Source: a virus
Lineage: Duplodnaviria > Heunggongvirae > Uroviricota > Caudoviricetes
Strand: one strand, 5' to 3'
IMG/VR virus record: IMGVR_UViG_2648501186_000003
Location: 1 to 55,284 of that record
DNA length: 55,284 nt
Shown: piece by piece, positions 1 to 55,284 of the stretch
Layout of the letters: every line of letters begins with the position of its first letter
Position numbering within the stretch: position 1 is the first letter of the stretch
Program-made: the position numbers and the translations under genes
The notes under the pieces: generated by a model
Seen by the model: the letters and a program-made list of their open reading frames with translations, nothing else
Databases searched by the model: none
What the model was told of the DNA's origin: nothing

Positions 1-1
1 C

Positions 2-637
2 AGTGCGATCGCAAACTCATCCGTATCTGAAGAAAAAGCTCTTGAGTGGGCCGACTCTTTTATCACGGAAGAAGTGGAAGAAGCCCGCGCTGGACAGAAT
101 GGTGGGATAGACCTGCGCAAGGAACTTGCTGATATTTATCGCCTGACCGGCGGTAAAATTTCGACCTTATCAAAGGTGGTTCACCACCAGGGAAGGGCAT
201 ATGCAAATCTTAATGGTGTTGTTGCTGTCAATTTGAACGATGAAAATGCAAGTGCACTGTGGCACGAGCTGGGTCATCATCTTGAGTACAGTAACCCTGG
301 TTTGTTAGAGAAAGCCCGGTCATTCCTGAAGGCCAATGTTGAAGGGGATAAGCCATCTTTCGTTAATATCGGTGGGCGTGGCAAGCCTGAATGGTGCTTC
401 AGATCTCGATTGAGTAATATTTATATGGCGAAGGTATACCCGCCAGCCTCAGTGAGTAACTCCGGGAAAATTCGGCAGAAAGCACCGACTATTTCAAAAA
501 CATCAGCAACGGAAGTATTCTCTATGGCTCTTCAGTTGTATCATGACAAAGAGGCCGCTGCCGCATCACTGATGAATGGTGACGGATTGCTGGAACTGTT
601 ATTAGGTGTGGCAAAGGAGCTAAATAATGCAGATTAA
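2..637 (+). CDS. 5'-truncated CDS, open to the window edge; C-terminal region with an HExxH zinc-metallopeptidase-like motif
   Basis: Frame is open from nt 2 with no stop until 635-637; the track start at 74 is an internal GTG. Motif WHELGHHLE. Function inferred from the motif only. Confidence 0.45.
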   Translation, partial: SAIANSSVSEEKALEWADSFITEEVEEARAGQNGGIDLRKELADIYRLTGGKISTLSKVVHHQGRAYANLNGVVAVNLNDENASALWHELGHHLEYSNPGLLEKARSFLKANVEGDKPSFVNIGGRGKPEWCFRSRLSNIYMAKVYPPASVSNSGKIRQKAPTISKTSATEVFSMALQLYHDKEAAAASLMNGDGLLELLLGVAKELNNAD

Positions 638-935
638 AATCGCAGCGCCATTAGGCGGAGATGCCATTATCGAATTTGATGATAATGAAGAAGTTTCCGG
701 GCGTTTAAGCATTATCTCCGGTGACATTACCGAGGACATGATCGCTGAAGCCATAGCTGGGGCAAATCCCAATAGCTATATGGGATTCGTTAACACCCTT
801 GATGCTCCCGCAAGTGATGTTCTCCGAACGCTGCATCTTTACGCTGGCTGGTTTGTTGATTGGCCAGCAGTAGATGGTGGCGATGAGGACGACAACGATG
901 ATTTTGGTGATCATGTAGACCAGATCGTATATTGA
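627..935 (+). CDS. Acidic hypothetical protein (102 aa), translationally coupled to the upstream ORF
   Basis: ATG overlaps the upstream stop region; D/E-rich C-terminus; followed by a terminator hairpin. Confidence 0.4.
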   Translation: MQIKIAAPLGGDAIIEFDDNEEVSGRLSIISGDITEDMIAEAIAGANPNSYMGFVNTLDAPASDVLRTLHLYAGWFVDWPAVDGGDEDDNDDFGDHVDQIVY

Positions 936-936
936 A

Positions 937-970
937 GAAATCCCGCAGATTGGCGGGATTTCTTGTTTAT
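937..970. terminator. Rho-independent terminator hairpin between convergent genes
   Basis: GC stem (aaatcccgc...gcgggattt) followed by a T-rich run, directly after the stop at 933-935. Confidence 0.55.
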
Positions 971-2271
971 GCCAGGCGGGCTATGCGTATTTTACAATCA
1001 TCTAGGTGGATGCGTAGTGCTTCTAAACATGGAGTAAAGTTAGCTGAGAATTTGTCGGACTCACAGGCCAATGCATAAAATTTTTCAGCTAATTCAAGAG
1101 ATTCATCCCATATTTTTCGACTTACAAAGTCTGGTAGTGCTGTTTTTCTAAGCTCATTAGACATTGCTCCCCCAGAGCGTGGGGCAAAACCCATAGGTAA
1201 CATGTCATAGGCTGGAGCAATATGATATGGGCGTCCGTGGCTACTAATAAACGATAGGTTGCCATTATGCATATCGGTATTGCCTATTAGCACACCAAAA
1301 GACCATAGCCTTGTTGCTATAATAATCGCATCAGGATGGACGCACTTATTTTTTACCAACTCTTTAACCAGCAAGGGCCATGTTGCTCTTGCATTCCCAA
1401 CAAATTCTGCATCAAGTGCACGAAGTGAGAATACACCTACCCGACCGAGTTGACCAACACGATCAAATCGGGGAATTTCCAAGAATCTCTGACCGTTATA
1501 ATCAAAAACTTCTGTTTCTACCCCCAGAACTTTTAATGCGAGATGTTCAGCAAACAAGAGATCTCTCCAACGCTCACTTATAGGGGTGTCGTTAGGTGCA
1601 GAGAATTTCACTAATACATGTCCACGCTCTGTGAAAGTACAAAATTTGGGTTGTTCACCTCCAGCAGATGAACCTGGCACATCACCTTCACCAGCGGCTA
1701 AAGCTAATACAGGATATTCAATTTCACGATTAACAGGAACAGGAGGCTGCATCTCTAAAAAATGCGTGCGCGCTTGCTCTCCAATTAACAAATTACCAAC
1801 AACATCATGCCCATGCTTAAGTAAGGCTTTGATCACATCAGTATCTGACCATTGCTCTGGATTTGAGGGAAGGTTAAGTTCAAGAGCATATGCTGATGCA
1901 TATGCTCTTCCAAGGAAGCCTTGTGGACGCATATCAAATAACCACCAAGGTAACCCATCGCTATGCCTGTTATTTTTCCCATCCTCAACCATAACATAGC
2001 CTTCTGGCCTCACCGGAATGAGAGTACCAAGAACGCAAATACACCCCTCTTCAGTTATACGATAAATGGGGACTGATTCGAATCCTCTAAAAGAGTCTCG
2101 TAAAGCATATTGAATAGATCTTCCATTTCCGATCCTAACGATTTCATCACCAAGTTCTCTTAATGCTCTAGATATCGTTGGTTGGCTAACACTGAGTTTT
2201 TCAACCAATTGTCTTGGTGTCATAGGCCCTTGATTGAGCAAGTTACGGATTGTTGTTGCATGTGTAGCCAT
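967..2271 (-). CDS. HipA-family Ser/Thr kinase with fused N-terminal HTH (YjjJ/HipH-like)
   Basis: N-terminal HTH (PRQLVEKLSVSQPTISRALREL) and C-terminal HipA-type catalytic loop (LIGNTDMHNGNLSF). Start taken at the ATG at 2271; the track TTG start at 2331 would add 20 aa. Confidence 0.65.
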   Translation of the reverse strand: MATHATTIRNLLNQGPMTPRQLVEKLSVSQPTISRALRELGDEIVRIGNGRSIQYALRDSFRGFESVPIYRITEEGCICVLGTLIPVRPEGYVMVEDGKNNRHSDGLPWWLFDMRPQGFLGRAYASAYALELNLPSNPEQWSDTDVIKALLKHGHDVVGNLLIGEQARTHFLEMQPPVPVNREIEYPVLALAAGEGDVPGSSAGGEQPKFCTFTERGHVLVKFSAPNDTPISERWRDLLFAEHLALKVLGVETEVFDYNGQRFLEIPRFDRVGQLGRVGVFSLRALDAEFVGNARATWPLLVKELVKNKCVHPDAIIIATRLWSFGVLIGNTDMHNGNLSFISSHGRPYHIAPAYDMLPMGFAPRSGGAMSNELRKTALPDFVSRKIWDESLELAEKFYALACESDKFSANFTPCLEALRIHLDDCKIRIARLA

Positions 2272-2288
2272 AGTTTTAATTACTGTTG

Positions 2289-2321
2289 TGAATAGATTAA
2301 TGAATAGATTTATGAATGCAT
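2289..2321. repeat. Direct repeats TGAATAGATT x2 plus a partial third copy, just upstream of the kinase ATG
   Basis: Seen directly: tgaatagatta / tgaatagattt / tgaatgcat. Confidence 0.5.
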
Positions 2322-2443
2322 ACCATAGCAAGCAAAACGGGAGGTGTCACTAATTTAGATAAGTTAAAAAGACTTCTTTAAGAGATAATGACTAGGCGCT
2401 TTAACTGCTAGCTAACATAATAATTGGTCATTTAACGTGGAGT

Positions 2444-2468
2444 TCCCCGCCAACTGACGGGGTTTTTA
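2444..2468 (+). terminator. Plus-strand intrinsic terminator in a minus-strand intergenic region
   Basis: ccccgccaactgacgggg followed by tttttatt; the U-run is on the plus strand only. Confidence 0.5.
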
Positions 2469-3263
2469 TTAGTCACTTTCTGTTTCTTCTGGAATGTTTT
2501 CTTGCGGTTCTGCCAATGCAGCACGACATAGGTTCCTGGCATTGGCTATAGCCACACTTTTGACTTCATCCGTCATCGTGCAGGTAATGTACTGATCGAG
2601 TTCTTCAGCTCGGATGATGCTTTTGCCAATCAGAAACTGTATTTGCCAGTGCAGATCGGCATCCATAATCAGAATTTCTGCCGGGCCTTCAGGGCCAGCC
2701 GGGAAGGAAACATAAGACTGTTTGCCCAAGCCGATAACTCGACAACTTGTTTCAAGAATTGCGCGCTTGAGGTCTGACTTTGTAACGGAAACAGGTTGGT
2801 TTTCACCAGTGATTACGCCGTTGATATGGAAGTGAAAGGGCATGTAGCTTGAAATTCGCTCTACTTTCCATACGCCAGCAAGCGATCCTTCATGCAGCAC
2901 AATGGGGGTAACCGCGAGTTTCATCTCACCATATAACTGCTGGCAGATAGCTGGATTGCTGAATACATCCAAAGGTTCACACTCAAACAGCGGCGCAATC
3001 TGCATGAGGTCCATCATGGTCATACCAGAAGTACGAGCAGTAATGAATTTGCGCATGCCAGTATCCATTGTGCGCCAGATAGCCACACCATGTTTTTTGC
3101 TCACTTCTTCAGTAAAGCCCAGGTGGCACATGATGGTTTTTTCGATAGCCAGATCAGAGATAGAAACCTTTTCGCCTGGCACTCCATCATTATTGATGGT
3201 CACTTCGACACTCTGGCCATTACGTAGGCGGTATTGAATGGTTTTAGTATTTTGTGCTGTCAT
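2469..3263 (-). CDS. Hypothetical protein (264 aa)
   Basis: Long ORF; start chosen at the internal ATG at 3263, which has an AGGA Shine-Dalgarno sequence (track start at 3383). No family motif recognised. Confidence 0.5.
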   Translation of the reverse strand: MTAQNTKTIQYRLRNGQSVEVTINNDGVPGEKVSISDLAIEKTIMCHLGFTEEVSKKHGVAIWRTMDTGMRKFITARTSGMTMMDLMQIAPLFECEPLDVFSNPAICQQLYGEMKLAVTPIVLHEGSLAGVWKVERISSYMPFHFHINGVITGENQPVSVTKSDLKRAILETSCRVIGLGKQSYVSFPAGPEGPAEILIMDADLHWQIQFLIGKSIIRAEELDQYITCTMTDEVKSVAIANARNLCRAALAEPQENIPEETESD

Positions 3264-3460
3264 AGTCTTTCCTCTGCTTAAAACCTGGTGTATTGCGCCT
3301 TCAGGTGGGTCAGGAATGTTTTCCCACCAGCGAAAGCAATATCTCGGGGTGTTCTTTTCGTGAAAAGCGCGTGCCATTGCCAACTTTGGCGTTTTTTAGC
3401 GAGTTCGTGCTTTTGTTGGCGTCTGGACCACCGCTTTTCTTTCAATCGTTTTTTACTCAT

Positions 3461-3949
3461 TCAAAACGGAATATCGTCGTCAAAGTCCATTGGAGGTTCG
3501 TTATTGGCGTTGCTCTGAGGTTTACCGCCACCACTGTATTGCTGGTGGTTTTGAGGTTGGTTTGATTGCCCCCAGCCATTTGAGGACTGTGAATCGTCAC
3601 GGCGAGCGCCGATCATTTGCATGGTGCCGCCCTGGCTGACGATAATTTCCGTCGTGTAACGTTCTACACCGGCGTCATCTGTCCACTTACGGGTTTTAAG
3701 TTTCCCTTCGATGTAGACCTGAGAACCTTTTCGTAAATACTCACTCGCAATTTCAGCAAGTTTTCCGAACAAAACGACTTTATGCCATTCTGTTTGCTCT
3801 TTCTGTTGGCCCGTTTGCTTGTCGCGCCATGATTCATTCGTTGCGATGCTTAGTCTTCCGACCGCGCCGCCATTTGGTATATACCTGATCTCCGGGTCTT
3901 GCCCCAGGGTACCAATCAGGATGACTTTGTTTACACCGCGTTGTGCCAC
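3461..3949 (-). CDS. ssb: Single-stranded DNA-binding protein
   Basis: OB-fold N-terminus ([18 protein letters not shown]), Gly/Gln-rich linker and acidic tail ending DDDIPF. Confidence 0.9.
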
Positions 3950-3968
3950 TTATCTTACCTAATAAATT

Positions 3969-3985
3969 AAATTAATTAGAGCAAT
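3969..3985 (-). promoter_or_regulatory. C1-operator-like site (16/17 to ATTGCTCTAATAAATTT)
   Basis: aaattaattagagcaat in the divergent ssb/lyz intergenic region; the consensus is from memory of P1 C1 operators. Confidence 0.5.
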
Positions 3986-4118
3986 AATGTATATCTTTGA
4001 AACGTAGCTAACAAGTGATTTGCATTATCCTGTGCCTTCTAAAGGGATCGAGTCAGTCGGTATTGGCTGTGAATGGGTGTTTGTCCTGGAGCGTAAAAAA
4101 TTCGCTTATGAGGTCTTT

Positions 4119-4676
4119 ATGAAGGGAAAAACAGCCGCAGGAGGCGGTGCAATTTGCGCTATCGCGGTGATGATTACCATCGTGATGGGTAATGGCAATG
4201 TGCGAACCAACCAGGCGGGGCTTGAGCTTATCGGAAACGCTGAAGGTTGCCGACGTGACCCATACATGTGCCCGGCGGGTGTATGGACTGACGGGATTGG
4301 TAATACACACGGGGTAACGCCAGGCGTGCGAAAAACCGACCAGCAAATCGCCGCTGATTGGGAAAAGAATATCCTGATCGCTGAACGCTGTATTAACCAG
4401 CACTTCCGGGGCAAAGACATGCCCGATAATTCCTTCAGTGCAATGACAAGCGCGGCATTCAATATGGGATGCAATAACTTACGGACCTACTACAGCAAAG
4501 CGCGAGGCATGCGAGTCGAAACGTCCATCCACAAGTGGGCGCAGAAAGGGGAATGGGTGAATATGTGTAACCATCTCCCTGATTTTGTGAACAGTAACGG
4601 CGTGCCCCTGCGAGGTTTAAAGATTCGCCGTGAAAAAGAACACCAACTTTGCCTGACGGGACTGGTCAATGAATAA
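4119..4676 (+). CDS. lyz: SAR-type endolysin (T4-lysozyme/GH24 family)
   Basis: N-terminal Gly/Ala-rich signal-anchor (AAGGGAICAIAVMITIVMG) followed by a lysozyme catalytic region (ELIGNAEGCRRDPYMCPAGVWTDGIGNTHGV). Start set at the ATG at 4119, giving 185 aa. Confidence 0.8.
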   Translation: MKGKTAAGGGAICAIAVMITIVMGNGNVRTNQAGLELIGNAEGCRRDPYMCPAGVWTDGIGNTHGVTPGVRKTDQQIAADWEKNILIAERCINQHFRGKDMPDNSFSAMTSAAFNMGCNNLRTYYSKARGMRVETSIHKWAQKGEWVNMCNHLPDFVNSNGVPLRGLKIRREKEHQLCLTGLVNE

Positions 4677-4920
4677 ACTCCGGCAGCTCCGCAGACTTTC
4701 GACAATGAAGTTATCGCTGGCAGCGATAGTTTTCGACTCGATTTTCATGGCGGTATATGTGCTTAATGAAACGTGGCCACTGGAACCGCTATTGTATGCT
4801 GGGCTTCGGCTGTGCCTGACATTTTTGAGCATGGCCGCGAGATTGATGCAGCAGAAAGAAACCGCTTCAGATTGTCCACGCCGCGCGGTGCGCAAATATA
4901 TGGCACGCAGACGAAGGTGA
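4669..4920 (+). CDS. Small membrane protein coupled to lyz (possible lysis accessory)
   Basis: ATG overlaps the lyz stop; one hydrophobic helix and a basic C-terminus. Confidence 0.4.
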   Translation: MNKLRQLRRLSTMKLSLAAIVFDSIFMAVYVLNETWPLEPLLYAGLRLCLTFLSMAARLMQQKETASDCPRRAVRKYMARRRR

Positions 4921-4936
4921 TAATAGTTAACGAGAA

Positions 4937-4962
4937 CCCCGGCAGCCGCCGGGGTTATTTTT
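4937..4962 (+). terminator. Rho-independent terminator
   Basis: ccccggc-agcc-gccgggg followed by ttattttt. Confidence 0.6.
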
Positions 4963-4967
4963 GGTGG

Positions 4968-7698
<2,731 letters not shown>

Positions 7699-7764
7699 TT
7701 AATTAGAATAATTCGCATCGTGTTTGAACGGAATTTAACACTAGTCACTTGTTAAGGATTACCA

Positions 7765-10700
7765 ATGAACAAGCTATCTATGGGTGTGTTTCGCTGTTCA
7801 AGTGTCAGCGAAATATTGAAATACATTAGGGCAATAACATCTCACCGAGCGCCGATTAAATACGGCGTGGAAAAGGTGGAAGGCAAAAGCTATGACCGAC
7901 TGCGCCGGGAGGCGAATCAGAAGGCGATAGATTTGCTTAATTCGCTGGTGGACGGCGCGACACTGACAGATGAACAGCGCCAGATCCTGGCCGGGTACAC
8001 TGGTGAAGGCGGCATTGGCGGGTCCGTCTCCGAATATTACACACCAAAGCCTATCGCTGAAGGTGTCTGGGAGATCATGAAGCTCTACGGCGCGGACGTA
8101 GGTAACACTCTGGAACCATCGGCGGGAACCGGCGTTTTTAATGAGACAAAACCGGTTGGTACGGTGATGACCGCGACTGAGATCAGCAGTGTTTCCGGTC
8201 GTATAAACCAGTTGTTACACCCGGAAGACAGCGTACAGATTTCCCCGTTCGAACAGCTGGCTATAAACACGCCTAACGATTCATTCGACCATGTTGTGGG
8301 TAACGTTCCGTTCGGCGGTCGTGATAACACACGCAACATCGATAAGCCTTACGCAGAAGAAACGGACATGGGGTCTTACTTCATGCTCCGCATGCTGGAC
8401 AAGATAAAACCTGGCGGATTCATGTGTGTGATTGTGCCGCCGTCCATTGTTTCAGGTTCAAACATGAAGCGGTTACGCCTGCGCTTATCCCGTAAAGCTG
8501 AATTTCTTGGCGCTCACCGCTTGCCTACCGGTACTTTTGACGCAAACGGGACCAGTACAGTCGTTGATGTGGTGCTGATGCGCAAACATCCGGCAGAGAT
8601 GGCTGAGAAAATCCCCCTGGTGGATGAAAGCACTCTCGAATCGGCAAATGTGCTTTGGCCAACGTTTATTTCTGGCAAGTGGTTTGAAAAGGACGGCCGC
8701 CGGTTTGTTCATGGCACCCAGGAAAAGGGCTTCCAGGGGCGTATTGAGGTTCGTGCCGACGGTCAGATTGATAACCAGGCTCTTAAAGCGAAGCTGATTC
8801 ATCGTTTCGAAAGCCGTATCGACTGGTCTTTGCTCGATATGGCTGAACCGTCACCGACCGCAGACGTTGTTGGTGAAGGGGAAATGCGCCTGATTAATGG
8901 CGTATGGCAAAAATATGCTGGTGGTCGCTGGATTGAAGCTGATGCCGGGAAGGAACTTAAGATCGATGCTGCCAGTTATGGCGCGGATAGCTGGGAGGCT
9001 CTTCAGCGTAACCTGACTACAACAGAAGGCCGTCTCGGCATGACATTTACCCAGATGGCAAATGTCCGCGATAAGTACACCACATCAATCAGCGACGATA
9101 TGGTGCAGCTGGTGGACTGGATTAACAGCCAGCCTGAAAAATACCGTGAACGCTTGTATCGCGGGGCGATGATTGGCCGGATGTTAATTGAATATCAGGA
9201 CATGAAGGCCGCCGGGCATAGTGCTGAACAAATCGAACAGCAGCGCCTTTCTCTGGTATCCCGTTTGCAGGCAGAGATTGACCGTTTTGGTAACCCCGGT
9301 CGCGGTCCGATAGCGAAATTGTCGGGGAGCGGTGCGCGCGCCTGGTTTGCTTTCCGTGGTGCGATTAAGCTGGATGGCACTATTTCTGACGAGCTGACAG
9401 GAAAGCTGGTTACGCATGATTCCAGCGCAAGTTATGACTCCACCAGCTATCAGGACACCCTGCGTTATCTCTATAGCGATCTCACCCGCGATCCAATCCA
9501 GCTCGATGATTTCCGCCTTGCGTTTACCGGCGAACTGCCAGCCAGTGATGAAGAGTTGCTTAATTTATTGGCCAGCACCCCTGGTATTGCGGTTTCACCG
9601 TATGGCGGGATTGTTCCGTTCGCCCGCGCCACCAGCGGCGACATTAACGAGATAGTGGCTCCAAAACAGGAATTCCTCGCCACACTCCCCGACGGTCCAG
9701 TAAAGAACAACGTCCTTAATCAGCTGGCAGCTATCGAAGAGAAGCGCATCAAGACGCCAGCAGAGAATATCCGGTTTAAGCTCAATAGCCGTTGGTTCGA
9801 CCGCTCCGTCATTCTGGAATTTTTGCAGGAAAACGGCTATCCGGATCTGCGCTATGTGCAGTCAGTGCAGCTGGAAGGCGACGAAATGGTTTCTGACACC
9901 TATCACGGTGGTGATGGTCTGTTCGTCGGGCACCGATACGGTGTCGTCCAGCGCAAGGATAAAGAAACAGGCGAGATCCGCTACGAGTGGGACCGTAAAT
10001 CGGGTGAAAACGCGACCGGGTTCCCGGCACAGCTGGAAAAGTATCTCAATGGTGCGCGTATCGGTGGCAAAGATAGCGCGACGGCGAACGGCTACCGCGA
10101 GCAGATGGCACTGCTTGAGGACCAGTTCAATAAGTGGATCAAGACGCACGATCGCTACGATGAGCTGGTTGCCAAATACAACGATGTGTTCAATAGCAAT
10201 ATCCCGTATGAACACTCTGGCGATCCGCTTGGGTTGAAGGGATTAAGCGGTAAGCGCCAGCCATTTGATTACCAGAATAGCGAGGTGCGCCGACTGTCCG
10301 AAGATGGGCGCGGCATCCTGGGCTTCGGCACCGGGCTGGGTAAAACCACGACCGCGCTGGCGCTTGAGGCGTTCAACTATGAGAACGGTCGCTCCACCCG
10401 TACTGCGTATGTAGTGCCTAAATCAGTGCTGGAAAACTGGTATTACGAAGCAAAAGAATTCCTGAGTGAAGAGGCATTCAGTAACTACCTGTTCGTCGGT
10501 CTTGATGTGCTGATGGATGGCGATCAGATTCGCCAGGTGCCGGTGCTCGATGAGAACGGTAAACCTGTTCTTGGTACTGATGGCACTCCAGTTATGCGCG
10601 ATGCTCTTAAGCTGGCAGATGAAGCCACTATCACGGCGCGGATGAATGCGATCCCGCACTCAAATTACCGTGCAGTCGTGTTTACCAAAGAACAATACGC

Positions 10701-13700
10701 CCGCATTCCGCTACGTGATGACACCGTAGATGAGCATGCACAGGATATGCTTTATGACTTCGTTGCTGCCGGGCGCGTAGCCAGCGCAATGGACTCCGAC
10801 TCCCACCGCAAAGAGGCCGCGCGTCGCCGGGTATTGTCGGAGTATTCAGATACCGGCACCGAAAAAGCAGAGAAGTATCCGTACTTTGAGGATATGGGCT
10901 TCGATAGTGTGATCGCTGACGAAGGTCACAACTACCGCAATAGCTATAAAAATGGTCGCGAAGCGTCACAACTGGCCTATCTGCCCACCAGCGCGGTGGC
11001 GCAATCGGCGCGAGATATGGCAATTAAAAACGCGTACCTGATGAAAAAGAATGGCGGGCGCGGGCCGGTTCTCCTGACTGCAACGCCAGTCGTTAACACC
11101 CCGATCGATGCATACAACATGCTTTCTCATGTTCTGCCGAAGGAATACTGGCAGAACATGGGGATCTACGGTCCTGATGACTTCGTTAAATTCTTCGGCA
11201 AGACCAGGCTGGAAACGGTACAGAAAATTAGCGGTGAAGTTGAAGAAAAAATGGCGCTGGTGGGCTTTGAAAACCTTGATGCGCTGCGCGGCATATTCCA
11301 TCGCTGGGTAACGCTTAAAACGGCGGAAGACGTTAAGGATACCGTGGAGATCCCGGAGCTGGACGAACACCAGCAGGATGCACCACTTACTGAAGAACAA
11401 CTGGCGGCGTATGAAGAATTGCGTCAGCAGGCGGAAGCGGCGGCCAAAGCCAACAATGGCGTAACGACCTCGGTCAATGAAGACGGCGTGATTGAGCACG
11501 AGAAAGACCGTCCGATCTTCTCAATAATCAGGGATATGGACCGCGTATGTACTGACATGGACCTGTACTATCGCCGGATCACCTATCGTTTCCTGCCGGA
11601 GTACGCCGATGCGGTGCAGCAGCTGGCGGACAGTTTGCCTAAACAAGCCACCAGCGAAGACGACGACAGTGATGATTCAATCACGCAGCAATCGCAATAC
11701 TCCCTGATAGATAAGGGCGAGTTTATTCAGTTGCAGGTTCCGGAAGCGTTCGAGCAGGAAGTGAATAAGCGCCTGGCCAGGTTTGGCATTGACGAACAGA
11801 CCGTAACTCACCCCGTTACGCCCAAATACGCGAAGCTGATCGCCGCGCTGAAGGAGTTTTTCCCGGAAGGTAAGCAAATCATCTTCACCGATGAAAAAAC
11901 GCAGCACCAGAAGCTCAAGCGCATTATCTGCAATGCTCTAAACCTTGAACCTTCAAAGGTGGGGATCCTGAATGCTCAGACGGTTGCCGAGGCAGGTAAA
12001 ACCGGTAAGAAACTGAAAGCGGTTAAACCGCCGAAAGAGCTACCGGATGAACCAACAGATGCACAGATAGCGAAATACAACGAGCAAATGGCTCTGTATG
12101 ACGCCTATATCGCGCAGCAAAATGAAATGTCGTTGGGCGGTCTGGAAAAGATTGCAGCCGACTTCCAGGAGGGCCGGACTCCGATCATCATCTGCAACAA
12201 AAAGGCAGAGGTGGGTATCAACCTGCATCGAGGAACGACTGACATCCATCATCTGACGTTGCCATGGACACCAGCCAGTATCGCACAGCGTAACGGTCGC
12301 GGTGCCCGAGTTGGTTCCAACCGTGCAAGCGTTCGCGTTCACTACTACTGCGGCAAGGGGTCTTTCGATGAATACCGACTGAAGACGCTGAAGCGTAAAG
12401 CAGGCTGGATCTCCGATATCCTCCGTTCAGATAAGTCAGAAATGGAGAACGCCGACGCCAACGATATGATCGAAATGCAGATGTATACCGCTAAGGATGA
12501 TGGCGAACGTCTGGCAATGATGCAGGTTCAAATGGATAAGGCGAAAGCCGCGCAACGCGCTCGCCAGAAAGAACAGGCTACTATCGACCTTCAGAACTAC
12601 ATCAAGGCGCAGCACGCAGCTGGCGAGGATGTGGAGGTACTTACCGCTGAATTAGAGCGAAGCAAAGCGGAACTTGAAAAGACCACCGCCGAGGTAGCTA
12701 AATTCAAACAGGCGGCAATGGCCAAGGCAGCGGATAACGCAGACTGGAAGGCCCGCTGGGGGAGTGTCCATCACACAGACCGTATGTTGTTAGCACAGTA
12801 TCGCGCGTCGTTGAAAAGCGCCATTCAGCGCAAGGCTAATATCTCTCAGGCCATCTCCCGCTATGAGAAATTATTGAACCGTACTCAGAAGGCCGCGACG
12901 GATATCAAACGCCTGCGCCCGCTGGTGGAGGATGCAATAAATAAAGGCATTCTGGATATTGATCCTGACATGGTTAACCATGCGAGTGAGTTCCTTGTTA
13001 TCGGCGATCGCTCATGGCGTGTAGGCCAATACTACGATTGTGCCGGTGATATCGTTCGCATTAAGTCGCTGGACTTCGACAGCCAGCGCGCAGACGTGGA
13101 GATCATCTTTACCTTCAAAGGCACCAAATCGGGTAACTGGGATGTGAAGACGCTGGATAAACAGGTTGATGTAACTCCTGATGAAGATGCTGTTATGCAG
13201 AAAATCAGTGGTGGCGTCTCCATCGCCGGGATTAACGACATCATTTCCTGTGACGATTTCTACCGTTTCCAGCAGCGCGGCATGATCAAAATCACTGACT
13301 CATACGGCGTTCAGACTACAGAGTCAGGCTATAGCATTGATTTTGTTGGTACCTATACGGACCCACTGAAGCATGCGGTTTACCCGGATCGCCGTGACGG
13401 CGCGCTGAAGTCGTCAATTGCAAAATGGGTGCTTGGTATGATGTCGGAAGGGAATAACCGCCAGATCCGTTCGGCAGAAACATTCCTGGTTGAATTGTTT
13501 GGCTCCAATTATGGCGATGTAATCGCGTCATACGGAGATACGCTATCCCCTGAAGCAATTCAGGAGAAAATAGTGGATGCGATCGCAAAAATGCCGGAGA
13601 AAACAAGCCAGGGGGCTACTCGTAACGGGGATTCTGAACTTGAAGTCACCAATGCCATTTTCGGTACCAATGAGTTCCGGGCGTCAGATTATGAGATCAC

Positions 13701-14532
13701 CACAGCACAGTTTGGCACCATTGGCATTTACAGCAATAAAGCCGAGATCAAGCAGGCAATGGACGCAGCAAGCGCGCGCATCGCAGCAGAACGGGAAGCC
13801 AATCTGAATCATGCAGTCGCCGCACTGACTCAATCGTGGGTAACAGCAATCAGGGAGGCCGCCACCACAGGGAAAATCACACCTGCAATTGCGGATGTCG
13901 TAAACGACGGCTCTAAATTTATGGATGCCTATCAAATGGATGCGGTGCAGTTGCCATCAGCCTATGGCCAACTCAGCTATCGCATGACCTACAACCTGGT
14001 ATCAATGTTTTCCGACCTTGCCATCCTTGGGCTGGTGGATCTTAACGAGGTTACGCCGGAATTGCTCAGCATGCGCAAGAATCATGTGGAGATATTGCAG
14101 AGAATTAACACGGTTCTTGCCGGGCGCACCGATGAAGAGAAACAGGCCGACGCTGATCGGATAAACCTGGCCCTTGGCAACATCACGGAGGAAGAAATTG
14201 CCGCCAGAAACGAGAAACAAGAAGAGTTATCATCAATACAGGGTGATGCCACCAGCATAGCTCAGTCTCTTGGTCTGAATTATCGCGTATCCACCGCCGA
14301 CCTGAAGATGATGTACGCACCGAAATTCGCCGCTGGCGAGGTATTTGGGCTTCAGGAAGCCTCAGGCATGAAAGGCGTTCTTTTCCGTGCGAAAGACGCA
14401 ATCAAGGCGAAATTCGGCGCTCGCTGGCTGCCAGCGAAGGCGAAGAACAGCGATTTCCCGGGTAACTGGTGGATTATCGAGACAAAACACAACGTGGCGG
14501 ACGTTCTGGCCGTCATCCAACAATACGCATAA
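7765..14532 (+). CDS. darB: DarB-like antirestriction protein (N-terminal methyltransferase region plus DEAD/DEAH helicase)
   Basis: 2255 aa; helicase Walker A LGFGTGLGKTT, DEGH box (VIADEGHNY) and a methyltransferase-like N-terminal region; size and position match P1 DarB. Confidence 0.8.
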   Translation: MNKLSMGVFRCSSVSEILKYIRAITSHRAPIKYGVEKVEGKSYDRLRREANQKAIDLLNSLVDGATLTDEQRQILAGYTGEGGIGGSVSEYYTPKPIAEGVWEIMKLYGADVGNTLEPSAGTGVFNETKPVGTVMTATEISSVSGRINQLLHPEDSVQISPFEQLAINTPNDSFDHVVGNVPFGGRDNTRNIDKPYAEETDMGSYFMLRMLDKIKPGGFMCVIVPPSIVSGSNMKRLRLRLSRKAEFLGAHRLPTGTFDANGTSTVVDVVLMRKHPAEMAEKIPLVDESTLESANVLWPTFISGKWFEKDGRRFVHGTQEKGFQGRIEVRADGQIDNQALKAKLIHRFESRIDWSLLDMAEPSPTADVVGEGEMRLINGVWQKYAGGRWIEADAGKELKIDAASYGADSWEALQRNLTTTEGRLGMTFTQMANVRDKYTTSISDDMVQLVDWINSQPEKYRERLYRGAMIGRMLIEYQDMKAAGHSAEQIEQQRLSLVSRLQAEIDRFGNPGRGPIAKLSGSGARAWFAFRGAIKLDGTISDELTGKLVTHDSSASYDSTSYQDTLRYLYSDLTRDPIQLDDFRLAFTGELPASDEELLNLLASTPGIAVSPYGGIVPFARATSGDINEIVAPKQEFLATLPDGPVKNNVLNQLAAIEEKRIKTPAENIRFKLNSRWFDRSVILEFLQENGYPDLRYVQSVQLEGDEMVSDTYHGGDGLFVGHRYGVVQRKDKETGEIRYEWDRKSGENATGFPAQLEKYLNGARIGGKDSATANGYREQMALLEDQFNKWIKTHDRYDELVAKYNDVFNSNIPYEHSGDPLGLKGLSGKRQPFDYQNSEVRRLSEDGRGILGFGTGLGKTTTALALEAFNYENGRSTRTAYVVPKSVLENWYYEAKEFLSEEAFSNYLFVGLDVLMDGDQIRQVPVLDENGKPVLGTDGTPVMRDALKLADEATITARMNAIPHSNYRAVVFTKEQYARIPLRDDTVDEHAQDMLYDFVAAGRVASAMDSDSHRKEAARRRVLSEYSDTGTEKAEKYPYFEDMGFDSVIADEGHNYRNSYKNGREASQLAYLPTSAVAQSARDMAIKNAYLMKKNGGRGPVLLTATPVVNTPIDAYNMLSHVLPKEYWQNMGIYGPDDFVKFFGKTRLETVQKISGEVEEKMALVGFENLDALRGIFHRWVTLKTAEDVKDTVEIPELDEHQQDAPLTEEQLAAYEELRQQAEAAAKANNGVTTSVNEDGVIEHEKDRPIFSIIRDMDRVCTDMDLYYRRITYRFLPEYADAVQQLADSLPKQATSEDDDSDDSITQQSQYSLIDKGEFIQLQVPEAFEQEVNKRLARFGIDEQTVTHPVTPKYAKLIAALKEFFPEGKQIIFTDEKTQHQKLKRIICNALNLEPSKVGILNAQTVAEAGKTGKKLKAVKPPKELPDEPTDAQIAKYNEQMALYDAYIAQQNEMSLGGLEKIAADFQEGRTPIIICNKKAEVGINLHRGTTDIHHLTLPWTPASIAQRNGRGARVGSNRASVRVHYYCGKGSFDEYRLKTLKRKAGWISDILRSDKSEMENADANDMIEMQMYTAKDDGERLAMMQVQMDKAKAAQRARQKEQATIDLQNYIKAQHAAGEDVEVLTAELERSKAELEKTTAEVAKFKQAAMAKAADNADWKARWGSVHHTDRMLLAQYRASLKSAIQRKANISQAISRYEKLLNRTQKAATDIKRLRPLVEDAINKGILDIDPDMVNHASEFLVIGDRSWRVGQYYDCAGDIVRIKSLDFDSQRADVEIIFTFKGTKSGNWDVKTLDKQVDVTPDEDAVMQKISGGVSIAGINDIISCDDFYRFQQRGMIKITDSYGVQTTESGYSIDFVGTYTDPLKHAVYPDRRDGALKSSIAKWVLGMMSEGNNRQIRSAETFLVELFGSNYGDVIASYGDTLSPEAIQEKIVDAIAKMPEKTSQGATRNGDSELEVTNAIFGTNEFRASDYEITTAQFGTIGIYSNKAEIKQAMDAASARIAAEREANLNHAVAALTQSWVTAIREAATTGKITPAIADVVNDGSKFMDAYQMDAVQLPSAYGQLSYRMTYNLVSMFSDLAILGLVDLNEVTPELLSMRKNHVEILQRINTVLAGRTDEEKQADADRINLALGNITEEEIAARNEKQEELSSIQGDATSIAQSLGLNYRVSTADLKMMYAPKFAAGEVFGLQEASGMKGVLFRAKDAIKAKFGARWLPAKAKNSDFPGNWWIIETKHNVADVLAVIQQYA

Positions 14533-14565
14533 CAGGAGCGCCCGGTTCGCCGGGCGTCGCATAAT

Positions 14566-15006
14566 ATGGCCACATTATCTGATACAATAAAACCGAATAA
14601 AACATATCTTGAGGCGGTGCTGCGTACGGCGTTGTTAGGAAAGACAGAAGACGAATACGTTGATTTCTTCCTGTCAGGGCTACGCGGGCGATTACTGAAA
14701 AATCCCCGCCTGTACCGCAGCTATGGTCCATACTGGCCGGAAATTAAAAAATTATTACTGGAGCGCGGTTATGGTAATTTCGGTCGTCTCGTTGACCGTG
14801 ACGTTCGCAAAATTTACCGTTATGACCGTCCGGCGCTGACGCTCATAGCCGCGACGCTCTACAGCCAGGAGCGTTTTGATAATGGTCAGATATACTCAGC
14901 CTGGCATTTACTGCCAGTGCCTGAAGAAGTTGACGACCAGGACTATGAGTTTGAGTCTTACGATTTGGAAGTTGAAGCCTTGGCACAGGCTGGAGAGAAA
15001 ACTTGA
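14566..15006 (+). CDS. Hypothetical protein (P1 ulx position)
   Basis: 146-aa ORF immediately after darB; named by synteny only. Confidence 0.45.
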   Translation: MATLSDTIKPNKTYLEAVLRTALLGKTEDEYVDFFLSGLRGRLLKNPRLYRSYGPYWPEIKKLLLERGYGNFGRLVDRDVRKIYRYDRPALTLIAATLYSQERFDNGQIYSAWHLLPVPEEVDDQDYEFESYDLEVEALAQAGEKT

Positions 15007-15251
15007 AAAAGCGATACTACACAGTAAAGCATGGGACGCTACGAGCATTACAAGAGTTTGCTGATAAGCATAACGTTGAAGTGCGCAGGGAAGGGGGAAG
15101 TAAAGCTCTGCGCATGTACCGTCCGGACGGGAAATGGCGTACAGTCGTCGATTTCAAAACAAACAGTGTTCCCCAGGGCGTCCGCGACCGGGCATTCGAA
15201 GAATGGGAGCAGATCATCATAGATAACGCATTGCTTCTGAATGCTGATTAA
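15003..15251 (+). CDS. Small basic protein (P1 lxc position; possible C1 co-repressor)
   Basis: 82-aa ORF coupled to the upstream ORF; named by synteny only. Confidence 0.4.
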   Translation: MKKRYYTVKHGTLRALQEFADKHNVEVRREGGSKALRMYRPDGKWRTVVDFKTNSVPQGVRDRAFEEWEQIIIDNALLLNAD

Positions 15252-15292
15252 GAACTCTCCGGCCTAGGGAGATTAGGCCGGAGATAAATATA

Positions 15293-16597
15293 CTATATAA
15301 ACTTAGATACAATATCGTGAATCTGTTGTAGCGGGATATCTTCCATCTCATTCTTAATAAGAGAGCGGTTAGATGCTGTCAGTGAAGGCCATTTTGTTTT
15401 CCAGGCTAGATATGCTAGCCATGAGTAGCCAGTTTCGTAAGGTTTATTCATACAAGTCATTGAGTGTTCAACCGCTTGTATGTATTTTTTCTCAAAGTTG
15501 GTTCCTTTTACTTCAAATAAACTACCAAAATAAATAAGCCATTTTGCAAGGTGTTCATACTGTTCCCATGCGCCAGGCTTTTTAGTAAGTTCTATTTTTT
15601 TATCTATTATATTACAAAAAACATTTAATACATTTTCATTATTCCAGCTATATCCAGATGATGAAATGGAGGAAATGATATGATAAAAAGAATCCTCTAG
15701 CTTCAAGAACTCTATTTTATACTCTCTTCCGTTTTTTATTACCGATTTGATTGAGTGCCTCAATTTGTCTTTTATTTTTTTTGCTTCTGGAATTTTATCG
15801 TTAAGTTTTCTAAAGAAATCAGATACCTCTGTTTTATCTATAACCCTAACCCCATAGCAGGAAAAATAGTAATCTTTAATAGGTTGCAATAGTTCCCCTC
15901 GGGAAACAAGGAAAATATTGGAGGACATTACGTTGTCCCGTGAAAATACCTTATATTCATTTATAATAGCCTTTAGGTTCGCGTCACTTAGAGAATAGCC
16001 AAGGATAACAATAGTGTTTTCATGTAGAACTGTGCTTAGTTTATTAGAAAAGTAAGAATTACCATTTATAAATCTGAAATAATCCTCGCTAGTAACAACC
16101 ATGTCTGATGGGGAGTCTATAGAACCGTGAACATGGTAGACTTTAACCTCACAATTATATTTTGGAATTGGCAGGCCGGGGGTGATTGTACAAGTTCGAT
16201 TCTCTCCAGCCAGCTTTTCTGCTAACTTGTCATAATTTGTCGTAATTACTTTAAATGTGTTTTCTTTGAAAAAGTCTTGAATATATTCAATTGATGGATC
16301 AAGTTCGATTGAGGCTATGATTTTCTCAATCTCTTGGTAAATATTTTTCCCCGAAAGTATAAGTTTTAGTGCAATAACCTGAGCAGCTTCTTCAAGGCTA
16401 AGGTCTTTTGCTTTTCCATCAGGAAATAATTCCTCTTTGAGTGAGTCACCATCCTTCAATAAACCGCACAGTTGCTCCAATAAAGATTGCCAACTTGGGG
16501 CTTTATCATCAGAAACAGCCTTTGAAAATCCAGTGCCTGTAAGAAAGCACAGCCTATGTGTAGCCGCTGCATAGGCAATTTCTATATACTCGCTCAT
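15293..16597 (-). CDS. SIR2-domain protein (sirtuin-like NADase, ThsA-type catalytic signatures)
   Basis: Motifs FLTGTGFS (Rossmann), TTNYD (N121) and HVHGS (H157); strongly AT-rich compared with neighbours. Confidence 0.7.
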   Translation of the reverse strand: MSEYIEIAYAAATHRLCFLTGTGFSKAVSDDKAPSWQSLLEQLCGLLKDGDSLKEELFPDGKAKDLSLEEAAQVIALKLILSGKNIYQEIEKIIASIELDPSIEYIQDFFKENTFKVITTNYDKLAEKLAGENRTCTITPGLPIPKYNCEVKVYHVHGSIDSPSDMVVTSEDYFRFINGNSYFSNKLSTVLHENTIVILGYSLSDANLKAIINEYKVFSRDNVMSSNIFLVSRGELLQPIKDYYFSCYGVRVIDKTEVSDFFRKLNDKIPEAKKIKDKLRHSIKSVIKNGREYKIEFLKLEDSFYHIISSISSSGYSWNNENVLNVFCNIIDKKIELTKKPGAWEQYEHLAKWLIYFGSLFEVKGTNFEKKYIQAVEHSMTCMNKPYETGYSWLAYLAWKTKWPSLTASNRSLIKNEMEDIPLQQIHDIVSKFI

Positions 16598-16653
16598 TAC
16601 TTACTCCATTTACTTATAGTTCTACAAAGAAGTATACCCTAATGCATTGACGT

Positions 16654-17295
16654 TTATAGATAATTTCCTTTTCCTGTTAATACTCCCTTAGGCACCTGTT
16701 TTTGTGCCAGCGTTTGGGTGCCGCGAATTATGTTAATCAGAGGGCTTAGTAACGATGGTTCCTGGCGTGCCTCAACTTCTCCAGCCATTGCCCTGATGTA
16801 GTCGGCGCTGGCAACGTTGTTGTATTCCGTCGCAAAGCAACATAGTAACGTCAGAACATGCTCTGTCGTTATTTCGCTCCAGTTGATGTTGAAAAATTCA
16901 TCGCCTTTTTTATCGTGTTCGGAATCGAAGATGCTTTGGTGGAGGATGTATTTGCCGGACTCCTTGCGCGGTAACTTGATCGCTTTCTGGCGTTCCAGCT
17001 CCTTGTAAATCTGCATTGCTTCAATCAGTACCGGCCTGCCGTTCATGAAGGGATCGCGCAACCTTACACGCTGGCCAACTCGACCAGTAATAAAGCTGTT
17101 TTCCTCTTCCACCAGCACGATAAAACCCTTTTCCTCTTTTTCTCGCAATTCGCGCAGCAGCTGGAGTTCCATGTCGCGGCGGCGTTCAGGGTAGCTGGTC
17201 CGCTCAGCCATTATCAGCTCGTTGTTGATCCATGCAGCAGTCATTGACGCCGGTTTGCCGACGCTCATCGAAACAACGCATATTTTCTTATCCAT
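16654..17295 (-). CDS. Hypothetical protein (213 aa), co-oriented immediately upstream of the SIR2 gene
   Basis: Start set at the ATG at 17295 (AGGGG Shine-Dalgarno sequence) rather than the track TTG at 17322; no family motif recognised. Confidence 0.5.
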   Translation of the reverse strand: MDKKICVVSMSVGKPASMTAAWINNELIMAERTSYPERRRDMELQLLRELREKEEKGFIVLVEEENSFITGRVGQRVRLRDPFMNGRPVLIEAMQIYKELERQKAIKLPRKESGKYILHQSIFDSEHDKKGDEFFNINWSEITTEHVLTLLCCFATEYNNVASADYIRAMAGEVEARQEPSLLSPLINIIRGTQTLAQKQVPKGVLTGKGNYL

Positions 17296-17554
17296 AGCGC
17301 CCCTACAAAAAAGAAAAGCCACCAGCGGCGGCTTAGCAATACAACTGAAGGTAGCGCCCGGTACTCAGACTGTGCCGTCCATGGAATATTTGAAAAGGGA
17401 TCCATCCGTACCGGGCGTGTGATGATTCTGACTGAAGTCACTTGTCAGTTGTCAATCATTTATCATTAAAAATAATATATTTATTAGTGCATACAAATAA
17501 GACACTAAGTGTGCACATTGCAACCTCAGAGAGGAAACATTCAACCAGCCTGTA

Positions 17555-17571
17555 ATTGCTCTAATGAATTT
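17555..17571 (+). promoter_or_regulatory. C1-operator-like site (16/17)
   Basis: attgctctaatgaattt; a weaker second site lies at about 17476-17493. Confidence 0.5.
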
Positions 17572-17889
17572 GATTTTTTGGGGCGGAAATACTACCATTG
17601 TACGCCAGACTATTGATCTTCCTGTTGTTCAGGCTTATAGTTCCTACGTCGTAGCAAATTCTGCGACCGGGTTTGACAGCCTGAATGTACATGCGGACAA
17701 CCGCAGATATCCGCATATTGCGGTATTTTTGTGTCCGTAAAACCACGTTACGCCCGAATTATGGTGGGGCGTGATGGGGAGGCTTCGGCCTGCTGGTTTC
17801 ATGTACGCCAGTCTGTCAACCCCGTCACGTCCTGCCACCTGTTTGACAGCGGGTAGCAGGTTGTTAAACCTGTACATGAGGCCGTAACT

Positions 17890-18111
17890 ATGGTTAATGC
17901 CAATCCTTGCGCACACCCTGAATTTATCTGGCGCTTTTACTCCTGCCAGAAACGTCACTATCACTTCGTTATCGCACCAACAGAAGATGAGGCACGTTCT
18001 CAGCTTCCGGATGCTCCCTGTATTTTCTCTGCCCGCTTTTCTACCGATTTGCGCAATTCTCTCAGTTACTGGTGCCTCCCTGTTAACGCTTCTGCTCAGG
18101 AGGGGCTATGA
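17890..18111 (+). CDS. Icd-like small protein (73 aa), coupled to the downstream antirepressor
   Basis: Stop overlaps the antirepressor ATG (ATGA); a 73-aa paralog sits at 23960-24181. Confidence 0.5.
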   Translation: MVNANPCAHPEFIWRFYSCQKRHYHFVIAPTEDEARSQLPDAPCIFSARFSTDLRNSLSYWCLPVNASAQEGL

Positions 18112-19166
18112 GAACGTCATTAGTCACCCGTGAAGAGATGATCGAGGCAATTGAACAGCACACTGCCTGTATCAGTACCAGGGATATACCTGGCGTTATT
18201 GCCAACTACTTCATGATCACCAAACAACTTTACCGGAGAAAGGACAAAAACGCGGTTCACCGCATTCTGCTGTCTGATATCCGTGAATACCTGCTCGAAC
18301 AGGGGCATCTGAATTACGCAACCGTCGCAGCCGAAACACGCAAGGAGGCACACAGAATGAAAGCAAGCAAACCAGATGTTGTCGTTACAAAGCCTTTGAC
18401 AGCAACCACACCAGCAACGGCCATGGATGCTATCCCCAACACCGGAGACACAATCGACAGCCAGACGCTGTTAAAGATGGTCAATGAAGCGCGGAAATTA
18501 TGTAGCGAAAAACCAGTTCGCAATAATGATTTTATTGCCAGAGTTAAGGATGAACTGGATGGTGAGTACTACGAAATTTTCGTAGTGCAAAAATTAAACA
18601 ACACAACATCTGAAACTATCTCCATGACCTACAAACAAGCCCTGCGAGTTGCCGCGCGCGAGTCAAAAGCGGTCCGCCGTTCGCTGATCGACAAACTGGA
18701 GGAATTGCAGCAGGCTAGCACTGCTTCTCCAGTGATTCCCCAAACACTCCCCGAAGCTCTGCGCCTGGCTGCCGAGCTGGCTGAACAAAAGCAACTTCTG
18801 GAACAGAAAGCCCACCAGCTAAATCAGCAGCTGGTGGCCGCCGCTCCTAAAGTCGATTTTGCCGACCGGGTATCAGTAGCTAAAGGGATCCTGATTGGGA
18901 ATTTTGCAAAGGTTGTTGGACTTAAGCAAAACGCGCTGTTTGCCTGGTTACGGGAGAACGGCATCCTGATAGCGTCCGGTGGACGTAAAAATGTGCCGTT
19001 CCAGCAATACATCAACGCTGGGTATTTTTCTGTGAAAGAAGTGGTGCTGGATGATGAAGATGGCTATCAGATACGACTGACGCCCCAGTTAACGGGGAAA
19101 GGCCAGCAGTGGTTGACGCGTAAACTGCTCGATGCTGGCTTGTTAAAACCGGTGGCGGCTGAATGA
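17917..19166. repeat. Left arm of a roughly 1.2-kb inverted duplication (leader, icd-like and antirepressor ends)
   Basis: Near-identical to the reverse complement of about 22845-24153 at the N- and C-terminal coding parts; the central part is diverged. Confidence 0.7.
18108..19166 (+). CDS. Phage antirepressor-like protein with KilAC-type C-terminal domain (copy 1)
   Basis: C-terminal 150 aa are identical to the 372-aa paralog; the first ~75 aa are near-identical; the middle domain differs. Confidence 0.65.
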   Translation: MRTSLVTREEMIEAIEQHTACISTRDIPGVIANYFMITKQLYRRKDKNAVHRILLSDIREYLLEQGHLNYATVAAETRKEAHRMKASKPDVVVTKPLTATTPATAMDAIPNTGDTIDSQTLLKMVNEARKLCSEKPVRNNDFIARVKDELDGEYYEIFVVQKLNNTTSETISMTYKQALRVAARESKAVRRSLIDKLEELQQASTASPVIPQTLPEALRLAAELAEQKQLLEQKAHQLNQQLVAAAPKVDFADRVSVAKGILIGNFAKVVGLKQNALFAWLRENGILIASGGRKNVPFQQYINAGYFSVKEVVLDDEDGYQIRLTPQLTGKGQQWLTRKLLDAGLLKPVAAE

Positions 19167-19168
19167 TT

Positions 19169-19192
19169 AAAAAAGGCGGCCTTGCGGCCGCC
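19169..19192 (-). terminator. Minus-strand intrinsic terminator
   Basis: ggcggcc-ttgc-ggccgcc with a run of T on the minus strand. Confidence 0.5.
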
Positions 19193-19413
19193 AATGATGT
19201 CACGGAGTCTATAATGGCAATGTGAATGTCTTCGTAGTTGACTAAAGCCACAACTCAATTATAACAATTAATTATAGCAATGGTGGCTATTTTATTTATC
19301 GCGAATCACATTTTTTCTCTTCAGTACCTGTGTGCTATACTCCTTCTTGATTGATTGGATGCGGAATACAAACCCGCTCTTTTGTGCAGCCTGGCTCCTT
19401 GCCAGGCTTTTTT

Positions 19414-19725
19414 TTATTTCATCATGGAAGCTGTTAACGCTTTGGACCTTGCTGAACTGATTGAGAGGACTTTGTCAACGTGCCCCAAAAATTCGCCAAA
19501 CTCAGACATCACTTTAGCAAAACCGCGCCGTGCTTCTTCCTCGGTGGCGTTCATCACGAAATGTTCAGCACCACGCATACTTTTGACAGGGAACGCAACG
19601 GATATTGAGTCAATATCTGGCATTCTATCGCTCAGCTTTACAGTGACAATGACGGCTGGCGACTGAATATTAGTGCTTACAGACAGCACTACATATTTTC
19701 CGTCGATGTTGAAATTCTTTCTCAT
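19414..19725 (-). CDS. Small protein downstream of cre (P1 cra position)
   Basis: 103-aa ORF co-oriented with cre; named by synteny only. Confidence 0.45.
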   Translation of the reverse strand: MRKNFNIDGKYVVLSVSTNIQSPAVIVTVKLSDRMPDIDSISVAFPVKSMRGAEHFVMNATEEEARRGFAKVMSEFGEFLGHVDKVLSISSARSKALTASMMK

Positions 19726-19775
19726 ATGTCGCCATAAATATCAAAGAATTAGAGCAATCATTTACGCGTTAATGG

Positions 19776-20807
19776 CTAATCGCCATCTTCCAGCAGGCGC
19801 ACCATTGCCCCTGTTTCACTATCCAGGTTACGGATATAGTTCATGACAATATTTACGTTGGTCCAGCCACCAGCTTGCATGATCTCCGGTATTGAAACTC
19901 CGGCGCGGGCCATATCTCGCGCGGCTCCGACACGGGCACTGTGTCCAGACCAGGCCAGGTATCTCTGACCAGAGTCATCCTTAGCGCCGTAAATCAATCG
20001 ATGAGTTGCTTCAAAAATCCCTTCCAGGGCGCGAGTTGATAGCTGGCTGGTGGCAGATGGCGCAGCTACGCCATTTTTTCTGACACGGCAAAACAAGTAG
20101 TTATTCGGATCATCAGCCACACCAGAGACAGAAATCCATCGCTCGACCAGTTTAGTTACCCCCAGGCTAAGTGCCTTCTCTACACCAGCGGTACTAACCA
20201 GCGTTTTCGTTCTGCCAATATGGATTAACATTCTCCCACCGTCTGTACGTGAGATATCTTTAACCCTGATCCTGGCAATTTCGGCTATACGTAACAGGGT
20301 GTTATAAGCAATCCCCAGAAATGCCAGATTACGTATATCCTGGCAGCGATCGCTATTTTCCATGAGTGAACGAACCTGGTCGAAATCAGTGCGTTCGAAC
20401 GCCAGTGCCTGTTTTGCACGTTCACCGGCATCAACGTTTTCTTTTCGGATCCGTCGCATGACCAGTGAAACAGCATTACTGTCACTTGGTCGTGGCAGCC
20501 CGGACCGACGATGAAGCATGTTTAGCTGGCCCAAATGTTGCTGGATAGTTTTCACTGCCAGACCGCGCGCCTGAAGATATAGAAGATAATCGCGAACATC
20601 TTCAGGTTCTGCGGGAAACCACTTCCGGTTATTCAACTTGCACCATGCCGCCCACGACCGGCAAACGGACAGAAGCATTTTCCAGGTATGCTCAGAAAAC
20701 GCCTGGCGATCCCTGAACATGTCCATCAGGTTCTTGCGAACCTCATCACTCGTTGCATCGACCGGTAATGCAGGCAAATTTTGGTGTACGGTCAGTAAAT
20801 TGGACAT
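19776..20807 (-). CDS. cre: Cre tyrosine recombinase
   Basis: 343-aa translation matches P1 Cre as remembered (MSNLLTVHQNLPALPV...RLLEDGD). Confidence 0.97.
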   Translation of the reverse strand: MSNLLTVHQNLPALPVDATSDEVRKNLMDMFRDRQAFSEHTWKMLLSVCRSWAAWCKLNNRKWFPAEPEDVRDYLLYLQARGLAVKTIQQHLGQLNMLHRRSGLPRPSDSNAVSLVMRRIRKENVDAGERAKQALAFERTDFDQVRSLMENSDRCQDIRNLAFLGIAYNTLLRIAEIARIRVKDISRTDGGRMLIHIGRTKTLVSTAGVEKALSLGVTKLVERWISVSGVADDPNNYLFCRVRKNGVAAPSATSQLSTRALEGIFEATHRLIYGAKDDSGQRYLAWSGHSARVGAARDMARAGVSIPEIMQAGGWTNVNIVMNYIRNLDSETGAMVRLLEDGD

Positions 20808-21225
20808 TTAACACTCAGATGATGGTTTTAAGTAAAGTGTACAGGATCGGCTCTGCCTTTACCTGTTTATGGTTCTCGTCATAGAAACGCCAGCGACCGC
20901 GCGTGCGTTCTATTTTCTCTTCACCGAGCGATAATGACAGTTGGCAACTATCACGATCAAACCCTTTTGCCCGCCAGTAACCACGGTTTTTCTCAAGCTC
21001 AAGATGAGTGGACACTTTAGCAGTTGAATATCCCATTTTTCACCTCTGATTGATTGGTGGTGCTAAGTGCGCTACGCGAAATCTGTAGGACTAACACTGC
21101 CAACTTTTCACAGATTTTACGTAGCGCAACCTTGATCAAATGATCAAGTGATCACTATTTGACCTGCTAAGGTATTGAACTGTATGGATTTACAGGTAAA
21201 TTGATCATATTCAATAACCCTTAAG

Positions 21226-21259
21226 ATAACTTCGTATAATGTTCGCTATACGAAGTTAT
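21226..21259. other. lox recombination site with canonical 13-bp arms and a variant spacer
   Basis: ATAACTTCGTATA-ATGTTCGC-TATACGAAGTTAT; canonical loxP spacer is ATGTATGC. Confidence 0.9.
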
Positions 21260-21302
21260 CAGGTCCGAAGAGGAGTTTACGTCCAGCTGCGCACAAAAAT
21301 CA

Positions 21303-21319
21303 AGAATTATTAGAGCAAT
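21303..21319 (-). promoter_or_regulatory. C1-operator-like site (15/17)
   Basis: agaattattagagcaat. Confidence 0.45.
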
Positions 21320-21385
21320 AAATTTTGAGAGAAAAATCCCACTCCACCAGCTAAAAACTGGATTGTTTTTCATAGTTGTTTGACA

Positions 21386-21402
21386 ATTGCTCTAATAAAT
21401 TA
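21386..21402 (+). promoter_or_regulatory. C1-operator-like site (16/17), upstream of coi-c1
   Basis: attgctctaataaatta. Confidence 0.55.
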
Positions 21403-21640
21403 TAGTTTTGCCGACGTTACGTAATACGACTTTGGATTCACTATTTAATGTGTCTTCAGCGTTGTAGAGCGGCTCAGAAGGAAATGAGCAAACAGGGAAA
21501 CCTTATACAACGGCATTACAGCTATGCATTGCTCATCTTACACACAGCGCAATGTTGTTAGATTACCCCAGCATGGATCATGGGTGAAACAGTAGGTCAG
21601 AGCTTCAGGCTCTGTGTTGTCAATACAGTGAGGCATAATT

Positions 21641-21850
21641 ATGGCTTTCATTCAACCAACCATCGACGACGTTAGACATTGCTCTAACGCTTTATCTGTA
21701 GACCCTGCCGAAACCGACGCTGCCCGCGCCATTGCTGAACACTACTCAAAGATATCCAATCAGGAGTACCGCATCACCCAAGACGACCTGGATGACCTCA
21801 CTGACACAATCGAATATCTCATGGCAACTAACCAGTTAGACTCACAATAA
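21641..21850 (+). CDS. coi: C1 inactivator Coi
   Basis: 69-aa ORF immediately upstream of c1. Confidence 0.7.
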   Translation: MAFIQPTIDDVRHCSNALSVDPAETDAARAIAEHYSKISNQEYRITQDDLDDLTDTIEYLMATNQLDSQ

Positions 21851-21866
21851 ATGCACTAATAAATCT
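21850..21866 (+). promoter_or_regulatory. C1-operator-like site (14/17) between coi and c1
   Basis: aatgcactaataaatct. Confidence 0.4.
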
Positions 21867-21960
21867 ATTATTTTTGTTTGATCCCTCTATAATATAGGTC
21901 AGTAATGACCGGTTTTCTCAGCCGGGCGTTATTGACCATGTCAATTCTGGAGGAGGATCA

Positions 21961-22812
21961 ATGATAAATTATGTCTACGGCGAACAACTGTACCAGGAGT
22001 TCGTCAGCTTCAGGGATCTCTTTCTAAAAAAAGCTGTTGCACGCGCCCAACACGTTGATACAGCCAGCGACGGTCGTCCTGTACGCCCGGTTGTCGTTCT
22101 ACCGTTCAAAGAAACTGACAGCATTCAGGCTGAAATTGATAAATGGACTTTAATGGCGCGGGAACTGGAACAGTACCCAGACCTCAATATCCCAAAGACT
22201 ATTTTATATCCAGTGCCTAACATCCTTCGCGGTGTGCGCAAGGTTACAACTTATCAGACAGAAGCTGTGAACAGCGTCAACATGACCGCTGGCCGCATTA
22301 TTCATCTGATTGATAAGGACATTCGCATCCAAAAAAGCGCGGGGATCAATGAGCACAGTGCGAAATACATAGAGAACCTGGAAGCAACAAAAGAGCTAAT
22401 GAGGCAGTACCCGGAGGATGAAAAATTCCGTATGCGCGTACACGGCTTTAGCGAAACAATGCTGCGCGTCCACTACATTTCCAGTAGCCCTAACTACAAT
22501 GATGGTAAATCAGTTAGTTACCATGTGCCACTGTGTGGCGTGTTTATCTGCGATGAAACTCTCCGTGATGGAATTATCATCAACGGTGAATTCGAAAAAG
22601 CAAAATTTAGCCTTTATGACTCCATAGAACCGATCATCTGCGACCGCTGGCCGCAAGCAAAAATATATCGCCTGGCAGATATTGAAAATGTAAAAAAACA
22701 AATTGCCATCACTCGCGAAGAGAAAAAGGTTAAGTCAGCCGCATCAGTTACGCGCAGCCGTAAAACCAAGAAGGGGCAGCCAGTAAACGACAACCCCGAA
22801 AGCGCGCAATAA
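21961..22812 (+). CDS. c1: C1 repressor of lysogeny
   Basis: 283 aa, placed with coi next to lox and cre as in the P1 ImmC region. Confidence 0.85.
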   Translation: MINYVYGEQLYQEFVSFRDLFLKKAVARAQHVDTASDGRPVRPVVVLPFKETDSIQAEIDKWTLMARELEQYPDLNIPKTILYPVPNILRGVRKVTTYQTEAVNSVNMTAGRIIHLIDKDIRIQKSAGINEHSAKYIENLEATKELMRQYPEDEKFRMRVHGFSETMLRVHYISSSPNYNDGKSVSYHVPLCGVFICDETLRDGIIINGEFEKAKFSLYDSIEPIICDRWPQAKIYRLADIENVKKQIAITREEKKVKSAASVTRSRKTKKGQPVNDNPESAQ

Positions 22813-22815
22813 ATT

Positions 22816-22850
22816 ATGCCCGGCATCAACCGGGCATTCTTCCATTATTC
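22816..22850. terminator. Hairpin terminator between convergent c1 and antirepressor copy 2
   Basis: tgcccgg-catcaa-ccgggca followed by a T-rich stretch. Confidence 0.45.
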
Positions 22851-23963
22851 AGCCGCCACCGGTTTTAACAAGCCAGCATCGAGCAGTTTACGCGTCAGCC
22901 ACTGCTGGCCTTTACCCGTTAATTGAGGCGTCAACCGTATCTGGTAGCCATCTTCATCATCCAGCACCACTTCTTTCACCGTGAAATACCCCGCATTGAT
23001 GTACTGCTGGAACGGCACATTTTTACGTCCACCGGACGCTATCAGGATGCCGTTCTCCCGTAACCAGGCAAACAGCGCGTTTTGCTTAAGTCCAACAACC
23101 TTTGCAAAATTCCCAATCAGGATCCCTTTAGCTACTGATACCCGGTCGGCAAAATCGACCTTAGGAGCGGCGGCCACCAGCTGCTGATTTAGCTGGTGGG
23201 CTTTCTGTTCCAGAAGTTGCTTTTGTTCAGCCAGTTCGGCAGCCAGGCGTAGGGCTTCAGGAAGCGTCTGGGGGATTGCGATCGGTTGCTGTTCTTTTTG
23301 TCGGAAGTAGCTGTCTTCCAGTTTTTCAAAGAATGCCCATGCCTGATCGGTTTCGAGCATTTTAGCGTGGCGGGCTGCGCCGCGTTCTGTCCAGAGGGTG
23401 AGTGAGCGAACATTGCGAGCAATTTTTACAGAGTAGTTTAAAGCTACTCTGTGCTTCAACTCGCGCAATGATTCTCCTTCAACTTTGAAAAAGTGCTTCC
23501 CTTCAACAAAGCGTACTTTGTTCTCATGATGATTTTGGCGAATACGGATTGTTTCTGTCCCATACCCTCTAGCAAGAGTCTCGGTTGTCACTACACGCAC
23601 TCCCTGCCATTCCAGAACGGGAATTTCATCAGACTGATTCTGAACAACCACCAGCTCCGATTCCTGAACTGAAGGTGCATGAATTTTTTCTGATTTAACG
23701 TTAGTTGCTTTCATTCTGTGTGCCTCCTTGCGTGCTTCGGCTGCGGCGGTTGCGTAATTCAGATGACCCTGTTCGAGCAGGTATTCGCGGATATCAGACA
23801 ACAGGATACGGTGAACCGCGTTCTTGTCCTTTCTCCGGTAAAGTTGTTTGGTGATCATGAAGTAGTTGGCAATAACGCCTGGTATATCCCTGGTACTGAT
23901 ACAGGCAGTGTGCTGTTCAATTGCCTCGATCATCTCTTCACGGGTGACTAATGACGTTCTCAT
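22845..23963 (-). CDS. Phage antirepressor-like protein with Bro-N/ANT-type middle domain and KilAC C-terminal domain (copy 2)
   Basis: 372 aa; shares its N-terminal ~75 aa and C-terminal 150 aa with the copy at 18108-19166. Confidence 0.65.
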   Translation of the reverse strand: MRTSLVTREEMIEAIEQHTACISTRDIPGVIANYFMITKQLYRRKDKNAVHRILLSDIREYLLEQGHLNYATAAAEARKEAHRMKATNVKSEKIHAPSVQESELVVVQNQSDEIPVLEWQGVRVVTTETLARGYGTETIRIRQNHHENKVRFVEGKHFFKVEGESLRELKHRVALNYSVKIARNVRSLTLWTERGAARHAKMLETDQAWAFFEKLEDSYFRQKEQQPIAIPQTLPEALRLAAELAEQKQLLEQKAHQLNQQLVAAAPKVDFADRVSVAKGILIGNFAKVVGLKQNALFAWLRENGILIASGGRKNVPFQQYINAGYFTVKEVVLDDEDGYQIRLTPQLTGKGQQWLTRKLLDAGLLKPVAAE

Positions 23964-24153
23964 AGTCCCTCCTGAGCAGAAGCGTTAACAGGGAGGCACC
24001 AGTAACTGAGAGAATTGCGTGAATCAGTGGAAAAACGGGCAGAGAAAATACATGGGGCGTCAGGAAGCTGAGAGCGGGCCTCATCTTCTGTTGGTGCAAT
24101 AACGAAGTGATAGTGACGTTTTTGGCAGGAGTAAAAGCGCCAGATAAATTCAG
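22845..24153. repeat. Right arm of the inverted duplication
   Basis: Reverse complement matches 17917-19166 at both ends. Confidence 0.7.
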
Positions 24154-24181
24154 GATGAGTTGGGGTAGGGATAGTAGCCAT
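23960..24181 (-). CDS. Icd-like small protein (73 aa), coupled to antirepressor copy 2
   Basis: Residues 10-73 are near-identical to the 17890-18111 ORF; ATGA overlap with the antirepressor start. Confidence 0.5.
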   Translation of the reverse strand: MATIPTPTHPEFIWRFYSCQKRHYHFVIAPTEDEARSQLPDAPCIFSARFSTDSRNSLSYWCLPVNASAQEGL

Positions 24182-24500
24182 ATTGGCAGCCTCCTTAGAC
24201 GTTGGTATGTAACCACCGCAGAAGAGACCAATCTTGCTGGCGGTGGACTGTACGGAGTTGGCCTTACTGGCGTCCAAGGTAACCAGCCTACCCGAAGGTA
24301 GCCCCATACAGCCCACCATTGTAGAGGTGTGCGTGTACGCCGATACAAAAAAAAGACGCGAGCGGCGTCTGTATCGCCTTAGACTTAAGCGGGAGGCCAA
24401 TCCCGGCACCCGTTTTAATGAGGTGCCTGATAAGCATAAACCGAAAATGCCTCAAGGCGCAAGAGGTCAGGCTCAATGTAACATCGGTAGTTAAAAAACA

Positions 24501-24517
24501 CAATTTATTAGAGCAAA
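24501..24517 (-). promoter_or_regulatory. C1-operator-like site (15/17)
   Basis: caatttattagagcaaa, upstream of the icd-antirepressor copy 2 leader. Confidence 0.5.
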
Positions 24518-24520
24518 TAT

Positions 24521-26005
24521 TCATTCATTAAGCCATGCCAGAGCCTCATCAACCTGCGCTTCGTCTTCGACGCTAAGCACTTCATCCTGGGGAACATAAT
24601 CCGCCAGCATAGCGAAACAATATGTATCCCAATGGTCTGGTGAGTGCAGGTTGAGTTTTTTCTTCATATCCTCCTTACTCATCACCTTCCATTGACCTGC
24701 GGAGTTAATCCCTACAGGGATTTTCGACGCTTCCTCAATAGTTTCATTACCCTTATCCAGTCTCATACGACCAGATTTTACGGCCTCTGCGGCTTGAACG
24801 TTGGCATAAGCACGTTTATCAAAGTACAGGCTCTTATCTTCACGGCTATGCATCTTTTTACCCCAGCGTATACGCTGTACGGTAATACCATAATGCTCGT
24901 ACATCAGATCCGCCGTTGCTTTACCCAGGCCATCGCCGTCGATCGCTATGGTGATATTTGGGAATCGCTCAGGATTACATTCTGCGAAAATTTTGGCGGC
25001 AAGCTGCGTTTCTGTAACGTCTGTGTATTCCAGCATTCGATAGTTGATTACACGGCGTTTATTTCGCTGGCCGGACACCATCATGATATTGATAACGGAC
25101 TTATCCCGTCCCGTACCACCAGCAACGTCCACACATGCAAGCCAGCCCCATCCTTTTGCAATCTTGACTTTCCGCCGCGTTGCACGTTCAACCTCATCAC
25201 GTCCAAGAAGGAAGCCATCCTGTGATTTAGGGAATAGGCCGCGTACCTTAATCATGTACATAGGGTTATCACGCCCGCCGTACTCCGCCAGCTTCATTTT
25301 GATAAATGCTGGCGTTACCAGCGGTGATTCCTCACTGTTAAGCGTGATCGCCGTATAAACGCCATCAGGGTTACCAGGACGCTTGGCCAGTTTATGGTGA
25401 GTATCGTAGAAATAGCCGCTTGGGCGTGTAGGCTGTGACAGCAATAAGATGCGGTTATCCTGTCCGGTAAGAGCACCGGTGATGATACCGAAAGCTCTAT
25501 CACTGACACCGGAGGCTTCATCGATAATATACAGAAGATGATCTGCGTGTTCACCTGCGAGAGCTTCTTCACTTCCCAGACGAAAGCCCTTCGGTACTAC
25601 AGTCCATACACCTTTACCAGTAACTTCATAAAAAGCGGTTTCTGTCAGAACAAAATAATCAGCAAGCCACGGAAAACGGCTGGTGGCCGTAGCCCAGTTT
25701 ATCTTGATGTACTTGAATATACCGGTCATTACCTGCTGAATTTTGTTCGCAACGATAATGGCACGGGCACCGGGATACATGATTATGAACAACATGATCA
25801 TGATAGAAGTCATGTCTGATTTCCCGGTACCGTGACCAGACGAAACAGATGTCTTGCTACCCTGTTCCTGCACAGACTCAATAATCAGATCCTGCTGCCA
25901 GGTAGGTGTTTTGCCGAACAAAACATCAGCGGCCGCAATCCAGTCATAACGATATAGCGCCACCAGCTCGCGCCAACGTGGATCCGTTACGCAACTTCTG
26001 GCCAT
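24521..26005 (-). CDS. pacB: Terminase large subunit PacB
   Basis: 494 aa; ATPase Walker A (GHGTGKSD) and nuclease region; coupled to pacA. Confidence 0.85.
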
Positions 26006-27198
26006 TAATCATCATCCCCGTATAGCTTGCGGGTAACTTCTTCGTCTTCCTCCTCGTCTTCGTCCAGGTCTTGTTCCAGCCATGGGTCGTTTGATACACC
26101 TTCAGTATCAACATCTCCATAACCGCCTGTATCAACGATATCGGCGATTTCTTCCCTACGCTGCTCAATCCACAATGCGGCATCGGCGCGGCGGTTGGCG
26201 GCCCGTTCTCGCGCAACTTTGTCCAGATCTTCAAGAGAAGGGCCACCGACGGCTGTTTGCCTTTCCTCATCATCGGTATTGGTCTTAGGAGCACGCAGAT
26301 CGGCTTTGATTTGCTCCAGCATCAGGGGCGGCACTTTTCCGCCATGCGCCTCGATGAATTCAGCTGCTTCCAGCACTGACCAGTTATTTTCACGCTTTCG
26401 TTCGTATGCCAGCTTAACAATGCCAGCTTGCCCCATAGATAAAGCGTGCTTTTCCGCCTCCCGGCTTTCTTTTCGATAGTTATTCCGGATGCTGTAAATG
26501 GTGTTGATCAGGCTGCTTATCTGCGCGGAACAGCTGTTTAGCATGCTCGCGATACGATATTCAGGCGGAGTCCCTTCATCATCGTCTTTTTGCTGATCGC
26601 GCATTTCCTGCACCAGACGAATACACGTATCCCTGGCGTTCTCCAGCATAAGGAGATGAGAAAGAGACTTTTCCAGAAGAGTGGTTTCCAGAACATCGGC
26701 CCCGGACCGACGCAACATAGCGCGAGCGGCCTTCCGCGCTTCAACGTTATCTATCAGGTAATCGCCAGCTTCGAATTCAAAGCGTTCACCATCATCATCC
26801 AGGGTGTCGCGTTCCAGGCGATCACGTAAGGTCCGGTGGGCGCGGGTGATCACGTCATGATCATCAGAACGATCATTTATGCGCTTATTTTGGCGCTTCG
26901 CATTCTCGACTGCGGCACTGACAACGGCATTAACTCTCTGTTTTTCCGCTATTTCAGCCGCAATATGATCACCTGCATGTTGATCATTAGAGTGATCAAT
27001 GATCATGCTTTTTAGTGGCTTCCTGACTGGCTTATTTGGCTTGCGGCTGTCCGCAGTCCTGGTGTCTTCTTTGAAGGCACGGAGATAACGACGTGCGGTA
27101 TTAGGGTTAAGATTAAACTCGGCGGCATACTGTGCGATGGTGTAACCACCATCTCGCGCCAGGCGAGCAAAATTCTTCTTGTGATCGTCCCAGGTCAC
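26005..27198 (-). CDS. pacA: Terminase small (pac-site recognition) subunit PacA
   Basis: 397 aa; N-terminal HTH-like region and acidic C-terminus; directly upstream of pacB. Confidence 0.85.
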
Positions 27199-27283
27199 TT
27201 ATGCTTCCTTTCGTAAAAACTCTTTTTGACGCGAGGGTAACGAAAGTCACATGTCAAAAGGCCCGGAACGGGCAAGCAATCAA

Positions 27284-27736
27284 TCAGATACGTGCGGATG
27301 TGGCATTACCGTAATGACGGTGCTGACGGGCCACCTTATTGAAAAGTTGACGCGCCATTACCCAAGGCAGGTGCTCCCGGCGTTCCTTTTCGTCCTGCGT
27401 CATATAGAGTTCGTTCTGGAGTTTTTCATCAAACCGGCGCGGAGCGCGGCTGCGGCGAAAGAATTCAGGATTCAGAGAGTGGATCTGAAATCTACGTGGG
27501 CGTGTACTGTCATCAATCAAAACAGACGAATACTTAGACACAGCGATAGCCTTTAAGCGCAGATAAACATCGCGCTTATCGACATCCAGATGCGGGTATT
27601 CCTTTTCAAGGATTGCTGCGAGTTCTTTCGCTGATAGAAGAGATTTAGTGCGAATCATGTAATCCGCAATCTCATACGATGTAATTCGTGAGTGATTTAT
27701 TTCCATGAAGTGGCGTCCCTGCCAGTTAAGTAACAT
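27284..27736 (-). CDS. lpa: Late promoter activator-like protein (P1 Lpa position)
   Basis: 150-aa ORF between pdcB and pacA; named by synteny. Confidence 0.55.
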   Translation of the reverse strand: MLLNWQGRHFMEINHSRITSYEIADYMIRTKSLLSAKELAAILEKEYPHLDVDKRDVYLRLKAIAVSKYSSVLIDDSTRPRRFQIHSLNPEFFRRSRAPRRFDEKLQNELYMTQDEKERREHLPWVMARQLFNKVARQHRHYGNATSARI

Positions 27737-27806
27737 CCTGTCACCTACTGATTAGCCCATGTCAACTAATCAACGACGAATATAATACCCTAGATTAAAG
27801 AAATAG

Positions 27807-27823
27807 CAATACATTAGAGCAAT
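27807..27823 (-). promoter_or_regulatory. C1-operator-like site (14/17), upstream of lpa
   Basis: caatacattagagcaat. Confidence 0.4.
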
Positions 27824-27824
27824 T

Positions 27825-28868
27825 TTATCTAACGCTCGACGAGTGACTTGTGATAGCGCCGACTCCAAGCGCGTAATCAAAGAACAATCGTTGATGCATC
27901 GCCAGCCTGCCGTGCGTCTTCTCCCAATTATCGCGGTCACGCTCAATATCACGCTGGCATGACTGGCACAGAGGAATTGCGTAAATGTCATGCGCGCATA
28001 ATCGACTATGACGAACGATATAAGGCGTAATGTGAGCGCCAGCTCCCGCAGCTCCACACCCACAGCATGGACGGGAAGCAACAAAGTCCATGTACTCAGG
28101 TAATTTTAGCGATTGCAGTTTTGGTATTTTGAAATGCGCCATGCCAGGGTCGGAGTCAACATCCACAGGGCATACTTTTGCACGCATCGGCGCGGCGCGT
28201 TCTTCCATCATCTGAACATATGCTGTAGCACGATCGTCATACGGGCGAATATCCGCCTCTTTCAAAGGTCCGCTATCCTGCGGAGCAGCCTTCATCTTAT
28301 TTATTGATATGCGGCAGACTTCTTCCGGCATCAGGTGCATCATGTTACGCATGAAAGCCCACCAGCACAGCTCCTGAATACTTAAATCATGGCTATCTGA
28401 AAGGCCCATTTCCTGACGGGCGACATCCAGTATCCAGTTAACGCGATTATTATGCAGCGTTTCTTTCAGCTCATTAAAACCACGCATCCGGTAATGGTTA
28501 TCGTGATGCCAGCACAACAACACCGCGCTATTGTCTCGTTCTGCGTGGACAATATGGTTGTCACACCAGCTACGATCTGCGGCCTGGCATTGCCCCTCTT
28601 TCCTGCGCAACCACGCCACCAGCGCGTCAATTCCACCAATACGGCGAAACAGTTCATCGCTGTTAAAAAACGGCTGCAACGCCTCATTTGTTGCCATAGT
28701 TTGCTCGGAAACAACGAGGCCGTCGTCCATGTGCTCGATTAACTCACGCGGCACCGGCTCCATAATAAATTTACGGCCAGCCTCCACCAGCTTTCTGACT
28801 TCCTGATCCACTTTGAATGTGGCGACGCCAAGCTCTTTTTGTACAAAGGGAGTAATTACGGCTTTCAC
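27825..28868 (-). CDS. Cys/His-rich hypothetical protein (P1 pdcB position)
   Basis: 347 aa with a [12 protein letters not shown]...C..C..H cluster; named by synteny. Confidence 0.5.
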
Positions 28869-28895
28869 ATCACACCTTTCATCACTGATTGGGCT

Positions 28896-29096
28896 TTATC
28901 TGCTGCCCGGCATTCTCTGTTTAAGCACAACCATTTCCTGACGGCATAACACAGCAATAGCGGTCCTGGCACCAATTTGCTTACCAACCAGGTATTGCTT
29001 TACCTCGCGGCGACTCACGCCATCAAGAAGCATCTTTAACGCTTCACGGGACAATTTGTTGTATTTGCGTGCCATTAATCTACTCCGCAGAACCAT
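28896..29096 (-). CDS. Small basic ORF downstream of doc
   Basis: 66 aa, overlaps the doc 3' end; uncertain. Confidence 0.3.
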
Positions 29097-29460
29097 ACAA
29101 TCTACGTAACGTGTCGGCGACAGAAGATACAGATATCTCGCCAGTCGCAGCGCCTACAGTAAGGTCTGCCAGTTCAGGTGAATCAAATACCTGCACCCCG
29201 TTACGGCGTAGAAATAGCAGCGCGCTGTTTAGCGCGGTACGCTTATTGGCATCATTGAATATATGCCCTCTCGCTGTAGCCACCAGGTAGGTGGCGGAGA
29301 CTTCGAAAAGGTCGGTGATCTCTTCGTAGGCAACTCTGGCCTGAACTCTCCCGATAATGGCCTCTGCCCTGCCCGGATCTGACATGCCAGGCAGGCCGCC
29401 GTAGCGGCTTATATTCGCATCATGAAGCGCAATAAGTTCTTCCGGTGATATATGCCTCAT
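29080..29460 (-). CDS. doc: Doc toxin (Fic-fold kinase) of the Phd-Doc addiction module
   Basis: 126 aa with Fic-like motif [11 protein letters not shown]. Confidence 0.95.
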
Positions 29461-29681
29461 TATCGGTTAACCAGTTCCTTGTTGGTGGAGTCCAGGGTGT
29501 CAAACAGGGATGCAAATTCAGCATCCAGCGCCGCTTTTTTGTAGGCTTCGAAAGTAGCCTTGCTGACAATTACTGCTGGCTCACGGCCTCTGCGGGTGAT
29601 TTCAACCTCTTCCCCGGCCTCAACATTGTTGAGCACTTCAGAAAGGTTGCCGCGCGCGGTACGGAAGTTAATGGATTGCAT
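29460..29681 (-). CDS. phd: Phd antitoxin
   Basis: 73 aa ([32 protein letters not shown]...); stop overlaps the doc start. Confidence 0.95.
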
Positions 29682-29857
29682 AAACACCTCATGTACTCGT
29701 TATGTGTACACAATTATATGCTTCATAGGCATAAAGCACCAGCACTTTGCGGCTTAACAAAACTCTAGGCAGGTCATTCGTTGCCTAATATCCGAACTAC
29801 TAAAGCATCAGAGTTGCTGTAGAATCACCGCCAATTACTTAAGCCTGAAATAAGTGG

Positions 29858-31416
29858 ATGAAAATGACAAGTATTCAACAACGTGCAGAGCTTCATCGTC
29901 AAATCTGGCAAATTGCTAACGATGTCAGAGGTTCTGTCGATGGATGGGATTTTAAGCAATACGTTCTGGGCGCACTTTTCTACCGTTTTATCAGCGAAAA
30001 TTTTTCCAGTTATATGGAAAATGGTGATGACAGCATCTGTTATGCGGCACTTGATGACGGCATTATTACTGATGACATTAAAGACGATGCCATCAGAACC
30101 AAAGGCTACTTCATCTACCCCAGTCAGCTTTTCTGCAACGTAGCGGCGAAAGCAAATACCAATGACAGACTGAATGCAGATTTAAATAGTATCTTCGTTG
30201 CTATCGAAAGCTCTGCTTACGGTTACCCTTCAGAAGCTGACATCAAAGGTTTGTTTGCTGATTTCGATACAACCAGTAACCGCCTGGGGAATACCGTTAA
30301 GGATAAAAATGCCCGCCTGGCTGCGGTTCTGAAAGGGGTTGAAGGGTTAAAGCTTGGCGACTTTAACGAACATCAGATTGACCTGTTCGGCGATGCCTAT
30401 GAGTTCCTGATTTCTAACTATGCCGCGAATGCCGGTAAGTCCGGCGGCGAGTTCTTTACACCGCAGCACGTCTCTAAGCTGATTGCACAACTGGCTATGC
30501 ACGGGCAGACCCACGTTAACAAAATCTACGACCCGGCAGCAGGTTCCGGTTCTCTGTTATTGCAGGCTAAAAAGCAGTTTGATGACCACATCATCGAAGA
30601 AGGTTTTTTTGGTCAGGAGATCAACCATACGACCTATAACCTGGCGCGTATGAACATGTTTTTGCACAACATCAACTACGACAAGTTTGATATCAAGCTG
30701 GGCAATACGCTGACTGAACCGCACTTCAGAGATGAAAAACCGTTTGATGCCATCGTTTCTAACCCGCCGTATTCGGTGAAATGGATTGGCAGCGATGACC
30801 CGACGCTGATTAACGATGAGCGTTTTGCCCCGGCTGGCGTTCTGGCCCCCAAATCCAAAGCTGACTTTGCGTTTGTATTACATGCGCTGAACTATCTTTC
30901 GGCCAAAGGTCGTGCTGCGATTGTCTGCTTCCCGGGTATTTTTTACCGTGGCGGCGCAGAGCAGAAAATCCGTCAGTATCTGGTCGATAATAACTATGTC
31001 GAAACCGTAATTTCACTGGCTCCGAACCTGTTCTTTGGCACCACCATTGCCGTAAACATTCTGGTTCTGTCCAAACATAAAACGGATACCAACGTTCAGT
31101 TTATTGATGCCAGCGAACTGTTCAAAAAAGAGACCAACAACAATATCCTGACCGATGCCCATATCGAACAAATTATGCAGGTATTCGCCAGCAAGGAAGA
31201 TGTTGCTCATCTGGCGAAATCTGTCACGTTTGAGACCGTTGTAGCGAATGACTATAACCTGTCAGTGAGCAGCTATGTGGAAGCGAAAGATAACCGCGAA
31301 ATTATCGATATTGCTGAGCTGAATGCTGAGCTGAAAACCACGGTCAGCAAAATCGACCAGTTGCGCAAAGATATTGATGCGATTGTGGCTGAAATTGAAG
31401 GCTGCGAGGTGCAGAA

Positions 31417-31420
<4 letters not shown>
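29858..31420 (+). CDS. hsdM: Type I restriction-modification methyltransferase subunit (Type IC, EcoR124-like)
   Basis: 520 aa; N6-adenine methyltransferase motifs (NPPY), N-terminus like EcoR124 HsdM as remembered. Confidence 0.95.
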
Positions 31421-32610
<1,190 letters not shown>

Positions 32611-32731
32611 TTGACCATTGCTACCGACCGGGCCACCTTAACACCCGGTCAGTATATAGACTATTTTTTACACGCTGGAAGTCACCATTAACGCCCTTCC
32701 GGCCCTTGCCAGACGGCACAAAGGATGCGCT

Positions 32732-35700
32732 ATGACTCATCAGACACACACCATTGCTGAATCCAATAACTTTATCGTCCTTGATAAGTACATCAAAGCT
32801 GAGCAAACAAGCGACAGCTACCAGAGCGAATCGGACCTGGAACGTGAACTGATTCAGGACCTGCAAAATCAGGGCTATGAATTTATATCCGTAAAATCAC
32901 AGTCAGCGATGCTGGCCAACGTTCGGGAACAGCTTCAGAGCCTCAATGGTGTGGTATTTAATGACAGCGAATGGCGGCGTTTCACGGAGCAGTATCTGGA
33001 CAACCCGAGCGATGGTATTCTGGATAAGACCCGTAAAATCCATATCGACTATATTTGCGACTTTATTTTTGACGACGGGCGTCTTGAGAACATCTATCTG
33101 ATCGATAAAAAGAATCTCATGCGCAACAAAGTGCAGATTATCCAGCAGTTTGAACAGACGGGTTCTCATGCTAACCGTTATGACGTCACGATCCTGGTTA
33201 ATGGCTTACCACTGGTACAAATCGAACTGAAAAAGCGCGGCGTGGCGATTCGTGAGGCTTTCAACCAGATACATCGTTACAGTAAAGAGAGTTTTAACAG
33301 CGAAAATTCCCTGTTTAAGTATCTGCAACTGTTTGTCATTTCTAACGGCACCGATACCCGTTACTTTGCCAACACCACAAAGCGCGATAAAAACAGTTTT
33401 GATTTCACCATGAACTGGGCGAAATCAGACAACACGCTGATTAAAGACCTCAAAGACTTTACCGCCACCTTTTTCCAGAAACATACTCTGCTTAATGTTC
33501 TGGTGAACTACAGCGTGTTCGATATTAGCCAGACGCTACTGGTGATGCGACCGTACCAGATTGCCGCCACCGAACGAATCTTATGGAAAATCAACAGCTC
33601 CTATAAAGCGAAAAACTGGTCTAACCCCGAAAGCGGTGGCTTTATCTGGCACACCACCGGTTCTGGTAAAACCCTCACCAGCTTTAAAGCCGCGCGGCTG
33701 GCAACAGAGCTGGACTTTATTGATAAAGTCTTCTTTGTGGTCGACAGAAAAGACCTCGATTACCAGACCATGAAGGAATATCAGCGTTTTTCGCCAGACA
33801 GCGTCAACGGCTCGGAAAATACCGCAGGCCTTAAACGAAATCTGGATAAGGACGATAACAAAATTATCGTCACCACTATTCAGAAACTTAATAACCTGAT
33901 GAAAACAGAAAGCGACCTGCCTGTATACAATCAGCAAGTGGTGTTTATATTTGATGAATGTCACCGCAGCCAGTTTGGAGAAGCGCAGAAAAACCTGAAG
34001 AAGAAATTCAAACGCTATTATCAGTTTGGTTTTACCGGCACCCCTATTTTCCCGGAAAACGCTTTAGGTTCAGAAACGACCGCCAGCGTATTTGGTCGTG
34101 AATTGCATTCGTATGTAATTACCGATGCGATTCGTGACGAAAAAGTGCTCAAATTCAAGGTGGACTACAACGATGTGCGGCCACAGTTTAAGTCTTTAGA
34201 GACAGAAACTGACGAGAAAAAACTAAGTGCGGCTGAAAATCAGCAGGCGTTTCTTCATCCCATGCGTATTCAGGAAATCACGCAATATATTCTGAATAAT
34301 TTCCGCCAGAAAACTCACCGTACCTTCCCTGGCTCAAAAGGTTTTAATGCTATGTTGGCAGTGAGCAGCGTGGATGCCGCGAAAGCCTATTATGCGACGT
34401 TTAAACGGTTACAAGAAGAAGCCGCTAATAAATCGGCTACCTATAAACCGCTGCGTATTGCGACAATCTTCTCCTTTGCCGCCAATGAAGAACAAAATGC
34501 CATTGGTGAAATTTCCGATGAAACTTTTGATACCAGCGCAATGGACAGCAGTGCTAAAGAGTTTCTGGACGCTGCAATTCGTGAATATAACAGCCATTTT
34601 AAAACTAACTTTAGCACCGACAGTAACGGTTTTCAGAACTACTATCGTGATTTAGCCCAGCGGGTTAAAAATCAGGATATCGATCTGCTAATTGTCGTGG
34701 GGATGTTCTTAACCGGCTTCGATGCTCCAACATTGAACACGCTATTCGTCGATAAAAACTTACGTTTTCACGGCCTGATGCAGGCATTTTCCCGCACCAA
34801 CCGCATTTATGACGCCACTAAAACCTTCGGTAATATCGTCACTTTCCGGGATCTGGAACGCTCAACTATTGATGCCATAACGCTGTTTGGTGACAAAAAC
34901 ACCAAAAATGTGGTGTTAGAAAAGAGTTATACAGAGTATATGGAAGGCTTTACTGATGCTGCTACAGGTGAAGCTAAACGCGGCTTCATGACAGTAGTTT
35001 CAGAACTGGAACAACGGTTCCCTGACCCTGCCAGTATTGAAAGTGAAAAAGAGAAGAAAGACTTCGTTAAACTGTTTGGTGAATACCTGCGTGCCGAGAA
35101 CATCCTGCAAAACTATGATGAATTTGCCACGCTGAAAGCCCTGCAACAAATCGATCTTAGCGATCCTGTTGCGGTAGAAAAATTCAAAGAAGAACATTAT
35201 GTGGATGATGAAAAGTTCGCTGAATTGCAAACGATTCGTCTCCCTGCTGAACGCAAGATTCAGGATTATCGTTCTGCCTATAACGATATTCGTGACTGGC
35301 AGCGCCGCGAGAAAGAAGCTGATAAAAAAGAAAAATCAACCACTGACTGGGATGACGTGGTTTTTGAGGTCGATTTGCTGAAGTCTCAGGAAATAAACCT
35401 GGATTATATCCTTGGACTGATTTTCGAACACAACAGACAAAATAAAGGCAAGGGCGAAATGATTGAAGAGGTCAAACGCTTAATTCGTTCAAGCCTGGGG
35501 AACCGGGCGAAAGAGGGCCTGGTGGTCGATTTTATTCAGCAAACGAACCTGGATGATTTACCAGACAAAGCCAGTATCATTGAGGCATTCTTTACGTTTG
35601 CTCAACGCGAACAGCAACGTGAAGCAGAAGCATTGATAAAAGAAGAAAATCTCAATGAAGATGCAGCAAAACGCTATATTCGCACGTCTTTAAAACGCGA

Positions 35701-35848
35701 ATACGCCACCGAAAATGGCACAGAATTAAACGAAACATTACCAAAACTTAGTCCGTTAAATCCGCAATATAAAACGAAAAAACAGGCAGTTTTCCAGAAA
35801 ATCGTCTCGTTTATTGAGAAGTTTAAAGGCGTAGGCGGAAAAATATAG
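32732..35848 (+). CDS. hsdR: Type I restriction endonuclease subunit (Type IC)
   Basis: 1038 aa; helicase motifs (TGSGKT, DECH) and an N-terminal nuclease region. Confidence 0.95.
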
Positions 35849-35927
35849 CCCAATTCGTGTTTTTCTTGCGGGTTCTTAATAAAACCCGCAAGAGACCGTA
35901 GGGTTCCAAATGGCTAATATACTCCCC

Positions 35928-36014
35928 TTACCCATGCGCGACGATGCCGCCAAAAGTGATAGAGAACAGCCAGAAATAGATCGCGGTCATAATGATTTTG
36001 AATGCCGTGTTCAT
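35928..36014 (-). CDS. Candidate small hydrophobic peptide (28 aa)
   Basis: ATG preceded by AGGAG at 9 nt spacing; MNTAFKIIMTAIYFWLFSITFGGIVAHG; not in the ORF track (under the length cutoff). Confidence 0.3.
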   Translation of the reverse strand: MNTAFKIIMTAIYFWLFSITFGGIVAHG

Positions 36015-36042
36015 ATCTTCAGCTCCTGTGATTGATTGGATA

Positions 36043-36075
36043 CATGCCGCGCCCCTTGCGGCATGTTTTTATTTT
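36043..36075 (+). terminator. Strong plus-strand intrinsic terminator (probable hsdR terminator)
   Basis: catgccgc-gcccctt-gcggcatg followed by tttttattttt. Confidence 0.65.
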
Positions 36076-36098
36076 TACCTTCTTTGTTTTAAAGGTCA

Positions 36099-36115
36099 AG
36101 ATTTATTAGAGCAAT
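36099..36115 (-). promoter_or_regulatory. C1-operator-like site (16/17)
   Basis: agatttattagagcaat. Confidence 0.5.
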
Positions 36116-36621
36116 TATTGTTGATGAAGAAGCGCGTTTTCATACTCCCTGACTATTAACGTAAGCACGCCGTGACGCCTGAAAACACGCGCCACTTCAA
36201 TCTTATCTTCCAGCGCGAACGCAATTTTGCTTAGACCAATTTTCTTAAGGAGATCAATCTTTGCTGGACCGTCATTTCTGTCATCGGTGGCAGGACGCAT
36301 AGATAGCAAAGGCTCTGCTCCATTTGTTACGTACTTACGCAACCAGGCTCGTGTTTTATCCCTGGCTATCTCACAGCGCCCGGTTACAAACCAGACCGTG
36401 TAAACGTTAAATAACTGGCGCACCATATCAATAACTGGAGTGATGGGAGTATCGGTGTCACAGGCGAGATTAAACTCGTTCCAGTCCTTTGTTAATGCAC
36501 CTTTACCTGGTGGCGGAAGCAAATGCAGTCTGTCTTCAGTTGCCTCTGATATTGTTCCATCAATATCGACTATGACGATATACGGACGTTCCTGGTGTGC
36601 GTGTTTATTGAAAATACTCAA
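36115..36621 (-). CDS. HAD-superfamily phosphatase-like protein (P1 pap position)
   Basis: N-terminal DIDGT motif (VIVDIDGTIS). Confidence 0.55.
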   Translation of the reverse strand: MSIFNKHAHQERPYIVIVDIDGTISEATEDRLHLLPPPGKGALTKDWNEFNLACDTDTPITPVIDMVRQLFNVYTVWFVTGRCEIARDKTRAWLRKYVTNGAEPLLSMRPATDDRNDGPAKIDLLKKIGLSKIAFALEDKIEVARVFRRHGVLTLIVREYENALLHQQ

Positions 36622-36693
36622 ATGCCCTCCTCATTGGACGAAAAAAATGCTGGTGGGCGCACTCCACCAGCATAAAAAGTGACACTGTAACTA

Positions 36694-37956
36694 TCAGCGA
36701 ACGTAAATAGTGCCGCCGTTCTCTTTTTCCCATGCATCGCTACGTGCATAGCAAACATCGAGAAGTCTTCTTGCCGCAGTTTCTTCTAAACCCAATTCAA
36801 CAACCAACTGCTCATGACGGCGGGTAACTACATCAAATAGGCTATGCAGCCCTTTATTGGCCAGTTCATCAATGAATTCCGGTTCGAACGGTAGCTCTGC
36901 ATCTGCCAACATAACCTCTTGCGCCCACTCGACACGGCGGACCAGTTCCGGGCGGCGACTTTCCATCTCTTTACAGATCAATTCATGGAAGAACTCTACC
37001 CAACCTTCCGGCTGAAACTCGCGGAAAATTGCCAACGGCTGGAAGTTTGGCATCAACCATTCGTTGATTCGGATATCAATGGCATAGCCCATGTCGCAGC
37101 AGAACTGATAAGCAAAGTCCAGCTTAGAAACGATATAAGGACGCTCGTTATTAAACTCTTTAGGCGATGAGATCCCATAAGCCAGGAGGCGCGGGAAGAA
37201 GGAGATTTGCCCTAACGTCGGATGAAGTTTGCTTGCAGGGAAACGGCGCTCAGTAATGCCATACATTTCCTTCTTGAGCGTCGCAAATTTGGCATTCTCA
37301 TTAACCAGCGCGGTAACCTCTGCTTTTTTATTAGCAAATGCCACGCGCGCTTCGCTTGCATCTTTAATAGTTTTTTTGAGCTGTTGGTTAAGGTCGGCGA
37401 CCTGCTTACGCAGTTCCTGTCGCTCGCTTTTAGCTTTGTTATAGCGTTTCTCAAGGTTAAAAGGATCAAGTTTCATGATCTCTTTATATTGAGATTTTAG
37501 CGTTGAAATCTGTGAGTTCCGCAGTTCAACCATCGCGGTCATTTCATTGAGTTTTGTTTCCAGCTCAATGCTTATACGTTCGGCATTATCAGCACGCTGG
37601 TTGGCGTCATGCGTCGCATCGTCGATCGCGTCCTGTTGCTGGCGTTTCAAATGTTCAATTTGCAGCTGAAGCTCTTCAATTTCTTTACCCTTCAGACCGA
37701 GATCCAACTGCATATTTTCAGCTGCATCTACCAGGGAGTTATGGCTATCAGCTTCTGCGTTATAAACATCAATAAGCTGTGCGTGAAGCATCTCCGCTGA
37801 CTGAACCGCATTATCAAAAAAACGTGCTGTGAGGTCATCACAACTAACGCGGCGTTGCGCGGCCCGGATGTTCTGGATAATGGCCGGGATACCGGCATTC
37901 AGGACATCCGGGATAGATACATTTTCGATTGATTGGTTTTGTGCTGAAGTGCTCAT
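36694..37956 (-). CDS. Coiled-coil hypothetical protein (420 aa)
   Basis: Long heptad-rich central region; no catalytic motif recognised. Confidence 0.5.
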   Translation of the reverse strand: MSTSAQNQSIENVSIPDVLNAGIPAIIQNIRAAQRRVSCDDLTARFFDNAVQSAEMLHAQLIDVYNAEADSHNSLVDAAENMQLDLGLKGKEIEELQLQIEHLKRQQQDAIDDATHDANQRADNAERISIELETKLNEMTAMVELRNSQISTLKSQYKEIMKLDPFNLEKRYNKAKSERQELRKQVADLNQQLKKTIKDASEARVAFANKKAEVTALVNENAKFATLKKEMYGITERRFPASKLHPTLGQISFFPRLLAYGISSPKEFNNERPYIVSKLDFAYQFCCDMGYAIDIRINEWLMPNFQPLAIFREFQPEGWVEFFHELICKEMESRRPELVRRVEWAQEVMLADAELPFEPEFIDELANKGLHSLFDVVTRRHEQLVVELGLEETAARRLLDVCYARSDAWEKENGGTIYVR

Positions 37957-37957
37957 T

Positions 37958-38176
37958 TCAAAGTTCCGTATTAGCTTGTGCTTCGGTCATTTTTCCTAAG
38001 TATGAAGGAGGAAGGACTACGCAATTTGTATCCAGCCCCTCACCTATGGCAGCCTGTAAAATTCTGGCTAAGGTGAGTCTCTTGTTGCGATACCTGGTGA
38101 TGACATGCCTGATACCGCCGGTCGGCGTAACAAAGGCGATCAGCCAGTAGTGATATTTCCGTCGGAATGGCCACAT
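37958..38176 (-). CDS. Small hypothetical protein (72 aa)
   Basis: ORF only; tightly packed upstream of the coiled-coil gene. Confidence 0.3.
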   Translation of the reverse strand: MWPFRRKYHYWLIAFVTPTGGIRHVITRYRNKRLTLARILQAAIGEGLDTNCVVLPPSYLGKMTEAQANTEL

Positions 38177-38190
38177 AGTGCACCTTATGA

Positions 38191-38207
38191 ATTGCTCTAA
38201 TAAAAAA
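38191..38207 (+). promoter_or_regulatory. C1-operator-like site (15/17)
   Basis: attgctctaataaaaaa. Confidence 0.5.
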
Positions 38208-38239
38208 CGTAATGAGTGTACATCACGTTTTAAAAATAT

Positions 38240-38256
38240 GGAATTATTAGAGCAAT
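38240..38256 (-). promoter_or_regulatory. C1-operator-like site (14/17), inverted relative to the site at 38191
   Basis: ggaattattagagcaat. Confidence 0.4.
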
Positions 38257-38257
38257 A

Positions 38258-38959
38258 TTATTCTGATTCTCGCTCAAAAAACGAGCTAATGAGGGGAAGC
38301 CAATCCTCTGACACTTCGCGAGGTCGCGGTTTGCCGTGGAAAAAGATTATTCGGCAGTCTTTTGGTAATGCCCCATTCCCCCTGGAGTAACGCGCGCTCG
38401 CATATTTCGAACCAGGTTCCACAACATCGGCCTTGTAACTTACAAACCATTCTGGATACAGATCCTGAAATGCTGGTGTATCATCGCCCATAACCTTCCG
38501 TAAGAACCCCTGATCACCCCAGCACTCAGTAGTGACACAACGAGAAATCCAACCTTCCGGATCTTGCCAGAATGAACTCCAGATATGCGCTTTTACACTA
38601 TTTGGTATCCACAGGGCACCGCTACCACGATATTGTGGATGGTAAAAATCCCTAAGCATGGTGAAGCTGGTTGGTGGATTCTCAAGGATTGGGCGTATAT
38701 CACCGGCAATAACCGTGTCCAAATCCAGATAGAACAGATCATCGGTTATATCCGGTCGGAACAACTCGATTTTCGCCCACCAGCCACGGCACTTTTGCCA
38801 CTGGTTGATCAACGGGACAACTTTGACGCCAGGTACATGTAAACGCTTCAGGTCTGTCAGGCAAATAATTTCATAGCCTTTTGGCAGTTGATTAACCAGC
38901 CACTGCACATCGGAAGCGTTATAGTCACCACCAGAGCGAAGAACTAAAGCAATCTTCAT
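38258..38959 (-). CDS. Possible DxD-type (GT-A-like) glycosyltransferase
   Basis: Motif [17 protein letters not shown] resembles GT8-type DxD regions; weak, motif-level only. Confidence 0.4.
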
Positions 38960-39648
38960 GCTGCACCATCACCTTTCACTTTCATCAATGTCAGGTTTCC
39001 GCAAAATACGGCACCAGTGTCGATATAATGCTGATTCCAGAATGTCTTCGGGCTTTTCACCGGAGTGTGACCAAAGATAAAACGATCTGCGCCCGAAATT
39101 TCGCCACCAATATCATCCATCGAATCACTGATACGCTCGCGCGCCCAGACAACGTTGAAAAGCGGCACCTCCTTACCGAATTGATATTCATTATCCGGAT
39201 AGTCGGCATGGGCTATAACGATAGTTTCTTGCCCGGTGTTCAACTCAATGATATAGGGCAGTCGTCTTACCAACTCCACCAGCGCCCAGGCTAATATTTC
39301 CTGATCAGTGTCCAGCATGAAGAACCATTGTCCGCCATTCATTAGCCAGTTATTCACGTTGCCATCTGGACTTAACGCATCAATCATCAGCCACTCATGG
39401 TTCCCCATCACTGCCCTGAACCAGGGCATCTGCAATAGTTCCAGACATTCGACATTTTCAGTACCGCGATCGATAAGGTCGCCGACCGATATCAGTAAAT
39501 CCTGCGCCGGGTCAAAATCCACACGATGGAGTTCGGACATCAGTCTGGTGTAGCAACCATGCAGATCACCAACAACCCAGACATTCCTGTATTTGGTACC
39601 GTCGATACGGTGATAAATTGTGGGTGCCATCATGTATTCTTCAGCCAT
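38956..39648 (-). CDS. ppp: Ser/Thr protein phosphatase (lambda-phosphatase-like metallophosphoesterase)
   Basis: GDLHG, GDLIDRG and GNHE motifs. Confidence 0.85.
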
Positions 39649-40256
39649 TCTTTAAGAGTCATCTGCGGAATACCTCCCATTTTCCCGCATGAAACAACGT
39701 CAATCTGTTCACGCGCAGACTGGAATAACAAAGGCAGGTGACTTAGATTTTTTGGCGTGCCGCCGGAGTGAACGCGTGGTTCTTGTGTAGCGTCAACGCC
39801 CACCAGGGCGACATGTTTGAATCCGATATGGAAAGCCAGGTTCAGAGCGCCATATGCACTATTGCCGCTGGCAATTTCATTCTCATCTTCGCAAAGTCCG
39901 AAATGTGCGGACCAGCGCCACGCCCACCACTCGGGAGAATTCGTATTTTTTGGCTCCATGCCACGTTCAGCCACACGACGGAAGCACAGAACGCCGTCTC
40001 TGACTTCACGTTCTTTAACATCGGGTAGTGCCATGCAATAACAAACACCACGGCGACGGCGGCCACGACCAACGCGCCGCATATTGTCTGGCGATGGATC
40101 AAGTGTGAAAAAATAAGAAGCGCGGTTCAGCCAGTCGATGGCCCCATTGACCGCTATAATCGGCACTCCGCGCGGCGCAACAAAGTTTGCGGCGCTTGGG
40201 CCACTGCCGACGATAATAACGCGATCACTGCCTCTAAATTTATTCTTGGGAAACAT
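39630..40256 (-). CDS. GT42/CstII-like (Maf/DUF115-like) putative glycosyltransferase, paralog A
   Basis: IIVGSGPS...IIAVNG and [24 protein letters not shown] motifs. Confidence 0.5.
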
Positions 40257-40816
40257 TGAATTGCACTGCTCCTACTTGCATTCAAAATATGTAAATCTGC
40301 GTGTTTTTTGCGGGTATCCAGGAACTGCTGTTGCCATTTTGAAATAGACACCTGCGTTGGATTCCGTAGGGCTTGAGGGTGTGCTCCATGCCAATGAAGG
40401 CCGTTTTGCAGAGAACAGTCATAGCCGACTAATACCACTACCTCAGCCCCTGATTCAGCAGCCAGACTGATAGCCTGCGCGCCGCTATTTACCCCTTCCG
40501 CCGGTCCACAATATCGCCTGTACTCCAACGAAAATGATTTCGCCGCCGCCAGGTTGGCTGTCACTTTGCGGAATCTCCCTCCCGGTATGGTGGATCCGTA
40601 TTGCTTCCACCATGACAAATCACCGGCGTATAAGGCATAAATGTCATCGAACATCTGCCAGGAATTGTTAACTGCGATGATTGAACAGCCAGTTTTTTCT
40701 ATAGCAGCACAGTCCTCACGAGTGAGTGACGGACCGCTACCGACACAAAAAACAGTCCTAGTCGCCCTGGGTGGTATGTTCATTCTCAGCTGCAAATTCA
40801 GCCTCCAGGCGAGCAT
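40154..40816 (-). CDS. GT42/CstII-like putative glycosyltransferase, paralog B
   Basis: CVGSGPS...IIAVNN and NSGAQAISLAAESGAEVVVLVGYD motifs; 3' end overlaps paralog A by about 100 nt. Confidence 0.5.
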   Translation of the reverse strand: MLAWRLNLQLRMNIPPRATRTVFCVGSGPSLTREDCAAIEKTGCSIIAVNNSWQMFDDIYALYAGDLSWWKQYGSTIPGGRFRKVTANLAAAKSFSLEYRRYCGPAEGVNSGAQAISLAAESGAEVVVLVGYDCSLQNGLHWHGAHPQALRNPTQVSISKWQQQFLDTRKKHADLHILNASRSSAIQCFPRINLEAVIALLSSAVAQAPQTLLRRAECRL

Positions 40817-40979
40817 TCATTTCAGCGATTACAGGGTCCACTACAGCATCTGTTTCCTGTTCATTACGCGGCATGACCGATGCCAGAAACTCATAATTAA
40901 CCTTGGATGACACGATTATTCTCCCGATGTTAAAGCGCACTACCACAAAGAGCGTATATGCACTAATTAATTTATTATT

Positions 40980-41558
40980 TTAAGCGGCAGACAACCACTT
41001 ATCGCCGTTCAATACATGCTCAATAGCCTCACCCTTTTTAAGGCTTATGTATTCCAGGATGGCGGTAATCGCTTGTTCTGCACCATACGCAAGAACAACG
41101 TAGTAGCCTTCCTCTCTAAGCCTGCGCATCCAGGCGATCTGCTCTTTCGTCGGGGCTTTACCATTTGGTTCTTTAAGCTCAATTCGCATGCCGTGATAAA
41201 TACCGCATGCTTTATCGAGACTCATGTCCGGATAACCTTTTTTCTGCCCTTCAGCCTTCATTTTCCCGGCGGTTGCTTTTGAACGTTTCCCTCCGTTAGG
41301 CGTTGCATGCAACAGCTCATAGATGTCAGGGTGCTTGCGTTCGAAGTAATCAAAAATGAAAACCTGCTCGAAGTGCTCGCAATTTCCGTCGCGCAGGTCT
41401 GGGTTCTTTGCCAGTGCTGCAAGTGCCTTCGCATGTGGAGAAACTTCTTTTACCGGCGCAAGCGATAAGAATGGATCCTTTTTGGTTTTTGGCCTGGACC
41501 GCCCCTTATTTCGACGCTCACTAAAAGCCTGAAACTCTTCCTCAGTAAAGCGCAACAT
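40980..41558 (-). CDS. VRR-NUC domain nuclease-like protein
   Basis: D...ELK core (DMSLDKACGIYHGMRIELKEPNGK...EQIAWMRRL). Confidence 0.6.
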   Translation of the reverse strand: MLRFTEEEFQAFSERRNKGRSRPKTKKDPFLSLAPVKEVSPHAKALAALAKNPDLRDGNCEHFEQVFIFDYFERKHPDIYELLHATPNGGKRSKATAGKMKAEGQKKGYPDMSLDKACGIYHGMRIELKEPNGKAPTKEQIAWMRRLREEGYYVVLAYGAEQAITAILEYISLKKGEAIEHVLNGDKWLSAA

Positions 41559-41560
41559 AA

Positions 41561-41806
41561 TCAGTCAAATCCTGCCGGTCGCATGCCATATTTACGCTGT
41601 TTTGCAGCCTGCTCTTCCCTGTGCCATTGCGCACATTCAGCGTCACAATAAATGCCTGATTCAATCGATTCATTGCAGTAACGACACTTCCCTGTAAATA
41701 CCTGGCTCACGACCTGTGCCTGCTTTCTGATGTTATCGATGGCCATGTCTTTGAGAGCTTCTAACTGATTCATGCTCAGCTCTGCATCATCAACACGTTC
41801 TGCCAA
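41561..41806 (-). CDS. Small zinc-finger protein (CxxC...C...C)
   Basis: CRYCNESIESGIYCDAEC; coupled to the VRR-NUC gene. Confidence 0.45.
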   Translation of the reverse strand: MAERVDDAELSMNQLEALKDMAIDNIRKQAQVVSQVFTGKCRYCNESIESGIYCDAECAQWHREEQAAKQRKYGMRPAGFD

Positions 41807-41863
41807 TTTTGTTTCCTCGTGAAGAACCTACTTAAGGGCAGAATGATACATTTCACAATCAAA

Positions 41864-41880
41864 ATTGCACTAATAATTTT
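41864..41880 (+). promoter_or_regulatory. C1-operator-like site (15/17)
   Basis: attgcactaataatttt in the divergent promoter region. Confidence 0.45.
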
Positions 41881-41952
41881 ATTTTATTAAGTTAAATTTT
41901 CAACAAATGACTAGCAGTAAAATCACCATCATCTATTTCTGGCAGGCTGACT

Positions 41953-42330
41953 ATGGCTACATCAATCACTACAACCCAAAGCACCCCACAATATCCTCTG
42001 TCGCGGTATGACGACCGCAACATAGCCGATCCAATACTCAGGGCAGAGCTACGCAAAGAGGTGATGCTTATGTGTGAATCGAACGACAAGAATCTGACGA
42101 TTTATTACGTTCTTCCCGATGAGCAATATCGCCCGGATTTGCTGGCTTACCGTATGTGGGGCATAGCAGAGCTACGCTGGGTTGTGACGCTCGCCGCCGG
42201 GCTTGAGGATGAGTCTCAGGGTATGACTGTTGGCAAAAAATTAAAACTCCCACCAGCCACATGGATCCGCGAAATGATTCGCCATTTCCAATATGACGGC
42301 CAGGTGATAGGGACATTATCCATTGCGTAA
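41953..42330 (+). CDS. Hypothetical structural-cluster protein (125 aa)
   Basis: First gene of a plus-strand block of six tightly packed or overlapping ORFs. Confidence 0.45.
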   Translation: MATSITTTQSTPQYPLSRYDDRNIADPILRAELRKEVMLMCESNDKNLTIYYVLPDEQYRPDLLAYRMWGIAELRWVVTLAAGLEDESQGMTVGKKLKLPPATWIREMIRHFQYDGQVIGTLSIA

Positions 42331-42339
42331 GGGAAATGA

Positions 42340-43557
42340 ATGCCAACTGAATATGCTCGCGACAACCTTGGTCGCTATCAGACTGATGGATTAAGTGCAA
42401 AAGACTTTAATAAGGTCTTCGATCTTATCCGTAAACAGCAGCGTCAGAATCGGCGAAACGCGCGACGTACACTCACTCCAAGGATTATGGGGATGCGCAA
42501 CCGCGAACTTGAGGCATTCCTCAGCCTTGGGAAAAAGAAAGATGGCACCTACTTTACGCCCGAAGATATACGCAGTTTCAACACCTCAAGGCAGGCTCAT
42601 AAAACCAAATTCAAGAGCACGGTACCCGGCATTACCTATGCTCAGCTGGTGGCGCAGTCCACCAGCATTGATATAAAACGCGCTAACAACAAAGTTTCTG
42701 ATGGCACAGGGATCAAAGCCGCGACATTCCTCGGGCTAAAACACAACCTTGCATTGATATCTGTTAATGCCTCGGATGAGTCGGTCCACCAGCATCACCG
42801 TGTCAGAATTCGATTTGAGGAATGGGATAAAGCCGTTGAGGATATTGCTGAAGACGGTGCGAAAAAAGCCCGAATCGCTGCCGATCTCTGCAAGGGCCGG
42901 GTATCTTTCGACTGTGATTGTGGACGCCATCAATACTGGTATCGTTATATGGCCACTGCTGGTAACTATGCTGTCGCGCCGCCAAAAGAGTATGCCTTCC
43001 CCAAGATCCGCAACCCTGATCTGACTGGTGTGGCTTGCAAACATGTTTTGCACGCTATGACGCGTTTTCAGTCTCCCACATGGCACAAGGCCATCATTAT
43101 TGCCCTAGAAAAAGCAGCTGAACAGGTGGCCTTCGGCGATGACAAGCGGAAGACAACAACCTATTTCAAAGGCGAACTGACTAAATCGCTTGCGCGCAAC
43201 CGGACAACAACGACGGATCAGGCTAAAGCGGCGCGTGAGTATGAGCTGTATCTGAAATCTCAGGATGCATTAGGCAAAAAACTACGCGCCAAAGATAGCG
43301 CCACGGACAACGTTCGCCGGTTGTTAAAAAAAGCTCGCACCACGGCAAACAGGAAGAATGCCGAACTAAAAGCCTCGCGGGTGAGGGAAGCCCAGGCTCG
43401 CGCTGAAGCCGACGCCCTCAAAAAAGCCCTGCAAACGCAGGCGAACAACCTCATAAAGTTTTTCATGAGTCAGGGAATGGACAAGGCCGCTGCCACTGCG
43501 CAGGCGCGAAGCATTCTTGAGACACAAATTAACGAAGCCCGTAAACGGAAAGGATAA
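42340..43557 (+). CDS. SWIM-type zinc-finger protein with basic coiled-coil C-terminus
   Basis: FDCDCG...GVACKHVLHAM (CxC...CxH). Confidence 0.5.
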   Translation: MPTEYARDNLGRYQTDGLSAKDFNKVFDLIRKQQRQNRRNARRTLTPRIMGMRNRELEAFLSLGKKKDGTYFTPEDIRSFNTSRQAHKTKFKSTVPGITYAQLVAQSTSIDIKRANNKVSDGTGIKAATFLGLKHNLALISVNASDESVHQHHRVRIRFEEWDKAVEDIAEDGAKKARIAADLCKGRVSFDCDCGRHQYWYRYMATAGNYAVAPPKEYAFPKIRNPDLTGVACKHVLHAMTRFQSPTWHKAIIIALEKAAEQVAFGDDKRKTTTYFKGELTKSLARNRTTTTDQAKAAREYELYLKSQDALGKKLRAKDSATDNVRRLLKKARTTANRKNAELKASRVREAQARAEADALKKALQTQANNLIKFFMSQGMDKAAATAQARSILETQINEARKRKG

Positions 43558-46704
<3,147 letters not shown>

Positions 46705-46706
46705 GA

Positions 46707-46735
46707 AAAGCCCGGCGTTCGGGCTTTTCTGTTAT
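46707..46735. terminator. Bidirectional terminator between convergent genes
   Basis: aaagcccg-gcgttc-gggcttt with T-runs on both strands. Confidence 0.6.
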
Positions 46736-46750
46736 GACGGGTTCAATTTT

Positions 46751-47752
46751 TTATCCGTTACCGCGCGACGGTTTCTGCGTGACAAACGTCTCAAGCATCT
46801 TTTCCGCAATTGCCGACCAGGTGTGACACTGGACCTTTTCAGCATTTTTCACGCGATCAACGCGAGCAATAACCTCATCCCAATCAATCCGCGACTTGAT
46901 AACCATATGGTTCACCAAAGCCAGGCGATCTGGCGGAAGGCAATCGGGAGGCGTTAATACCAACGCCCCGCACATTGCCGCCTCAAGTACAGTTAATCCA
47001 AGGCTTTCGGGATGCGTAACGATAAACACGTCACTCTTACGCAATTCAGCTGCAAATTCGGTTGCTGGTACCGGCGTCCGTCTGTATGGGGTTACCGATA
47101 TATTCCCCGGATCAATGGTAATCAATCCGTCATCGGTCAACGTTCTGGCCTCATACGGAACGGTCAGACGCTGAAGGTTCATAAGGATACTTAAGGAGTG
47201 ATCAAACCCACTAACATCAAATGCAGCGTGGTCTACAAAAATACGCAGAACATCGTCTGTTTTGGTTTCCAGATGGAACAGATCCTGATTCGCTGCCCAT
47301 CCAACATGTTTGTTAAAGCGATTATGACGCTCTAACCTGCCTGGATTATCCAGGTACCGCCAGGTATCATCGCGGACAGTAAAAGTAATATCGACTGGTG
47401 CCGAATCCAGCATAGAACCGTCGTATACCTGGGCTACCCATCCAGTGAATCGACGACGCAGTTGCACGCCTATTTCCCTGGGCACCGTAGTAAAATACCG
47501 CAATCCTGGCGCTAAAATGGCTTTCGCGGAACACGAGGTCGCAGCGGTCAACACAGCTTCAACATAATCCTCCGGGCTTTCGACGCCGGGGGAATATGGA
47601 CGATGGTATTGCAATGTTACCCCTGCCTCACTAAAGGCGCAGGCCAGGTTGTAAGCCCACATTTCCGTATATGTTTTCACATCACTGATAGCTTCAAATT
47701 TTCGCCCAATGATCAGGATGTTCATCGGCTTTTCCTCATTCCATTGCATCAA
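46751..47752 (-). CDS. GT-B (GT4-like) glycosyltransferase-like protein
   Basis: EX7E-type motif THPESLGLTVLEAAMCGALVL; stop/start overlap with ban. Confidence 0.5.
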   Translation of the reverse strand: MMQWNEEKPMNILIIGRKFEAISDVKTYTEMWAYNLACAFSEAGVTLQYHRPYSPGVESPEDYVEAVLTAATSCSAKAILAPGLRYFTTVPREIGVQLRRRFTGWVAQVYDGSMLDSAPVDITFTVRDDTWRYLDNPGRLERHNRFNKHVGWAANQDLFHLETKTDDVLRIFVDHAAFDVSGFDHSLSILMNLQRLTVPYEARTLTDDGLITIDPGNISVTPYRRTPVPATEFAAELRKSDVFIVTHPESLGLTVLEAAMCGALVLTPPDCLPPDRLALVNHMVIKSRIDWDEVIARVDRVKNAEKVQCHTWSAIAEKMLETFVTQKPSRGNG

Positions 47753-49113
47753 TAATCCTCTTGCCAGTCAGCACCAGCATAGTTATCAAACCGTGAGTAT
47801 TGGCCGTTAAAAGCCAATCTCACCGTGCCAATTGGGCCATTTCGTTGCTTACCGATAATCACCTCGGCAATGCCCTTCATTTCGCTATCCGGGTGATAAA
47901 CTTCGTCGCGATACAGAAACATGATCAGGTCTGCGTCCTGCTCAATTGCTCCTGATTCACGTAAATCTGAATTTACCGGTCGTTTGTCCGCACGCTGTTC
48001 AAGCGATCGATTAAGTTGTGACAATGCCACCACCGGTACTTGTAATTCCTTCGCCAAAGCCTTCAGTGAGCGAGAAATCTCGGCAATTTCCAGCGTTCGG
48101 TTATCTTGCAGCTCGGGGACGCGCATAAGTTGCAGGTAGTCGATCATAATCATGCTCAAACCACCATTTTCTTTATAAACACGACGAGCGCGGGAACGAA
48201 GCTCTGTAGGTGTCAAGGCGCTTGAGTCATCAATAAAAATATTCTGCTTGTCCAACAGAATCCCCATTGCGCCAGAAACCCGCGCCCAATCCTCGTCGTT
48301 AAGTTGCCCTGTTCGAATACGAGTCTGATCAACGCGTGCAAGAGAAGCCAGTGAGCGCATCATCAGCTGGTGGCTCGGCATCTCAAGGCTAAAAACCAAT
48401 ACGGGCTTATCGTTACGGACTGCGGCATTTTCGACGAGATTCATCGCAAACGTAGTCTTCCCCATAGATGGGCGGGCGGCGACAATGATGAGATCGGACG
48501 GCTGAAGCCCTGCCGTCTTCTTATTGAGATCGGTAAATCCGGTATCAAGCCCCGTTACACCATCATGCGGTCGCTGAAACAACTCTTCTATGCGAGATAC
48601 CGTTGCATCGAGAATGCTGGCGATATCTTTTGGACCACTACCGCTCTTTTGTCGTTTTTCAGCTATTTCAAAAACGCGGCGCTCGGCCATATCCAGCAAT
48701 TCATTGCTGCCCCTGCCATCTTGCGCATATCCAGCTTCAGCTATTTCATTTGCGACGGAAATCATTTCACGAACAACCGCGCGTTCACGAACGATATCCG
48801 CATAAGCACAAATATTTGCCGCGCTGGGCGTGTTCTTTGACATCTCCGCAAGGTACGCAAAACCACCAGCACGTTCTAATTTACCGTTCTGTTCAAGTGC
48901 TTCAGCAAGTGTTATCAAATCAATCGGTTTGCCATGACTTAATAACCTCTCCATCTCACTGAAAATTTCACGATGAGCACTGGTATAAAAATCATCAGCA
49001 ACTATACGATCTGCAACTTCATCCCAGCGGCAGTTATCAAGCATTAAGCCACCAAGCACAGCTTGTTCTGCACTAAGGGAATTTGGCATGGATTCAAGAG
49101 GGGATGCAGACAT
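47749..49113 (-). CDS. ban: DnaB-family replicative helicase (P1 Ban)
   Basis: 454 aa; Walker A GKT (ARPSMGKTTFAMN) and DnaB N-terminal domain. Confidence 0.9.
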   Translation of the reverse strand: MSASPLESMPNSLSAEQAVLGGLMLDNCRWDEVADRIVADDFYTSAHREIFSEMERLLSHGKPIDLITLAEALEQNGKLERAGGFAYLAEMSKNTPSAANICAYADIVRERAVVREMISVANEIAEAGYAQDGRGSNELLDMAERRVFEIAEKRQKSGSGPKDIASILDATVSRIEELFQRPHDGVTGLDTGFTDLNKKTAGLQPSDLIIVAARPSMGKTTFAMNLVENAAVRNDKPVLVFSLEMPSHQLMMRSLASLARVDQTRIRTGQLNDEDWARVSGAMGILLDKQNIFIDDSSALTPTELRSRARRVYKENGGLSMIMIDYLQLMRVPELQDNRTLEIAEISRSLKALAKELQVPVVALSQLNRSLEQRADKRPVNSDLRESGAIEQDADLIMFLYRDEVYHPDSEMKGIAEVIIGKQRNGPIGTVRLAFNGQYSRFDNYAGADWQEDY

Positions 49114-49393
49114 TAATACTCCATCCTGGTGTGCTGAATGTCAGATATAATCGGCATACTCAAATCACTCCTAACGATATGAGTCATCACCAGAAAATCA
49201 GGATTAATGCGCCGGACTCTTCCCGGCTGTCACACCGAATCGCCAGGATGGTGAATCCGCAGTCCGACGCTATGAACGGGGCTTGCACATTCCGGCTACC
49301 TGGTTTGTTGCCTGAGCTAGGGGAAAGGTTACCCCTTTAACGTCACCAGACCGCTAACGACGCATGTGCCAGACGCCGTGTTACAACCAAATA

Positions 49394-49469
49394 TGGTGGC
49401 CCCTACCGGACTTGAACCGGTGACCGTGCGATTATGAGTCGCCAGCTCTAACCACTGAGCTAAAGGGCC
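49394..49469 (-). tRNA. tRNA with CAT anticodon (tRNA-Ile2 lysidine-type or Met), CCA encoded
   Basis: Cloverleaf folded by hand: 7-bp acceptor, D-arm GCTCAGTGGTTAGAGC, anticodon loop CTCATAA, T-arm CCGGTTCAAGTCCGG; resembles E. coli ileX as remembered. Confidence 0.8.
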
Positions 49470-49472
49470 GGA

Positions 49473-49580
49473 TTACTGTTTCCTGAGTGCTTCTATGACG
49501 CCAGCAATACCGCCTACAACTATGCCAGCAATGACAACGAGAACAATTGGATGCTTGTCAGCAAAATCCCAGAAGCCCAT
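49473..49580 (-). CDS. Tiny membrane peptide (35 aa), P1 tciC position
   Basis: ATG overlaps the upstream stop (TGATG); MGFWDFADKHPIVLVVIAGIVVGGIAGVIEALRKQ. Confidence 0.45.
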   Translation of the reverse strand: MGFWDFADKHPIVLVVIAGIVVGGIAGVIEALRKQ

Positions 49581-49744
49581 CACTGATCCTTAGAAGCTGT
49601 TTTTAATATCGGCCATACCAATGTTACAGCTACTGCCACCAACGCCCCGTCCGATAAAACTGACAGGATTGTGCTGGTGAAATCCACCAGCACGGACAGC
49701 AAGAGAAAACCAATGGCGATTGCGATACGTGCCTTGCTTGCCAT
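49580..49744 (-). CDS. Small membrane protein (54 aa), P1 tciB position
   Basis: ATG overlaps the tciA stop (TAATG); hydrophobic. Confidence 0.45.
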   Translation of the reverse strand: MASKARIAIAIGFLLLSVLVDFTSTILSVLSDGALVAVAVTLVWPILKTASKDQ

Positions 49745-50178
49745 TACAGATAATCTTCCACACGAAGACCTAAACGACGGCCTACTTCTTCCAGTACTTT
49801 GTGTTCTGCTGGCTCGATTTCACCGTCCGCTTCTGCAATTGTCAGCATGTTAACGAATACTTCTTCCGCTTCTTTTGGATCGTTTTTGATATCTTCAATT
49901 TCGCGAAGGATATTCATGCGACCAACACGGAAGCCAGCTTCCAGTTGCTCGGTAAAGCGGGTAATTGTTGCAGTAATTTCGTTACCAAAATGACTAAGAC
50001 GCGGATTAGAGCGGACAAGCTGATCAAGTTTCGCTGTTTCTTCTTTTTCGATTTCACCATCAGCGGCAGACACCAACAAACAGCCACCGATAATGGCCTC
50101 CATCAGATCGCGATTCTCAACTTTTTTCAGCTCTACTTTTGCAGAAGCGACTTTCTTGCCGAACAATTTACCGAACAT
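49744..50178 (-). CDS. tciA: TerB-like protein
   Basis: 144 aa with two TerB-like repeats (SAADGEIEKEE / AEADGEIEPAE). Confidence 0.65.
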   Translation of the reverse strand: MFGKLFGKKVASAKVELKKVENRDLMEAIIGGCLLVSAADGEIEKEETAKLDQLVRSNPRLSHFGNEITATITRFTEQLEAGFRVGRMNILREIEDIKNDPKEAEEVFVNMLTIAEADGEIEPAEHKVLEEVGRRLGLRVEDYL

Positions 50179-50319
50179 TGGTTATCCCTCAATAAAAGTG
50201 ACATATTTATTAGATTGCGGTACCGAGTGCCTCCCGGTGACGTTAACCAGTTAATAATTAACGCCGGAATGTTTAACCATTAAGGAGGATTGTTTTAACT
50301 GTTCCGCGTGCGCTTAGCC

Positions 50320-50396
50320 GCATTCACCGCAACGGAAAGAGCATTCCTGGTGGACCTGTAGATTGGGATATGAACCCGTTACAGGAGAATGCTCTT
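50320..50396. repeat. Copy 1 of a repeated hairpin element with a conserved 25-nt core (gtagattgggatatgaacccgttac)
   Basis: 10-bp stem (aagagcattc / gaatgctctt) encloses the core; shares the gcattcacc prefix with copy 2. Confidence 0.5.
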
Positions 50397-50580
50397 ACCT
50401 GTTACGTGCTCCGTTTCGTGGAGCTAACGGCGGGTGATCGGGCCGCACCAGACTGGACTTATTTCAGCGTTATGCTCATGCCAGAGAATCAAACTGTGAT
50501 GGTCGGTGCTGAACTCCGACACAGGGTTGTAGCAAGCCCCGCAAAGCGCGCACTACTGTAGTTGCGGCACATCAGCCTGT

Positions 50581-50680
50581 GCATTCACCACAATGTTGAG
50601 AACACTGGTTGTCACGCTGCAACGCAACATTTATTCGTAGATTGGGATATGACCCCGTTACGCCAGTGTTCTCAACGTTG
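50581..50680. repeat. Copy 2 of the repeated hairpin element (core gtagattgggatatgaccccgttac)
   Basis: 18-bp stem (caatgttgagaacactgg / ccagtgttctcaacgttg) encloses the core. Confidence 0.5.
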
Positions 50681-50827
50681 TAGTGCCGGTTACGGTTCCG
50701 GCCAGGCCTCTTCCTCAACGGGGTGTTCTCCATACGGACTACCGTTTATTGGTCGTTCCTGCGGTTTATGTTGTGAAGCCAGATGCTTATCTTCTGGTTG
50801 CTTCAAAGAGCTGCACTTCCTCACAAC

Positions 50828-50901
50828 GGTAAGGGTACTTCGTAGGGATTCGAACCCTCTGCCAAGCTCGGCGATCTCCGACGTCGCAAAATACCCTTAC
50901 C
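50828..50901 (-). ncRNA. tRNA-like element (canonical T-arm GGGTTCGAATCCC inside a 10-bp terminal stem); possible degenerate tRNA or processing hairpin
   Basis: Perfect 10-bp terminal inverted repeat GGTAAGGGTA/TACCCTTACC; no clean D or anticodon arm found by hand. Confidence 0.3.
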
Positions 50902-50909
50902 TGTTGTGT

Positions 50910-50984
50910 TGGTGCGGTTAACGGACTCGAACCGCTGACATCCTGCTTACAAGGCAGGCGCTCTACCAACTGAGCTAAACCGGC
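50910..50984 (-). tRNA. tRNA-Thr (anticodon TGT) with an imperfect acceptor stem
   Basis: D-arm GCTCAGTTGGTAGAGC, anticodon stem-loop CCTGC-CTTGTAA-GCAGG, T-arm GGTTCGAGTCC; the 3' acceptor strand appears one nt short. Confidence 0.65.
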
Positions 50985-50986
50985 AT

Positions 50987-51062
50987 TGGCGATGGTGGAT
51001 GGATTTGAACCATCGACCCGTTGATTAACAGTCAACTGCTCTAACCGCTGAGCTACACCATC
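50987..51062 (-). tRNA. tRNA-Asn (anticodon GTT)
   Basis: Acceptor GATGGTG/CACCATC, anticodon loop CTGTTAA, T-arm GATGGTTCAAATCCATC, CCA encoded; lies 2 nt upstream of tRNA-Thr. Confidence 0.8.
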
Positions 51063-51727
51063 ACTTGCCGGGTACGTCTCCGGCGAGGGCTTCCACCTCC
51101 GTATGCTTTTCGGCGCACCGCGCCCTGGCTGCAATTCGGTAACAGGGGATGCATAACCCTGGCTTCCAGCGTGATTAGCGCTTTCAGCATGACGGGATAT
51201 ACCCGTAAATTCGTGGAACTGTACCCAAAGTGCTGTTAAGCACCGCTGTTACGCTGAAAAGAAGACGCAACAGGAAAGGACGCTGACCAACAGATGGCCC
51301 CTTCTCGTTCATCTGGTTAATCACACCAGCGCCCTTACCTGTTGTGCCTCCCCGTTCCCTAATACACAGACGGGGACACTCTGCGGTCGATTTTTTGACG
51401 GGGGACGACTCATACCCCGTGGCGCCTGGCTTCTTAGGCCGCTACCATCATCAGATCATCGTTTGCATTTACTTTAATGGTCAGTTTCTAAACCGCCGCA
51501 AAGTCGCTAACCATGACGAAAACCCTGAAAAAAACGCCCACCCGAAGATGGGCAAACTGGAAGCTCGTAACGCACTTCGGCGTTGCCACTTAGGCGCATG
51601 GTCAACCTGGCAACTCGGTGGTTTGTCTGGGAGGACTAGGCCCAGCCATGCTTACCGCCGCGCCTATTGCGGCTAACAGCTAAATCGCTCTATAAATCAC
51701 GATTCATTGAGGCGATATTACACTAAT

Positions 51728-51744
51728 AAATATATTAGAGCAAT
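51728..51744 (-). promoter_or_regulatory. C1-operator-like site (16/17), overlapping a second divergent 14/17 site at 51716-51732
   Basis: aaatatattagagcaat, at the 3' end of dmt. Confidence 0.45.
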
Positions 51745-54700
51745 ATTGCTATAACGTCATGAGCAACACCACGAGTGTCTCCCTTACAGGACACAGAACG
51801 TCTGGCAAAAAGAGGTTCCACTCTGAAGCCACTGTCCTGATAAAGTTCTCTGATGTTTGGCGCGCCACTGTTAGTAATGAGAACCTTTGCACCTCGGCGA
51901 TGAGCATCCGTCAACAGAGACACCAGGCGTTTTTGCTCTTCAAACTTAAAGTCATGACCGGAATAGTTCGTGAACCCCTCTGTATTGGGGAGCGGTTCAT
52001 ACGGCGGATCGCAAAAGATGACATCTCCTTCTCCGGCAGCTTCAATCACCGCTGCAAAATCACCGCATACAAACTCAGACCGCCCTTCCGCACCGAGGAA
52101 GGCTTCCATCTCCTGTAATGGGAAATACGGAGTTTTATACTTCCCATAACCGACATTGAACTCACCGGCCTGGTTGTAACGCGTCAATCCGTTAAAACAA
52201 TGTCGGTTCAGGAACAAAAACGCCGCTGCGCGATGTAAATCATCATAGACTTGTTTGTTAAACGCATTCCGTACTGCCAGGTATCCTTCCTGTGTGTTGT
52301 AGTCCTGGAAGAAACGATGTGCCAGAGTGATAAGTGAATGCGCCTCGCGTTGCAGAGTCTTGTAAAAGTTAATCAGGTCAGCATTCACATCATTTAGCAG
52401 ATTTTCCTGGTATCCGGCATTCATGAAGACAGCTCCGCCACCAACGAAAGGTTCAATCAGGCGCTTCCCTTCTGGCAAATAGCGAAAGATTTGTTCCAGA
52501 ACACCAAATTTTCCACCAGCCCATTTGAATATGGACCGTTCGAATTCTGTCGCTGGTTTAACTTTTCGCTCTTTTGTTTCACTTCCTTCTTTCTGCCGAC
52601 ATACGGCCTTAGTAATCCGATCGCCAATCCAGCGCATTACTGGTATTGCCATACTATTGCCGATCGCTTTGTAACGCGATCCGTCAGCTGCAAGCATCGC
52701 GGCCTCTTCTTCGCTTAAATCTGGATAGTGATTGCGAAGGTATGCCAGTTCATCTGAAGAAACTTTTTTACGCTTTCCCGTAGGGATCAACGTATGCCAA
52801 TCAGGAAAACCTTGCAGCCTTTCACATTCGACAGGGGTAAGACGGCGCATTCTACCGTCGCCGAGCAATACAATTGGTGCTTCATGGTTACATGTCAAAG
52901 TTGGTGCCGAATTATCGGTTTTTATCTCAGCCCCTCCTTGCCCATGTGCCATGGCAACTATGTTTGTATCATCGCAAGATCTGATAGCGATGTTTGAAGT
53001 ATATCTGGTAGTTTCCTTCCCCTCGCCTCTACTCGGCGCAATATCCCGGCGCACGCCTTCGAACTCAAAAAGTACCGTTGCGGGATCGAGGTCTGTTCGA
53101 GCACTTGCGACAACAAACACGCGTCGGCGTCGTTGTGCCACTCCGAAGTATTGGGCATCAAGGATTCTCCAGGCCACCTTTCGCTGCGGTCCATAAATAC
53201 AACCACACTGCGGCCACTTTGGAGCATGGCAACCGGTTTTGACATCCCACCGCCAGAACGCGTTACTTTTTCCTGATTCAGGTCGCTCACCTGGTTCAAA
53301 TGGCGCATCTTCTCCAGCCAATCCGGCAAGGAAACATCCGAAGGCGTTATCTGCCGATGACAAGACTCCTGGGACATTTTCCCAGACGATAACGGCTGGT
53401 TTGAGAAATGACTCAGCCCGTTTGTCGTCAATTGCATTTGCAAGCTCCACATACTTTAAAGTTAGCGCGCCACGCTCATCATCAAGCCCACCACGTAATC
53501 CCGCGATACTGAATGCCTGACAGTTATGGACCACCGCACCATTGAGGATATAGGAATGATCACCTTCGACTTCTATGTTGTATACAGTATCTAGGCCTAC
53601 CGATTTAAACTCTTTGACTGTTCGTAAAAGCATTCCATGAGCCAATCTTGATTTACGTGACAATTTCTGCGGGCAGATTGTTACCTGATAATAATTCCGT
53701 TGATTTACCACGCGATCCTCGATCACTTTTTTGGGCTCAACTTCAATAAAGCTGACCGAAGAAACATAACCACAAGTCTGTGACACCCCCGCAACGCCCC
53801 AAGCAAGCGCAGGACTAACACTATTAATTCTAAATCCCGCTTTACCACTTGGTGTCCCATCAGTATCAAGATAGCCTTGTAAAAACACATGACGCAATGG
53901 ATGCGACATCACCCATGCAGGGATACGCTTAGCATGGCTTAACTCGCCAAAATGTTCATTAAGCCAATTGGCATAACACGTATCATTCAAGGTTACTTTG
54001 ATGCTCCCTCGGATTTCGCTTGCCACGGAAAATATGTTTTCTGGTATGCGGCAATGAAACTTTCTCAATTTCTGGCAATTTATGCCAAAAACAACCGCCT
54101 TCTTAGATTTACCTCTCCATCTCCTAATATATCCATCGCCAACATAAGCGCCCGCAAGATACATAGCCTGTTCTTCAGACAAGAACCGAGAACAAATATC
54201 TGGAGATGCAATATTGAAATTAGTTAGAGCGCACCATTGATATCCCGGCATATCACATGCTGCTCGCCATTCCGGTTCAGACAACAACTCTCTCTTAAAA
54301 TATGTGCCATTTTTCCGGGTGTTTTGGGCTTTCCACCGAACAGCCAGGAAGGGATGGTCATTGGTTGTTCTTATACCTAAAGGCTGCCCAACGGCATTAA
54401 GTAACCCCGTATTAGCTATTTTTGAACCAACTCTTTTTACTTGTTGTAACCGCCCGAGATGACTGACTACGTAATCGCCAGGGCAAACATCTTCTATTGG
54501 TTTATAACCATTTTTACAAAGAACCATATGCCCCGCGGTAAAACATGGTGTTCCCCCGACGAGCACGTCAGGGGATTCGATTTCCCCAGCCAAGACTTTT
54601 TTGGCAAGTTTTGTCATGTCGCCAAGGTTGGCGACATGGGGCCAGCGGAGCGCAAGAACGGCCGATGGAAAAGGCTCGATTTCAGCAAACCACGCCGGAC

Positions 54701-54776
54701 GCATACCCAACGTTTCCCAGGCAATACTCGCGGCTTCAATTCCACTGCAAACAGATCCATAGCACAGCTCTTTCAC
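51735..54776 (-). CDS. dmt: Bifunctional DNA methyltransferase: N-terminal C5-cytosine methyltransferase interrupted by an intein, C-terminal Dam-like N6-adenine methyltransferase
   Basis: C5 motifs: GGTP|intein|CQAFSIAG (PCQ) and ENV. Dam motifs: [23 protein letters not shown] start. Confidence 0.85.
53523..54545 (-). mobile_element. Intein (341 aa) with LAGLIDADG homing-endonuclease domain, inserted in the PCQ motif of the C5-methyltransferase
   Basis: Starts CFTAGHMVL...PIEDV, has a TxxH block (TTNDHPF), [10 protein letters not shown] and [10 protein letters not shown] motifs, and ends [21 protein letters not shown] followed by Cys (+1). Confidence 0.8.
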
Positions 54777-55284
54777 TGCTTAGCCTCTCCACCAAGGGCA
54801 TTTACCAGAGCATCAACCAGGCACGAAATTTCACTGGTCAACAGGAAGAAATCTGCGTCCAGTCGCTGCGCTACATCTTCACTATCAATATCAGAGTTCT
54901 GATCAAGCAATTCATCCGCAAATTTGACGCTGGTAAGGCTGAAGTTATGGTCCAGTGTAAATTTAATGCGGTTCTGCCAGTCGAGTGCCAACTTAGTGAC
55001 GAGCTTGCCAGCTTCCAGGTGTGTGGAAATTTCATCGCTTCCCAAATCCTGCTTTTTCACTCGGGCAATACCGCCATCCTCAAGCACTGCCTTAAGTTCT
55101 GCCGCATCCCCCATTTGAAATCCCTGTGGAGCACTACCATCACGTACCCAGTCGGTCAGCGTTAATTCAATGGGATTTTCAACACTCAGGGGAACAACAG
55201 GAAGAGAACCCAGAGACTTACGCATAAGCGCGAGCATATCCTCTGCCTGCCGCGCGCTGGCATTGATATAGATACGTTTAGTTC
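54773..55284 (-). CDS. hrdC: RdgC-like recombination-associated protein, 5'-truncated by the window edge
   Basis: C-terminal 154 aa resemble E. coli RdgC as remembered ([25 protein letters not shown]...); frame is open to nt 55284. Confidence 0.7.

Follow-up and report, generated by a model that had tools for sequence, protein, structure and literature searches.

[quoted passage not shown] The helix-turn-helix (HTH) domain is required for toxicity, the protein localizes to the nucleoid, and c-di-GMP both acts at the hipH promoter and binds HipH (PMC11452175). Reg-Seq placed two repressor sites and no activator at the K-12 yjjJ promoter, ascribing one of the two to MarA (PMC7567609), and ChIP-exo with myc-tagged YjjJ in K-12 returned no binding sites whatever (PMC8464067).

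Here we describe a hipH gene within a window of 55,284 nucleotides, the whole stretch analysed, from a Caudoviricetes record (IMGVR_UViG_2648501186_000003). A P1-like phage-plasmid bears it in the variable hxr/isaA slot, as a monocistronic cargo cassette complete in itself, and the phased boxes in front of the gene are likely to form an autoregulatory operator for the HTH fused to the kinase. Because the gene is already public as yjjJ, the new content is its cis-regulatory architecture and not the protein. The cassette and its borders are as follows.

970-2445, no strand: cargo cassette (hipH plus a promoter and boxes of its own), inserted at the P1 backbone terminator between hxr and isaA
938-961, no strand: terminator-like hairpin AAATCCCGCAGATTGGCGGGATTT, left copy, between the convergent hxr and hipH
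2445-2462, no strand: terminator-like hairpin CCCCGCCAACTGACGGGG, right copy, just downstream of the isaA stop

We set the cassette bounds by BLAST comparison with P1, 813R1 and the unoccupied site in phage SJ46. The backbone flanks share 92-98% identity with all three, and each end of the cassette matches the SJ46 hairpin region. Gene order follows P1 (hxr, isaA, ssb, lyz, pro, prt), and the window holds 15 C1-operator-like sites where 0.29 are expected, bearing out the earlier description of the element as a phage-plasmid. The genes hxr and isaA belong to the P1 backbone and occur with or without hipH. Within the cassette we found no C1 operator, no HipB-type palindrome, no other ORF in a small-ORF scan and no known RNA family in an Rfam scan. 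The terminator hairpin gave one sub-threshold Rfam match, to BSnc120, scoring 26 bits where the gathering score is 114. Among matching plasmids in PLSDB, 29 of 484 carry hipH, and a nucleotide search found the plasmid gene in 26 of 5426 complete E. coli genomes, as plasmid copies and one chromosomal copy only. Recent capture of the host gene was considered and rejected: that search missed the chromosomal E. coli hipH, which is too diverged to be a recent source.

The gene and the parts of its product are listed here.

967-2271, minus strand: hipH (yjjJ) coding sequence, 434 aa, start ATG 2271, the PGAP start in CP122667.1
2098-2262, minus strand: winged HTH (wHTH), aa 4-58 (Pfam HTH_5/MarR, aa 5-42; AF2 model), with recognition helix SQPTISRAL and wing hairpin GNGRSIQY
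1642-1674, minus strand: Gly-rich loop GSSAGGEQPKF, aa 200-210, invariant in two HipH alignments
1156-1671, minus strand: HipA_C kinase core, aa 201-372 (Pfam PF07804)
1258-1290, minus strand: catalytic loop LIGNTDMHNGN, aa 328-338 counted from ATG 2271, with D333 and N338
1192-1209, minus strand: Mg-binding motif YDMLPM, aa 355-360, aligning with HipT YDLL

The product is a single-polypeptide HTH-HipA kinase of the HipH/YjjJ type, as the first-pass annotation had proposed. It scores 531 bits against the NCBIfam YjjJ equivalog NF007297 (cut-off 401), with residues 4-434 aligned to profile positions 3-446 of 446. Compared along its full length with K-12 HipH it shares 35% identity, and identical plasmids carry the PGAP annotation yjjJ. 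Pfam detects HipA_C, at E 6.6e-16, and an N-terminal winged HTH. An AlphaFold (AF2) model of the protein (pLDDT 88.5) has HipA structures as its best PDB matches in Foldseek (4pu4, 3hzi and 3dnt; probability 1.0, TM about 0.55), and its wHTH consists of three helices and a beta-hairpin wing (H4-12, H19-26, H30-43, E44-47, E54-58; pLDDT about 90), in which S29, Q30, S34 and R35 are unchanged in both HipH clades. Two conserved serines lie in the Gly-rich loop, and two conserved serines near that loop have been described for HipH (Gerdes et al. 2021, PMC8262856). The catalytic loop aligns with the HipT catalytic motif, and its residues N331, D333, H335 and N338 are invariant in HipH alignments, as are Y355, D356, L358, P359 and M360 of the Mg motif.

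The gene stands alone, the cassette (970-2445) holding no other gene and no adjacent antitoxin or hipB, and no antitoxin ORF of at least 20 aa is present in 2272-2468. Pfam searches of Hxr, IsaA and the alternative slot cargo of 813R1 returned no domains, and these proteins are therefore no hidden HipB-like partner. PADLOC (PADLOC-DB v2) gave no significant defence match, the best (E about 1e-3) covering the HTH or the catalytic loop only. That the kinase serves the phage-plasmid as a toxin or abortive-infection effector is a general possibility only.

Upstream of the gene, and once within it, lie the following elements.

2322-2350, minus strand: promoter-like GTGACA (2350-2345), 17-nt spacer and TG-extended TATGGT (2327-2322), from a consensus scan
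2272-2331, minus strand: non-coding leader and promoter region, mechanically called as MLWYAFINLFINLFTTVIKT (ORF list, PGAP, orthologue starts)
2313-2321, minus strand: HipH box 1, ATGCATTCA, core ATTCA intact and 5' half diverged, in 12-nt register with boxes 2 and 3
2301-2309, minus strand: HipH box 2, exact ATCTATTCA
2289-2297, minus strand: HipH box 3, exact ATCTATTCA
2276-2284, minus strand: degenerate box 4, AGTAATTAA, 13 nt past box 3 and ending 4 nt before the ATG
2111-2119, minus strand: intragenic HipH box, exact ATCTATTCA, over wing codons R51-S52-I53-Q54

Tandem Repeats Finder (TRF) reports a repeat at 2289-2317 with a period of 12, 2.4 copies, 94% matches and a score of 51. Three direct repeats had been placed 18-50 nt upstream of ATG 2271, of which the position and two exact copies of TGAATAGATT stand (plus strand, 2289-2298 and 2301-2310); the third unit is a half copy only, TGAAT at 2313-2317 followed by GCAT. 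Exact 10-mers repeated at an offset of 10-15 nt occur five times in the window, against 0.30 expected from first-order Markov simulations. Read as boxes, the proximal array has four members, the first and fourth degenerate. The fourth, the exact intragenic copy and the promoter-like element directly upstream of the repeats had all been overlooked in the first-pass annotation. Pantoea, Erwinia and Enterobacter, the closest relatives, show a fourth ATTCA where box 4 lies, a Proteus locus (L017) shares the ATTAA variant of box 4, and an equivalent TGAC...TAnAAT element is similarly placed in 56 orthologous loci. A window-wide scan allowing up to one mismatch gave 15 hits against 13.9 expected; the exact ATCTATTCA occurs only three times in the 55 kb, each time at hipH, so there is no sign of further targets on this plasmid segment.

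Comparison with 82 HipH loci of Gamma- and Betaproteobacteria (48-71% identity, plus K-12 at 35%) revealed that the array belongs to the family. At least two ATTCA cores lie in the 60 nt before the start in 81 of the 82, with two to five boxes between a -10-like hexamer and the ATG in 81/82 genes, and successive spacings are exactly 12 nt in 147 of 170 cases. The box consensus is (A)TCTATTCA. Those 60 nt contain CTATTCA at 405 times the density found across the remaining locus sequence (about 1 Mb), and information content drops to about zero just beyond the block of -10 and boxes. In 56/82 loci the last ATTCA sits at -10..-6, ending exactly 5 nt before the start codon, and among these 56, which we term the standard layout, a search for a Shine-Dalgarno core at -20..-4 found none. 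Among the papers open to our literature search, none describes the array and none deals with a P1-borne yjjJ.

Both HipH clades add an auxiliary box. The clade of the plasmid protein combines three or four proximal boxes with an intragenic one at +157, which in the plasmid gene lies 165-178 bp downstream of the array; sense-strand TATTCA peaks at -60..-1 and +140..+160 only. The Ile codon under this box is ATT in all 70 genes (27.5 expected) and the Ser codon TCT in 45 of 64 (9.3 expected), and the S52 and I53 columns have the top two synonymous-codon excesses of the whole gene, a pattern indicating that the box at 2111-2119 is kept by synonymous-codon selection. The K-12 clade has three proximal boxes, no intragenic box and, in 7/7 species, a distal box 64-66 bp upstream of the array, across a spacer of unconserved sequence; in K-12 (after deoD) and several relatives it directly follows the terminator of the upstream gene, and in Salmonella a TTGACA-17-TTAAAT promoter lies between it and the array. 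Since the distal box is upstream of the promoter and its spacing is held at 65±1 bp, the constraint is one of DNA geometry.

The boxes also vary together with the HTH. A wing variant K-K/R-[GS]-[ST]-R pairs with TTAT(A/G)ATTCA boxes, in which C at box position -2 falls to 0%, compared with 72% in other boxes, and distant relatives with the helix T[RN]xTL[SA]R have ATTCG cores at the same 12-nt period. Each of these cases is a single clade, and they therefore amount to about two independent events. Family-wide conservation, distal and intragenic copies and this covariation together give strong comparative support to the earlier proposal that the repeats are a candidate operator for the fused HTH. 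We infer that HipH itself binds the boxes and that binding represses, the sign of regulation being read solely from the position of the operator.

Two other accounts of the repeats fare poorly against these comparisons. The ORF list contains a frame, 967-2331 on the minus strand and including LIGNTDMHNGN, that is open from TTG 2331, and the first-pass annotation had raised the prospect that this TTG is the real start, with the repeats encoding an N-terminal FINLFINLF peptide. The PHROG 30447 profile does have 14 positions ahead of the first residue encoded from ATG 2271, which means that the gene calls behind its member proteins gave them longer N-termini. Yet the N-termini of orthologues coincide at the ATG, 51/82 have an in-frame stop within the 60 nt upstream, the same repeats precede K-12 hipH although the protein is otherwise only 35% identical, the promoter-like -10 would fall inside the extension, and PGAP chooses ATG 2271 in CP122667.1, an identical plasmid. 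We consider the TTG start very improbable and reject it; the comparative evidence places the true start at ATG 2271, which makes FINLFINLF an artefact of ORF extension. That the repeats are a functionless product of chance or slippage might be argued from their mere 2.4 copies in AT-rich intergenic DNA, but only 0.30 such repeats are expected in the entire window and the array is conserved across the family in exact 12-nt register. Together with the distal box of the K-12 clade and the information-content profile, this refutes a chance duplication, to which we assign a negligible probability: the repeats at HipH genes are real.

A function for the boxes could still be exercised by a host factor, such as MarA or H-NS, that reads them as a conserved cis-element. 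H-NS is listed at the deoD-yjjJ spacer (Shimada et al.), the MarA assignment of one K-12 site draws on growth-condition and bioinformatic evidence (Reg-Seq, PMC7567609), and the negative ChIP-exo result for YjjJ (PMC8464067) points the same way. Against such a factor, the array moves with hipH across Gamma- and Betaproteobacteria, through unrelated genomic contexts of chromosomal relatives and into a phage-plasmid slot, its variants shift together with the HipH helix and wing, and the three exact copies in the window are confined to hipH, so that we think a host reader improbable. Alternatively, the repeats might act mainly in the mRNA, as AUUCA units of an AU-rich leader that control translation initiation or are bound as RNA by HipH or another factor. 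Such a role would suit the missing Shine-Dalgarno core and the fixed place of the last ATTCA in the standard layout, and the predicted -10 implies that boxes 2-4 would be transcribed, from a start predicted near 2315 within box 1, the intragenic box likewise lying in the mRNA. This reading too has a low probability: the K-12 clade keeps its distal box ahead of the promoter, at a fixed spacing from the array, the hipH leader RNA is unstructured (MFE -1.5 kcal/mol, z 0.81), and the fused domain is a DNA-binding wHTH. The spacing and the unstructured leader thus suggest that the boxes function at the level of DNA. The last box, 5 nt before the start codon in so many loci, could still have a role in translation, and a translational contribution could coexist with operator function.

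For the preferred reading, an array serving as operator for the fused HTH, we propose the following mechanism. A point against it is that wHTH domains of the MarR/ArsR kind as a rule engage palindromes in dimeric form rather than direct repeats of 12 bp. In this mechanism HipH molecules would line up head-to-tail on the boxes, each contacting the ATTCA core with the recognition helix of its N-terminal wHTH and the ATCT flank with the wing, and together they would cover the transcription start and leader and bridge to the auxiliary box. The occupied array would repress hipH's own promoter, and repression combined with a leader devoid of a Shine-Dalgarno sequence would keep the growth-inhibiting kinase very low in the absence of a separate antitoxin or HipB. 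For HipH/YjjJ, a Hip kinase that comes with no antitoxin gene, the array supplies a concrete candidate operator sequence; the repeats are a family-wide signature of phased boxes between the -10 hexamer and the ATG, an auxiliary site and variants covarying with the HTH. An autoregulatory array would explain simply how one gene for a toxic kinase can travel alone as a cassette, on a phage-plasmid as elsewhere.

A bolder extension, which we regard as rather unlikely, is that these parts make a conserved, portable switch of HipH self-control with DNA as the antitoxin-like partner: a head-to-tail wHTH polymer on the 12-bp array, bridged to an auxiliary box that sits in the codons of the DNA-binding wing (plasmid HipH clade) or 65 bp upstream (K-12 clade), and released by a signal, for example c-di-GMP binding or autophosphorylation. 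If true, it would account for two reported effects of c-di-GMP, the induction of hipH and the 'antitoxin' effect. Because plasmid-borne and chromosomal E. coli HipH share the same box, cross-talk between them is predicted; the P1-like plasmid would plug into the host's HipH circuit and, if the switch exists, could reprogramme it.

The closest described system is K-12 HipH itself (YjjJ, b4385; Hip kinase clade X, Gerdes et al. 2021), which has the same plan (about 60 aa of wHTH, then a linker domain and the HipA-type kinase core), the same Gly-rich loop, catalytic and Mg motifs, and the same monocistronic gene without hipB. The two proteins share the helix pattern S-Q-x-T-x-S-R (SQATFSR in K-12, SQPTISR in plasmid HipH), and ATCTATTCA boxes at a 12-bp period precede the ATG in both. 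However, the genes have no detectable nucleotide similarity, and K-12 hipH is chromosomal, between deoD and lplA, whereas plasmid hipH resides on a P1-like plasmid.

HipBA of E. coli and Shewanella shares the HipA kinase fold and, probably, a logic in which a toxic kinase is limited by HTH autorepression at promoter-overlapping operators. Plasmid HipH differs in that its HTH is part of the kinase chain, so that there is no separate HipB; HipB has an Xre-type HTH, whereas that of plasmid HipH is MarR/ArsR-like and winged. The operators differ as well, with TATCC-N8-GGATA palindromes at HipBA and, as candidate operators, direct repeats of 12-bp period at hipH; a scan of the window for the palindrome gave two one-mismatch hits, both far from hipH, against 1.33 expected. 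HipBST resembles the plasmid protein in that the best PDB sequence matches are HipT(Lp) and other short HipA_C kinases, over the catalytic and Mg motifs, and in that serines adjoin the Gly-rich loop; in contrast, no HipS or HipB genes accompany plasmid HipH, which unites an N-terminal wHTH and a HipA-like N-subdomain in one chain.

At the level of the element, the cassette occupies the same backbone position as the hxr-isaA/ssb slot of P1, where annotation tables and the hit list, our source for other P1-like phages, place isaB and IS1 in P1 and nmpC in P7; here the cargo is hipH instead. Finally, lac O1/O2 and gal OE/OI pair a main operator with an auxiliary operator that may lie inside a gene. 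The HipH loci have the same arrangement of a main operator at the promoter and a distant auxiliary site, intragenic at +157 in the plasmid HipH clade and 65±1 bp upstream in the K-12 clade, which by analogy suggests looping or cooperative bridging. Unlike lac and gal, however, the HipH sites are asymmetric direct repeats, and the regulator would be the regulated toxin-like enzyme itself.

The segment 967-2331 on the minus strand of the window forms a single open frame, and its ATG at 2271 opens a 434-aa HipH (YjjJ) product. Over its full length this protein hits the NCBIfam equivalog 'HipA family toxin YjjJ' with a score of 531 bits (cut-off 401). In an AlphaFold model (pLDDT 88.5, pTM 0.86), a winged HTH is followed C-terminally by a HipA-like body, and the model's top PDB matches were HipA of Shewanella and E. 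coli (probability 1.0, TM ~0.55). The domains of the protein are:
aa 5-42: MarR/ArsR-type HTH models (Pfam)
H4-12, H19-26 and H30-43 plus hairpin 44-58: the three helices and hairpin of the winged HTH (AlphaFold model)
aa 201-372: HipA_C (Pfam)
The first-pass annotation's proposal of a single-chain HTH-HipA kinase is thus borne out by family, domain and structural matches, including the HipA fold that it expected a profile search to find. Three kinase motifs do not vary across two divergent clades: GSSAGGEQPKF (Gly-rich loop), GNTDMHNGN (catalytic) and YDMLPM (Mg motif). Window HipH is 35% identical to the characterised K-12 HipH and ~70% identical to its nearest chromosomal relatives, in Pantoea, Serratia, Gibbsiella, Enterobacter and Dickeya. 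A search of 5426 complete E. coli genomes found the window gene in 26, nearly always plasmid-borne, and no chromosomal E. coli hipH with a nucleotide-level match to it.

The upstream repeats had been read as operator sites or, were TTG 2331 the start, as peptide-coding sequence. The TTG start is an artefact: in alignments the orthologous proteins begin at the ATG, an in-frame stop lies at most 60 nt upstream in 51 of 82 orthologues, and the putative -10 would fall within the N-terminal extension. PGAP likewise calls yjjJ from the ATG on identical and near-identical plasmids. Window HipH aligns to PHROG 30447 (unknown function) from profile position 15, leaving 14 positions N-terminal to residue 1, so members of that family were called with longer N-termini than the ATG at 2271 gives. 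Read from the ATG, the control region and its related sites are:
2350..2322, minus strand: predicted sigma-70-like promoter, GTGACA-17-TATGGT with TG extension, directly upstream of the repeats
2289-2317: tandem repeat (TRF), period 12, 2.4 copies, 94% matches
2111-2119: intragenic box, the window's third exact copy of ATCTATTCA, at codons R51-S52-I53-Q54 in the HTH wing
Two of the three direct repeats reported earlier stand as exact copies of TGAATAGATT on the plus strand (AATCTATTCA on the gene strand) at a 12-nt period; the third is a half copy. Across the window, exact 10-mers recurred at 10-15 nt offset five times, where first-order Markov simulations gave an expectation of 0.30. Other short tandem repeats of 12-nt period (31312-31335, 31927-31966 and 26042-26065; TRF) or 13-nt period (19257-19281) are possibly coding repeats or iteron-like sites; among them is CTTACCGCTGAG, in 3.3 copies at 100% identity.

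We compared 80 orthologous loci from Enterobacterales and many Betaproteobacteria (48-71% identity), together with the window and K-12, and found at least two ATTCA cores in the 60 nt upstream of the start in 81 of these 82 loci, most often three (42 loci) or four (22 loci). Successive cores were spaced by exactly 12 nt in 147 of 170 cases, and CTATTCA was 405 times denser in the 60-nt upstream regions than in the remaining 1.01 Mb of the loci, both strands considered. In 56 of the 82 loci the last ATTCA ends precisely 5 nt 5' of the start codon, and this standard layout (last ATTCA at -10..-6), anchored on the ATG, yields the consensus TGAC(-66)...TAnAAT(-44..-39) ATCTATTCA .. TATCTATTCA .. 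ATCTATTCA nnnnn ATG. Information content falls to about zero just outside the block of -10 and boxes, and none of the 56 loci carries a Shine-Dalgarno core. The window follows the same plan (TATGGT, atgcATTCA, taaatctATTCA, ttaatctATTCA, caacagtaATTAA, aact, ATG). In K-12 hipH, three exact ATCTATTCA at 12-nt period directly precede the ATG, although the protein is only 35% identical and the DNA is not alignable. By these comparisons, the repeats are a family-wide element of hipH genes.

Away from the main array, codon usage singles out the intragenic box. Against expectations computed from individual genes' own usage in 79 window-clade genes, the Ile codon at the box was ATT in 70 of 70 (27.5 expected, z 10.9) and the Ser codon TCT in 45 of 64 (9.3 expected, z 12.8). 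Because the orthologues are phylogenetically related, the absolute size of these z-scores is inflated; kinship does not affect the ranking of I53 and S52 as the gene's top two columns for excess of one synonymous codon, nor the positional specificity. Sense-strand TATTCA peaks solely at -60..-1 and +140..+160. The intragenic box is absent from the K-12 clade (K-12, Salmonella, Citrobacter, Kosakonia, Cedecea, Erwinia, Pantoea), where the wing reads A(T/N)R(Y) or ATQY at that position. In all seven K-12-clade species there is instead a distal TATCTATTCA, 64-66 bp ahead of the first proximal box; the sequence between it and the array is not conserved, and in Salmonella this stretch contains a TTGACA-17-TTAAAT promoter. 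A distal box kept at constant distance on the upstream side of the promoter favours recognition of the boxes as DNA, under some constraint of geometry (bridging or looping, for example).

Box sequence also varies alongside the HTH. Helix SQxTxSR with wings such as RSIQY accompanies A-T-C-T-ATTCA boxes, and seven Comamonadaceae/Burkholderiales loci with wing K-K/R-[GS]-[ST]-R-Y and often helix SQPTxTR have TTAT(A/G)ATTCA, C at box position -2 occurring in 0% of them versus 72% of the main group. Six distant HipH-like genes on predicted viral IMG/VR contigs (L106-L111; 37-39% identity, helix T[RN]xTL[SA]R) are preceded at 21-33 nt by ATTCG cores in place of ATTCA, as two cores 12 nt apart (-33, -21) in three and one core plus a degenerate unit in the other three. 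Because a single clade stands behind each case, this covariation is suggestive rather than statistical proof. The near-universal array (81/82), the auxiliary box and the variation with the HTH together favour the proposed reading of the repeats as a candidate autoregulatory operator.

The window is a phage-plasmid, as first proposed, and is P1-like: its flanks share 92-98% identity with P1, SJ46 and 813R1, the genes run hxr, isaA, ssb, lyz, pro, prt, and the consensus of the P1 C1 operator is matched at 15 sites with up to three mismatches (0.29 expected). The hipH gene occupies the slot between hxr and isaA, which is empty in phage SJ46 and holds isaB and IS1 in P1, a 356-aa hypothetical protein in 813R1 and an ISSod13 family transposase in RCS47; P7 has nmpC between its hxr homologue and ssb, with isaA not annotated. 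The relevant features are:
~970-2445: hipH cassette, inserted at an intergenic terminator hairpin
938-961 and 2445-2462: diverged versions of the hairpin at both cassette ends, single in empty-site SJ46
3969-3985, 17555-17571, 21386-21402, 36099-36115 and 51728-51744: examples of C1-operator-like sites
SJ46's single hairpin, present in diverged form at both ends, suggests that insertion or recombination inside it placed the cassette. None of the 15 C1-operator-like sites lies within the cassette, which makes direct C1 control of hipH improbable; nor does the cassette contain a second ORF, a known RNA family or a HipB-type palindrome. Chromosomal relatives are likewise solitary, in unrelated neighbourhoods (cus operon; type I R-M system; invasin/AraC region). 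The neighbouring isaA (2469-3383) has a maximal ORF of 304 aa from TTG, but the PGAP call for the identical plasmid is 264 aa (795 nt); no Pfam domain was found in IsaA. That plasmid, CP122667.1, is a 66-kb element from pig ETEC, IncHI1B by PLSDB typing. Its 3969-5928 includes ~1.4 kb upstream of hxr for which PLSDB's gene table, itself incomplete, lists no protein-coding feature, and antirepressor/icd genes lie further upstream where the P1 order ends in ddrB, which suggests a rearranged or truncated P1 backbone.

We propose that HipH uses its wHTH to bind the boxes of its own gene, with one monomer on each 12-bp unit, the recognition helix contacting ATTCA and the wing the ATCT flank. Bound HipH would cover the start site and a predicted ~30-44-nt leader, contact the auxiliary box and repress transcription, and the SD-less leader would limit translation further. 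If this mechanism holds, self-repression and the SD-less leader would explain how a growth-inhibiting kinase can travel as a mobile single-gene cassette. Candidate roles for the phage-plasmid include control of host dormancy or physiology, exclusion of other phages and interference with host HipH.

Gerdes et al., who renamed YjjJ HipH, wrote that the HTH 'may function to bind DNA' and that kinase control 'remains unknown' (PMC8262856); Gratani et al. reported kinase activity, toxicity and HipB rescue (PMC9948734). The box array is described neither in the HipH/YjjJ papers cited here nor in any full-text hit for ATCTATTCA in a literature collection of incomplete coverage. ChIP-exo of YjjJ found zero binding sites (PMC8464067), Reg-Seq assigned the yjjJ promoter two repressor sites, one attributed to MarA, and no activator (PMC7567609), and the promoter TTTTCA-18-TCTATT proposed by Shimada et al. 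(PMC3946193) puts its -10 within box 1. A 2024 eLife study described HipH as a DNase located at the nucleoid whose toxicity requires the HTH, and found that c-di-GMP raises hipH transcription via the promoter, binds HipH and acts as 'antitoxin' (PMC11452175); were c-di-GMP to weaken DNA binding, both effects could follow from one event. Finally, plasmid hipH (967-2350) and K-12 hipH (L003 6770-8101) have a box sequence and the S-Q-x-T-x-S-R helix pattern in common; an E. coli host of this plasmid would contain two HipH proteins, each possibly regulating the other's promoter.

Follow-up and report, generated by a model that had tools for sequence, protein, structure and literature searches.

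Abortive infection by SIR2 NADases is already well established as a general principle, and the described systems closest to the one treated here are built in several ways. DSR2 and DSR1 are single polypeptides of about 1000-1260 aa with a SIR2 + MID + CTD architecture, and PMC11850899 presents the C-terminal domain of DSR2 as an alpha-solenoid by which the phage tail tube protein is bound. ThsA of Thoeris binds its ligand through a SLOG/STALD domain and depends on ThsB, and KomC of Kongming works with KomA/B. On P1-like phage-plasmids, the slot between lxc and mat already houses two textbook defences: EcoPI of P1, a two-gene type III restriction-modification system (res/mod) expressed in the lysogen, and CapRelSJ46 of SJ46, an experimentally validated, tRNA-pyrophosphorylating toxSAS encoded by a single gene, with an N-terminal effector and a C-terminal regulatory/sensor domain (PMC9712102). 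Can the same slot accommodate a SIR2 defence as well? Our literature search found no description of the SIR2 family considered below, or of SIR2 in P1-like elements.

The window, a stretch of 55,284 nucleotides from a tailed-phage record (IMGVR_UViG_2648501186_000003), has a SIR2-family gene of 434 aa plus stop on its minus strand (15293..16597). Its place, with darB/ulx/lxc on one side and c8/cre/cra on the other, is precisely that of res/mod in P1, and both the reading frame and its placement in this slot had been given correctly in the first-pass annotation. When P1, SJ46, JL22, Ro157c2YLVW and the window are aligned, similarity ends at the lxc stop codon (15251), and near-identity resumes within mat, some 64 nt from its 3′ end. 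Together with a GC trough from 15200 to 16600, these borders delimit a variable cargo cassette at 15252..16717, the right-hand edge being approximate, whose GC content is 35% against about 50% around it. The AT-richness that had been pointed out for the SIR2 gene is also seen at the level of ORFs (35.2% GC; mat, ulx/lxc and darB have 48-52%), and its horizontal acquisition is supported. SIR2 is the sole gene of the cassette, which otherwise contains only the leader of this gene and a hairpin. This GC-rich hairpin of 11 bp (15256..15284) stands between the convergent stop codons of lxc and SIR2 and is a likely terminator (dG -20.8 kcal/mol; z = -4.75 against shuffles); it is missing at the equivalent position in the other P1-like variants compared. 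The source plasmid, CP122667.1, is a shortened P1-like element of 66 kb on which the identical gene is annotated as 'SIR2 family protein'.

The protein consists of two parts. Its N-terminal SIR2 (Rossmann) domain (aa 1-255; 15833..16597, minus strand) includes a GTG loop at aa 20-24, N121/D123 and H157. The sirtuin-type motifs FLTGTGFS (aa 18-25), TTNYD (N121) and HVHGS (H157) are placed as first reported and are invariant in 33 homologues, as is D123, and N121, D123 and H157 align with the catalytic motifs of DSR2 and ThsA. Pfam SIR2_2 (PF13289) covers aa 117-253 (83.4 bits, cut-off 24.5; E=2.1e-23) and is the only Pfam domain found in the 434 residues. In an AF2 model of the protein (mean pLDDT 85), the fold is nearest to the immune SIR2 NADases KomC, ThsA, Avs5 and DSR2, and the SIR2 domain alone is structurally nearest to ThsA and KomC. 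With PF13289 above its gathering score, a Rossmann fold, and the catalytic Asn and His, the protein belongs to the immune-type SIR2 ('SIRim') superfamily. A SIR2 fold with intact catalytic residues is thus supported, and NADase activity may be predicted from the sequence and the model.

The remaining 179 residues (aa 256-434; 15296..15832, minus strand), of which about 160 had initially been described as free of any assignable motif, indeed hold no Pfam domain; structurally, they are modelled as a short HEAT/ARM-like alpha-solenoid of about four hairpins, putatively a sensor or regulatory domain. It is seen solely in this architecture and evolves faster than the enzyme domain. It is to be noted that other effector types do not share it, as would have been usual for a sensor module, and that its invariant aromatic residues could have a purely structural role. 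PHROG 7567 matches the SIR2 protein over its full length, while PADLOC 2.0 and NCBIfam recognize the family through the SIR2 core only (PADLOC matches: PDC-S25, ThsA, LmuA and Dsr2). A compact, self-contained family of SIR2 immune proteins is indicated.

What else occupies this slot, and where else does this family live? Besides EcoPI in P1, the occupants are CapRelSJ46 in SJ46 (373 aa; all seven residues named in PMC9712102 match) and a PIN_12 protein in JL22. About 120-123 of 699 P1-like plasmids carry either of two SIR2 alleles there, on the same strand; the alleles are only 57% identical as proteins, yet their leaders are nearly identical. The second allele is at 80207-81514 of NZ_CP027575.1. 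The allele of this window is conserved at 93-100% in some 66 plasmids and 70 complete E. coli genomes. The lxc-mat junction of P1-like phage-plasmids is, then, an exchangeable defence slot. E. coli and Salmonella commonly carry P1-like elements, so that such cargo affects the efficacy of phage therapy and transduction, and two diverged SIR2 alleles with a common slot and leader are a ready pair for mapping what a small sensor domain recognizes.

Outside these plasmids, SIR2 homologues of equal length and 44-61% identity are found in defence-type settings: they adjoin an integrase at a prophage end, lie within a P4-like satellite hotspot, or stand beside Gabija-like genes or GmrSD. Many of the neighbours are defence genes: PADLOC hits among 124 flanking ORFs include type I RM, PD-T7-5, dGTPase, mads, PDC-S05 and the PDC-S66 TIR protein, a scan that is taken only qualitatively since it was made without matched control loci. 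Of single-gene SIR2_2 proteins from a satellite hotspot, only pFR88 has been put to the test (Rousset et al.); it is outside the seven validated systems, and its sequence differs from that of the present protein. The distribution of the family is patchy: it occurs in Proteobacteria and in a small number of further phyla. Among sequenced phages, a collection searched at both the DNA and the protein level yielded no close relative, only weak matches to the SIR2 core in Streptococcus and Mycolicibacterium phages. Could the gene have a conserved partner elsewhere? Clustering of 546 ORFs around 59 homologues rejected this possibility: no neighbour family occurs in more than five of the 59 loci and none at a fixed position, except for synteny among close relatives in Pseudomonas, Proteus, Rodentibacter and Acinetobacter.

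The leader of the SIR2 gene is the 56-nt spacer from mat (16598..16653, minus strand), with a Shine-Dalgarno GGAG at 16604-16607. A candidate sigma-70 promoter can be read on the minus strand at 16653..16680, TTAACA-N16-TATAAA with the TATAAA at 16653-16658, overlapping the mat stop codon; the promoter scanner left it unreported on account of an imperfect consensus, solely because the final base of its -10 element is A. SJ46 has TTAACA-N16-TATAAT at the same place ahead of CapRelSJ46; TTTAAC and TTTAAA stand at this position in P1 and JL22, two elements with cargo that is not co-oriented. We consider it probable that this cargo is a single-gene anti-phage defence, composed of an N-terminal immune-type SIR2 NADase and a family-specific alpha-solenoid of about 180 aa. 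The protein would be made in the lysogen and held inactive, transcribed from the weak promoter at the mat stop, to which read-through from mat possibly adds. Since in P1 the mat gene is under C1 repression and is expressed late, we only infer this expression in the lysogen. Upon infection by another phage, the solenoid would bind a phage-made molecule, most likely a protein, by analogy with DSR2 and the tail tube protein or CapRelSJ46 and the capsid protein. Binding might release or assemble the SIR2 domains so that N121 and H157 hydrolyse NAD+, and the infected cell would no longer support phage growth.

The ORF upstream of SIR2 needs to be considered at this point. It is co-oriented and 56 nt away, as the first-pass annotation had said (222 aa from a GTG at 17322, or 213 aa from an ATG at 17295), but it is not an unassigned ORF: it is mat (maturation control; 16654..17295, minus strand), 94.5% identical to P1 Mat over 220 aa, matching PHROG 1837 over its full length and annotated in RefSeq as 'maturation control protein'. 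Might Mat nevertheless work with SIR2 as its sensor, regulator or antitoxin? The two genes are close and co-oriented, no terminator was detected between them in a terminator scan, and about 21 codons at the 3′ end of mat diverge from those of P1 and accompany the SIR2 cassette. Against this, mat is present beside every cargo type in the slot, whether EcoPI, CapRelSJ46, the PIN protein or AraC/EAL, and no Mat-like ORF flanks SIR2 in any of the 59 homologue loci or in the other homologue neighbourhoods compared. The two-gene module first proposed, which was to stand or fall with this ORF, therefore fails, since the ORF is a conserved backbone gene and no Mat homologue accompanies SIR2 elsewhere; Mat is rejected as a partner, a joint system is extremely improbable, and the SIR2 gene stands alone with mat as a neighbour outside the system. 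The same arrangement gives rise to a different thought, namely that SIR2 gives the host no protection and serves the P1 life cycle or counter-defence, being co-transcribed with mat from the C1-repressed/late promoter during lytic growth; possible actions would be destruction of NAD+ or of a signal molecule, or ADP-ribosylation or deacylation of a target. The region upstream of mat is intact and identical to that of P1, including the C1 operator Omat and the promoters Pmat/LPmat, and two neighbouring genes, darB and ulx, serve anti-restriction. RefSeq even names the protein an 'NAD-dependent protein deacylase'; this name is an automatic one, however, and no canonical sirtuin Pfam match was obtained; the combination of PF02146 and a Cys4 zinc-ribbon module that marks canonical sirtuin deacylases is not present, and the fold groups with immune NADases. 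Moreover, members of the same family, none of them linked to phage late genes, turn up in defence islands of chromosomes, at the ends of prophages and in the P4-like satellite hotspot, and the bona fide defences EcoPI and CapRelSJ46 occupy this very slot. We thus regard a role in the P1 life cycle as unlikely. A more particular version is a little less likely still: as the C1 operator and late promoter of mat are retained and no terminator precedes SIR2, the NADase could be made mainly on derepression, wired into P1 development; in the lytic cycle it would exclude competing phages or, as a counter-defence, break down NAD-derived signals of host immunity.

Returning to a protective function, one has to ask whether the SIR2 protein senses a phage by itself or obeys a signal. 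ThsA and KomC, its nearest SIR2-domain structures, are both signal-responsive, the PADLOC ThsA models match with E-values of 1e-15 to 1e-17, and in three of the 59 homologue loci a PDC-S66/ThsB-like TIR gene lies within two genes. A Thoeris-like effector, switched on by a small-molecule signal of a TIR or other enzyme encoded elsewhere, might be imagined from these facts. But the ThsA models align at profile positions 107-230 only, which is the SIR2 part, and a HEAT-like solenoid is found in place of a SLOG/STALD or Macro domain. The TIR neighbours of the three loci vary in position and strand, and tblastn with the TIR neighbours of homologues found no TIR homologue in the window, including the slot itself. 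Because it has neither a SLOG domain nor a TIR partner, the protein is not Thoeris-like as had been suggested at first, and a signal-driven effector of that kind seems quite improbable to us. It is also conceivable that the gene is a toxin for plasmid addiction or growth control, or a decaying passenger with no current function. A constitutively active NADase would be toxic, and the source plasmid is a shortened element. Still, no antitoxin-like ORF adjoins the SIR2 gene within the cassette, the ORF is intact and conserved among plasmids and E. coli genomes as described above, and all the catalytic residues are retained; either of these fates is very improbable.

An autonomous, DSR-like, single-protein NADase defence acting by abortive infection is most likely the best reading, and it remains to see where such a protein stands among the named systems. 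It is a full-length member of none of them. SIR2-HerA (Nezha)/PD-T7-2 is set aside as no HerA-type (DUF87) ORF lies between lxc and mat and PADLOC gave no PD-T7-2 match; HerA was not found as a recurrent neighbour in the 59 loci either. The LmuA model of Lamassu covers only aa 20-219 and no SMC (LmuB) gene is in the cassette; neither an Argonaute nor a STAND NTPase is fused or adjacent, as SPARSA and Avs5 would have it; and no AbiH family is among the Pfam or PADLOC matches at E<=0.1. Unlike ThsA and KomC, the protein has no ligand-binding SLOG/STALD domain and no partners comparable to ThsB or KomA/B. PDC-S25, also a one-gene SIR2 candidate, is the best PADLOC match (E=4.9e-24), but only the SIR2 core aligns (profile positions 121-278 of models of 517-528 positions, with 127-278 of 517 for the best match), and because the remainder fails to align, the protein is not a full-length member. 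With the NCBIfam equivalog models it scores 30.6 bits for Dsr2 and 21.2 bits for Dsr1 against a cut-off of 1400, about 100 residues being matched, which excludes full-length DSR membership; no sequence similarity links its helical domain to DSR2, and its 434 aa are far fewer than theirs. EcoPI shares the slot and is itself a defence, but sits on the opposite strand and works by an unrelated mechanism. CapRelSJ46, although an unrelated protein and not an NADase, has the identical slot, strand and position, beginning downstream of mat and ending about 40 nt from the lxc stop, with a similar promoter-like element overlapping the mat stop and the same single-gene plan of effector and putative sensor. 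With DSR2 and DSR1, finally, the protein shares the plan of a single polypeptide that needs no partner gene, in which a SIR2 domain with the same Asn/His motifs is followed by C-terminal alpha-helical repeats.

The window is P1-like phage-plasmid DNA that matches E. coli plasmid CP122667.1 at 100% identity; in this plasmid the 434-aa ORF at 15293-16597 (-) is annotated as 'SIR2 family protein'. The gene is real, the sirtuin-type motifs listed for it in the first-pass annotation are present at the correct residue numbers, and its AT-richness holds as well (35.2% GC vs 48-52% in the neighbours). It lies after darB (7765-14532), ulx (14566-15006) and lxc (15003-15251), all on the plus strand, and before mat (213/222 aa; 16654-17295/17322, -), a c4/icd/ant module (+) that stands between mat and c8, and the minus-strand genes c8, cre and cra beyond this module. 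Is the 213-aa ORF then a partner of the SIR2 gene, as the first-pass annotation supposed in proposing a two-gene system? The ORF shares 94.5% identity with P1 Mat across 220 residues; its match to PHROG 1837 is full-length, and in RefSeq it is labeled 'maturation control protein'. Mat adjoins all kinds of cargo seen between lxc and mat, and no Mat-like protein was found beside SIR2 homologues elsewhere. The two-gene system is not supported, on the very ground, a P1 backbone gene such as Mat, that its proposer had named against it. The region upstream of mat, with the C1 operator Omat and with Pmat/LPmat, is base-for-base that of P1, except that one nucleotide is missing from a G run at about 17303. 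This deletion puts the 37-aa N-terminal Mat extension annotated in P1 out of frame, so that the ATG at 17295 is the start of Mat. Just upstream of this codon, at 17316-17334 (-) and within what is annotated as mat coding sequence in P1, lies a hairpin with a T-run that resembles a terminator.

The boundaries of the cassette were read from an alignment of the junctions in five elements: P1, SJ46, JL22, Ro157c2YLVW and the window. Their similarity stops at the very stop codon of lxc, and near-identity resumes within mat, about 64 nt before its 3' end. The variable segment thus runs from 15252 to about 16717, and SIR2 is the only gene inside. Between the convergent ends of lxc and SIR2 there is an 11-bp GC hairpin (dG -20.8 kcal/mol, z -4.75); the 56 nt of spacer between mat and SIR2 form a leader that has GGAG as its ribosome-binding site. 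How can such a gene be expressed? In P1, mat is C1-repressed and expressed late, so a standing defence needs a promoter of its own, and expression is the weakest link of the defence reading. A promoter-like TTAACA-N16-TATAAA overlaps the mat stop and is kept in both SIR2 alleles known from this slot; SJ46 has TTAACA-N16-TATAAT at the same place, and elements whose cargo is not co-oriented carry degenerate versions. From the sequence we infer that this element may be the gene's own promoter.

The slot has been filled in various ways. P1 carries EcoPI res/mod and IS5 there, as had been claimed for res/mod. SJ46 carries a 373-aa RelA/SpoT protein (L011, the locus retrieved from it, 1290-2411 = NC_031129.1 56389-57510), which is CapRelSJ46, with agreement at 7/7 residues named in PMC9712102, and is matched full-length by PADLOC PDC-S33. 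CapRelSJ46 is an experimentally validated defence, and its strand and position are the same as those of the SIR2 gene. JL22 has a 316-aa PIN_12 protein with a partial PDC-S34 match (L012 1314-2264), and RCS47, as judged by span, is essentially empty. The slot is a defence-cargo site of P1-like phage-plasmids, also home to EcoPI and CapRelSJ46; an AraC-type regulator with an EAL-domain protein in Ro157c2YLVW (L010 1291-2865) suggests that its cargo is not all defence. Among 699 PLSDB plasmids with ulx-lxc, about 66 have the first SIR2 allele at at least 93% identity, and about 57 further plasmids have a second one of 435 aa (L014 2279-3586 = NZ_CP027575.1 80207-81514; 57% protein identity). The second allele occupies the same slot and strand, with the mat 3' end and the 56-nt leader nearly identical and the coding sequence strongly diverged, and the two make a natural pair for specificity swaps. 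The first allele occurs in 70 of 5426 complete E. coli genomes, and 71 of its 72 copies are plasmid-borne.

Other parts of the window deserve mention. Two immI-like modules, at 17635-19166 (+) and 22845-24426 (-), contain a c4 antisense RNA, a1/b1 targets or an isrK-like element, an icd-like gene and a KilAC antirepressor; one stands in place of ref between mat and c8, and the other immediately follows c1. Over icd and the 3' portion of ant the two share about 95% identity, but alignment fails in the c4 region and in mid-ant, suggesting, from sequence comparison, that they have two different c4 specificities. Three tRNA genes (Met-CAT, Thr-TGT and Asn-GTT) are found at 49394-51062 (-).

Full-length homologues (431-460 aa, 44-61% identical) are spread patchily over Gamma-, Beta- and Alphaproteobacteria and a few other lineages. 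An E. coli homologue adjoins an integrase at a prophage end, and a Klebsiella homologue lies in a P4-like satellite between integrase and capsid-related genes, a hotspot type described in PMC9122126. Others are found beside Gabija-like genes in Pseudomonas, near GmrSD in Vibrio, and together with HNH, HsdR-like and DUF87 genes in an island of Halomonas. PADLOC, run on 124 ORFs at most two genes from about 50 homologues as a qualitative survey with no control set, matched type I RM, PD-T7-5, dGTPase, mads, NERD+UvrD, PDC-S05 and the TIR protein PDC-S66. When 546 flanking ORFs from 59 loci were clustered, the most widespread neighbour family reached no more than five loci, and fixed positions were seen only where close relatives share synteny. 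The unit is a single gene. In 3 of the 59 loci (L023 6406-7308; L045 3459-4208; L031, +2 ORF) a TIR protein with a full-length PDC-S66 match and a partial likeness to ThsB stands no more than two genes from the homologue, with varying position and strand. In three Acinetobacter genomes, a co-oriented ORF of about 870 aa without a PADLOC match (L069 2295-4928, L070 2308-4923, L076 2320-4923) precedes the homologue (44% identical, about 455 aa) by 45-50 nt, and could be a lineage-specific partner or mere synteny.

An AlphaFold model built with 33 homologues is confident (pLDDT 85); in it, aa 1-255 form a Rossmann SIR2 domain and aa 256-434 an all-helical, HEAT-like C-terminal domain. With the former, Foldseek places DSR2 and ThsA at the top, and TTNYD and HVHG align with their catalytic Asn and His. 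The 434-aa protein has neither a canonical sirtuin Pfam match nor a zinc-ribbon cysteine pair, so the RefSeq/PGAP name 'SIR2 family NAD-dependent protein deacylase' is probably misleading; the fold comparison and the genomic context also favour an immune NADase. A profile of the C-terminal domain matched 98 of 1.84 billion representative proteins. All eight intact matches sampled (346-480 aa) have SIR2_2 at the N-terminus, and in the intact matches the profiled domain comes last in the protein. The two weakest matches (683 and 820 aa) are unrelated glycoside-hydrolase/lectin proteins. The domain is more divergent than the enzyme domain (mean identity 44% vs 63%), and a set of Trp and Tyr residues in it is invariant.

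This anatomy would fit an autonomous SIR2 NADase that stays inactive until infection, with the helical solenoid probably serving as its receptor or as an autoinhibitory element. The trigger would be a ligand that the phage makes, in all likelihood a protein; its binding would free the SIR2 domains or bring them together, hydrolysis of NAD+ by way of N121 and H157 would follow, and the infection would abort, so that the clonal population with the phage-plasmid is spared. The same logic is established for DSR2 (PMC11850899, PMC10973363) and for CapRelSJ46 (PMC9712102). The activation step can reasonably be guessed to be oligomerisation induced by the trigger, since the nearest SIR2 structures (ThsA, KomC, Avs5 and FAM118B) show helical or filamentous assemblies.

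To which known system does the gene belong? A Thoeris-like identity, as first suggested, does not hold for a protein without a SLOG domain and without ThsB, and Nezha and PD-T7-2 do not apply because HerA is absent beside the gene. Lamassu, SPARSA, Avs5 and AbiH were rejected by Pfam, PADLOC and neighbour clustering, and PADLOC PDC-S25 matches the SIR2 core only. Neither the 434-aa family nor SIR2 cargo in P1-like elements was found described in the literature that was searched. The gene is plausibly a one-gene SIR2 defence with a new variant of architecture, a useful and testable candidate if unsurprising in principle. In its likely working mode it comes closest to DSR1/DSR2, but it belongs to neither: the protein has less than half their length and reaches 21-31 bits where membership requires 1400.

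Follow-up and report, generated by a model that had tools for sequence, protein, structure and literature searches.

The window analysed here, a 55,284-nt stretch of DNA from a P1-like phage-plasmid, contains the ImmC region with c8, cre, cra, lox, coi and c1, enclosed by two ImmI-type cassettes of 1.68-1.71 kb that are both transcribed towards ImmC. The left cassette is flanked by mat and c8, where it is an exact substitute for the ref ORF region of P1, between Omat and the ref leader and in the opposite orientation. The right cassette is flanked by pacB and c1 and stands in place of 27 bp between the stop codons of c1 and pacB in P1. The canonical context of ImmI, with sim upstream and kilA-repL downstream, is found at neither of the two. 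The bracketing cassettes and the core are as follows.

17493-19168, plus strand: left ImmI-type cassette; in blastn against P1 the homology stops at window position 17492 (P1 2629) and restarts at 19169 (P1 2069)
19414-19725, minus strand: c8 (lysogeny establishment), from 96.7% identity to P1 1-2069 and annotations
19776-20807, minus strand: cre recombinase, in the bracketed core, by P1 homology
21226-21259, minus strand: lox with variant spacer GCGAACAT, by site match
21641-21850, plus strand: coi, 69 aa, by P1 homology
21961-22812, plus strand: c1 repressor, 283 aa (NF041318, 612 bits)
22812-24522, minus strand: right ImmI-type cassette; P1 homology stops at 22811 and restarts at 24523

A preliminary description of this DNA had noted an inverted duplication of about 1.2 kb around the cre/lox/c1 segment. 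The duplication is real, but the near-identical DNA amounts to about 0.9 kb and falls into two blocks, 17914-18366 against 23705-24157 (453 nt, 95% identity) and 18735-19190 against 22821-23276 (456 nt, 93% identity), which are the sole repeats of at least 60 nt in the whole window; the longest run identical between the arms is 155 bp. The core is indeed bracketed as described, with 3630 nt between the inner arms. The leaders of the two arms are homologous in layout and strongly diverged in sequence, and in both the parts follow one another in the same order: C1 operator and promoter, a hairpin-ended a1/b1 element, a C4 RNA, a2/b2 over the icd ribosome site, icd, and ant1/ant2. The left cassette has the following features, all on the plus strand.

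17555-17571, plus strand: C1 operator match (ATTGCTCTAATGAATTT) with 1 mismatch, at the position of P1 Oc4/Op51 (operator match and P1 alignment)
17613-17641, plus strand: promoter-like site TTGATC-17-TATAGT, aligned with P1 P1c4 (P51b)
17635-17687, plus strand: c4-a1b1 element (Rfam RF03163, 54.5 bits)
17673-17679, plus strand: a1, TTGACAG, part of c4-a1b1
17687-17693, plus strand: b1, GTACATG, part of c4-a1b1
17711-17723, plus strand: terminator-like hairpin after a1/b1, from the sequence
17757-17842, plus strand: C4 antisense RNA (Rfam RF01695, 70.7 bits, gathering score 45; fold)
17800-17806, plus strand: b', CATGTAC, in C4
17813-17819, plus strand: a', CTGTCAA, in C4
17843-17849, plus strand: a2, perfectly complementary to a'
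17872-17878, plus strand: b2, perfectly complementary to b'
17890-18111, plus strand: icd, 73 aa (NF033153, E = 2.5e-13; alignment with P1/P7 Icd)
18108-19166, plus strand: ant1, 352 aa, with a P1/P7-like middle domain and a KilAC C-terminus (PF03374, E = 2.2e-31)
18357-18359, plus strand: internal ant2 start, Met84, with AGGAGG upstream

The left a2 and b2 are located directly upstream of the icd ribosome-binding site. In the right cassette, listed in its own direction of transcription, b2 overlaps the icd Shine-Dalgarno sequence.

24501-24517, minus strand: C1 operator match (TTTGCTCTAATAAATTG) with 2 mismatches, aligned with P1 Oc4
24349-24426, minus strand: IsrK-like a1/b1 element (Rfam RF01394, 60.8 bits, gathering score 50)
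24400-24394, minus strand: a1, TTGGCCT, in the IsrK-like element
24384-24377, minus strand: b1, GTCTAAGG, in the IsrK-like element
24370-24354, minus strand: terminator hairpin followed by a T-run at the end of the IsrK-like element, from the sequence
24236-24323, minus strand: C4 antisense RNA (Rfam RF01695, 75.9 bits, gathering score 45; fold)
24279-24272, minus strand: b', CCTTGGAC, in C4
24264-24258, minus strand: a', AGGCCAA, in C4
24231-24225, minus strand: a2, TTGGTCT, in the target region 24193-24231
24200-24193, minus strand: b2, GTCTAAGG, overlapping the Shine-Dalgarno sequence AAGGAGG of icd
23960-24181, minus strand: icd, 73 aa (NF033153, E = 2.5e-13)
22845-23963, minus strand: ant1, 372 aa, with an ORF6N middle domain (PF10543, E = 2e-19) and a KilAC C-terminus (PF03374, E = 9.7e-32)
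23714-23712, minus strand: internal ant2 start, Met84, with AGGAGG upstream

Most of what the preliminary description had read from the arms is borne out by these features. It had pointed to a C1-operator-like site in each arm, a 73-aa Icd-like ORF whose stop overlaps the next ATG, and an antirepressor with a KilAC-type C-terminus and a middle domain that differs between the arms. The KilAC domain is confirmed on both sides (PF03374, E about 1e-31), and the middle domain proved P1/P7-like on the left and ORF6N on the right. Its suggestion of a P1 ImmI-like architecture holds for both arms, as operator, C4, a/b targets, icd and ant are all present, and the search of the leaders for a c4-like antisense RNA that it had proposed was positive on both sides, with matching a1/b1 and a2/b2 targets.

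The C4 RNAs of P1, P7 and the left and right cassettes have the same fold, in which b' occupies the loop of hairpin 2 and a' is single-stranded, and they differ in their a and b alleles. P1 has a TTGACAG and b GTTAGTG, while a is TTAGCAG and b is GATTGTG in P7 and in the canonical copy found in relatives. The left cassette combines the P1-type a, TTGACAG, with a new b, GTACATG, and the right one has an isrK-class leader with a TTGGCCT/TTGGTCT and b GTCTAAGG. Three a'/b' keys occur among the canonical, left and right cassettes, all different and each matched by its own locks. In every cassette the allele changes are joint, a1, a' and a2 changing together and b1, b' and b2 changing together. Cognate a/b pairs are perfect (7/7 or 8/8), whereas non-cognate pairs fail to match at a, at b or at both; between the left cassette and that of P1, a is shared (7/7) and only b differs (5/7). 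Among 113 P1-class cassettes from IMG/VR we found two a-alleles and six b-alleles in 11 of the 12 combinations, and pairing was perfect at all four target sites in 112 of them.

Cassettes residing in the same genome were mutually different in every genome typed, namely the lineage of the window, CP128972 (with 4 cassettes), CP142921 and seven IMG/VR contigs. As distinct keys in each genome would arise by chance about 25% of the time in the IMG/VR sample, this non-redundancy is only suggestive. Some co-resident cassettes have one element in common: cassettes X and L of CP128972 have the same b, and the left cassette shares its a with P1-type cassettes. An argument from stacking therefore requires that both a and b must match for repression.

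C1-operator matches number 15 across the window, against 0.29 expected by chance, and in each cassette the match aligned with P1 Oc4 is the predicted C1 operator of the upstream promoter. Judged from the sequence, icd appears translationally coupled to ant1/ant2 in both, with stop and start overlapping as ATGA, and nested in-frame ant1 and ant2 starts predict two products from each arm; the Met84 start with its AGGAGG is kept in 25 of the 27 Ant proteins compared. Middle domains have been exchanged between cassette positions, and one Ant has two of them fused. As the ORF6N domain of the right Ant (63-68% identical to antirepressor segments of Stx1 and Stx2 phages) and the middle domain of the left Ant (about 92% identical at the DNA level to the Stx2a phage antirepressor gene) are common to lambdoid Stx phages, the target may not be C1. 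The extra Ants could thus inactivate the repressors of other resident prophages, such as Stx phages, besides or instead of C1, and so couple prophage induction; trans-acting antirepressors that coordinate prophages are reportedly known from Salmonella. We find this unlikely, however, since the extra Ants resemble P1 Ant in their N-terminal 83 aa and in their KilAC C-terminus, the left Ant is collinear with P1/P7 Ant1 over its full length, and the C1 operators of the cassettes and their position beside c1 suggest that they are wired into the P1 circuit.

The preliminary description had suggested that ImmI was duplicated and placed around ImmC. This does not hold, as near-identical plasmids keep the canonical c4-icd-ant-kilA-repL locus as a third copy, which makes the two cassettes additional. 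The record that matches best is a defective derivative of 68 kb with IS insertions, from which the window differs beyond about 42.6 kb, and hence we infer from relatives that the genome of the window has the canonical copy too. The payload of the extra cassettes is only 70-80% identical to the canonical copy at the nucleotide level. The left and right cassettes look like separate acquisitions with a common payload, because their leader classes differ (P1-type c4-a1b1 and isrK-type), as do their insertion boundaries.

Relatives carry up to four cassettes per genome. The right junction was found in at least 150 of 670 records and the left in at least 56 of 706, and the whole 8-kb arrangement with both arms is present in no fewer than 46 complete and independent plasmid assemblies, which come from several countries and hosts and include E. 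coli, E. albertii, E. fergusonii and Shigella. This recurrence disposes of the assembly artefact that the preliminary description had named as a possible refutation. That the arms are functionless, either as such an artefact or as decaying duplicates, is a reading to which we give next to no credence: although the best match is defective and the annotation of the left ant is disrupted in relative L011, the icd and ant ORFs are intact in both arms, the Ant2 start and the operators are conserved, and the compensatory covariation extends over three sites in 112 of 113 cassettes.

The arms could also make the segment between them invertible, as the preliminary description had proposed, recombination flipping cre-lox-coi-c1 either as a switch or as two isomers in a population. 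The two blocks, 93-95% identical and including one run of 155 bp without a difference, would be sufficient for RecA-dependent exchange, the homology of the arms reaches about 1.3 kb in some relatives, and in the tree of block 1 the right-position copies L010_R and L011_R group with left-type sequences, a sign of past exchange between the positions. However, the inverted order, with cre adjoining pacB, occurs in none of 708 PLSDB records and none of 704 RefSeq E. coli records, all of them consensus assemblies in which a rare inverted subpopulation could go unseen, whereas the join of the native order, our positive control, was recovered in 544 of the 708. Nor have the arms been homogenised within genomes, as they are no more alike within a record than between records (94.1% and 94.0% for block 1, 93.5% and 93.5% for block 2), and the copies group mostly by position. 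The arm boundaries have neither a site-specific recombinase nor a crossover site, and a flip would alter no gene structure. We therefore consider inversion very improbable; conspicuous as it is, the inverted repeat around cre-lox-c1 acts as no inversion switch in any sequenced relative.

We consider it probable that the two arms are additional, autonomous immunity cassettes of the ImmI type, forming a stacked heteroimmune set of antirepressors, and that their inverted orientation is incidental. The most likely effect of the extra cassettes is to widen the range of phage immunity and anti-immunity. If they work like ImmI of P1 and P7, C4 would be excised from the cassette's own transcript, and its a' and b' loops would pair with a2 and b2 and block translation of icd, which in turn would keep ant silent; the upstream a1/b1 may compete for C4, as its homologue IsrK does in Gifsy-1, and Ant, once made, would inactivate the C1 repressor. 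A lysogen supplying three C4 species could then silence incoming relatives with any matching lock, while for an invader a single cassette unmatched by the resident C4 set would suffice to express Ant and override C1 immunity. Stacking of cassettes would then be one step in an arms race over immunity between P1-like elements. From expression of the cassettes and processing of C4 to the binding of C1 by Ant and to cross-immunity, this is an inferred scheme.

More tentatively, and with a little less than even confidence, we suggest a combinatorial two-site lock-and-key code with at least two a- and at least six b-alleles in the P1 class and at least three keys of the isrK class, used in up to four non-redundant cassettes and requiring both a and b. 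Each addition would widen both the relatives that are silenced and the lysogens that can be overridden, giving a multi-locus arms race beyond the P1/P7 dichotomy, and derepressed cassettes could strengthen the switch through antisense transcripts that run into c1 and c8-cre. If the cassettes work as proposed, they would decide which P1-like phage-plasmids coexist, exclude or induce each other. As such elements often carry resistance and virulence genes in E. coli, the question of their coexistence is practical as well as basic. The cassettes would also be a natural set of orthogonal antisense RNA/target pairs. One element appears to have three C4 loci, each with its own key, and in public genomes the key alleles are freely reassorted, with compensatory change at three sites that is close to perfect.

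Several known systems resemble parts of this arrangement. The C-segment of P1 with Cin-cix likewise has inverted repeats around a few kb in a P1-type genome; it is a site-specific serine-recombinase system with both orientations in populations, whereas the arms of the window are whole operons without a dedicated recombinase and occur in one orientation in more than 700 records. The CI RNA of P4 immunity (seqA/seqB/seqC) is processed from the leader of its own operon and pairs with repeats up- and downstream (PMC4825925). Like C4 it is a leader-derived small RNA with complementary sequences on both sides, but it acts by premature termination of replication genes and lacks an icd/ant payload and a C1 operator. 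In Gifsy-1 of Salmonella, IsrK is a short trans-acting RNA that switches on translation of the read-through transcript and thereby activates a downstream antirepressor (PMC4825925). The right cassette is laid out like isrK-orf45-anrP-isrJ: after an isrK-level element with its terminator come the region of a processed small RNA, a short ORF and an antirepressor gene. It differs in that its short ORF is a P1-type icd of 73 aa, its antirepressor is P1-Ant-like and under a C1 operator, and it has no linked AntQ-type antiterminator; isrJ, which would lie downstream of the antirepressor, has no Rfam match at the gathering threshold anywhere in the window.

Extra ant genes in the P1-like plasmids RCS47, pTZ20_1P and pSvP1 were noted by Venturini et al. 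2019 (PMC6906374). The ant and two short ORFs that they describe between pacB and c1 correspond to the right cassette, and pSvP1 has, in its res-mod variable region, homologues of icd-ant1/2 that are similar to the left one. The inserted genes are mentioned there in passing; C4 RNAs, their targets and specificity alleles do not come up in that paper, which neither describes the two as an inverted repeat nor has a population test of orientation.

The closest counterpart is ImmI itself (Oc4-P51-c4-icd-ant1/ant2), which has the same order of parts, including the 73-aa icd and the nested ant1/ant2 starts, and from which the left leader is nearly indistinguishable except in the b elements. Classical heteroimmunity between P1 and P7 via C4 antisense RNA involves two known specificities, with one locus per phage. 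Unlike that locus, the cassettes of the window are extra copies, at the ref position and in the gap between pacB and c1, without kilA-repL downstream, and they bring new keys: the left one has b GTACATG, and the right one has a leader of the isrK class and an Ant whose middle domain is ORF6N.

The region is part of a P1-like phage-plasmid. Positions 1-42625 of the window match the E. coli ETEC4073 plasmid NZ_CP122664.1 at 99.99-100% identity, the one exception being an IS91 element that is inserted in the plasmid record and missing from the window, and the P1 gene order is kept:

pacA and pacB, then the right cassette: minus strand
coi and c1: plus strand
lox, then cra-cre-c8 (minus strand), the left cassette and mat (minus strand)

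Positions 42626-55284 gave no long match in this otherwise near-identical plasmid. Because of this divergence past about 42.6 kb, and of the IS91 found in that record only, we rejected NZ_CP122664.1 as the source and take the window to belong to a distinct, though closely related, plasmid. Pfam and NCBIfam returned no match for the P1-type Ant middle domain, c8, mat or coi. The lox site (21226-21259) has loxP arms around a variant spacer (GCGAACAT versus GCATACAT, two mismatches), and it may be heterospecific to canonical loxP. The position of the P1 res/mod genes is occupied by a gene for a 434-aa SIR2_2-domain protein (15293-16597, minus strand; annotated as two CDSs in the matching plasmid record). 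This gene of the variable region beside mat probably serves anti-phage defence, since the protein weakly matches the sirtuin domains of the defence proteins Dsr1 and Dsr2. Three tRNA genes, usual for P1-like genomes, lie at 49397-51062 (minus strand).

The cassettes are two discrete insertions and not a relocated ImmI. The left one (17493-19168) stands exactly in place of the P1 ref ORF, in the opposite orientation and with the ref leader and the operator Omat still present beside it, and the right one (22812-24522) takes the place of the 27 bp lying between the c1 and pacB stops of P1. The preliminary description had the ImmI region duplicated and placed around ImmC; as near-identical plasmids keep c4-icd-ant-kilA-repL at the usual site, we reject the idea that ImmI was moved rather than added. 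The feature is real and recurrent, with the right junction present in at least 150 of 670 records and the left in at least 56 of 706. Both arms together are conserved in at least 46 independent assemblies, which disposes of the assembly artefact that had been considered at the outset.

Aligned with the annotated P1 and P7 ImmI leaders, both leaders show all parts in register (C1 operator, promoter, a1/b1, terminator-like hairpin, C4, a2/b2 and icd start), which bears out the ImmI-like identity first proposed for the arms. The suggested search for a c4-like antisense RNA was also successful, as each leader holds an Rfam C4 match above the gathering score of 45:

17555-17571: C1 operator, left
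17635-17687: c4-a1b1 element, left, upstream of C4 (Rfam)
17757-17842, plus strand: left C4 antisense RNA (Rfam, 70.7 bits)
24236-24323, minus strand: right C4 antisense RNA (Rfam, 75.9 bits)
24349-24426: isrK element, right, upstream of C4 (Rfam)
24501-24517: C1 operator, right

The hairpin between a1/b1 and C4 (17711-17723, plus strand; 24370-24354, minus strand) is found likewise in P1, and could give rise to a short IsrK-like decoy RNA besides read-through transcripts. In isrK-class leaders of related plasmids, the annotation pipeline places 40-aa 'ash family protein' CDSs over the C4 gene (loci L010, 7489-7608; L017, 7543-7662; L021, 10473-10592; Rfam C4 at 7525-7612 in L010 and 7579-7666 in L017), and these CDSs are probably spurious. 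Transcription of both cassettes points toward ImmC, the left against c8-cre and the right against c1, so that read-through would be antisense to these genes; each ant stop is separated from the convergent core genes by a hairpin (19175-19192 and 22816-22837, both minus strand).

The recognition elements a and b differ among the cassettes, and we observe that they change in concert at three sites per cassette: upstream of C4 (a1/b1), at the icd ribosome site (a2/b2) and in the C4 RNA itself (a'/b').

Recognition elements of the cassettes
P1: a TTGACAG; b GTTAGTG
P7 and the canonical copy here: a TTAGCAG; b GATTGTG
Left cassette: a TTGACAG; b GTACATG
Right cassette: a TTGGCCT (a1) or TTGGTCT (a2); b GTCTAAGG

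The four C4 RNAs have the same fold: the hairpin 2 loop contains b', and a' falls within a single-stranded stretch. Complementarity is complete for cognate pairs, and non-cognate pairs carry mismatches in a, in b or in both; between the left and P1 cassettes only b differs, the a allele being common to them. Pairing was judged by counts of paired positions, as duplex energies of such short loop segments are noisy owing to off-site pairing. A pattern scan of IMG/VR yielded 120 P1-class C4 genes, 113 of them with all four target elements readable, and in 112 of these 113 cassettes C4 pairs perfectly with all four of its own targets. These 112 cover two a-alleles and six b-alleles in 11 of the 12 combinations. 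Seven IMG/VR contigs carry two or three P1-class cassettes, always with different keys, as would happen by chance in about 25% of cases; within-genome non-redundancy of keys is therefore not statistically significant in this sample (P ~0.25). Across relatives of the window, the left position holds several a/b combinations and the right position three isrK-class keys. Plasmid NZ_CP128972.1 (L012, 16552-28130; L020) has four c4-icd-ant cassettes, namely left, right and canonical copies and one extra upstream of mat, with four different key combinations.

By analogy with P1 and P7, C4 would be cut from the transcript of its own cassette and cover the icd ribosome site, leaving icd untranslated and ant unexpressed; Ant, once made, would inactivate C1. 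The ImmI biology behind this mechanism is reportedly that of Citron & Schuster 1990, Biere et al. 1992 and Heinrich et al. 1995. We suggest that stacked cassettes with different keys would widen both the immunity that a lysogen exerts and the immunity that an invader can bypass.

The payloads behind these leaders are mosaic. Each arm is a 1.68-1.71-kb unit, and the 55-kb window has no long repeats other than two pairs in inverted orientation, 17914-18366 with 23705-24157 (block 1; 453 nt, 95%) and 18735-19190 with 22821-23276 (block 2; 456 nt, 93%). The preliminary description of the arms is correct except for their size and for the near-identical DNA, which amounts to about 0.9 kb, not 1.2 kb. 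In pairwise alignment the leaders align only loosely, identity starts about 8 codons inside icd, ends a few bases beyond ant codon 84, is absent across the ant middle and is back for the C-terminal 145 codons. A 73-aa Icd (NF033153) whose stop overlaps the ant ATG, and an Ant with a KilAC C-terminus, are encoded in each arm, both as anticipated, including the differing Ant middles. AntL is collinear with P1/P7 Ant1 over its whole length; AntR has the first 83 residues and the C-terminus in common with it, and a different middle, an ORF6N domain. The mosaic boundary is the conserved internal ant2 start (Met84, with AGGAGG upstream), so that it is the N-terminal domain of Ant2 that varies. A left-position Ant of 465 aa in an E. 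albertii plasmid (L014, 1408-2805) carries P1-type and ORF6N middles in tandem. The flanking payloads are about 94% identical to one another at the nucleotide level; to the canonical copy, their identity is only 70% over icd and the ant N-terminus and 80% over the ant C-terminus. The main rival to diversified immunity, and one not exclusive of it, is that the shuffled Ant middles act on the repressors of other prophages; these domains are shared with Stx phages.

Homologous recombination between the arms had been proposed to invert the cre-lox-c1 segment. We searched in silico for the junction expected after inversion, with the cre side joined to pacB, and found it in 0 of 708 PLSDB and 0 of 704 RefSeq E. 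coli records, all consensus assemblies; the native junction, as positive control in the same search, was joined in 544 of 708. An inversion switch is thus not supported, and a single orientation is observed. Within records the arms are 94.1% identical in block 1 and 93.5% in block 2, the same as between records, and in trees the copies cluster mainly by position, which gives no sign of ongoing homogenisation and led us to reject gene conversion between the arms as a dominant force. The arms share an identical run of 155 bp, so rare RecA-dependent inversion is possible, its minority isomer being beyond the reach of consensus assemblies.

We regard the diversified, stacked antisense keys as a more interesting point than either the ImmI-like identity of the arms or their inversion. 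No account of multiple C4 specificities or stacked cassettes was found in the literature searched, the P1 genome paper and Gilcrease & Casjens 2018 lying outside its scope. Extra ant genes have been noted before: Venturini et al. (2019), in an account that is without RNA analysis, mention one that separates pacB from c1 in pTZ20_1P and in RCS47, and homologues of icd-ant that pSvP1 carries in its res-mod region. The right isrK-class leader resembles isrK of Gifsy-1, where a short upstream RNA can activate translation of the read-through transcript in trans (PMC4825925). In conclusion, the cassettes are new paralogous variants of the known ImmI-type system.

Follow-up and report, generated by a model that had tools for sequence, protein, structure and literature searches.

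A rare natural spacer allele of the lox site in a P1-like element carrying canonical Cre

The 55,284-nucleotide stretch of DNA analysed here (the window; IMG/VR virus record IMGVR_UViG_2648501186_000003, Caudoviricetes) carries, next to a cre gene, a lox site whose arms are those of loxP and whose spacer is not, which raises the question of whether the altered spacer is genuine, whether the site would still serve its own element and whether it would still exchange with loxP. Cre is known to bind the two arms, to cut the spacer one base in from either end and to swap strands over a 6-bp overlap, and the spacers of the two partners must match for efficient ligation; Lee and Saito, as summarized in PMC1479339, found that homology is needed at spacer positions 2-5 and 6-7, and PMC2018622 also holds that efficient recombination requires spacer homology in the overlap. 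Our analysis shows the site to be a rare, derived spacer allele, which quite probably is close to neutral, recombines with itself through the element's own Cre and has reduced exchange with loxP.

Structure of the lox site

The site and the two genes on its cre side have the following positions in the window.

21226..21259, plus strand: complete 34-bp lox site, an exact match to the loxP arms and collinear with P1 lox
21226..21238, plus strand: left 13-bp Cre-binding arm ATAACTTCGTATA, identical to the loxP arm
21239..21246, plus strand: 8-bp spacer ATGTTCGC, canonical form ATGTATGC, with 21243 A>T and 21244 T>C
21247..21259, plus strand: right 13-bp Cre-binding arm TATACGAAGTTAT, identical to the loxP arm
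20815..21036, minus strand: cra, the Cre-associated ORF of 73 aa, between lox and cre; cra is annotated at the homologous place in P1, P7 and phiW39
19776..20807, minus strand: cre, an ORF of 343 aa with 343/343 identity to PDB 1nzb chain A

The segment 21226-21259 reads ATAACTTCGTATA-ATGTTCGC-TATACGAAGTTAT, with 26 of 26 arm bases agreeing with loxP, and it is the single match to the loxP arm pattern across the 55-kb window with up to three mismatches permitted; none of 100 shuffles of the window sequence contained any match. Alignment with P1 shows that two spacer bases, position 5 (A>T) and position 6 (T>C), are the sole differences within the 34 bp and that the orientation to cre is as in P1. 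Both changed bases lie inside the 6-bp strand-exchange overlap (positions 2-7), so that TGTATG becomes TGTTCG. The spacer is still 8 bp long and asymmetric (its reverse complement, GCGAACAT, is not identical to it), and the site therefore retains its direction. The P1-like gene order cre-cra-lox-imc/coi-c1 is also present, with the cognate Cre encoded beside the site. The window site thus has every structural property of a loxP-type Cre target except the canonical spacer ATGTATGC, from which it departs at positions 5 and 6, and for this reason it is a lox allele rather than loxP in the strict sense. An earlier sequence-only reading of the window had described perfect loxP arms, a spacer changed from AT to TC at positions 5-6 and a Cre of canonical P1 type, and our alignments bear it out on all three points, the encoded recombinase being identical to wild-type P1 Cre throughout.

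The canonical loxP of P1, P7, phiW39, phi456 and vB_EcoM-673R5 has the same arms, the same position between cra/cre and imcAB/coi/c1 and the same orientation, and the P1 locus shares with the window both the Cre protein and the flanking promoter, LexA and Dam elements; the difference is confined to the spacer, ATGTTCGC in place of ATGTATGC, and to the overlap contained in it. The sites lox511, lox5171, lox2272, m2, m3, m7 and m11 resemble the window site in joining wild-type arms to an altered spacer, and such engineered spacer mutants are expected to recombine with themselves and only poorly with loxP (PMC1479339). The window site differs from them in being natural, in being altered at positions 5 and 6 and in being absent from the mutants listed in PMC1479339. 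Functionally it would belong with these spacer-variant lox sites, as a natural member. The Dre/rox system of phage D6, reportedly described by Sauer and McDermott in 2004, is said to be a natural P1-family module without cross-reaction with Cre/loxP. Its recombinase and its arms have both diverged, whereas in the window recombinase and arms are unchanged and the spacer alone differs.

Carriers and origin of the allele

The identical lox allele is present in at least four separate assemblies belonging to one lineage. These are contig LBBN01000034.1 of GCA_001005685.1 (E. coli; 100% identical to the window over 6.2 kb), the complete plasmids CP122667 (ETEC4072; 17 mismatches to the window over 40 kb) and NZ_CP122664 (ETEC4073; one mismatch and three gaps over 32.9 kb), both from Belgian pig ETEC strains, and a contig of GCA_019180115.1 (two mismatches over 5.8 kb). 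The sequence-only reading had allowed that a sequencing error at the two spacer positions might account for the variant, which is excluded by the occurrence of the same site in four assemblies that differ at other positions. Judged from these identities, all carriers of the ATGTTCGC allele form a single, near-clonal lineage.

Among relatives with data the ETEC1701 plasmid (NZ_CP122941) is the nearest; it is 99.4% identical to the window over 12 kb, has the same unusual gene context and carries the spacer ATGTATGC. The exact Cra protein of the window is encoded on at least 24 public contigs, and among the ten identical-Cra contigs examined the spacer was canonical in eight and variant in two (the window and GCA_019180115.1). 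P1, P7, phiW39, phi456 and vB_EcoM-673R5 likewise have the canonical spacer. As the nearest relatives, including contigs with the same Cra, are canonical, the ATGTTCGC allele is derived.

The two complete plasmids, CP122667 and NZ_CP122664, are decayed derivatives of 66-68 kb with copies of IS91 and IS100 and loss of tail genes. In NZ_CP122664 there are three IS91 copies and IS100, a tail gene is truncated by IS91 beside repB, and the SIR2 gene is split in two. The window, compared over 40682-42625, has no IS91 insertion, and tail, ban and dmt genes follow there; since it is undecayed and yet has the allele, the allele is older than the decay. With two of the four carriers decayed in this way, the site may be under weaker selection in some members of the lineage.

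We also considered a templated origin of the double substitution and rejected it. The 10-mer AATGTTCGCT occurs again at 23405-23414 on the minus strand, inside ant, where the match stops at 10 bp; about 0.1 exact repeats of AATGTTCGCT would be expected by chance, and a search that tolerated one mismatch gave 8 matches versus 4.9 expected.

Predicted self- and cross-recombination

The site is the resident lox of a P1-like phage-plasmid of E. coli, and the two adjacent substitutions arose in one small lineage. The unchanged Cre should bind both perfect arms as in P1, cut one base inside each spacer end and exchange strands across the overlap TGTTCG. Its natural partners would be copies from the same element, either sisters in a plasmid dimer or the terminally redundant copies present after infection, and because such copies are identical the usual functions of the site should be preserved; on this analysis we predict efficient self-recombination of the ATGTTCGC site. 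If the partner were a canonical loxP, whether on another P1-like element or in a laboratory construct, the strand swap would leave mismatches at two of the six overlap positions, so that recombination should be much reduced and probably not abolished. That both changes fall in overlap positions 2-7 makes reduced compatibility with loxP a reasonable prediction, possibly with some leakiness. The sequence-only reading had gone further and held that the variant affects dimer resolution and cyclisation, but both reactions pair two identical copies and never a canonical partner, and for this reason the variant would be irrelevant to them if the spacer is a good substrate.

Published work on matched spacers bears directly on that condition. 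Matched non-canonical spacers recombined in vivo in 33 of 33 cases and the central TA was not required (PMC2018622); in vitro, recombination averaged 30.5% for matched versus 4.6% for unmatched spacers, and in a Cre-overproducing strain 12 of 21 unmatched pairs reached completion (PMC2018622). One in vitro screen found no preference for identical spacers, a conclusion disputed by the authors of PMC2018622. In a library of 6000 matched spacers designed as ANNNNNNC, 84% were efficient, and canonical bases were preferred only at A1, G7 and C8 (A4', G3 and C4 in the numbering of that paper), as reported in PMC11260471. The spacer ATGTTCGC fits the pattern ANNNNNNC and keeps the canonical bases at positions 1, 7 and 8. 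The same library lessens the value that the sequence-only reading had seen in the site as a natural orthogonal lox: matched non-canonical spacers already work by thousands and the ANNNNNNC design covers this pattern, so that there is little practical need for another.

An alternative is that the double substitution, by removing the central TpA step, weakens or inactivates the site and is tolerated in a decaying prophage-plasmid. Earlier literature, as cited in PMC2018622, held the central TA to be important, and PMC11260471 reports poor recombination for certain matched spacers that carry few changes, less than 10% in the case of one with three mismatches; against this, inefficient sites made up only 7.6% at three mismatches and fewer as mismatches decrease, and the positions found to matter most in that study are all retained in ATGTTCGC. 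The IS-ridden state of two carriers, which have lost their tail genes, would fit a site no longer under selection, but the window retains tail and replication genes without IS91 insertions, and the allele predates the decay. With perfect arms and an intact Cre identical to that of P1 in addition, we consider an impaired site unlikely.

Natural spacer variation among P1-like elements

The sequence-only reading had proposed a survey of lox spacers across P1-like genomes, and the survey shows that ATGTTCGC is rare. In 5426 complete E. coli genomes we found 694 lox-like records, with 675 exactly canonical sites, another 5 canonical sites with a mismatch near the end of an arm, 1 site of the ATGTTCGC allele and 11 other non-canonical sites. 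PLSDB gave 695 lox-like records, with 668 exactly canonical, 2 of the ATGTTCGC allele and 17 other non-canonical sites. About 100 IMG/VR contigs with perfect arms included 96 natural canonical contigs, 3 with other spacers, 1 that looks engineered and none with ATGTTCGC. The lox spacer is thus canonical in approximately 97-98% of cases in nature, with approximately 2-3% non-canonical in total. When JGI metagenomes and representative genomes of GTDB were scanned for spacers with a non-TA centre, only vector lox5171 sites and lox linker artefacts came up. In the literature covered by our search, to which most subscription journals did not belong, we found no paper with the exact site and no survey of natural lox spacers.

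The window does hold a real natural variant of lox, as had been claimed, but not one that is unique in kind. At least five further natural spacer alleles are present in P1-like elements, namely ATGTACGC (CP020522 and CP107058), ATGTTTGC (CP100503), and ATGAACGC, ATGCATGC and ATGTGTGT, which come from IMG/VR and are absent from the 5426 complete E. coli genomes. These alleles have perfect loxP arms, the same genomic context and mostly a near-identical Cre, and differ from the window in spacer and backbone. ATGTACGC and ATGTTTGC are the two possible one-step intermediates between ATGTATGC and ATGTTCGC; their flanks differ from those of the window, and for this reason they are probably independent mutations rather than ancestors. 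The Cre encoded beside ATGTACGC, ATGTTTGC, ATGAACGC and ATGCATGC is 98.8-100% identical to P1 Cre. The sole diverged Cre is that of the ATGTGTGT locus, with 77% identity to P1 Cre across an available stretch of 122 N-terminal residues, and it seems from this partial sequence to be a diverged recombinase that keeps the same arms. Spacer polymorphism without a change in Cre is, by these comparisons, a wider pattern among P1-like elements. In the six variant alleles listed here, positions 1-3 and 7 are never changed; the changes fall at positions 4-6 and 8, with position 8 changed in one of the six.

Two of these loci have further features of their own. The ATGTGTGT site (IMGVR_UViG_2579778564_000016, excerpt 1-2125) has perfect loxP arms and one flank that is unrelated to P1. 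In NZ_CP100503 (pLH50-c-C, excerpt 1-3034; spacer ATGTTTGC), genes for a HigB toxin and a helix-turn-helix protein occupy the usual place of cra, the gene immediately past cre is of the TnpB family, and the annotated length of Cre is 350 aa.

We also considered whether the spacer is under exceptional purifying selection, which is only weakly supported. Differences from the consensus per site in the IMG/VR set were 0.004 in the spacer versus 0.021 in 120 flanking bases, but 35 of 106 flanking 8-mers were at least as conserved as the spacer, suggesting that the extra constraint on the spacer relative to its flanks is modest.

As exchange by Cre between P1-like elements would be limited by spacer identity, spacer alleles could identify lineages whose recombination at lox with the remaining elements has ceased. 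A selective version of this idea is that the change was favoured because it would keep Cre from joining the element to P1-like elements with canonical loxP that share its cell or superinfect it, in which case spacer alleles would define lox compatibility groups. The existence of several natural alleles, including both one-step intermediates, is consistent with this, as is the clustering of the changes at positions 4-6, the part of the overlap that most affects partner choice, with positions 1-3 and 7 constant and position 8 altered once among the six listed variants; drift on tolerant positions, however, would fit the same pattern equally well. Every allele is very rare, ATGTTCGC is confined to its one near-clonal lineage, the IMG/VR variants do not recur in the complete E. 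coli genomes, the conservation of the spacer is only moderately above that of its flanks, and nothing shows co-residence with canonical elements. We therefore regard adaptive isolation of this element as improbable, and it seems to us similarly doubtful that lox spacer alleles in general constitute compatibility groups among P1-like phage-plasmids, evolved stepwise by way of naturally occurring single-base intermediates and kept by preventing Cre-mediated cointegrates and hybrids; were this so, the window site would represent one naturally isolated group.

The ATGTTCGC allele is most likely a near-neutral polymorphism. The rare natural alleles mostly change central positions that are tolerant in laboratory screens, and the locus offers a small, clean data point on a spacer that Cre does not read base-specifically and that is yet nearly invariant in nature. 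It is a minor natural polymorphism of modest interest and no new kind of system, with the caveat that wild P1-like plasmids cannot all be safely assumed to have a loxP compatible with laboratory sites.

That the window site is an artefact, whether through faulty sequencing or assembly or as an engineered lox of laboratory origin, is very improbable: vector lox5171 sites and lox-linker artefacts do exist in public assemblies, but the identical site comes from four assemblies of different projects and strains, the change is not of the homopolymer-error type, the spacer equals none of the engineered spacers listed in PMC1479339, and the native P1 context, between cra/cre and coi/c1, rules out an engineered or vector origin.

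Several further lox sites lie outside P1-like plasmids. Sites in unrelated scaffolds of Ca. Paracaedibacter symbiosus (NZ_JQAK01000001, ATGTATGC, excerpt 2514-2936) and Gemmata sp. (HG799465, ATGCATGC, excerpt 5032-5065), one of which adjoins a run of N, look like leftover linkers of Cre-circularised mate-pair libraries, that is, assembly artefacts. Two JGI metagenome contigs with lox5171 in identical flanks (excerpt about 330-369) look like cloning-vector contamination, and one IMG/VR contig, in which a 200-bp stretch of high-GC DNA holds three canonical loxP sites (excerpt 4673-4877), looks engineered. The chromosomal record of E. coli NCCP 15734 (NZ_CP097001, excerpt 1-12074) contains a P1-like cre-lox-c1-ant-pac arrangement with canonical loxP. 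There are 10-18 chromosomal lox places in the complete E. coli genomes, which could be integrated P1-like elements or misassemblies.

Regulatory and genomic surroundings of the site

Transfer of the P1 annotation (AF234172) by alignment places the following elements, all predicted by homology, on either side of the site.

21178-21197, plus strand: LexA box homologue
21197-21202, plus strand: homologue of the P1 P2coi -10
21203-21206, plus strand: Dam site 1 homologue
21274-21279 (-10) and 21298-21303 (-35), minus strand: homologue of the P1 P4cre promoter
21303-21319, minus strand: homologue of the C1 operator Oc1e

The P2coi, LexA and Dam homologues (21178..21206) lie on the cre side of lox and outside the spacer, and transcription from the P2coi homologue would, by homology with P1, cross lox toward coi/c1. 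The predicted P4cre and Oc1e homologues (21274..21319) lie on the c1 side, with P4cre reading through lox toward cra/cre. By this annotation transfer, none of the annotated promoter hexamers, LexA boxes, Dam sites or C1 operators extends into the spacer. Nor was any change found in hairpin or cruciform stability, as the canonical, variant and intermediate sites all have a predicted single-stranded DNA fold energy of -9.3 kcal/mol. Roughly 60 bp from lox and one base past the Oc1e homologue, position 21320 is A in the window versus G in the ETEC4072 and ETEC4073 plasmids.

The block c8-cre-cra-lox-coi-c1 is flanked by two inverted icd-ant (antirepressor) modules, at 17914-19190 and 22821-24157 of the window. 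Their repeat arms, of 453 and 456 nt, show 95% and 93% complementarity, and the middles of the two ant genes differ (352 aa versus 372 aa). Homologous recombination between the modules could invert the entire 3.6-kb cre-lox-immC segment. The ETEC1701 plasmid and several public contigs have the same double arrangement, and in plasmid pQ502 (strain Q5) the left icd-ant copy is replaced by ref. The window also carries accessory genes at 15293-16597 (minus strand), 29858-35848 (plus strand) and 967-2331 (minus strand), named from the annotation of near-identical relatives, in which they are a SIR2-family protein, a type I restriction-modification system (hsdM, hsdS, hsdR) and a HipA-family toxin (YjjJ); by these names they are probably defence or addiction cargo.

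Follow-up and report, generated by a model that had tools for sequence, protein, structure and literature searches.

A divergent SWIM-type module predicted in gp25, an essential tail protein of bacteriophage P1

What does a protein with the cysteine and histidine signature of a SWIM zinc finger do among the tail and baseplate genes of a phage? The question is raised by an open reading frame in a viral DNA of 55,284 nucleotides (IMGVR_UViG_2648501186_000003; the whole of this stretch is called the window here). The original prediction, made from the sequence alone, took the product for a SWIM zinc-finger protein with a highly basic coiled-coil tail, unexpected among structural genes and perhaps a chaperone, a regulator or an injected protein. 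The coordinates of the reading frame were correct: an ATG start is followed by 405 intact codons and a stop, and an AAGGGA-type ribosome binding site (RBS) lies 5 nt before the ATG. The encoded protein is 99.3% identical across 405 aa to P1 gp25 (AAQ14053.1, 'tail stability'), and a PHROGs profile search matches residues 1-405 to phrog_1722, 'tail protein', with an E value of 2e-227. The 5 kb around the gene have 98.9% nucleotide identity to P1 and its relatives P7, RCS47 and SJ46. Judged by these identities, the window is a P1-like phage or plasmid, and the reading frame is the orthologue of the long-known gene 25 of bacteriophage P1. The window and P1 proteins have the same length, operon and neighbours, and differ at three residues with no functional distinction. 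What had seemed out of place is a classical essential tail gene.

The placement of the gene within a tail and baseplate block is borne out by its neighbours, which are gp26 (wedge), gp7, gp24, gp6 (hub) and gp5 (spike) (Table 1). The curated record of P1 lists gene 25 in second place within the late operon 26-25-7-24-6-5, which the promoter LP26 drives. The corresponding segment of the window aligns with P1 LP26 without gaps at an offset of 36339, with two substitutions and TAAAAT as the -10 element. The gp26 stop and the gp25 ATG are separated by 9 nt, and the gp25 stop and the gp7 ATG by 3 nt. The literature describes gp24 as a T4 gp15-like terminator, and the P1 annotation gives gp25, gp7 and gp24 the common label 'tail stability'. 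No NCBIfam model matched gp25, gp7 or gp26.

Table 1. Features of gene 25, its product and its operon in the window (positions counted from the first nucleotide of the window)
Feature	Position	Strand	Basis or remark
Putative late promoter LP26 (Lpa-dependent)	41905..41923	+	coordinates carried over from P1 annotation
Gene 26 (gp26), T4 gp53-like baseplate wedge subunit	41953..42330	+	phrog_1269, E 3e-40
Gene 25 (gp25), 405 aa and stop	42340..43557	+	identity to AAQ14053.1; PHROG 1722
N-terminal region, aa 1-95, with basic helices aa 20-39 and 74-90	42340..42624	+	model, conservation
Core of predicted globular domain, about aa 120-245	42697..43074	+	SWIM-type module in the broad sense
First ligand pair, C192-D-C194	42913..42921	+	invariant in 132 representatives
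Conserved insertion, aa 195-232, GRHQYWYRY...PPKEYAFPKIRNP...G	42922..43035	+	alignments; insertion relative to Pfam SWIM
Second ligand pair, C233-K-H235, at N-terminus of helix 234-242	43036..43044	+	100% invariant; predicted secondary structure
C-terminal Ala/Lys/Arg-rich basic helix aa 294-377, break at G379, helix aa 382-404	43219..43554	+	AlphaFold
Gene 7 (gp7, 'tail stability')	43561..44289	+	P1 annotation; RBS inside gene 25
Genes 24, 6 (gp27-like hub) and 5 (spike)	44258..46704	+	P1 annotation, profile matches; context only

Some other genes of the window deserve a remark in their own right. Those for PmgM (40980-41558, minus strand) and PmgL (41561-41806, minus strand) are divergent from the gene 26 operon, and a C1 operator and late-promoter region is common to both sides. 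The C-terminal ~70 residues of PmgM match Holliday junction resolvase/endonuclease PHROGs, and PmgL is a DksA-like zinc-finger protein (phrog_54). The genes pmgP (39630-40256, minus strand) and pmgO (40154-40816, minus strand), annotated in P1 only with a 'putative morphogenetic function', overlap by ~100 nt. Both match phrog_4603 ('alpha-2,3-sialyltransferase') and phrog_2111, and these common matches suggest that they may be a paralogous glycosyltransferase-like pair. A second CxC...CxH pattern match was found in PdcB (27825-28868, minus strand), within a Cys-rich C-terminal region; the RCS47 copy is an HNH endonuclease in RefSeq, and the PdcB match was rejected as Cys-rich HNH-type, not SWIM.

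Piya et al. (2023, PMC10695390) count genes 25 and 26 of P1 among the essential genes already identified by amber mutations. Knockdown of either gene by CRISPRi reduced plating only about 10-fold and was not lethal, and genes 7, 24, 6 and 5, which are essential and lie downstream, suffered no polar effect from the roadblocks in 25 and 26 (PMC10695390). The authors ascribe this weak effect to ineffective roadblocks (PMC10695390); alternatively, gene 7 could be preceded by an internal promoter.

The signature itself is genuine. Its two ligand pairs, C192-D-C194 and C233-K-H235, have 38 residues between them and use three of the four cysteines in gp25; the fourth, C184, is not conserved. The pattern CxC-x(6-45)-CxH appears in 18 of 200,000 composition-preserving shuffles of gp25 (9e-5). 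A word-index search found 498 homologues, and an exhaustive profile search at E<=1e-3 extended the family, clustered at 50% identity, to at least 627 clusters. Among 19 close homologues, which reach down to 40% identity, none has lost any of the four ligands, and these are likewise 100% invariant in 132 full-length representatives of the family with a median identity of 28%. The sole invariant positions among these 132 are G97, C192, C194, E217, P221, N225, G230, C233, K234 and H235. Pattern matches of the form CxC-(36..43)-CxH are present in 142 of 150 family representatives, the remaining eight being fragments, and the spacing across the family, 36-43 residues, is mostly 37 or 38. Conservation in homologues had been set beforehand as the refuting test for the motif; the four ligands are kept throughout, and the motif stands.

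It is less simple to say whether this signature denotes a SWIM domain, and the sequence on its own answers with only a marginal yes. The Pfam SWIM model (PF04434) gives no match to window gp25 at E<=1, and none to the 19 close homologues at E<=10. When 126 diverse relatives are scanned against Pfam, SWIM is the commonest family, found in 19 of them (15%) at E<=1 with a best E value of 0.0024; the next is coiled-coil noise, with five members. In the family member P0210, positions 11-36 of the 38-position SWIM model cover 53 residues that include both ligand pairs. Its score is 14.9 bits, compared to a Pfam gathering threshold of 19.6 bits that none of the gp25-family members scanned reaches. 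This alignment indicates that the gp25 family carries an insertion of ~27 residues inside the finger. The Pfam model allows at most 26 positions from CxC through CxH, and the spacing in the gp25 family is about twice as large. Sequence searches of the PDB with the single gp25 sequence and two profiles returned compositional coiled-coil noise only, at E values of 0.07 and above.

Structure prediction supports the SWIM assignment at the level of the fold. The AlphaFold model of full-length gp25 is mediocre (pLDDT 78), and Foldseek finds no matches to it in the PDB. Residues 1-290, modelled from an alignment of 126 sequences, reach a pLDDT of 95.2 and a pTM of 0.92. A Foldseek search of viral models (BFVD) gives seven matches at E<=1e-3, all small phage proteins, of which two are labelled 'SWIM-type domain-containing' by UniProt. 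The predicted structures of such proteins from Achromobacter phage Motura (A0A514CSJ7) and Burkholderia phage BcepSauron (A0A482MLT0) resemble the gp25 core, with ~160 columns aligned (Foldseek E 2e-5 to 8e-4). They differ from gp25 in being only 139-256 aa long, without long N- or C-terminal extensions, and in having 13-19% identity to it. With the SWIM domains of PF04434, ZSWIM8 (9rwz) and Shu2 (6dex), gp25 has in common the CxC...CxH ligands, a helix that starts at C-K-H-[VIL] and the preceding beta-strands. It departs from them in the 36-43 residues that lie between its ligand pairs, with an insertion bearing invariant E217, P221 and N225, and in that its module forms part of a phage tail protein whose own C-terminal tail is helical and basic.

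The predicted fold thus supports a divergent SWIM-type module in gp25 that falls outside Pfam membership, and the Cys3His site presumably binds zinc. Of the original assignment, the invariant SWIM-type signature has held up, together with SWIM as the commonest weak Pfam match of the family; the window protein itself has no Pfam match. The fold assignment appears to be new. It could be found only after the release of the ZSWIM8 structure in 2026, and a literature search found no link between P1 gp25 and SWIM.

A reading without zinc should be set against this one. The four residues could form a conserved disulfide or some other structural motif, with a likeness to SWIM that arose by convergence in a lineage-specific tail protein. 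Such a view would account for the missing Pfam match of window gp25, for a spacing twice that of the Pfam model and for the empty Foldseek search against the PDB. It is nevertheless very unlikely in our estimation. The C, C, C, H invariance is absolute and sits in the SWIM-typical context C-K-H-[VIL], SWIM is the only recurrent Pfam family besides coiled-coil noise, and gp25 is probably cytoplasmic, where disulfides would be unlikely to form.

The SWIM-type core is flanked by basic regions on both sides. The N-terminal 95 residues have a pI of 10.8 and include R38 and L45, which are nearly invariant in the family. In the predicted core, three beta-strands and two helices are followed by a strand ending in CxC, the insertion and a helix starting at CxH. 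The insertion is the most conserved stretch of gp25; besides its invariant residues E217, P221, N225 and G230, residues R196, R202, Y203 and K222 are at least 90% conserved. Its definition as a conserved element is apparently new.

The C-terminal ~110 residues are modelled by AlphaFold as one long helix and a short terminal helix, and are 45% Ala, Lys and Arg. Residues 294-405 have a pI of 10.6 and a net charge of +15, and the whole protein has a pI of 10.1 and a net charge of +35. The tail varies across the family in length (42-230 aa) and sequence, is almost always basic, and ends in a moderately conserved short helical motif at the extreme C-terminus. The coiled coil that was predicted for it is unproven, since there is no heptad signal beyond that of shuffled sequences in this Ala-, Lys- and Arg-rich composition. 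Hydrophobic occupancy of a and d positions is 0.62, compared to 0.56 +/- 0.08 in shuffles, and 42% of shuffled tails reach the observed value. What remains of the predicted 'highly basic coiled-coil tail' is its basic character. This is a property of the family as a whole: the pI of the gp25-family protein is 9.8-11.3 in 83 of 83 viral loci, whereas only ~8% of other open reading frames of at least 250 aa exceed a pI of 9.5.

Of these 83 loci, 80 are diverse viral ones with a GC content of 39-69%, collected in a search that started from a distant lead sequence; the others are those of P1, Acinetobacter phage ABMM1 and Xanthomonas phage Rb1. Genes were called with GC3 weighting, with the gp25-family reading frame forced in, and were then clustered. 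A gp53-like gene of ~104 aa lies directly upstream of the gp25-family gene in 62 of the 83 loci, and an acidic gene of ~169 aa directly downstream in 71. In several loci where the upstream gene seems to be missing, there is an uncalled gap of fitting size. The median intergenic gaps are -1 nt upstream and +2 nt downstream. The upstream family belongs with gp26 in phrog_1269, and its HMM matches P1 gp26 with an E value of 1e-8. In distant phages the three genes adjoin fibre-like and head genes, not hub and spike genes, which implies that they move as a unit. Genome scans place the gp25 family across Beta- and Gammaproteobacteria, in phages and phage-plasmids. Gene 25, a gp53-like gene upstream and an acidic gene of ~170 aa downstream thus stay together and are translationally coupled. 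This conserved three-gene module is apparently new, and its presence in hundreds of related phages is a further argument against regarding gene 25 as an intruder in its operon.

The downstream member of the module is the least uniform. In the P1 clade this +1 gene is gene 7, and a Vibrio phage-plasmid and three intermediate loci have clear gp7 homologues at the same position; two of the three intermediate loci encode homologues of ~170 aa without the acidic extension. In distant loci the +1 family is phrog_4597, for which no function is annotated and whose profile gives nothing significant against the PDB (best E 0.96). Neither BLASTP nor HMM nor hhalign comparison established that gp7 is homologous to this distant +1 family. 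As the gp7 profile deepens, the hhalign probability for phrog_4597 rises from 0.9% through 1.6% to 19% (P 0.0012, same register), a link that is only suggestive. The module is therefore partly positional.

The charge of gp7 is striking when set beside that of gp25: its net charge is -33, of which its N-terminal 80 aa contribute -25, compared to +35 for gp25. The acidity of the +1 protein is not distinctive in itself, being common to most structural proteins of the loci examined. In the Vibrio gp7 homologue (L164, 6149-6766), an acidic low-complexity arm is C-terminal, unlike the N-terminal arm of P1 gp7. Since the arm is differently placed or absent among gp7 homologues, it looks like a mobile appendage on a core of ~165 aa.

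Two further observations concern the wider loci. In one metagenomic locus (L166, 5467-6888), the gp25-like and gp7-like genes are separated by a Tad2-like gene (PF11195) and a toxin-antitoxin pair of the PhdYeFM/Fic type; the insert has the look of a moron island for defence or counter-defence within a tail operon. A family of ~290 aa occurs in 59 of the 83 loci at a variable distance from the three-gene module. Its profile matches a P1 reading frame at window positions 4968-6017 (minus strand) with an E value of 2e-37, and a representative matches phrog_1801, 'tail fiber protein'. This match implies that more P1 tail genes are common to the distant clade in a different gene order.

The genetic setting bears directly on the idea that gp25 is a transcriptional or other gene regulator. 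A basic protein with a zinc finger could suit such a role, and the homologue from Xanthomonas phage Rb1 is annotated 'MvaT'. The gene is expressed from a late promoter in a structural operon, its phenotype is specific to tails, the gp25-family gene is fixed between tail genes in all 83 loci, and Pfam and NCBIfam scans detect no regulator family. On operon, phenotype and synteny we reject the regulatory role that had been offered as one possibility, and we leave it a probability close to nil. The Rb1 member (L003, 6767-7888), deposited as 'transcriptional regulator MvaT', has a basic tail rich in Ala and Arg and keeps the CxC-37-CxH motif intact, so that its name is probably a mis-annotation caused by composition. 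Upstream of it lies a 948-aa gene that looks like one for a tape-measure or transglycosylase protein.

If gp25 acts in the tail, it might do so as a part of the finished particle or as a factor in its assembly. Gonzales et al. (2022, PMC9024508) detected gp25 in purified virions by LC-MS/MS with two peptides and 8.4% coverage, and considered it either structural or an assembly cofactor; their HHpred entry for it reads 'None >50%'. Four of the nine two-peptide proteins in the same study are clearly non-structural (PMC9024508). Virion proteomics, proposed as a check along with the original prediction, thus exists in published form and yields a signal for gp25, at a level that non-structural P1 proteins also reach; virion association is uncertain either way. 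A 2025 cryo-EM preprint of the P1 tail and baseplate models ten baseplate proteins, among which gp25 and gp7 are absent, and finds six copies of gp26 linking hub and wedges. The model in this preprint excludes the terminator, tape measure, lumen and neck.

These data leave some room for gp25 as a stoichiometric structural component that mechanically locks the sheath or baseplate from a part of the virion outside the cryo-EM model. It could sit at the head-proximal end of the tail or in the neck, together with the gp15-like gp24; in the lumen of the tube or hub, beside the tape measure Sit; or in the flexible periphery of the baseplate. That gp25 passed the LC-MS/MS threshold at all speaks for this arrangement, as do its 'tail stability' label, held in common with gp7 and gp24, and the position of the terminator, tape measure and lumen beyond the modelled region. 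A long basic helix would also suit an electronegative tube lumen. Against it, two peptides are few for a protein of 46 kDa and match the level of the non-structural proteins above, gp25 is missing from the ten modelled baseplate proteins, and a globular domain of ~33 kDa would not fit within the lumen. On balance we consider a stoichiometric role unlikely, though it has a real claim to attention.

A different kind of virion protein should also be weighed. SWIM domains were originally proposed as DNA-binding modules, and the whole gp25 family is extremely basic. gp25 might be a DNA-binding virion protein that is ejected with the DNA, a functional analogue of Mu protein N or T4 gp2. Its basic helices and zinc module would then bind the DNA ends, injected or transduced, and its tail phenotype would be secondary. 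To our knowledge, no identity has been given to the protein that joins the ends of P1-transduced DNA. Mu N is encoded in a tail gene cluster. Like gp25, Mu N and T4 gp2 are basic, and in T4 the neighbours of gene 2 include the tail genes 3 and 53. The T4 neighbourhood, with a basic end protector gp2 (pI 10.1, no Cys) and an acidic sheath stabiliser gp3 (176 aa, pI 4.4) beside gene 53, mirrors the sizes and charges of the gp53-like, gp25 and +1 proteins. Published work shows that abortively P1-transduced DNA is circular, with its ends joined by protein. As a more specific form of this reading, gp25 could be the P1 virion protein that joins injected DNA ends and holds abortively transduced fragments in protease-sensitive circles, which we rate a long shot. 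If it were true, gp25 would travel inside the tail or attached to it and be passed on together with the DNA, in the manner of Mu protein N, and the module of gp53-like, basic SWIM and acidic ~170-aa proteins would be the P1-supergroup counterpart of the T4 gene 53/2/3 neighbourhood.

The general proposal of an ejected DNA-binding protein is likewise improbable. The annotated phenotype of gene 25 is a tail defect, with instability of tails, rather than the formation of normal-looking, non-infectious particles, and the closest solved SWIM modules are protein organisers. The distribution of Chi in P1, according to published work, suggests that RecBCD reaches injected ends. Pfam and NCBIfam scans detect no DNA-binding domain in gp25, and unlike gp25, gp2 lacks cysteines. 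There is no detectable homology to Mu N or T4 gp2, and comparison with T4 gp2, gp3 and gp4 finds no similarity. The hhalign probability for gp25 and T4 gp2 is 0.1%; since the positive control, the gp26 family against T4 gp53, also failed, these T4 comparisons are powerless.

The role that we propose for gp25, quite possible and put forward tentatively, is that of a zinc-scaffolded adaptor in tail morphogenesis that docks on gp26 and/or gp7 and keeps tails extended. The closest solved SWIM module, that of ZSWIM8, is described as the 'central organizer' of a protein superdomain and not as a contact to nucleic acid. This precedent, the tail-specific essential phenotype, the weak or absent virion signal, fixed co-translation with gp26 and charge complementarity to gp7 all point to an adaptor or assembly factor. 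Under this proposal, a globular domain of ~290 residues would be organised around the divergent SWIM-type Cys3His site, whose role would be structural, as in ZSWIM8, and the conserved 38-residue insertion would be the likely contact surface specific to the family. Co-translated from the late operon with gp26 and the acidic gp7, gp25 would dock on one or both during baseplate and tail assembly. Its long basic helix would contact an acidic partner, which might be the acidic arm of gp7 or an acidic tail surface. Tails built with gp25 would stay extended, those built without it would be unstable, and gp25 would be transient or present in low copy in the finished virion. We infer both the partners and the stabilising mechanism.

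There is a precedent for such a factor in T4, whose gp51 and gp26 are non-virion baseplate assembly factors, an analogy already drawn by Gonzales et al. (2022, PMC9024508). Like gp25, these two proteins are essential for tail or baseplate formation and are weak or absent in the virion. The two are not known to be related to gp25 in sequence or fold, and we know of no protein of the T4 gp51/gp26 class that is a SWIM protein.

P1 is a standard tool of bacterial genetics, and few of its essential morphogenesis genes still lack an assigned molecular role, gene 25 among them. The SWIM-type site and its insertion, the basicity of the protein and the gene module turn the label 'tail stability' into testable hypotheses. 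The SWIM-type module is a new handle on an old gene and not a new kind of system, which makes for a modest but concrete advance. The result would also set right deposited genomes in which the gene product is called, for instance, 'MvaT' or 'hypothetical protein'. Since the family is large and extends over phages of Beta- and Gammaproteobacteria, a function assigned to gp25 in P1 would transfer widely.

Follow-up and report, generated by a model that had tools for sequence, protein, structure and literature searches.

What a repeated hairpin is doing between tciA and the tRNA pair of a P1-like phage, and whether it acts as RNA or only reflects the small protein genes annotated across it, is the question raised by this locus. 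The whole stretch of DNA analyzed here (55,284 nucleotides, hereafter the window) is a P1-like phage genome. A preliminary description had noted two copies of a 25-nt core in this interval, each carried by a long stem that differs between the copies, and our analysis bears this out (Table 1). The two copies of the core (GTAGATTGGGATATGAACCCGTTAC) are identical at 24/25 positions and are its only matches in the window at ≤3 mismatches, shuffles giving 0.00. Each copy is the tip of a long inverted repeat: that of copy 1 (50334-50346/50387-50399) spans 13 bp (1 mismatch, 10 bp perfect) and has a CCTGTA/TACAGG stem further in, and that of copy 2 (50586-50608/50663-50685) has 23 bp with 2 mismatches (14+4 bp perfect). 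The resulting hairpins, E1 and E2, fold on the minus strand far better than shuffles (E1: MFE -27.7 kcal/mol, z = -6.6; E2: MFE -49.2 kcal/mol, z = -6.1). Their stems are homologous but diverged (GGUAAGAGCA/UGCUCUUUCC vs GUUGAGAACA/UGUUCUCAAC) with changes that keep the pairing, so "compensatory", as these changes had been called, is a fair description. The prefix said to be shared by both copies (GCATTCACC) is also present at both, and on the minus strand it starts the module that follows each hairpin. A 15-nt inverted repeat that pairs the copy-2 core with 50717-50731 was considered as an alternative pairing and rejected as being at chance level for the search space.

Table 1 Features of the hairpin region and its operon (positions in the window).
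Feature	Positions	Strand	Details
tciA	49744-50178	minus	
STnc100/PasD-like leader of tciA	50216-50331	minus	Rfam RF02076, 37.7 bits, below gathering score 47
GGUGAAUGC after E1	50320-50328	minus	start of STnc100-like leader module; the described prefix
Hairpin E1 (around core copy 1)	50330-50403	minus	frame AACAGGUAAGAGCAUUC ... GAAUGCUCUUUCCGUUG; bulged A, U.U mismatch; interior = core hairpin
Core copy 1	50358-50382	minus	GUAAC-GGG-UUCAUAU-CCC-AAUC-UAC; closing stem CCUGUA/UACAGG (50355-50360/50380-50385)
Module between E2 and E1	50400-50585	minus	ends in hairpin GCUCC-ACGAAAC-GGAGC (50408-50424)
GGUGAAUGC after E2	50581-50589	minus	start of module; then D-arm-like hairpin GCACA-GGCUGA-UGUGC
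Hairpin E2 (around core copy 2)	50586-50685	minus	23-bp outer stem around three-way junction
E2 second inner hairpin	50610-50629	minus	UGUUGCG-UUGCAG-CGUGACA; U.G and G.U pairs legal only on minus strand
Core copy 2	50637-50661	minus	GUAAC-GGG-GUCAUAU-CCC-AAUC-UAC; basal stem CGUA/UACG
Hairpin E3	50824-50905	minus	directly after tRNA-Thr CCA end; MFE -34.1 (minus) vs -27.3 (plus)
tRNA-Thr(UGU)	50911-50984	minus	ARAGORN, Rfam
tRNA-Asn(GUU)	50987-51062	minus	ARAGORN, Rfam
Hairpin E0	51255-51352 (frame 51262-51345)	minus	upstream of tRNA-Asn; MFE -47.8 kcal/mol, z -5.4
Palindromic C1 operator (Op72/Oban) and ban promoter	51728-51754	minus	P1/P7 annotation; operator present in window

Judged by the operon layout in the P1/P7 annotation, the hairpin region falls within the leader of the C1-controlled ban operon, for which the minus strand is the sense strand. 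In the P1 and P7 records, the operator/promoter lies upstream of the tRNAs, and tciABC, trnI and ban lie downstream on the same strand; we infer from this annotation that minus-strand transcription from the ban promoter would run through the whole region. Transcription from the ban promoter may be limited by a DicF-like intrinsic terminator (51535-51557) that lies ahead of the array. No promoter-like or terminator-like site was found on either strand in 50180-50910, and the hairpins were accordingly rejected as intrinsic terminators (a G+C-rich hairpin with a U tract). The neighbor of E1 resembles the STnc100/PasD prophage sRNA (RF02076; bioRxiv 10.64898/2026.05.13.724894), which is found in the same prophage neighborhoods (Q, RusA, TerB, tRNAs); this adjoining module starts with GGUGAAUGC. 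It is a different RNA from the hairpins; the RF02076 match does not cover them.

E1 and E2 belong to a widespread, undescribed phage family of long-stem RNA hairpins, of which lambda is also a carrier. They have a frame, 5'-AACAGGUAAGRG...CYCUUWCC(U)GUUG-3', in common with two more hairpins, E3 and E0. Both arms of the frame are exact in E1 (50392-50403/50330-50341), E3 and E0; the arms of E2 have diverged yet align with the frame, 5/27 positions of the 3' arm being changed and compensated on the 5' arm. The string AACAGGTAAGRG occurs exactly 3 times in the window, always on the minus strand, where 0.28 occurrences are expected. Altogether, we found 332 instances at no fewer than 214 phage loci, with at least 39 unrelated classes of interior. 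The stem measures about 19-23 bp and carries a bulged A, usually a U.U mismatch, and a conserved U.G pair; the interior, about 29-50 nt with its own substructure, is freely exchangeable. Members are oriented with transcription. They are preceded by a terminator, a tRNA end, or a hairpin plus CAC/CAU, and followed by GUUGYGGUGAAUGC or a tRNA 5' end. The layout is that of an array in which a hairpin stands between self-contained RNA modules, namely tRNAs, mRNAs, and tRNA-shaped modules that resemble sRNAs (among them the STnc100-like leader of tciA). The family is one of inter-module hairpins of enterobacterial temperate phages. The idea that the two copies represent a structured RNA or protein-binding hairpin family therefore stands in its first part, given the stem covariation, G.U pairs and minus-strand folding described below, and the family is far larger than envisaged, extending past 50320-50680 and past P1.

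The lambda member (J02459, 44791-44857) lies right after the tR' terminator, and the segment made of tR' and the hairpin is common to 115 phage records. It shares with the P1-like hairpins the frame (AACAGGTAAGAGCATTG...CAGTGCTCTTTCCGTTGTG), the bulged A, the U.U mismatch, the orientation to transcription, and a place at the head of a long polycistronic RNA, immediately ahead of the next module. It differs in having an unrelated interior (AGUCGAUAAUCGUGAAGAGUCGGCGAGCCUGGUUAGC) and in being a single copy rather than part of an array with tRNAs. This hairpin downstream of tR' may be where the RNase III sites of lambda late RNA lie. If our reading is true, the P1 ban operon leader and the lambda late-operon leader use one modular design. 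Since the E. coli K-12 prophages DLP12 and Qin are devoid of family members, RNase III maps published for K-12 are uninformative here. The Infernal/Rfam search that the preliminary description had suggested yielded no curated family on the hairpins: Rfam 15 covariance models gave only chance microRNA-precursor matches there and none on the lambda hairpin region. If the family is true, a widespread phage RNA family absent from Rfam is hereby defined. Our own arms-only covariance model with a 4-nt dummy loop did not tolerate the real interiors of 30-60 nt (E1 scored 10.8 bits).

Covariation, which had been put forward as a check, was found across the hairpin family. Of the cells in the family arms, 94.4% are paired, compared with 35-63% in slid controls, and 43 double-sided changes were counted vs 15.3 in shuffles (0/500). 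The stem reaches 5 bp past the conserved arms with covariation, where one pair occurs as G-C, C-G or U-A and where the E1 distal stem CAUUC/GAAUG is one covarying type. Around the core, the basal stem shows both-sided changes in 4/7 pairs, and covariation extends across five different frames. E2 by itself is less informative: divergence among P1-like phages is low, and only one-sided changes were seen there, no better than shuffles. Strand preference points the same way as the family-wide pairing. The minus strand folds better than the plus strand for E1, E2, E3 and the Yersinia element; the U.G pair is conserved in 47/67 sequences; and in E2, all pairs varying on one side (10/10) stay paired through G.U changes. 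Conservation of G.U pairs that are legal on one strand only indicates selection on RNA pairing. From sequence comparison, the view that the hairpins act as structured RNA on the minus strand is thus supported.

The core is one of the interior types of the family. Scanning genome contigs with an 18-base core recovered one P1-like and one Yersinia locus, plus 8 matches in unrelated bacteria that we treated as chance. The core was found in three Yersinia-type lambdoid prophages, within unrelated stems that show compensatory changes, and Yersinia-type elements also have a UUGCAG-type loop counterpart of the second inner hairpin of E2. An identity with the prophage sRNA PasA/PasC was considered for the core and dropped; the Yersinia-type unit is without an E. 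coli homologue. In natural P1-like phages of the SJ46 type, a single hybrid copy is present and has lost the ability to fold (z = +0.93); in Ro157c2YLVW, E1 has lost the 13-nt GGGUUCAUAUCCC hairpin. These variants indicate that neither the stems nor the core is essential. CRISPRi scores plp and upl, the genes annotated across the hairpins, as non-essential (PMC10695390).

How, then, would such hairpins work? We propose, with about even confidence, that they work in cis as structured RNA on the minus strand, within the C1-repressed ban operon leader, and serve as RNase III-type processing stems between modules. Host RNase III would cut the long imperfect double-stranded stem, the cut part being expected at AAGAGCAUU/AGUGCUCUU. 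Cutting would separate the modules of the polycistronic precursor, give the neighboring tRNAs, sRNAs and mRNAs defined ends, and free the apical part as a small stem-loop RNA. Including flanks, the predicted stems have the helix length that RNase III calls for (~two turns, ≥20 bp), with 22 predicted pairs in E2, 3+2+11 plus 6 inner pairs in E1, ~18 in E3, and 7+7+9 or more in E0. Daniels et al. 1988 (Virology 167:568; reference 49 in PMC7547250) reportedly described sites of RNase III processing in the Q-dependent late RNA of lambda. Like R1.1 and the other RNase III hairpins in the early RNA of T7, and like the stems on either side of 16S/23S rRNA, the hairpins would be long imperfect double-stranded stems, with internal loops or mismatches, between units of one precursor. 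Those stems, in contrast, have little sequence conservation and no exchangeable conserved interiors, and cleavage of the phage-family hairpins by RNase III is putative. RNase III needs little sequence specificity, so a basal stem, bulged A and U.U mismatch that are this strongly conserved in sequence suggest another recognizing factor or spread by recombination. That the core is unchanged in five different stem frames suggests a sequence-specific role of its own. With its conserved stem and swappable interiors, the family offers a simple way into the processing of tRNA and small-RNA arrays by phages. It also allows one to ask whether small excised hairpins have functions of their own, a question made timely by the links being drawn between phage tRNA arrays and the evasion of tRNA-cleaving defences.

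A different role for the same stems, possible although we hold it unlikely, is that of passive spacers. Left uncut, the stems would fold alone so that neighboring tRNAs and tRNA-shaped modules fold independently, and would protect ends from RNase E/exonucleases after RNase E or RNase P cuts in the linkers. Spacing fits this account, as hairpins lie 5-9 nt behind a tRNA CCA end (98/231 instances in P1-like loci) or 3 nt ahead of the 5' end of a tRNA, with A-rich linkers (ACACAACAG). The high variability of the interiors is also what one expects if only the stem matters; yet these interiors keep their length and substructure rather than shrinking to a tetraloop, and the core and the T-arm-like interior are each kept across different frames. 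Moreover, the sequence of the basal stem is conserved far past the needs of simple stability.

The arms could alternatively act mainly at the DNA level, as homology linkers for swapping tRNA/small-RNA modules by recombination in the manner of PeSL cassettes, with the RNA hairpin as a by-product. Mosaic breakpoints between P1-like genomes fall in arms and flanks: P7/D6 part from the window at 50343/50570, RCS47 carries one more module, whose junction overlap is 22 bp (50811-50833), SJ46 has a deletion between the two cores, and tRNA-Thr is followed directly by E3, E2 or E1 depending on the phage. That the frame is common to P1-like and lambdoid phages is in keeping with such exchange. Inverted repeats, however, are unnecessary for homology linkers, and neither the covariation of the distal stem nor the conservation of G.U pairs legal on one strand would follow, which makes this account decidedly unlikely as the main one. 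PeSL cassettes of T4-type phages are likewise short conserved stem-loops at module borders linked to mosaic gene shuffling, but they include a promoter and flank protein-coding ORFs, whereas the hairpins here are without promoter and flank RNA genes. Compared with MITEs and integron attC sites, the hairpins have inverted arms, but their interiors are unrelated between copies. Differences in presence and absence between phages concern whole modules and have their junctions in the arms, where no duplication was observed; the attC core GTTRRRY is matched by neither GTTGTGG nor GTTGCGG.

The core had also been described as T-loop-like on the minus strand and possibly tRNA-derived; in that form, the T-loop reading finds no support in our comparison. 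The core is a small hairpin, GGG-NUCAUAU-CCC, with an AC/AAUC internal loop; the first loop base varies U/G/A and the other six are fixed across the P1 copies and three Yersinia-type frames. Against the T-loop pattern (U54-U55-C56-R57-A58 on a 5-bp stem), position 58 is U instead of the invariant A, position 54 varies, and the stem has 3 bp; ARAGORN and the Rfam tRNA model RF00005 detect only the Met, Thr and Asn tRNAs, with no cloverleaf at the hairpins. The loop appears to fit an initiator-tRNA anticodon loop better, since N32 is unconstrained, U33, C34-A35-U36 and A37 do not vary, and three G-C pairs close the loop. This likeness to the initiator type (7-nt loop, U33, CAU, purine 37, GGG/CCC closure) is one of sequence only, and the full 5-bp anticodon stem is absent, A27.A43 and C28.A42 being unpaired. 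A canonical T-arm is instead resembled by the interior of E3 (AGGG-UUCGAAU-CCCU), and T-arms appear in at least two classes of interior other than the core.

On this basis, the core hairpin might mimic the initiator anticodon stem-loop and be released as a decoy or ligand for a tRNA-binding factor (e.g., a VapC-type nuclease cutting tRNA-fMet, MetRS or TilS), which we regard as quite improbable. The near-fixed loop, the existence of another interior class that is a canonical T-arm, and the location in phage tRNA gene arrays whose content varies between phages agree with mimicry, as does identity with the E. coli tRNA-fMet anticodon arm at 13/17 positions (relative to the textbook sequence). 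This resemblance was, however, spotted post hoc, with a chance match estimated at ~1-5%; position 38 is U, not A, the two outer pairs are not formed, and the core is dispensable in natural variants. A broader version has an equally slim prospect: the conserved stem would be a scaffold from which RNase III excision yields exchangeable 30-50-nt mini-RNAs (the classes of interior counted above), several mimicking tRNA arms so as to act as decoys for host defences or toxins that target tRNAs, together with the variable tRNA genes of the phage.

It is very improbable that duplication and deletion in the tRNA array left the hairpins behind as decaying, now functionless tRNA gene remnants. They do stand where relatives hold real tRNAs, such as tRNA-Ser in D6/P7-type phages, and their interiors contain T-arm-like and anticodon-arm-like pieces. 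Besides the missing cloverleaf, what counts against this account is that decay would not preserve the sequence and pairing of the frame, which are kept, with compensatory changes, over hundreds of loci in unrelated phage groups.

Scarcely credible is the account that two protein genes on the plus strand, upl (50370-50561) and plp (50562-50921), annotated in P1 (NC_005856) and RCS47, explain the conservation: both cores are in frame with these ORFs (VDWDMNPLQ/VDWDMTPLR), but variable sites show no third-position excess (by codon phase, upl 4/3/2 and plp 8/5/9, vs 24/27 in one phase for tciA), plp in the window has a 1-nt indel relative to all 15 homologues, is out of frame with each and overlaps tRNA-Thr, upl is interrupted by an in-frame TAA in variants L103/L033, has lost 2 nt in L119 and is missing from P7/D6, neither has a Pfam family at E ≤ 0.001 or a usable ribosome-binding site, and no plus-strand promoter was detected in the window. 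The possibility that these small proteins explain the conservation, which the preliminary description had itself raised, thus fails. The hairpins are probably RNA-processing sites rather than these annotated genes; if so, two P1 gene annotations of long standing give way to RNA elements encoded on the other strand.

The junction after E2, GUUGUGGUGAAUGCGCAGGCUGAUGCGC, is found behind family members at many lambdoid loci as well. Other P1-like phages carry tRNA-Ser(UGA) and another hairpin in place of E1 and the second half of the module between E2 and E1. The small hairpin that ends this module covaries to ACUCC/GGAGU in variants, and it precedes family hairpins in many lambdoid loci.

The window belongs to a P1-like phage, and its 736-base interval between tciA and tRNA-Thr matches P1, P7, D6, RCS47, SJ46 and other Punavirus records. 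According to the P1 and P7 annotations, a bivalent C1 operator, Op72, lies with the ban promoter beside the start of dmt, and the two drive a minus-strand operon with the order dicF-like region, trnN, trnT, hairpin region, tciA-tciB-tciC, trnI and ban. Four hairpins are placed between the RNA modules of this region: E1 and E2, which carry the two copies of a 25-nt core, E3, directly 3' of tRNA-Thr, and E0, upstream of tRNA-Asn.

Coordinates, folding energies (kcal/mol) and core closing stems of the elements in the window and of their relatives in Yersinia-type prophages
Feature	Position	Strand	Energy, minus	Energy, plus	Core closing stem	Remark
tRNA-Met/Ile(CAU)	49394-49469	-				ARAGORN and Rfam
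tciA leader	50216-50331	-				
E1	50330-50403	-	-27.7	-26.5	CCUGUA/UACAGG	
E1 inverted arms	50334-50346 / 50387-50399					13 bp, one mismatch
Core copy 1	50358-50382					
Spacer E1 to E2	50400-50589	-				
Spacer hairpin	50408-50424					T-arm-sized
E2	50586-50685	-	-49.2	-42.2	CGUA/UACG, or UAUG	
E2 inverted arms	50586-50608 / 50663-50685					23 bp, two mismatches
Core copy 2	50637-50661					
Inverted repeat	50645-50659 / 50717-50731					15 nt, 80%
Spacer E2 to E3	50686-50827	-				
E3	50824-50905	-	-34.1	-27.3		Third hairpin
tRNA-Thr(UGU)	50911-50984	-				ARAGORN and Rfam
tRNA-Asn(GUU)	50987-51062	-				ARAGORN and Rfam
Small hairpin	51195-51215	-				Between E0 and tRNA-Asn
E0	51255-51352	-				Fourth hairpin
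dicF-like region	51519-51620	-				P1 annotation
Intrinsic terminator	51535-51557	-				
C1 operator palindrome	about 51728-51754					Present in window
Dmt	51735-54776	-				1013 aa
Yersinia relative			-37.0	-29.5		
L088 (prophage)					CUGAGUA/UAUUCAG	
L127 (prophage)					CUGAAUA/UAUUCGG	

The preliminary description had reported two hairpins sharing a core, and this holds: the copies are identical at 24 of 25 positions, both sit between inverted arms, and, when up to three mismatches are allowed, the 55 kb hold no third match and shuffles give none. Both copies fold far beyond shuffles. Every element tested (E1, E2, E3 and the Yersinia relative) folds better on the minus strand, where the minimum-energy structure dominates its ensemble far more than on the plus strand. 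The 28 distinct variants of copy 2 taken from P1-like contigs show one-sided variation at 10 stem pairs, in every case via G.U, which would be A.C mismatches if read on the plus strand; by our count, transitions at Watson-Crick pairs lead to G.U, not A.C, in seven of nine cases. Double-sided changes among these 28 variants were no better than in shuffles, the sample being too shallow. The compensatory stem changes claimed earlier are real, since the E2 arms align with the frame, i.e., the conserved basal stem arms (CAGUGUUCUCAACAUUGUGGUGAAUGC vs CAGUGCUCUUUCCGUUGUGGUGAAUGC), and their differences are compensated on the opposite arm. We also noticed that the inverted repeat (ACCCCGUU / AACGGGGU, minus strand) ties the copy-2 core to upstream sequence; it could provide an alternative pairing, though a repeat of this quality is expected by chance in a search space of this size.

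E1, E3 and E0 have common flanks on the minus strand (5' AACAGGUAAGRG, 3' CYCUUWCC(U)GUUG), which are the stem base itself, and AACAGGTAAGRG has three exact matches in the window, all on the minus strand, vs 0.28 expected. IMG/VR was searched for both arms 30-60 nt apart and the hits were pooled with earlier loci, giving at least 332 instances in at least 214 loci; the newly listed loci are mostly contigs of about 40 kb. The sequences enclosed by the arms (interiors) comprise at least 79 distinct sequences of 29-50 nt, which fall into at least 39 unrelated classes. Upstream there is typically a same-strand intrinsic terminator, the end of a tRNA, or a small hairpin with CAC/CAU after it, and downstream GUUGUGGUGAAUGCGCAGGCUGAUGCGC or a tRNA 5' end. 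The lambda member (44791-44857) lies directly 3' of the 6S terminator tR', ahead of gene S, in a post-tR' segment common to 115 phage records, including Klebsiella (54), Escherichia (37), Salmonella (7), Erwinia (3) and Enterobacter (3). The lambda sequence just 3' of this hairpin (L233 638-730, J02459 about 44858-44950; GCUGAAUUAAGCGAAUACCGGAAGCAGAACCGGAUCACCAAAUGCGUACAGGCGUCAUCGCCGCCCAGC) is bracketed by GUUGUGCUG...CAGCACAAC and recurs as the interior of the hairpin after tRNA-Ser in D6/P7-type phages.

The arms of 67 distinct members covary as paired RNA on the transcribed strand. In total, 94.4% of cells are paired, vs 35-63% with slid partners, and 43 cells carry double-sided changes, vs 15.3 in shuffles (0 of 500 reaching the observed value). 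Because the search pattern fixed part of the arm sequence, the informative columns are the R/Y pair, five distal pairs and the outer flanks. Five pairs covary, one distal pair, for example, being G-C in 34, C-G in 12, U-A in 9 and U-G in 6 members. Irregularities are also conserved, i.e., a U.G pair (47/67), a U.U mismatch (50/67) and an invariant bulged A.

Conservation of the region could instead reflect upl and plp, two plus-strand ORFs of the P1 reference annotation that run antisense to the ban operon. Coding signal is absent from both: variable sites are spread over the codon phases (upl 4/3/2, plp 8/5/9), vs 24 of 27 in one phase for tciA; a 1-nt indel separates plp in the window from every one of its 15 full-length homologues, and the ORF runs into tRNA-Thr; and upl is interrupted by an in-frame TAA in one group of variants, carries a 2-nt deletion in a second, and is missing from P7 and D6. 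Neither ORF has a Pfam match, and no promoter-like site was found ahead of them in the window. Very probably, the conserved entity is not upl/plp but a family of structured RNAs on the minus strand.

The core is one interior class of this family. Apart from eight matches in unrelated bacteria, treated as chance, it occurs in P1-like phages (117 IMG/VR stretches) and three Yersinia-type lambdoid prophages (L088, L127 of Y. alsatica, and L237), in the latter with the Q gene and a tR'-like terminator immediately ahead of it. There the outer stem has an unrelated sequence (CUACAUUCG.../...CGAAUGUGG), after which the GUGGUGAAUGC junction comes again, and E2 and the Yersinia elements share a predicted three-way junction, made up of an outer stem, the core hairpin and another hairpin whose loop is of the UUGCAG type. 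Variation in the core closing stem is compensated, with double-sided changes in four of seven pairs, and the core itself is invariant (AC-GGG-N-UCAUAU-CCC-AAUC) except for N (U, G or A). The earlier suggestion of a T-loop-like core was not borne out, as position 54 would be free and 58 would be U, a conservation pattern that argues against it. The pattern fits an anticodon loop instead, with a free 32, fixed U33/CAU/A37 and three closing G-C pairs as in initiator tRNA; pairs 27-43 and 28-42 are absent, and the likeness was seen post hoc, with a random chance of a few percent by our estimate. A clear T-arm-like hairpin (AGGG-UUCGAAU-CCCU) does occur in the E3 interior and in two lambdoid frames whose distal stems differ, and another interior class is also T-arm-like (GUAGAG-UUCGACU-CUCUAC). 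The small hairpin between E0 and tRNA-Asn (ACGGG-UAUAU-CCCGU) resembles the core (ACGGG-UUCAUAU-CCC) with a shorter loop, and may be its kin or chance.

Whole-module differences separate P1-like phages. In some, the second half of the E2-E1 spacer and E1 are replaced by tRNA-Ser(UGA) and another hairpin; RCS47 and one P1 isolate carry an extra hairpin module; the upstream cluster gains or swaps tRNA-Tyr or tRNA-Arg; and E3, E2 or E1 directly follows tRNA-Thr, depending on the phage. The SJ46-type single hybrid copy (L007 1520-1612; also L042 and L017), consisting of one arm of E2, the core and the opposite arm of E1, reflects a 279-bp deletion in which the two cores recombined, and it no longer folds (z +0.93). 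The E1 homologue of L006 (Ro157c2YLVW) has a precise 13-nt deletion of GGGUUCAUAUCCC / GGGTTCATATCCC, leaving GTAAC joined to AATCTAC. Given this non-folding hybrid, the E1 deletion lineage, the module swaps, and CRISPRi data in which plp and upl scored non-essential (PMC10695390), the elements are accessory.

The tRNA sets of P1-like phages vary around a base of Asn-Thr, with Tyr(GUA), Arg(UCU) and Ser(UGA) added or swapped by lineage (L002, L006, L009, L012, L015, L023 and others). The spacers between the hairpins contain tRNA-shaped-looking modules, which open with GUGGUGAAUGC and a D-arm-like hairpin and close with CAC/CAU, preceded by a hairpin of T-arm size (GCUCC-ACGAAAC-GGAGC); GCUCC/GGAGC covaries to ACUCC/GGAGU. 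Many are bracketed by GUUGUGGUG...CACCACAAC, and the same modules recur in lambdoid loci.

The predicted stems with their flanks span 19-23 bp with internal irregularities, an architecture shared with RNase III substrates in phage and rRNA precursors. Lambda RNase III sites presumably lie just beyond tR'. RNase III processing sites in the lambda Q-dependent late RNA are named in the title of Daniels et al. 1988 (Virology 167:568; reference 49 in PMC7547250). Based on this architecture and the lambda precedent, we propose that RNase III may cut the conserved stem; such cleavage would part the tRNAs, the sRNA-like modules and the tciABC-trnI-ban mRNA from one another and set the apical hairpin free. 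RNase III alone leaves the strong sequence conservation of the stem unexplained, which may be due to another binding factor or to spread by recombination. Processing hairpins in phage polycistronic RNA are an already known kind of element, the closest known case being the lambda post-tR' hairpin itself. In Rfam and the searched literature, we found neither the family as such with its conserved frame and exchangeable interiors, nor its presence in the P1 ban leader, nor the conserved anticodon-loop-like core.

Other features of the window were noticed. The leader of tciA (TerB family) has a sub-threshold STnc100 match (RF02076; 37.7 bits vs a gathering score of 47); this segment of ~120 bp differs from the P1 reference, is common to P7/D6, and is ~80% identical in lambdoid phages such as Rac-SA53 and in an Aeromonas phage. 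DicF had no Rfam match in a scan of 49000-52000, and a strong intrinsic terminator ends the dicF-like region, between the ban promoter and the tRNAs. Dmt is longer than in the P1 reference (754 aa), with Pfam matches to a Hint domain (aa 77-126) and a LAGLIDADG domain (aa 298-361) within the C5-methylase part; the insert, flanked by C...HNC, is an intein with a homing endonuclease, and long dmt genes are also present in OP279344 and RCS47.
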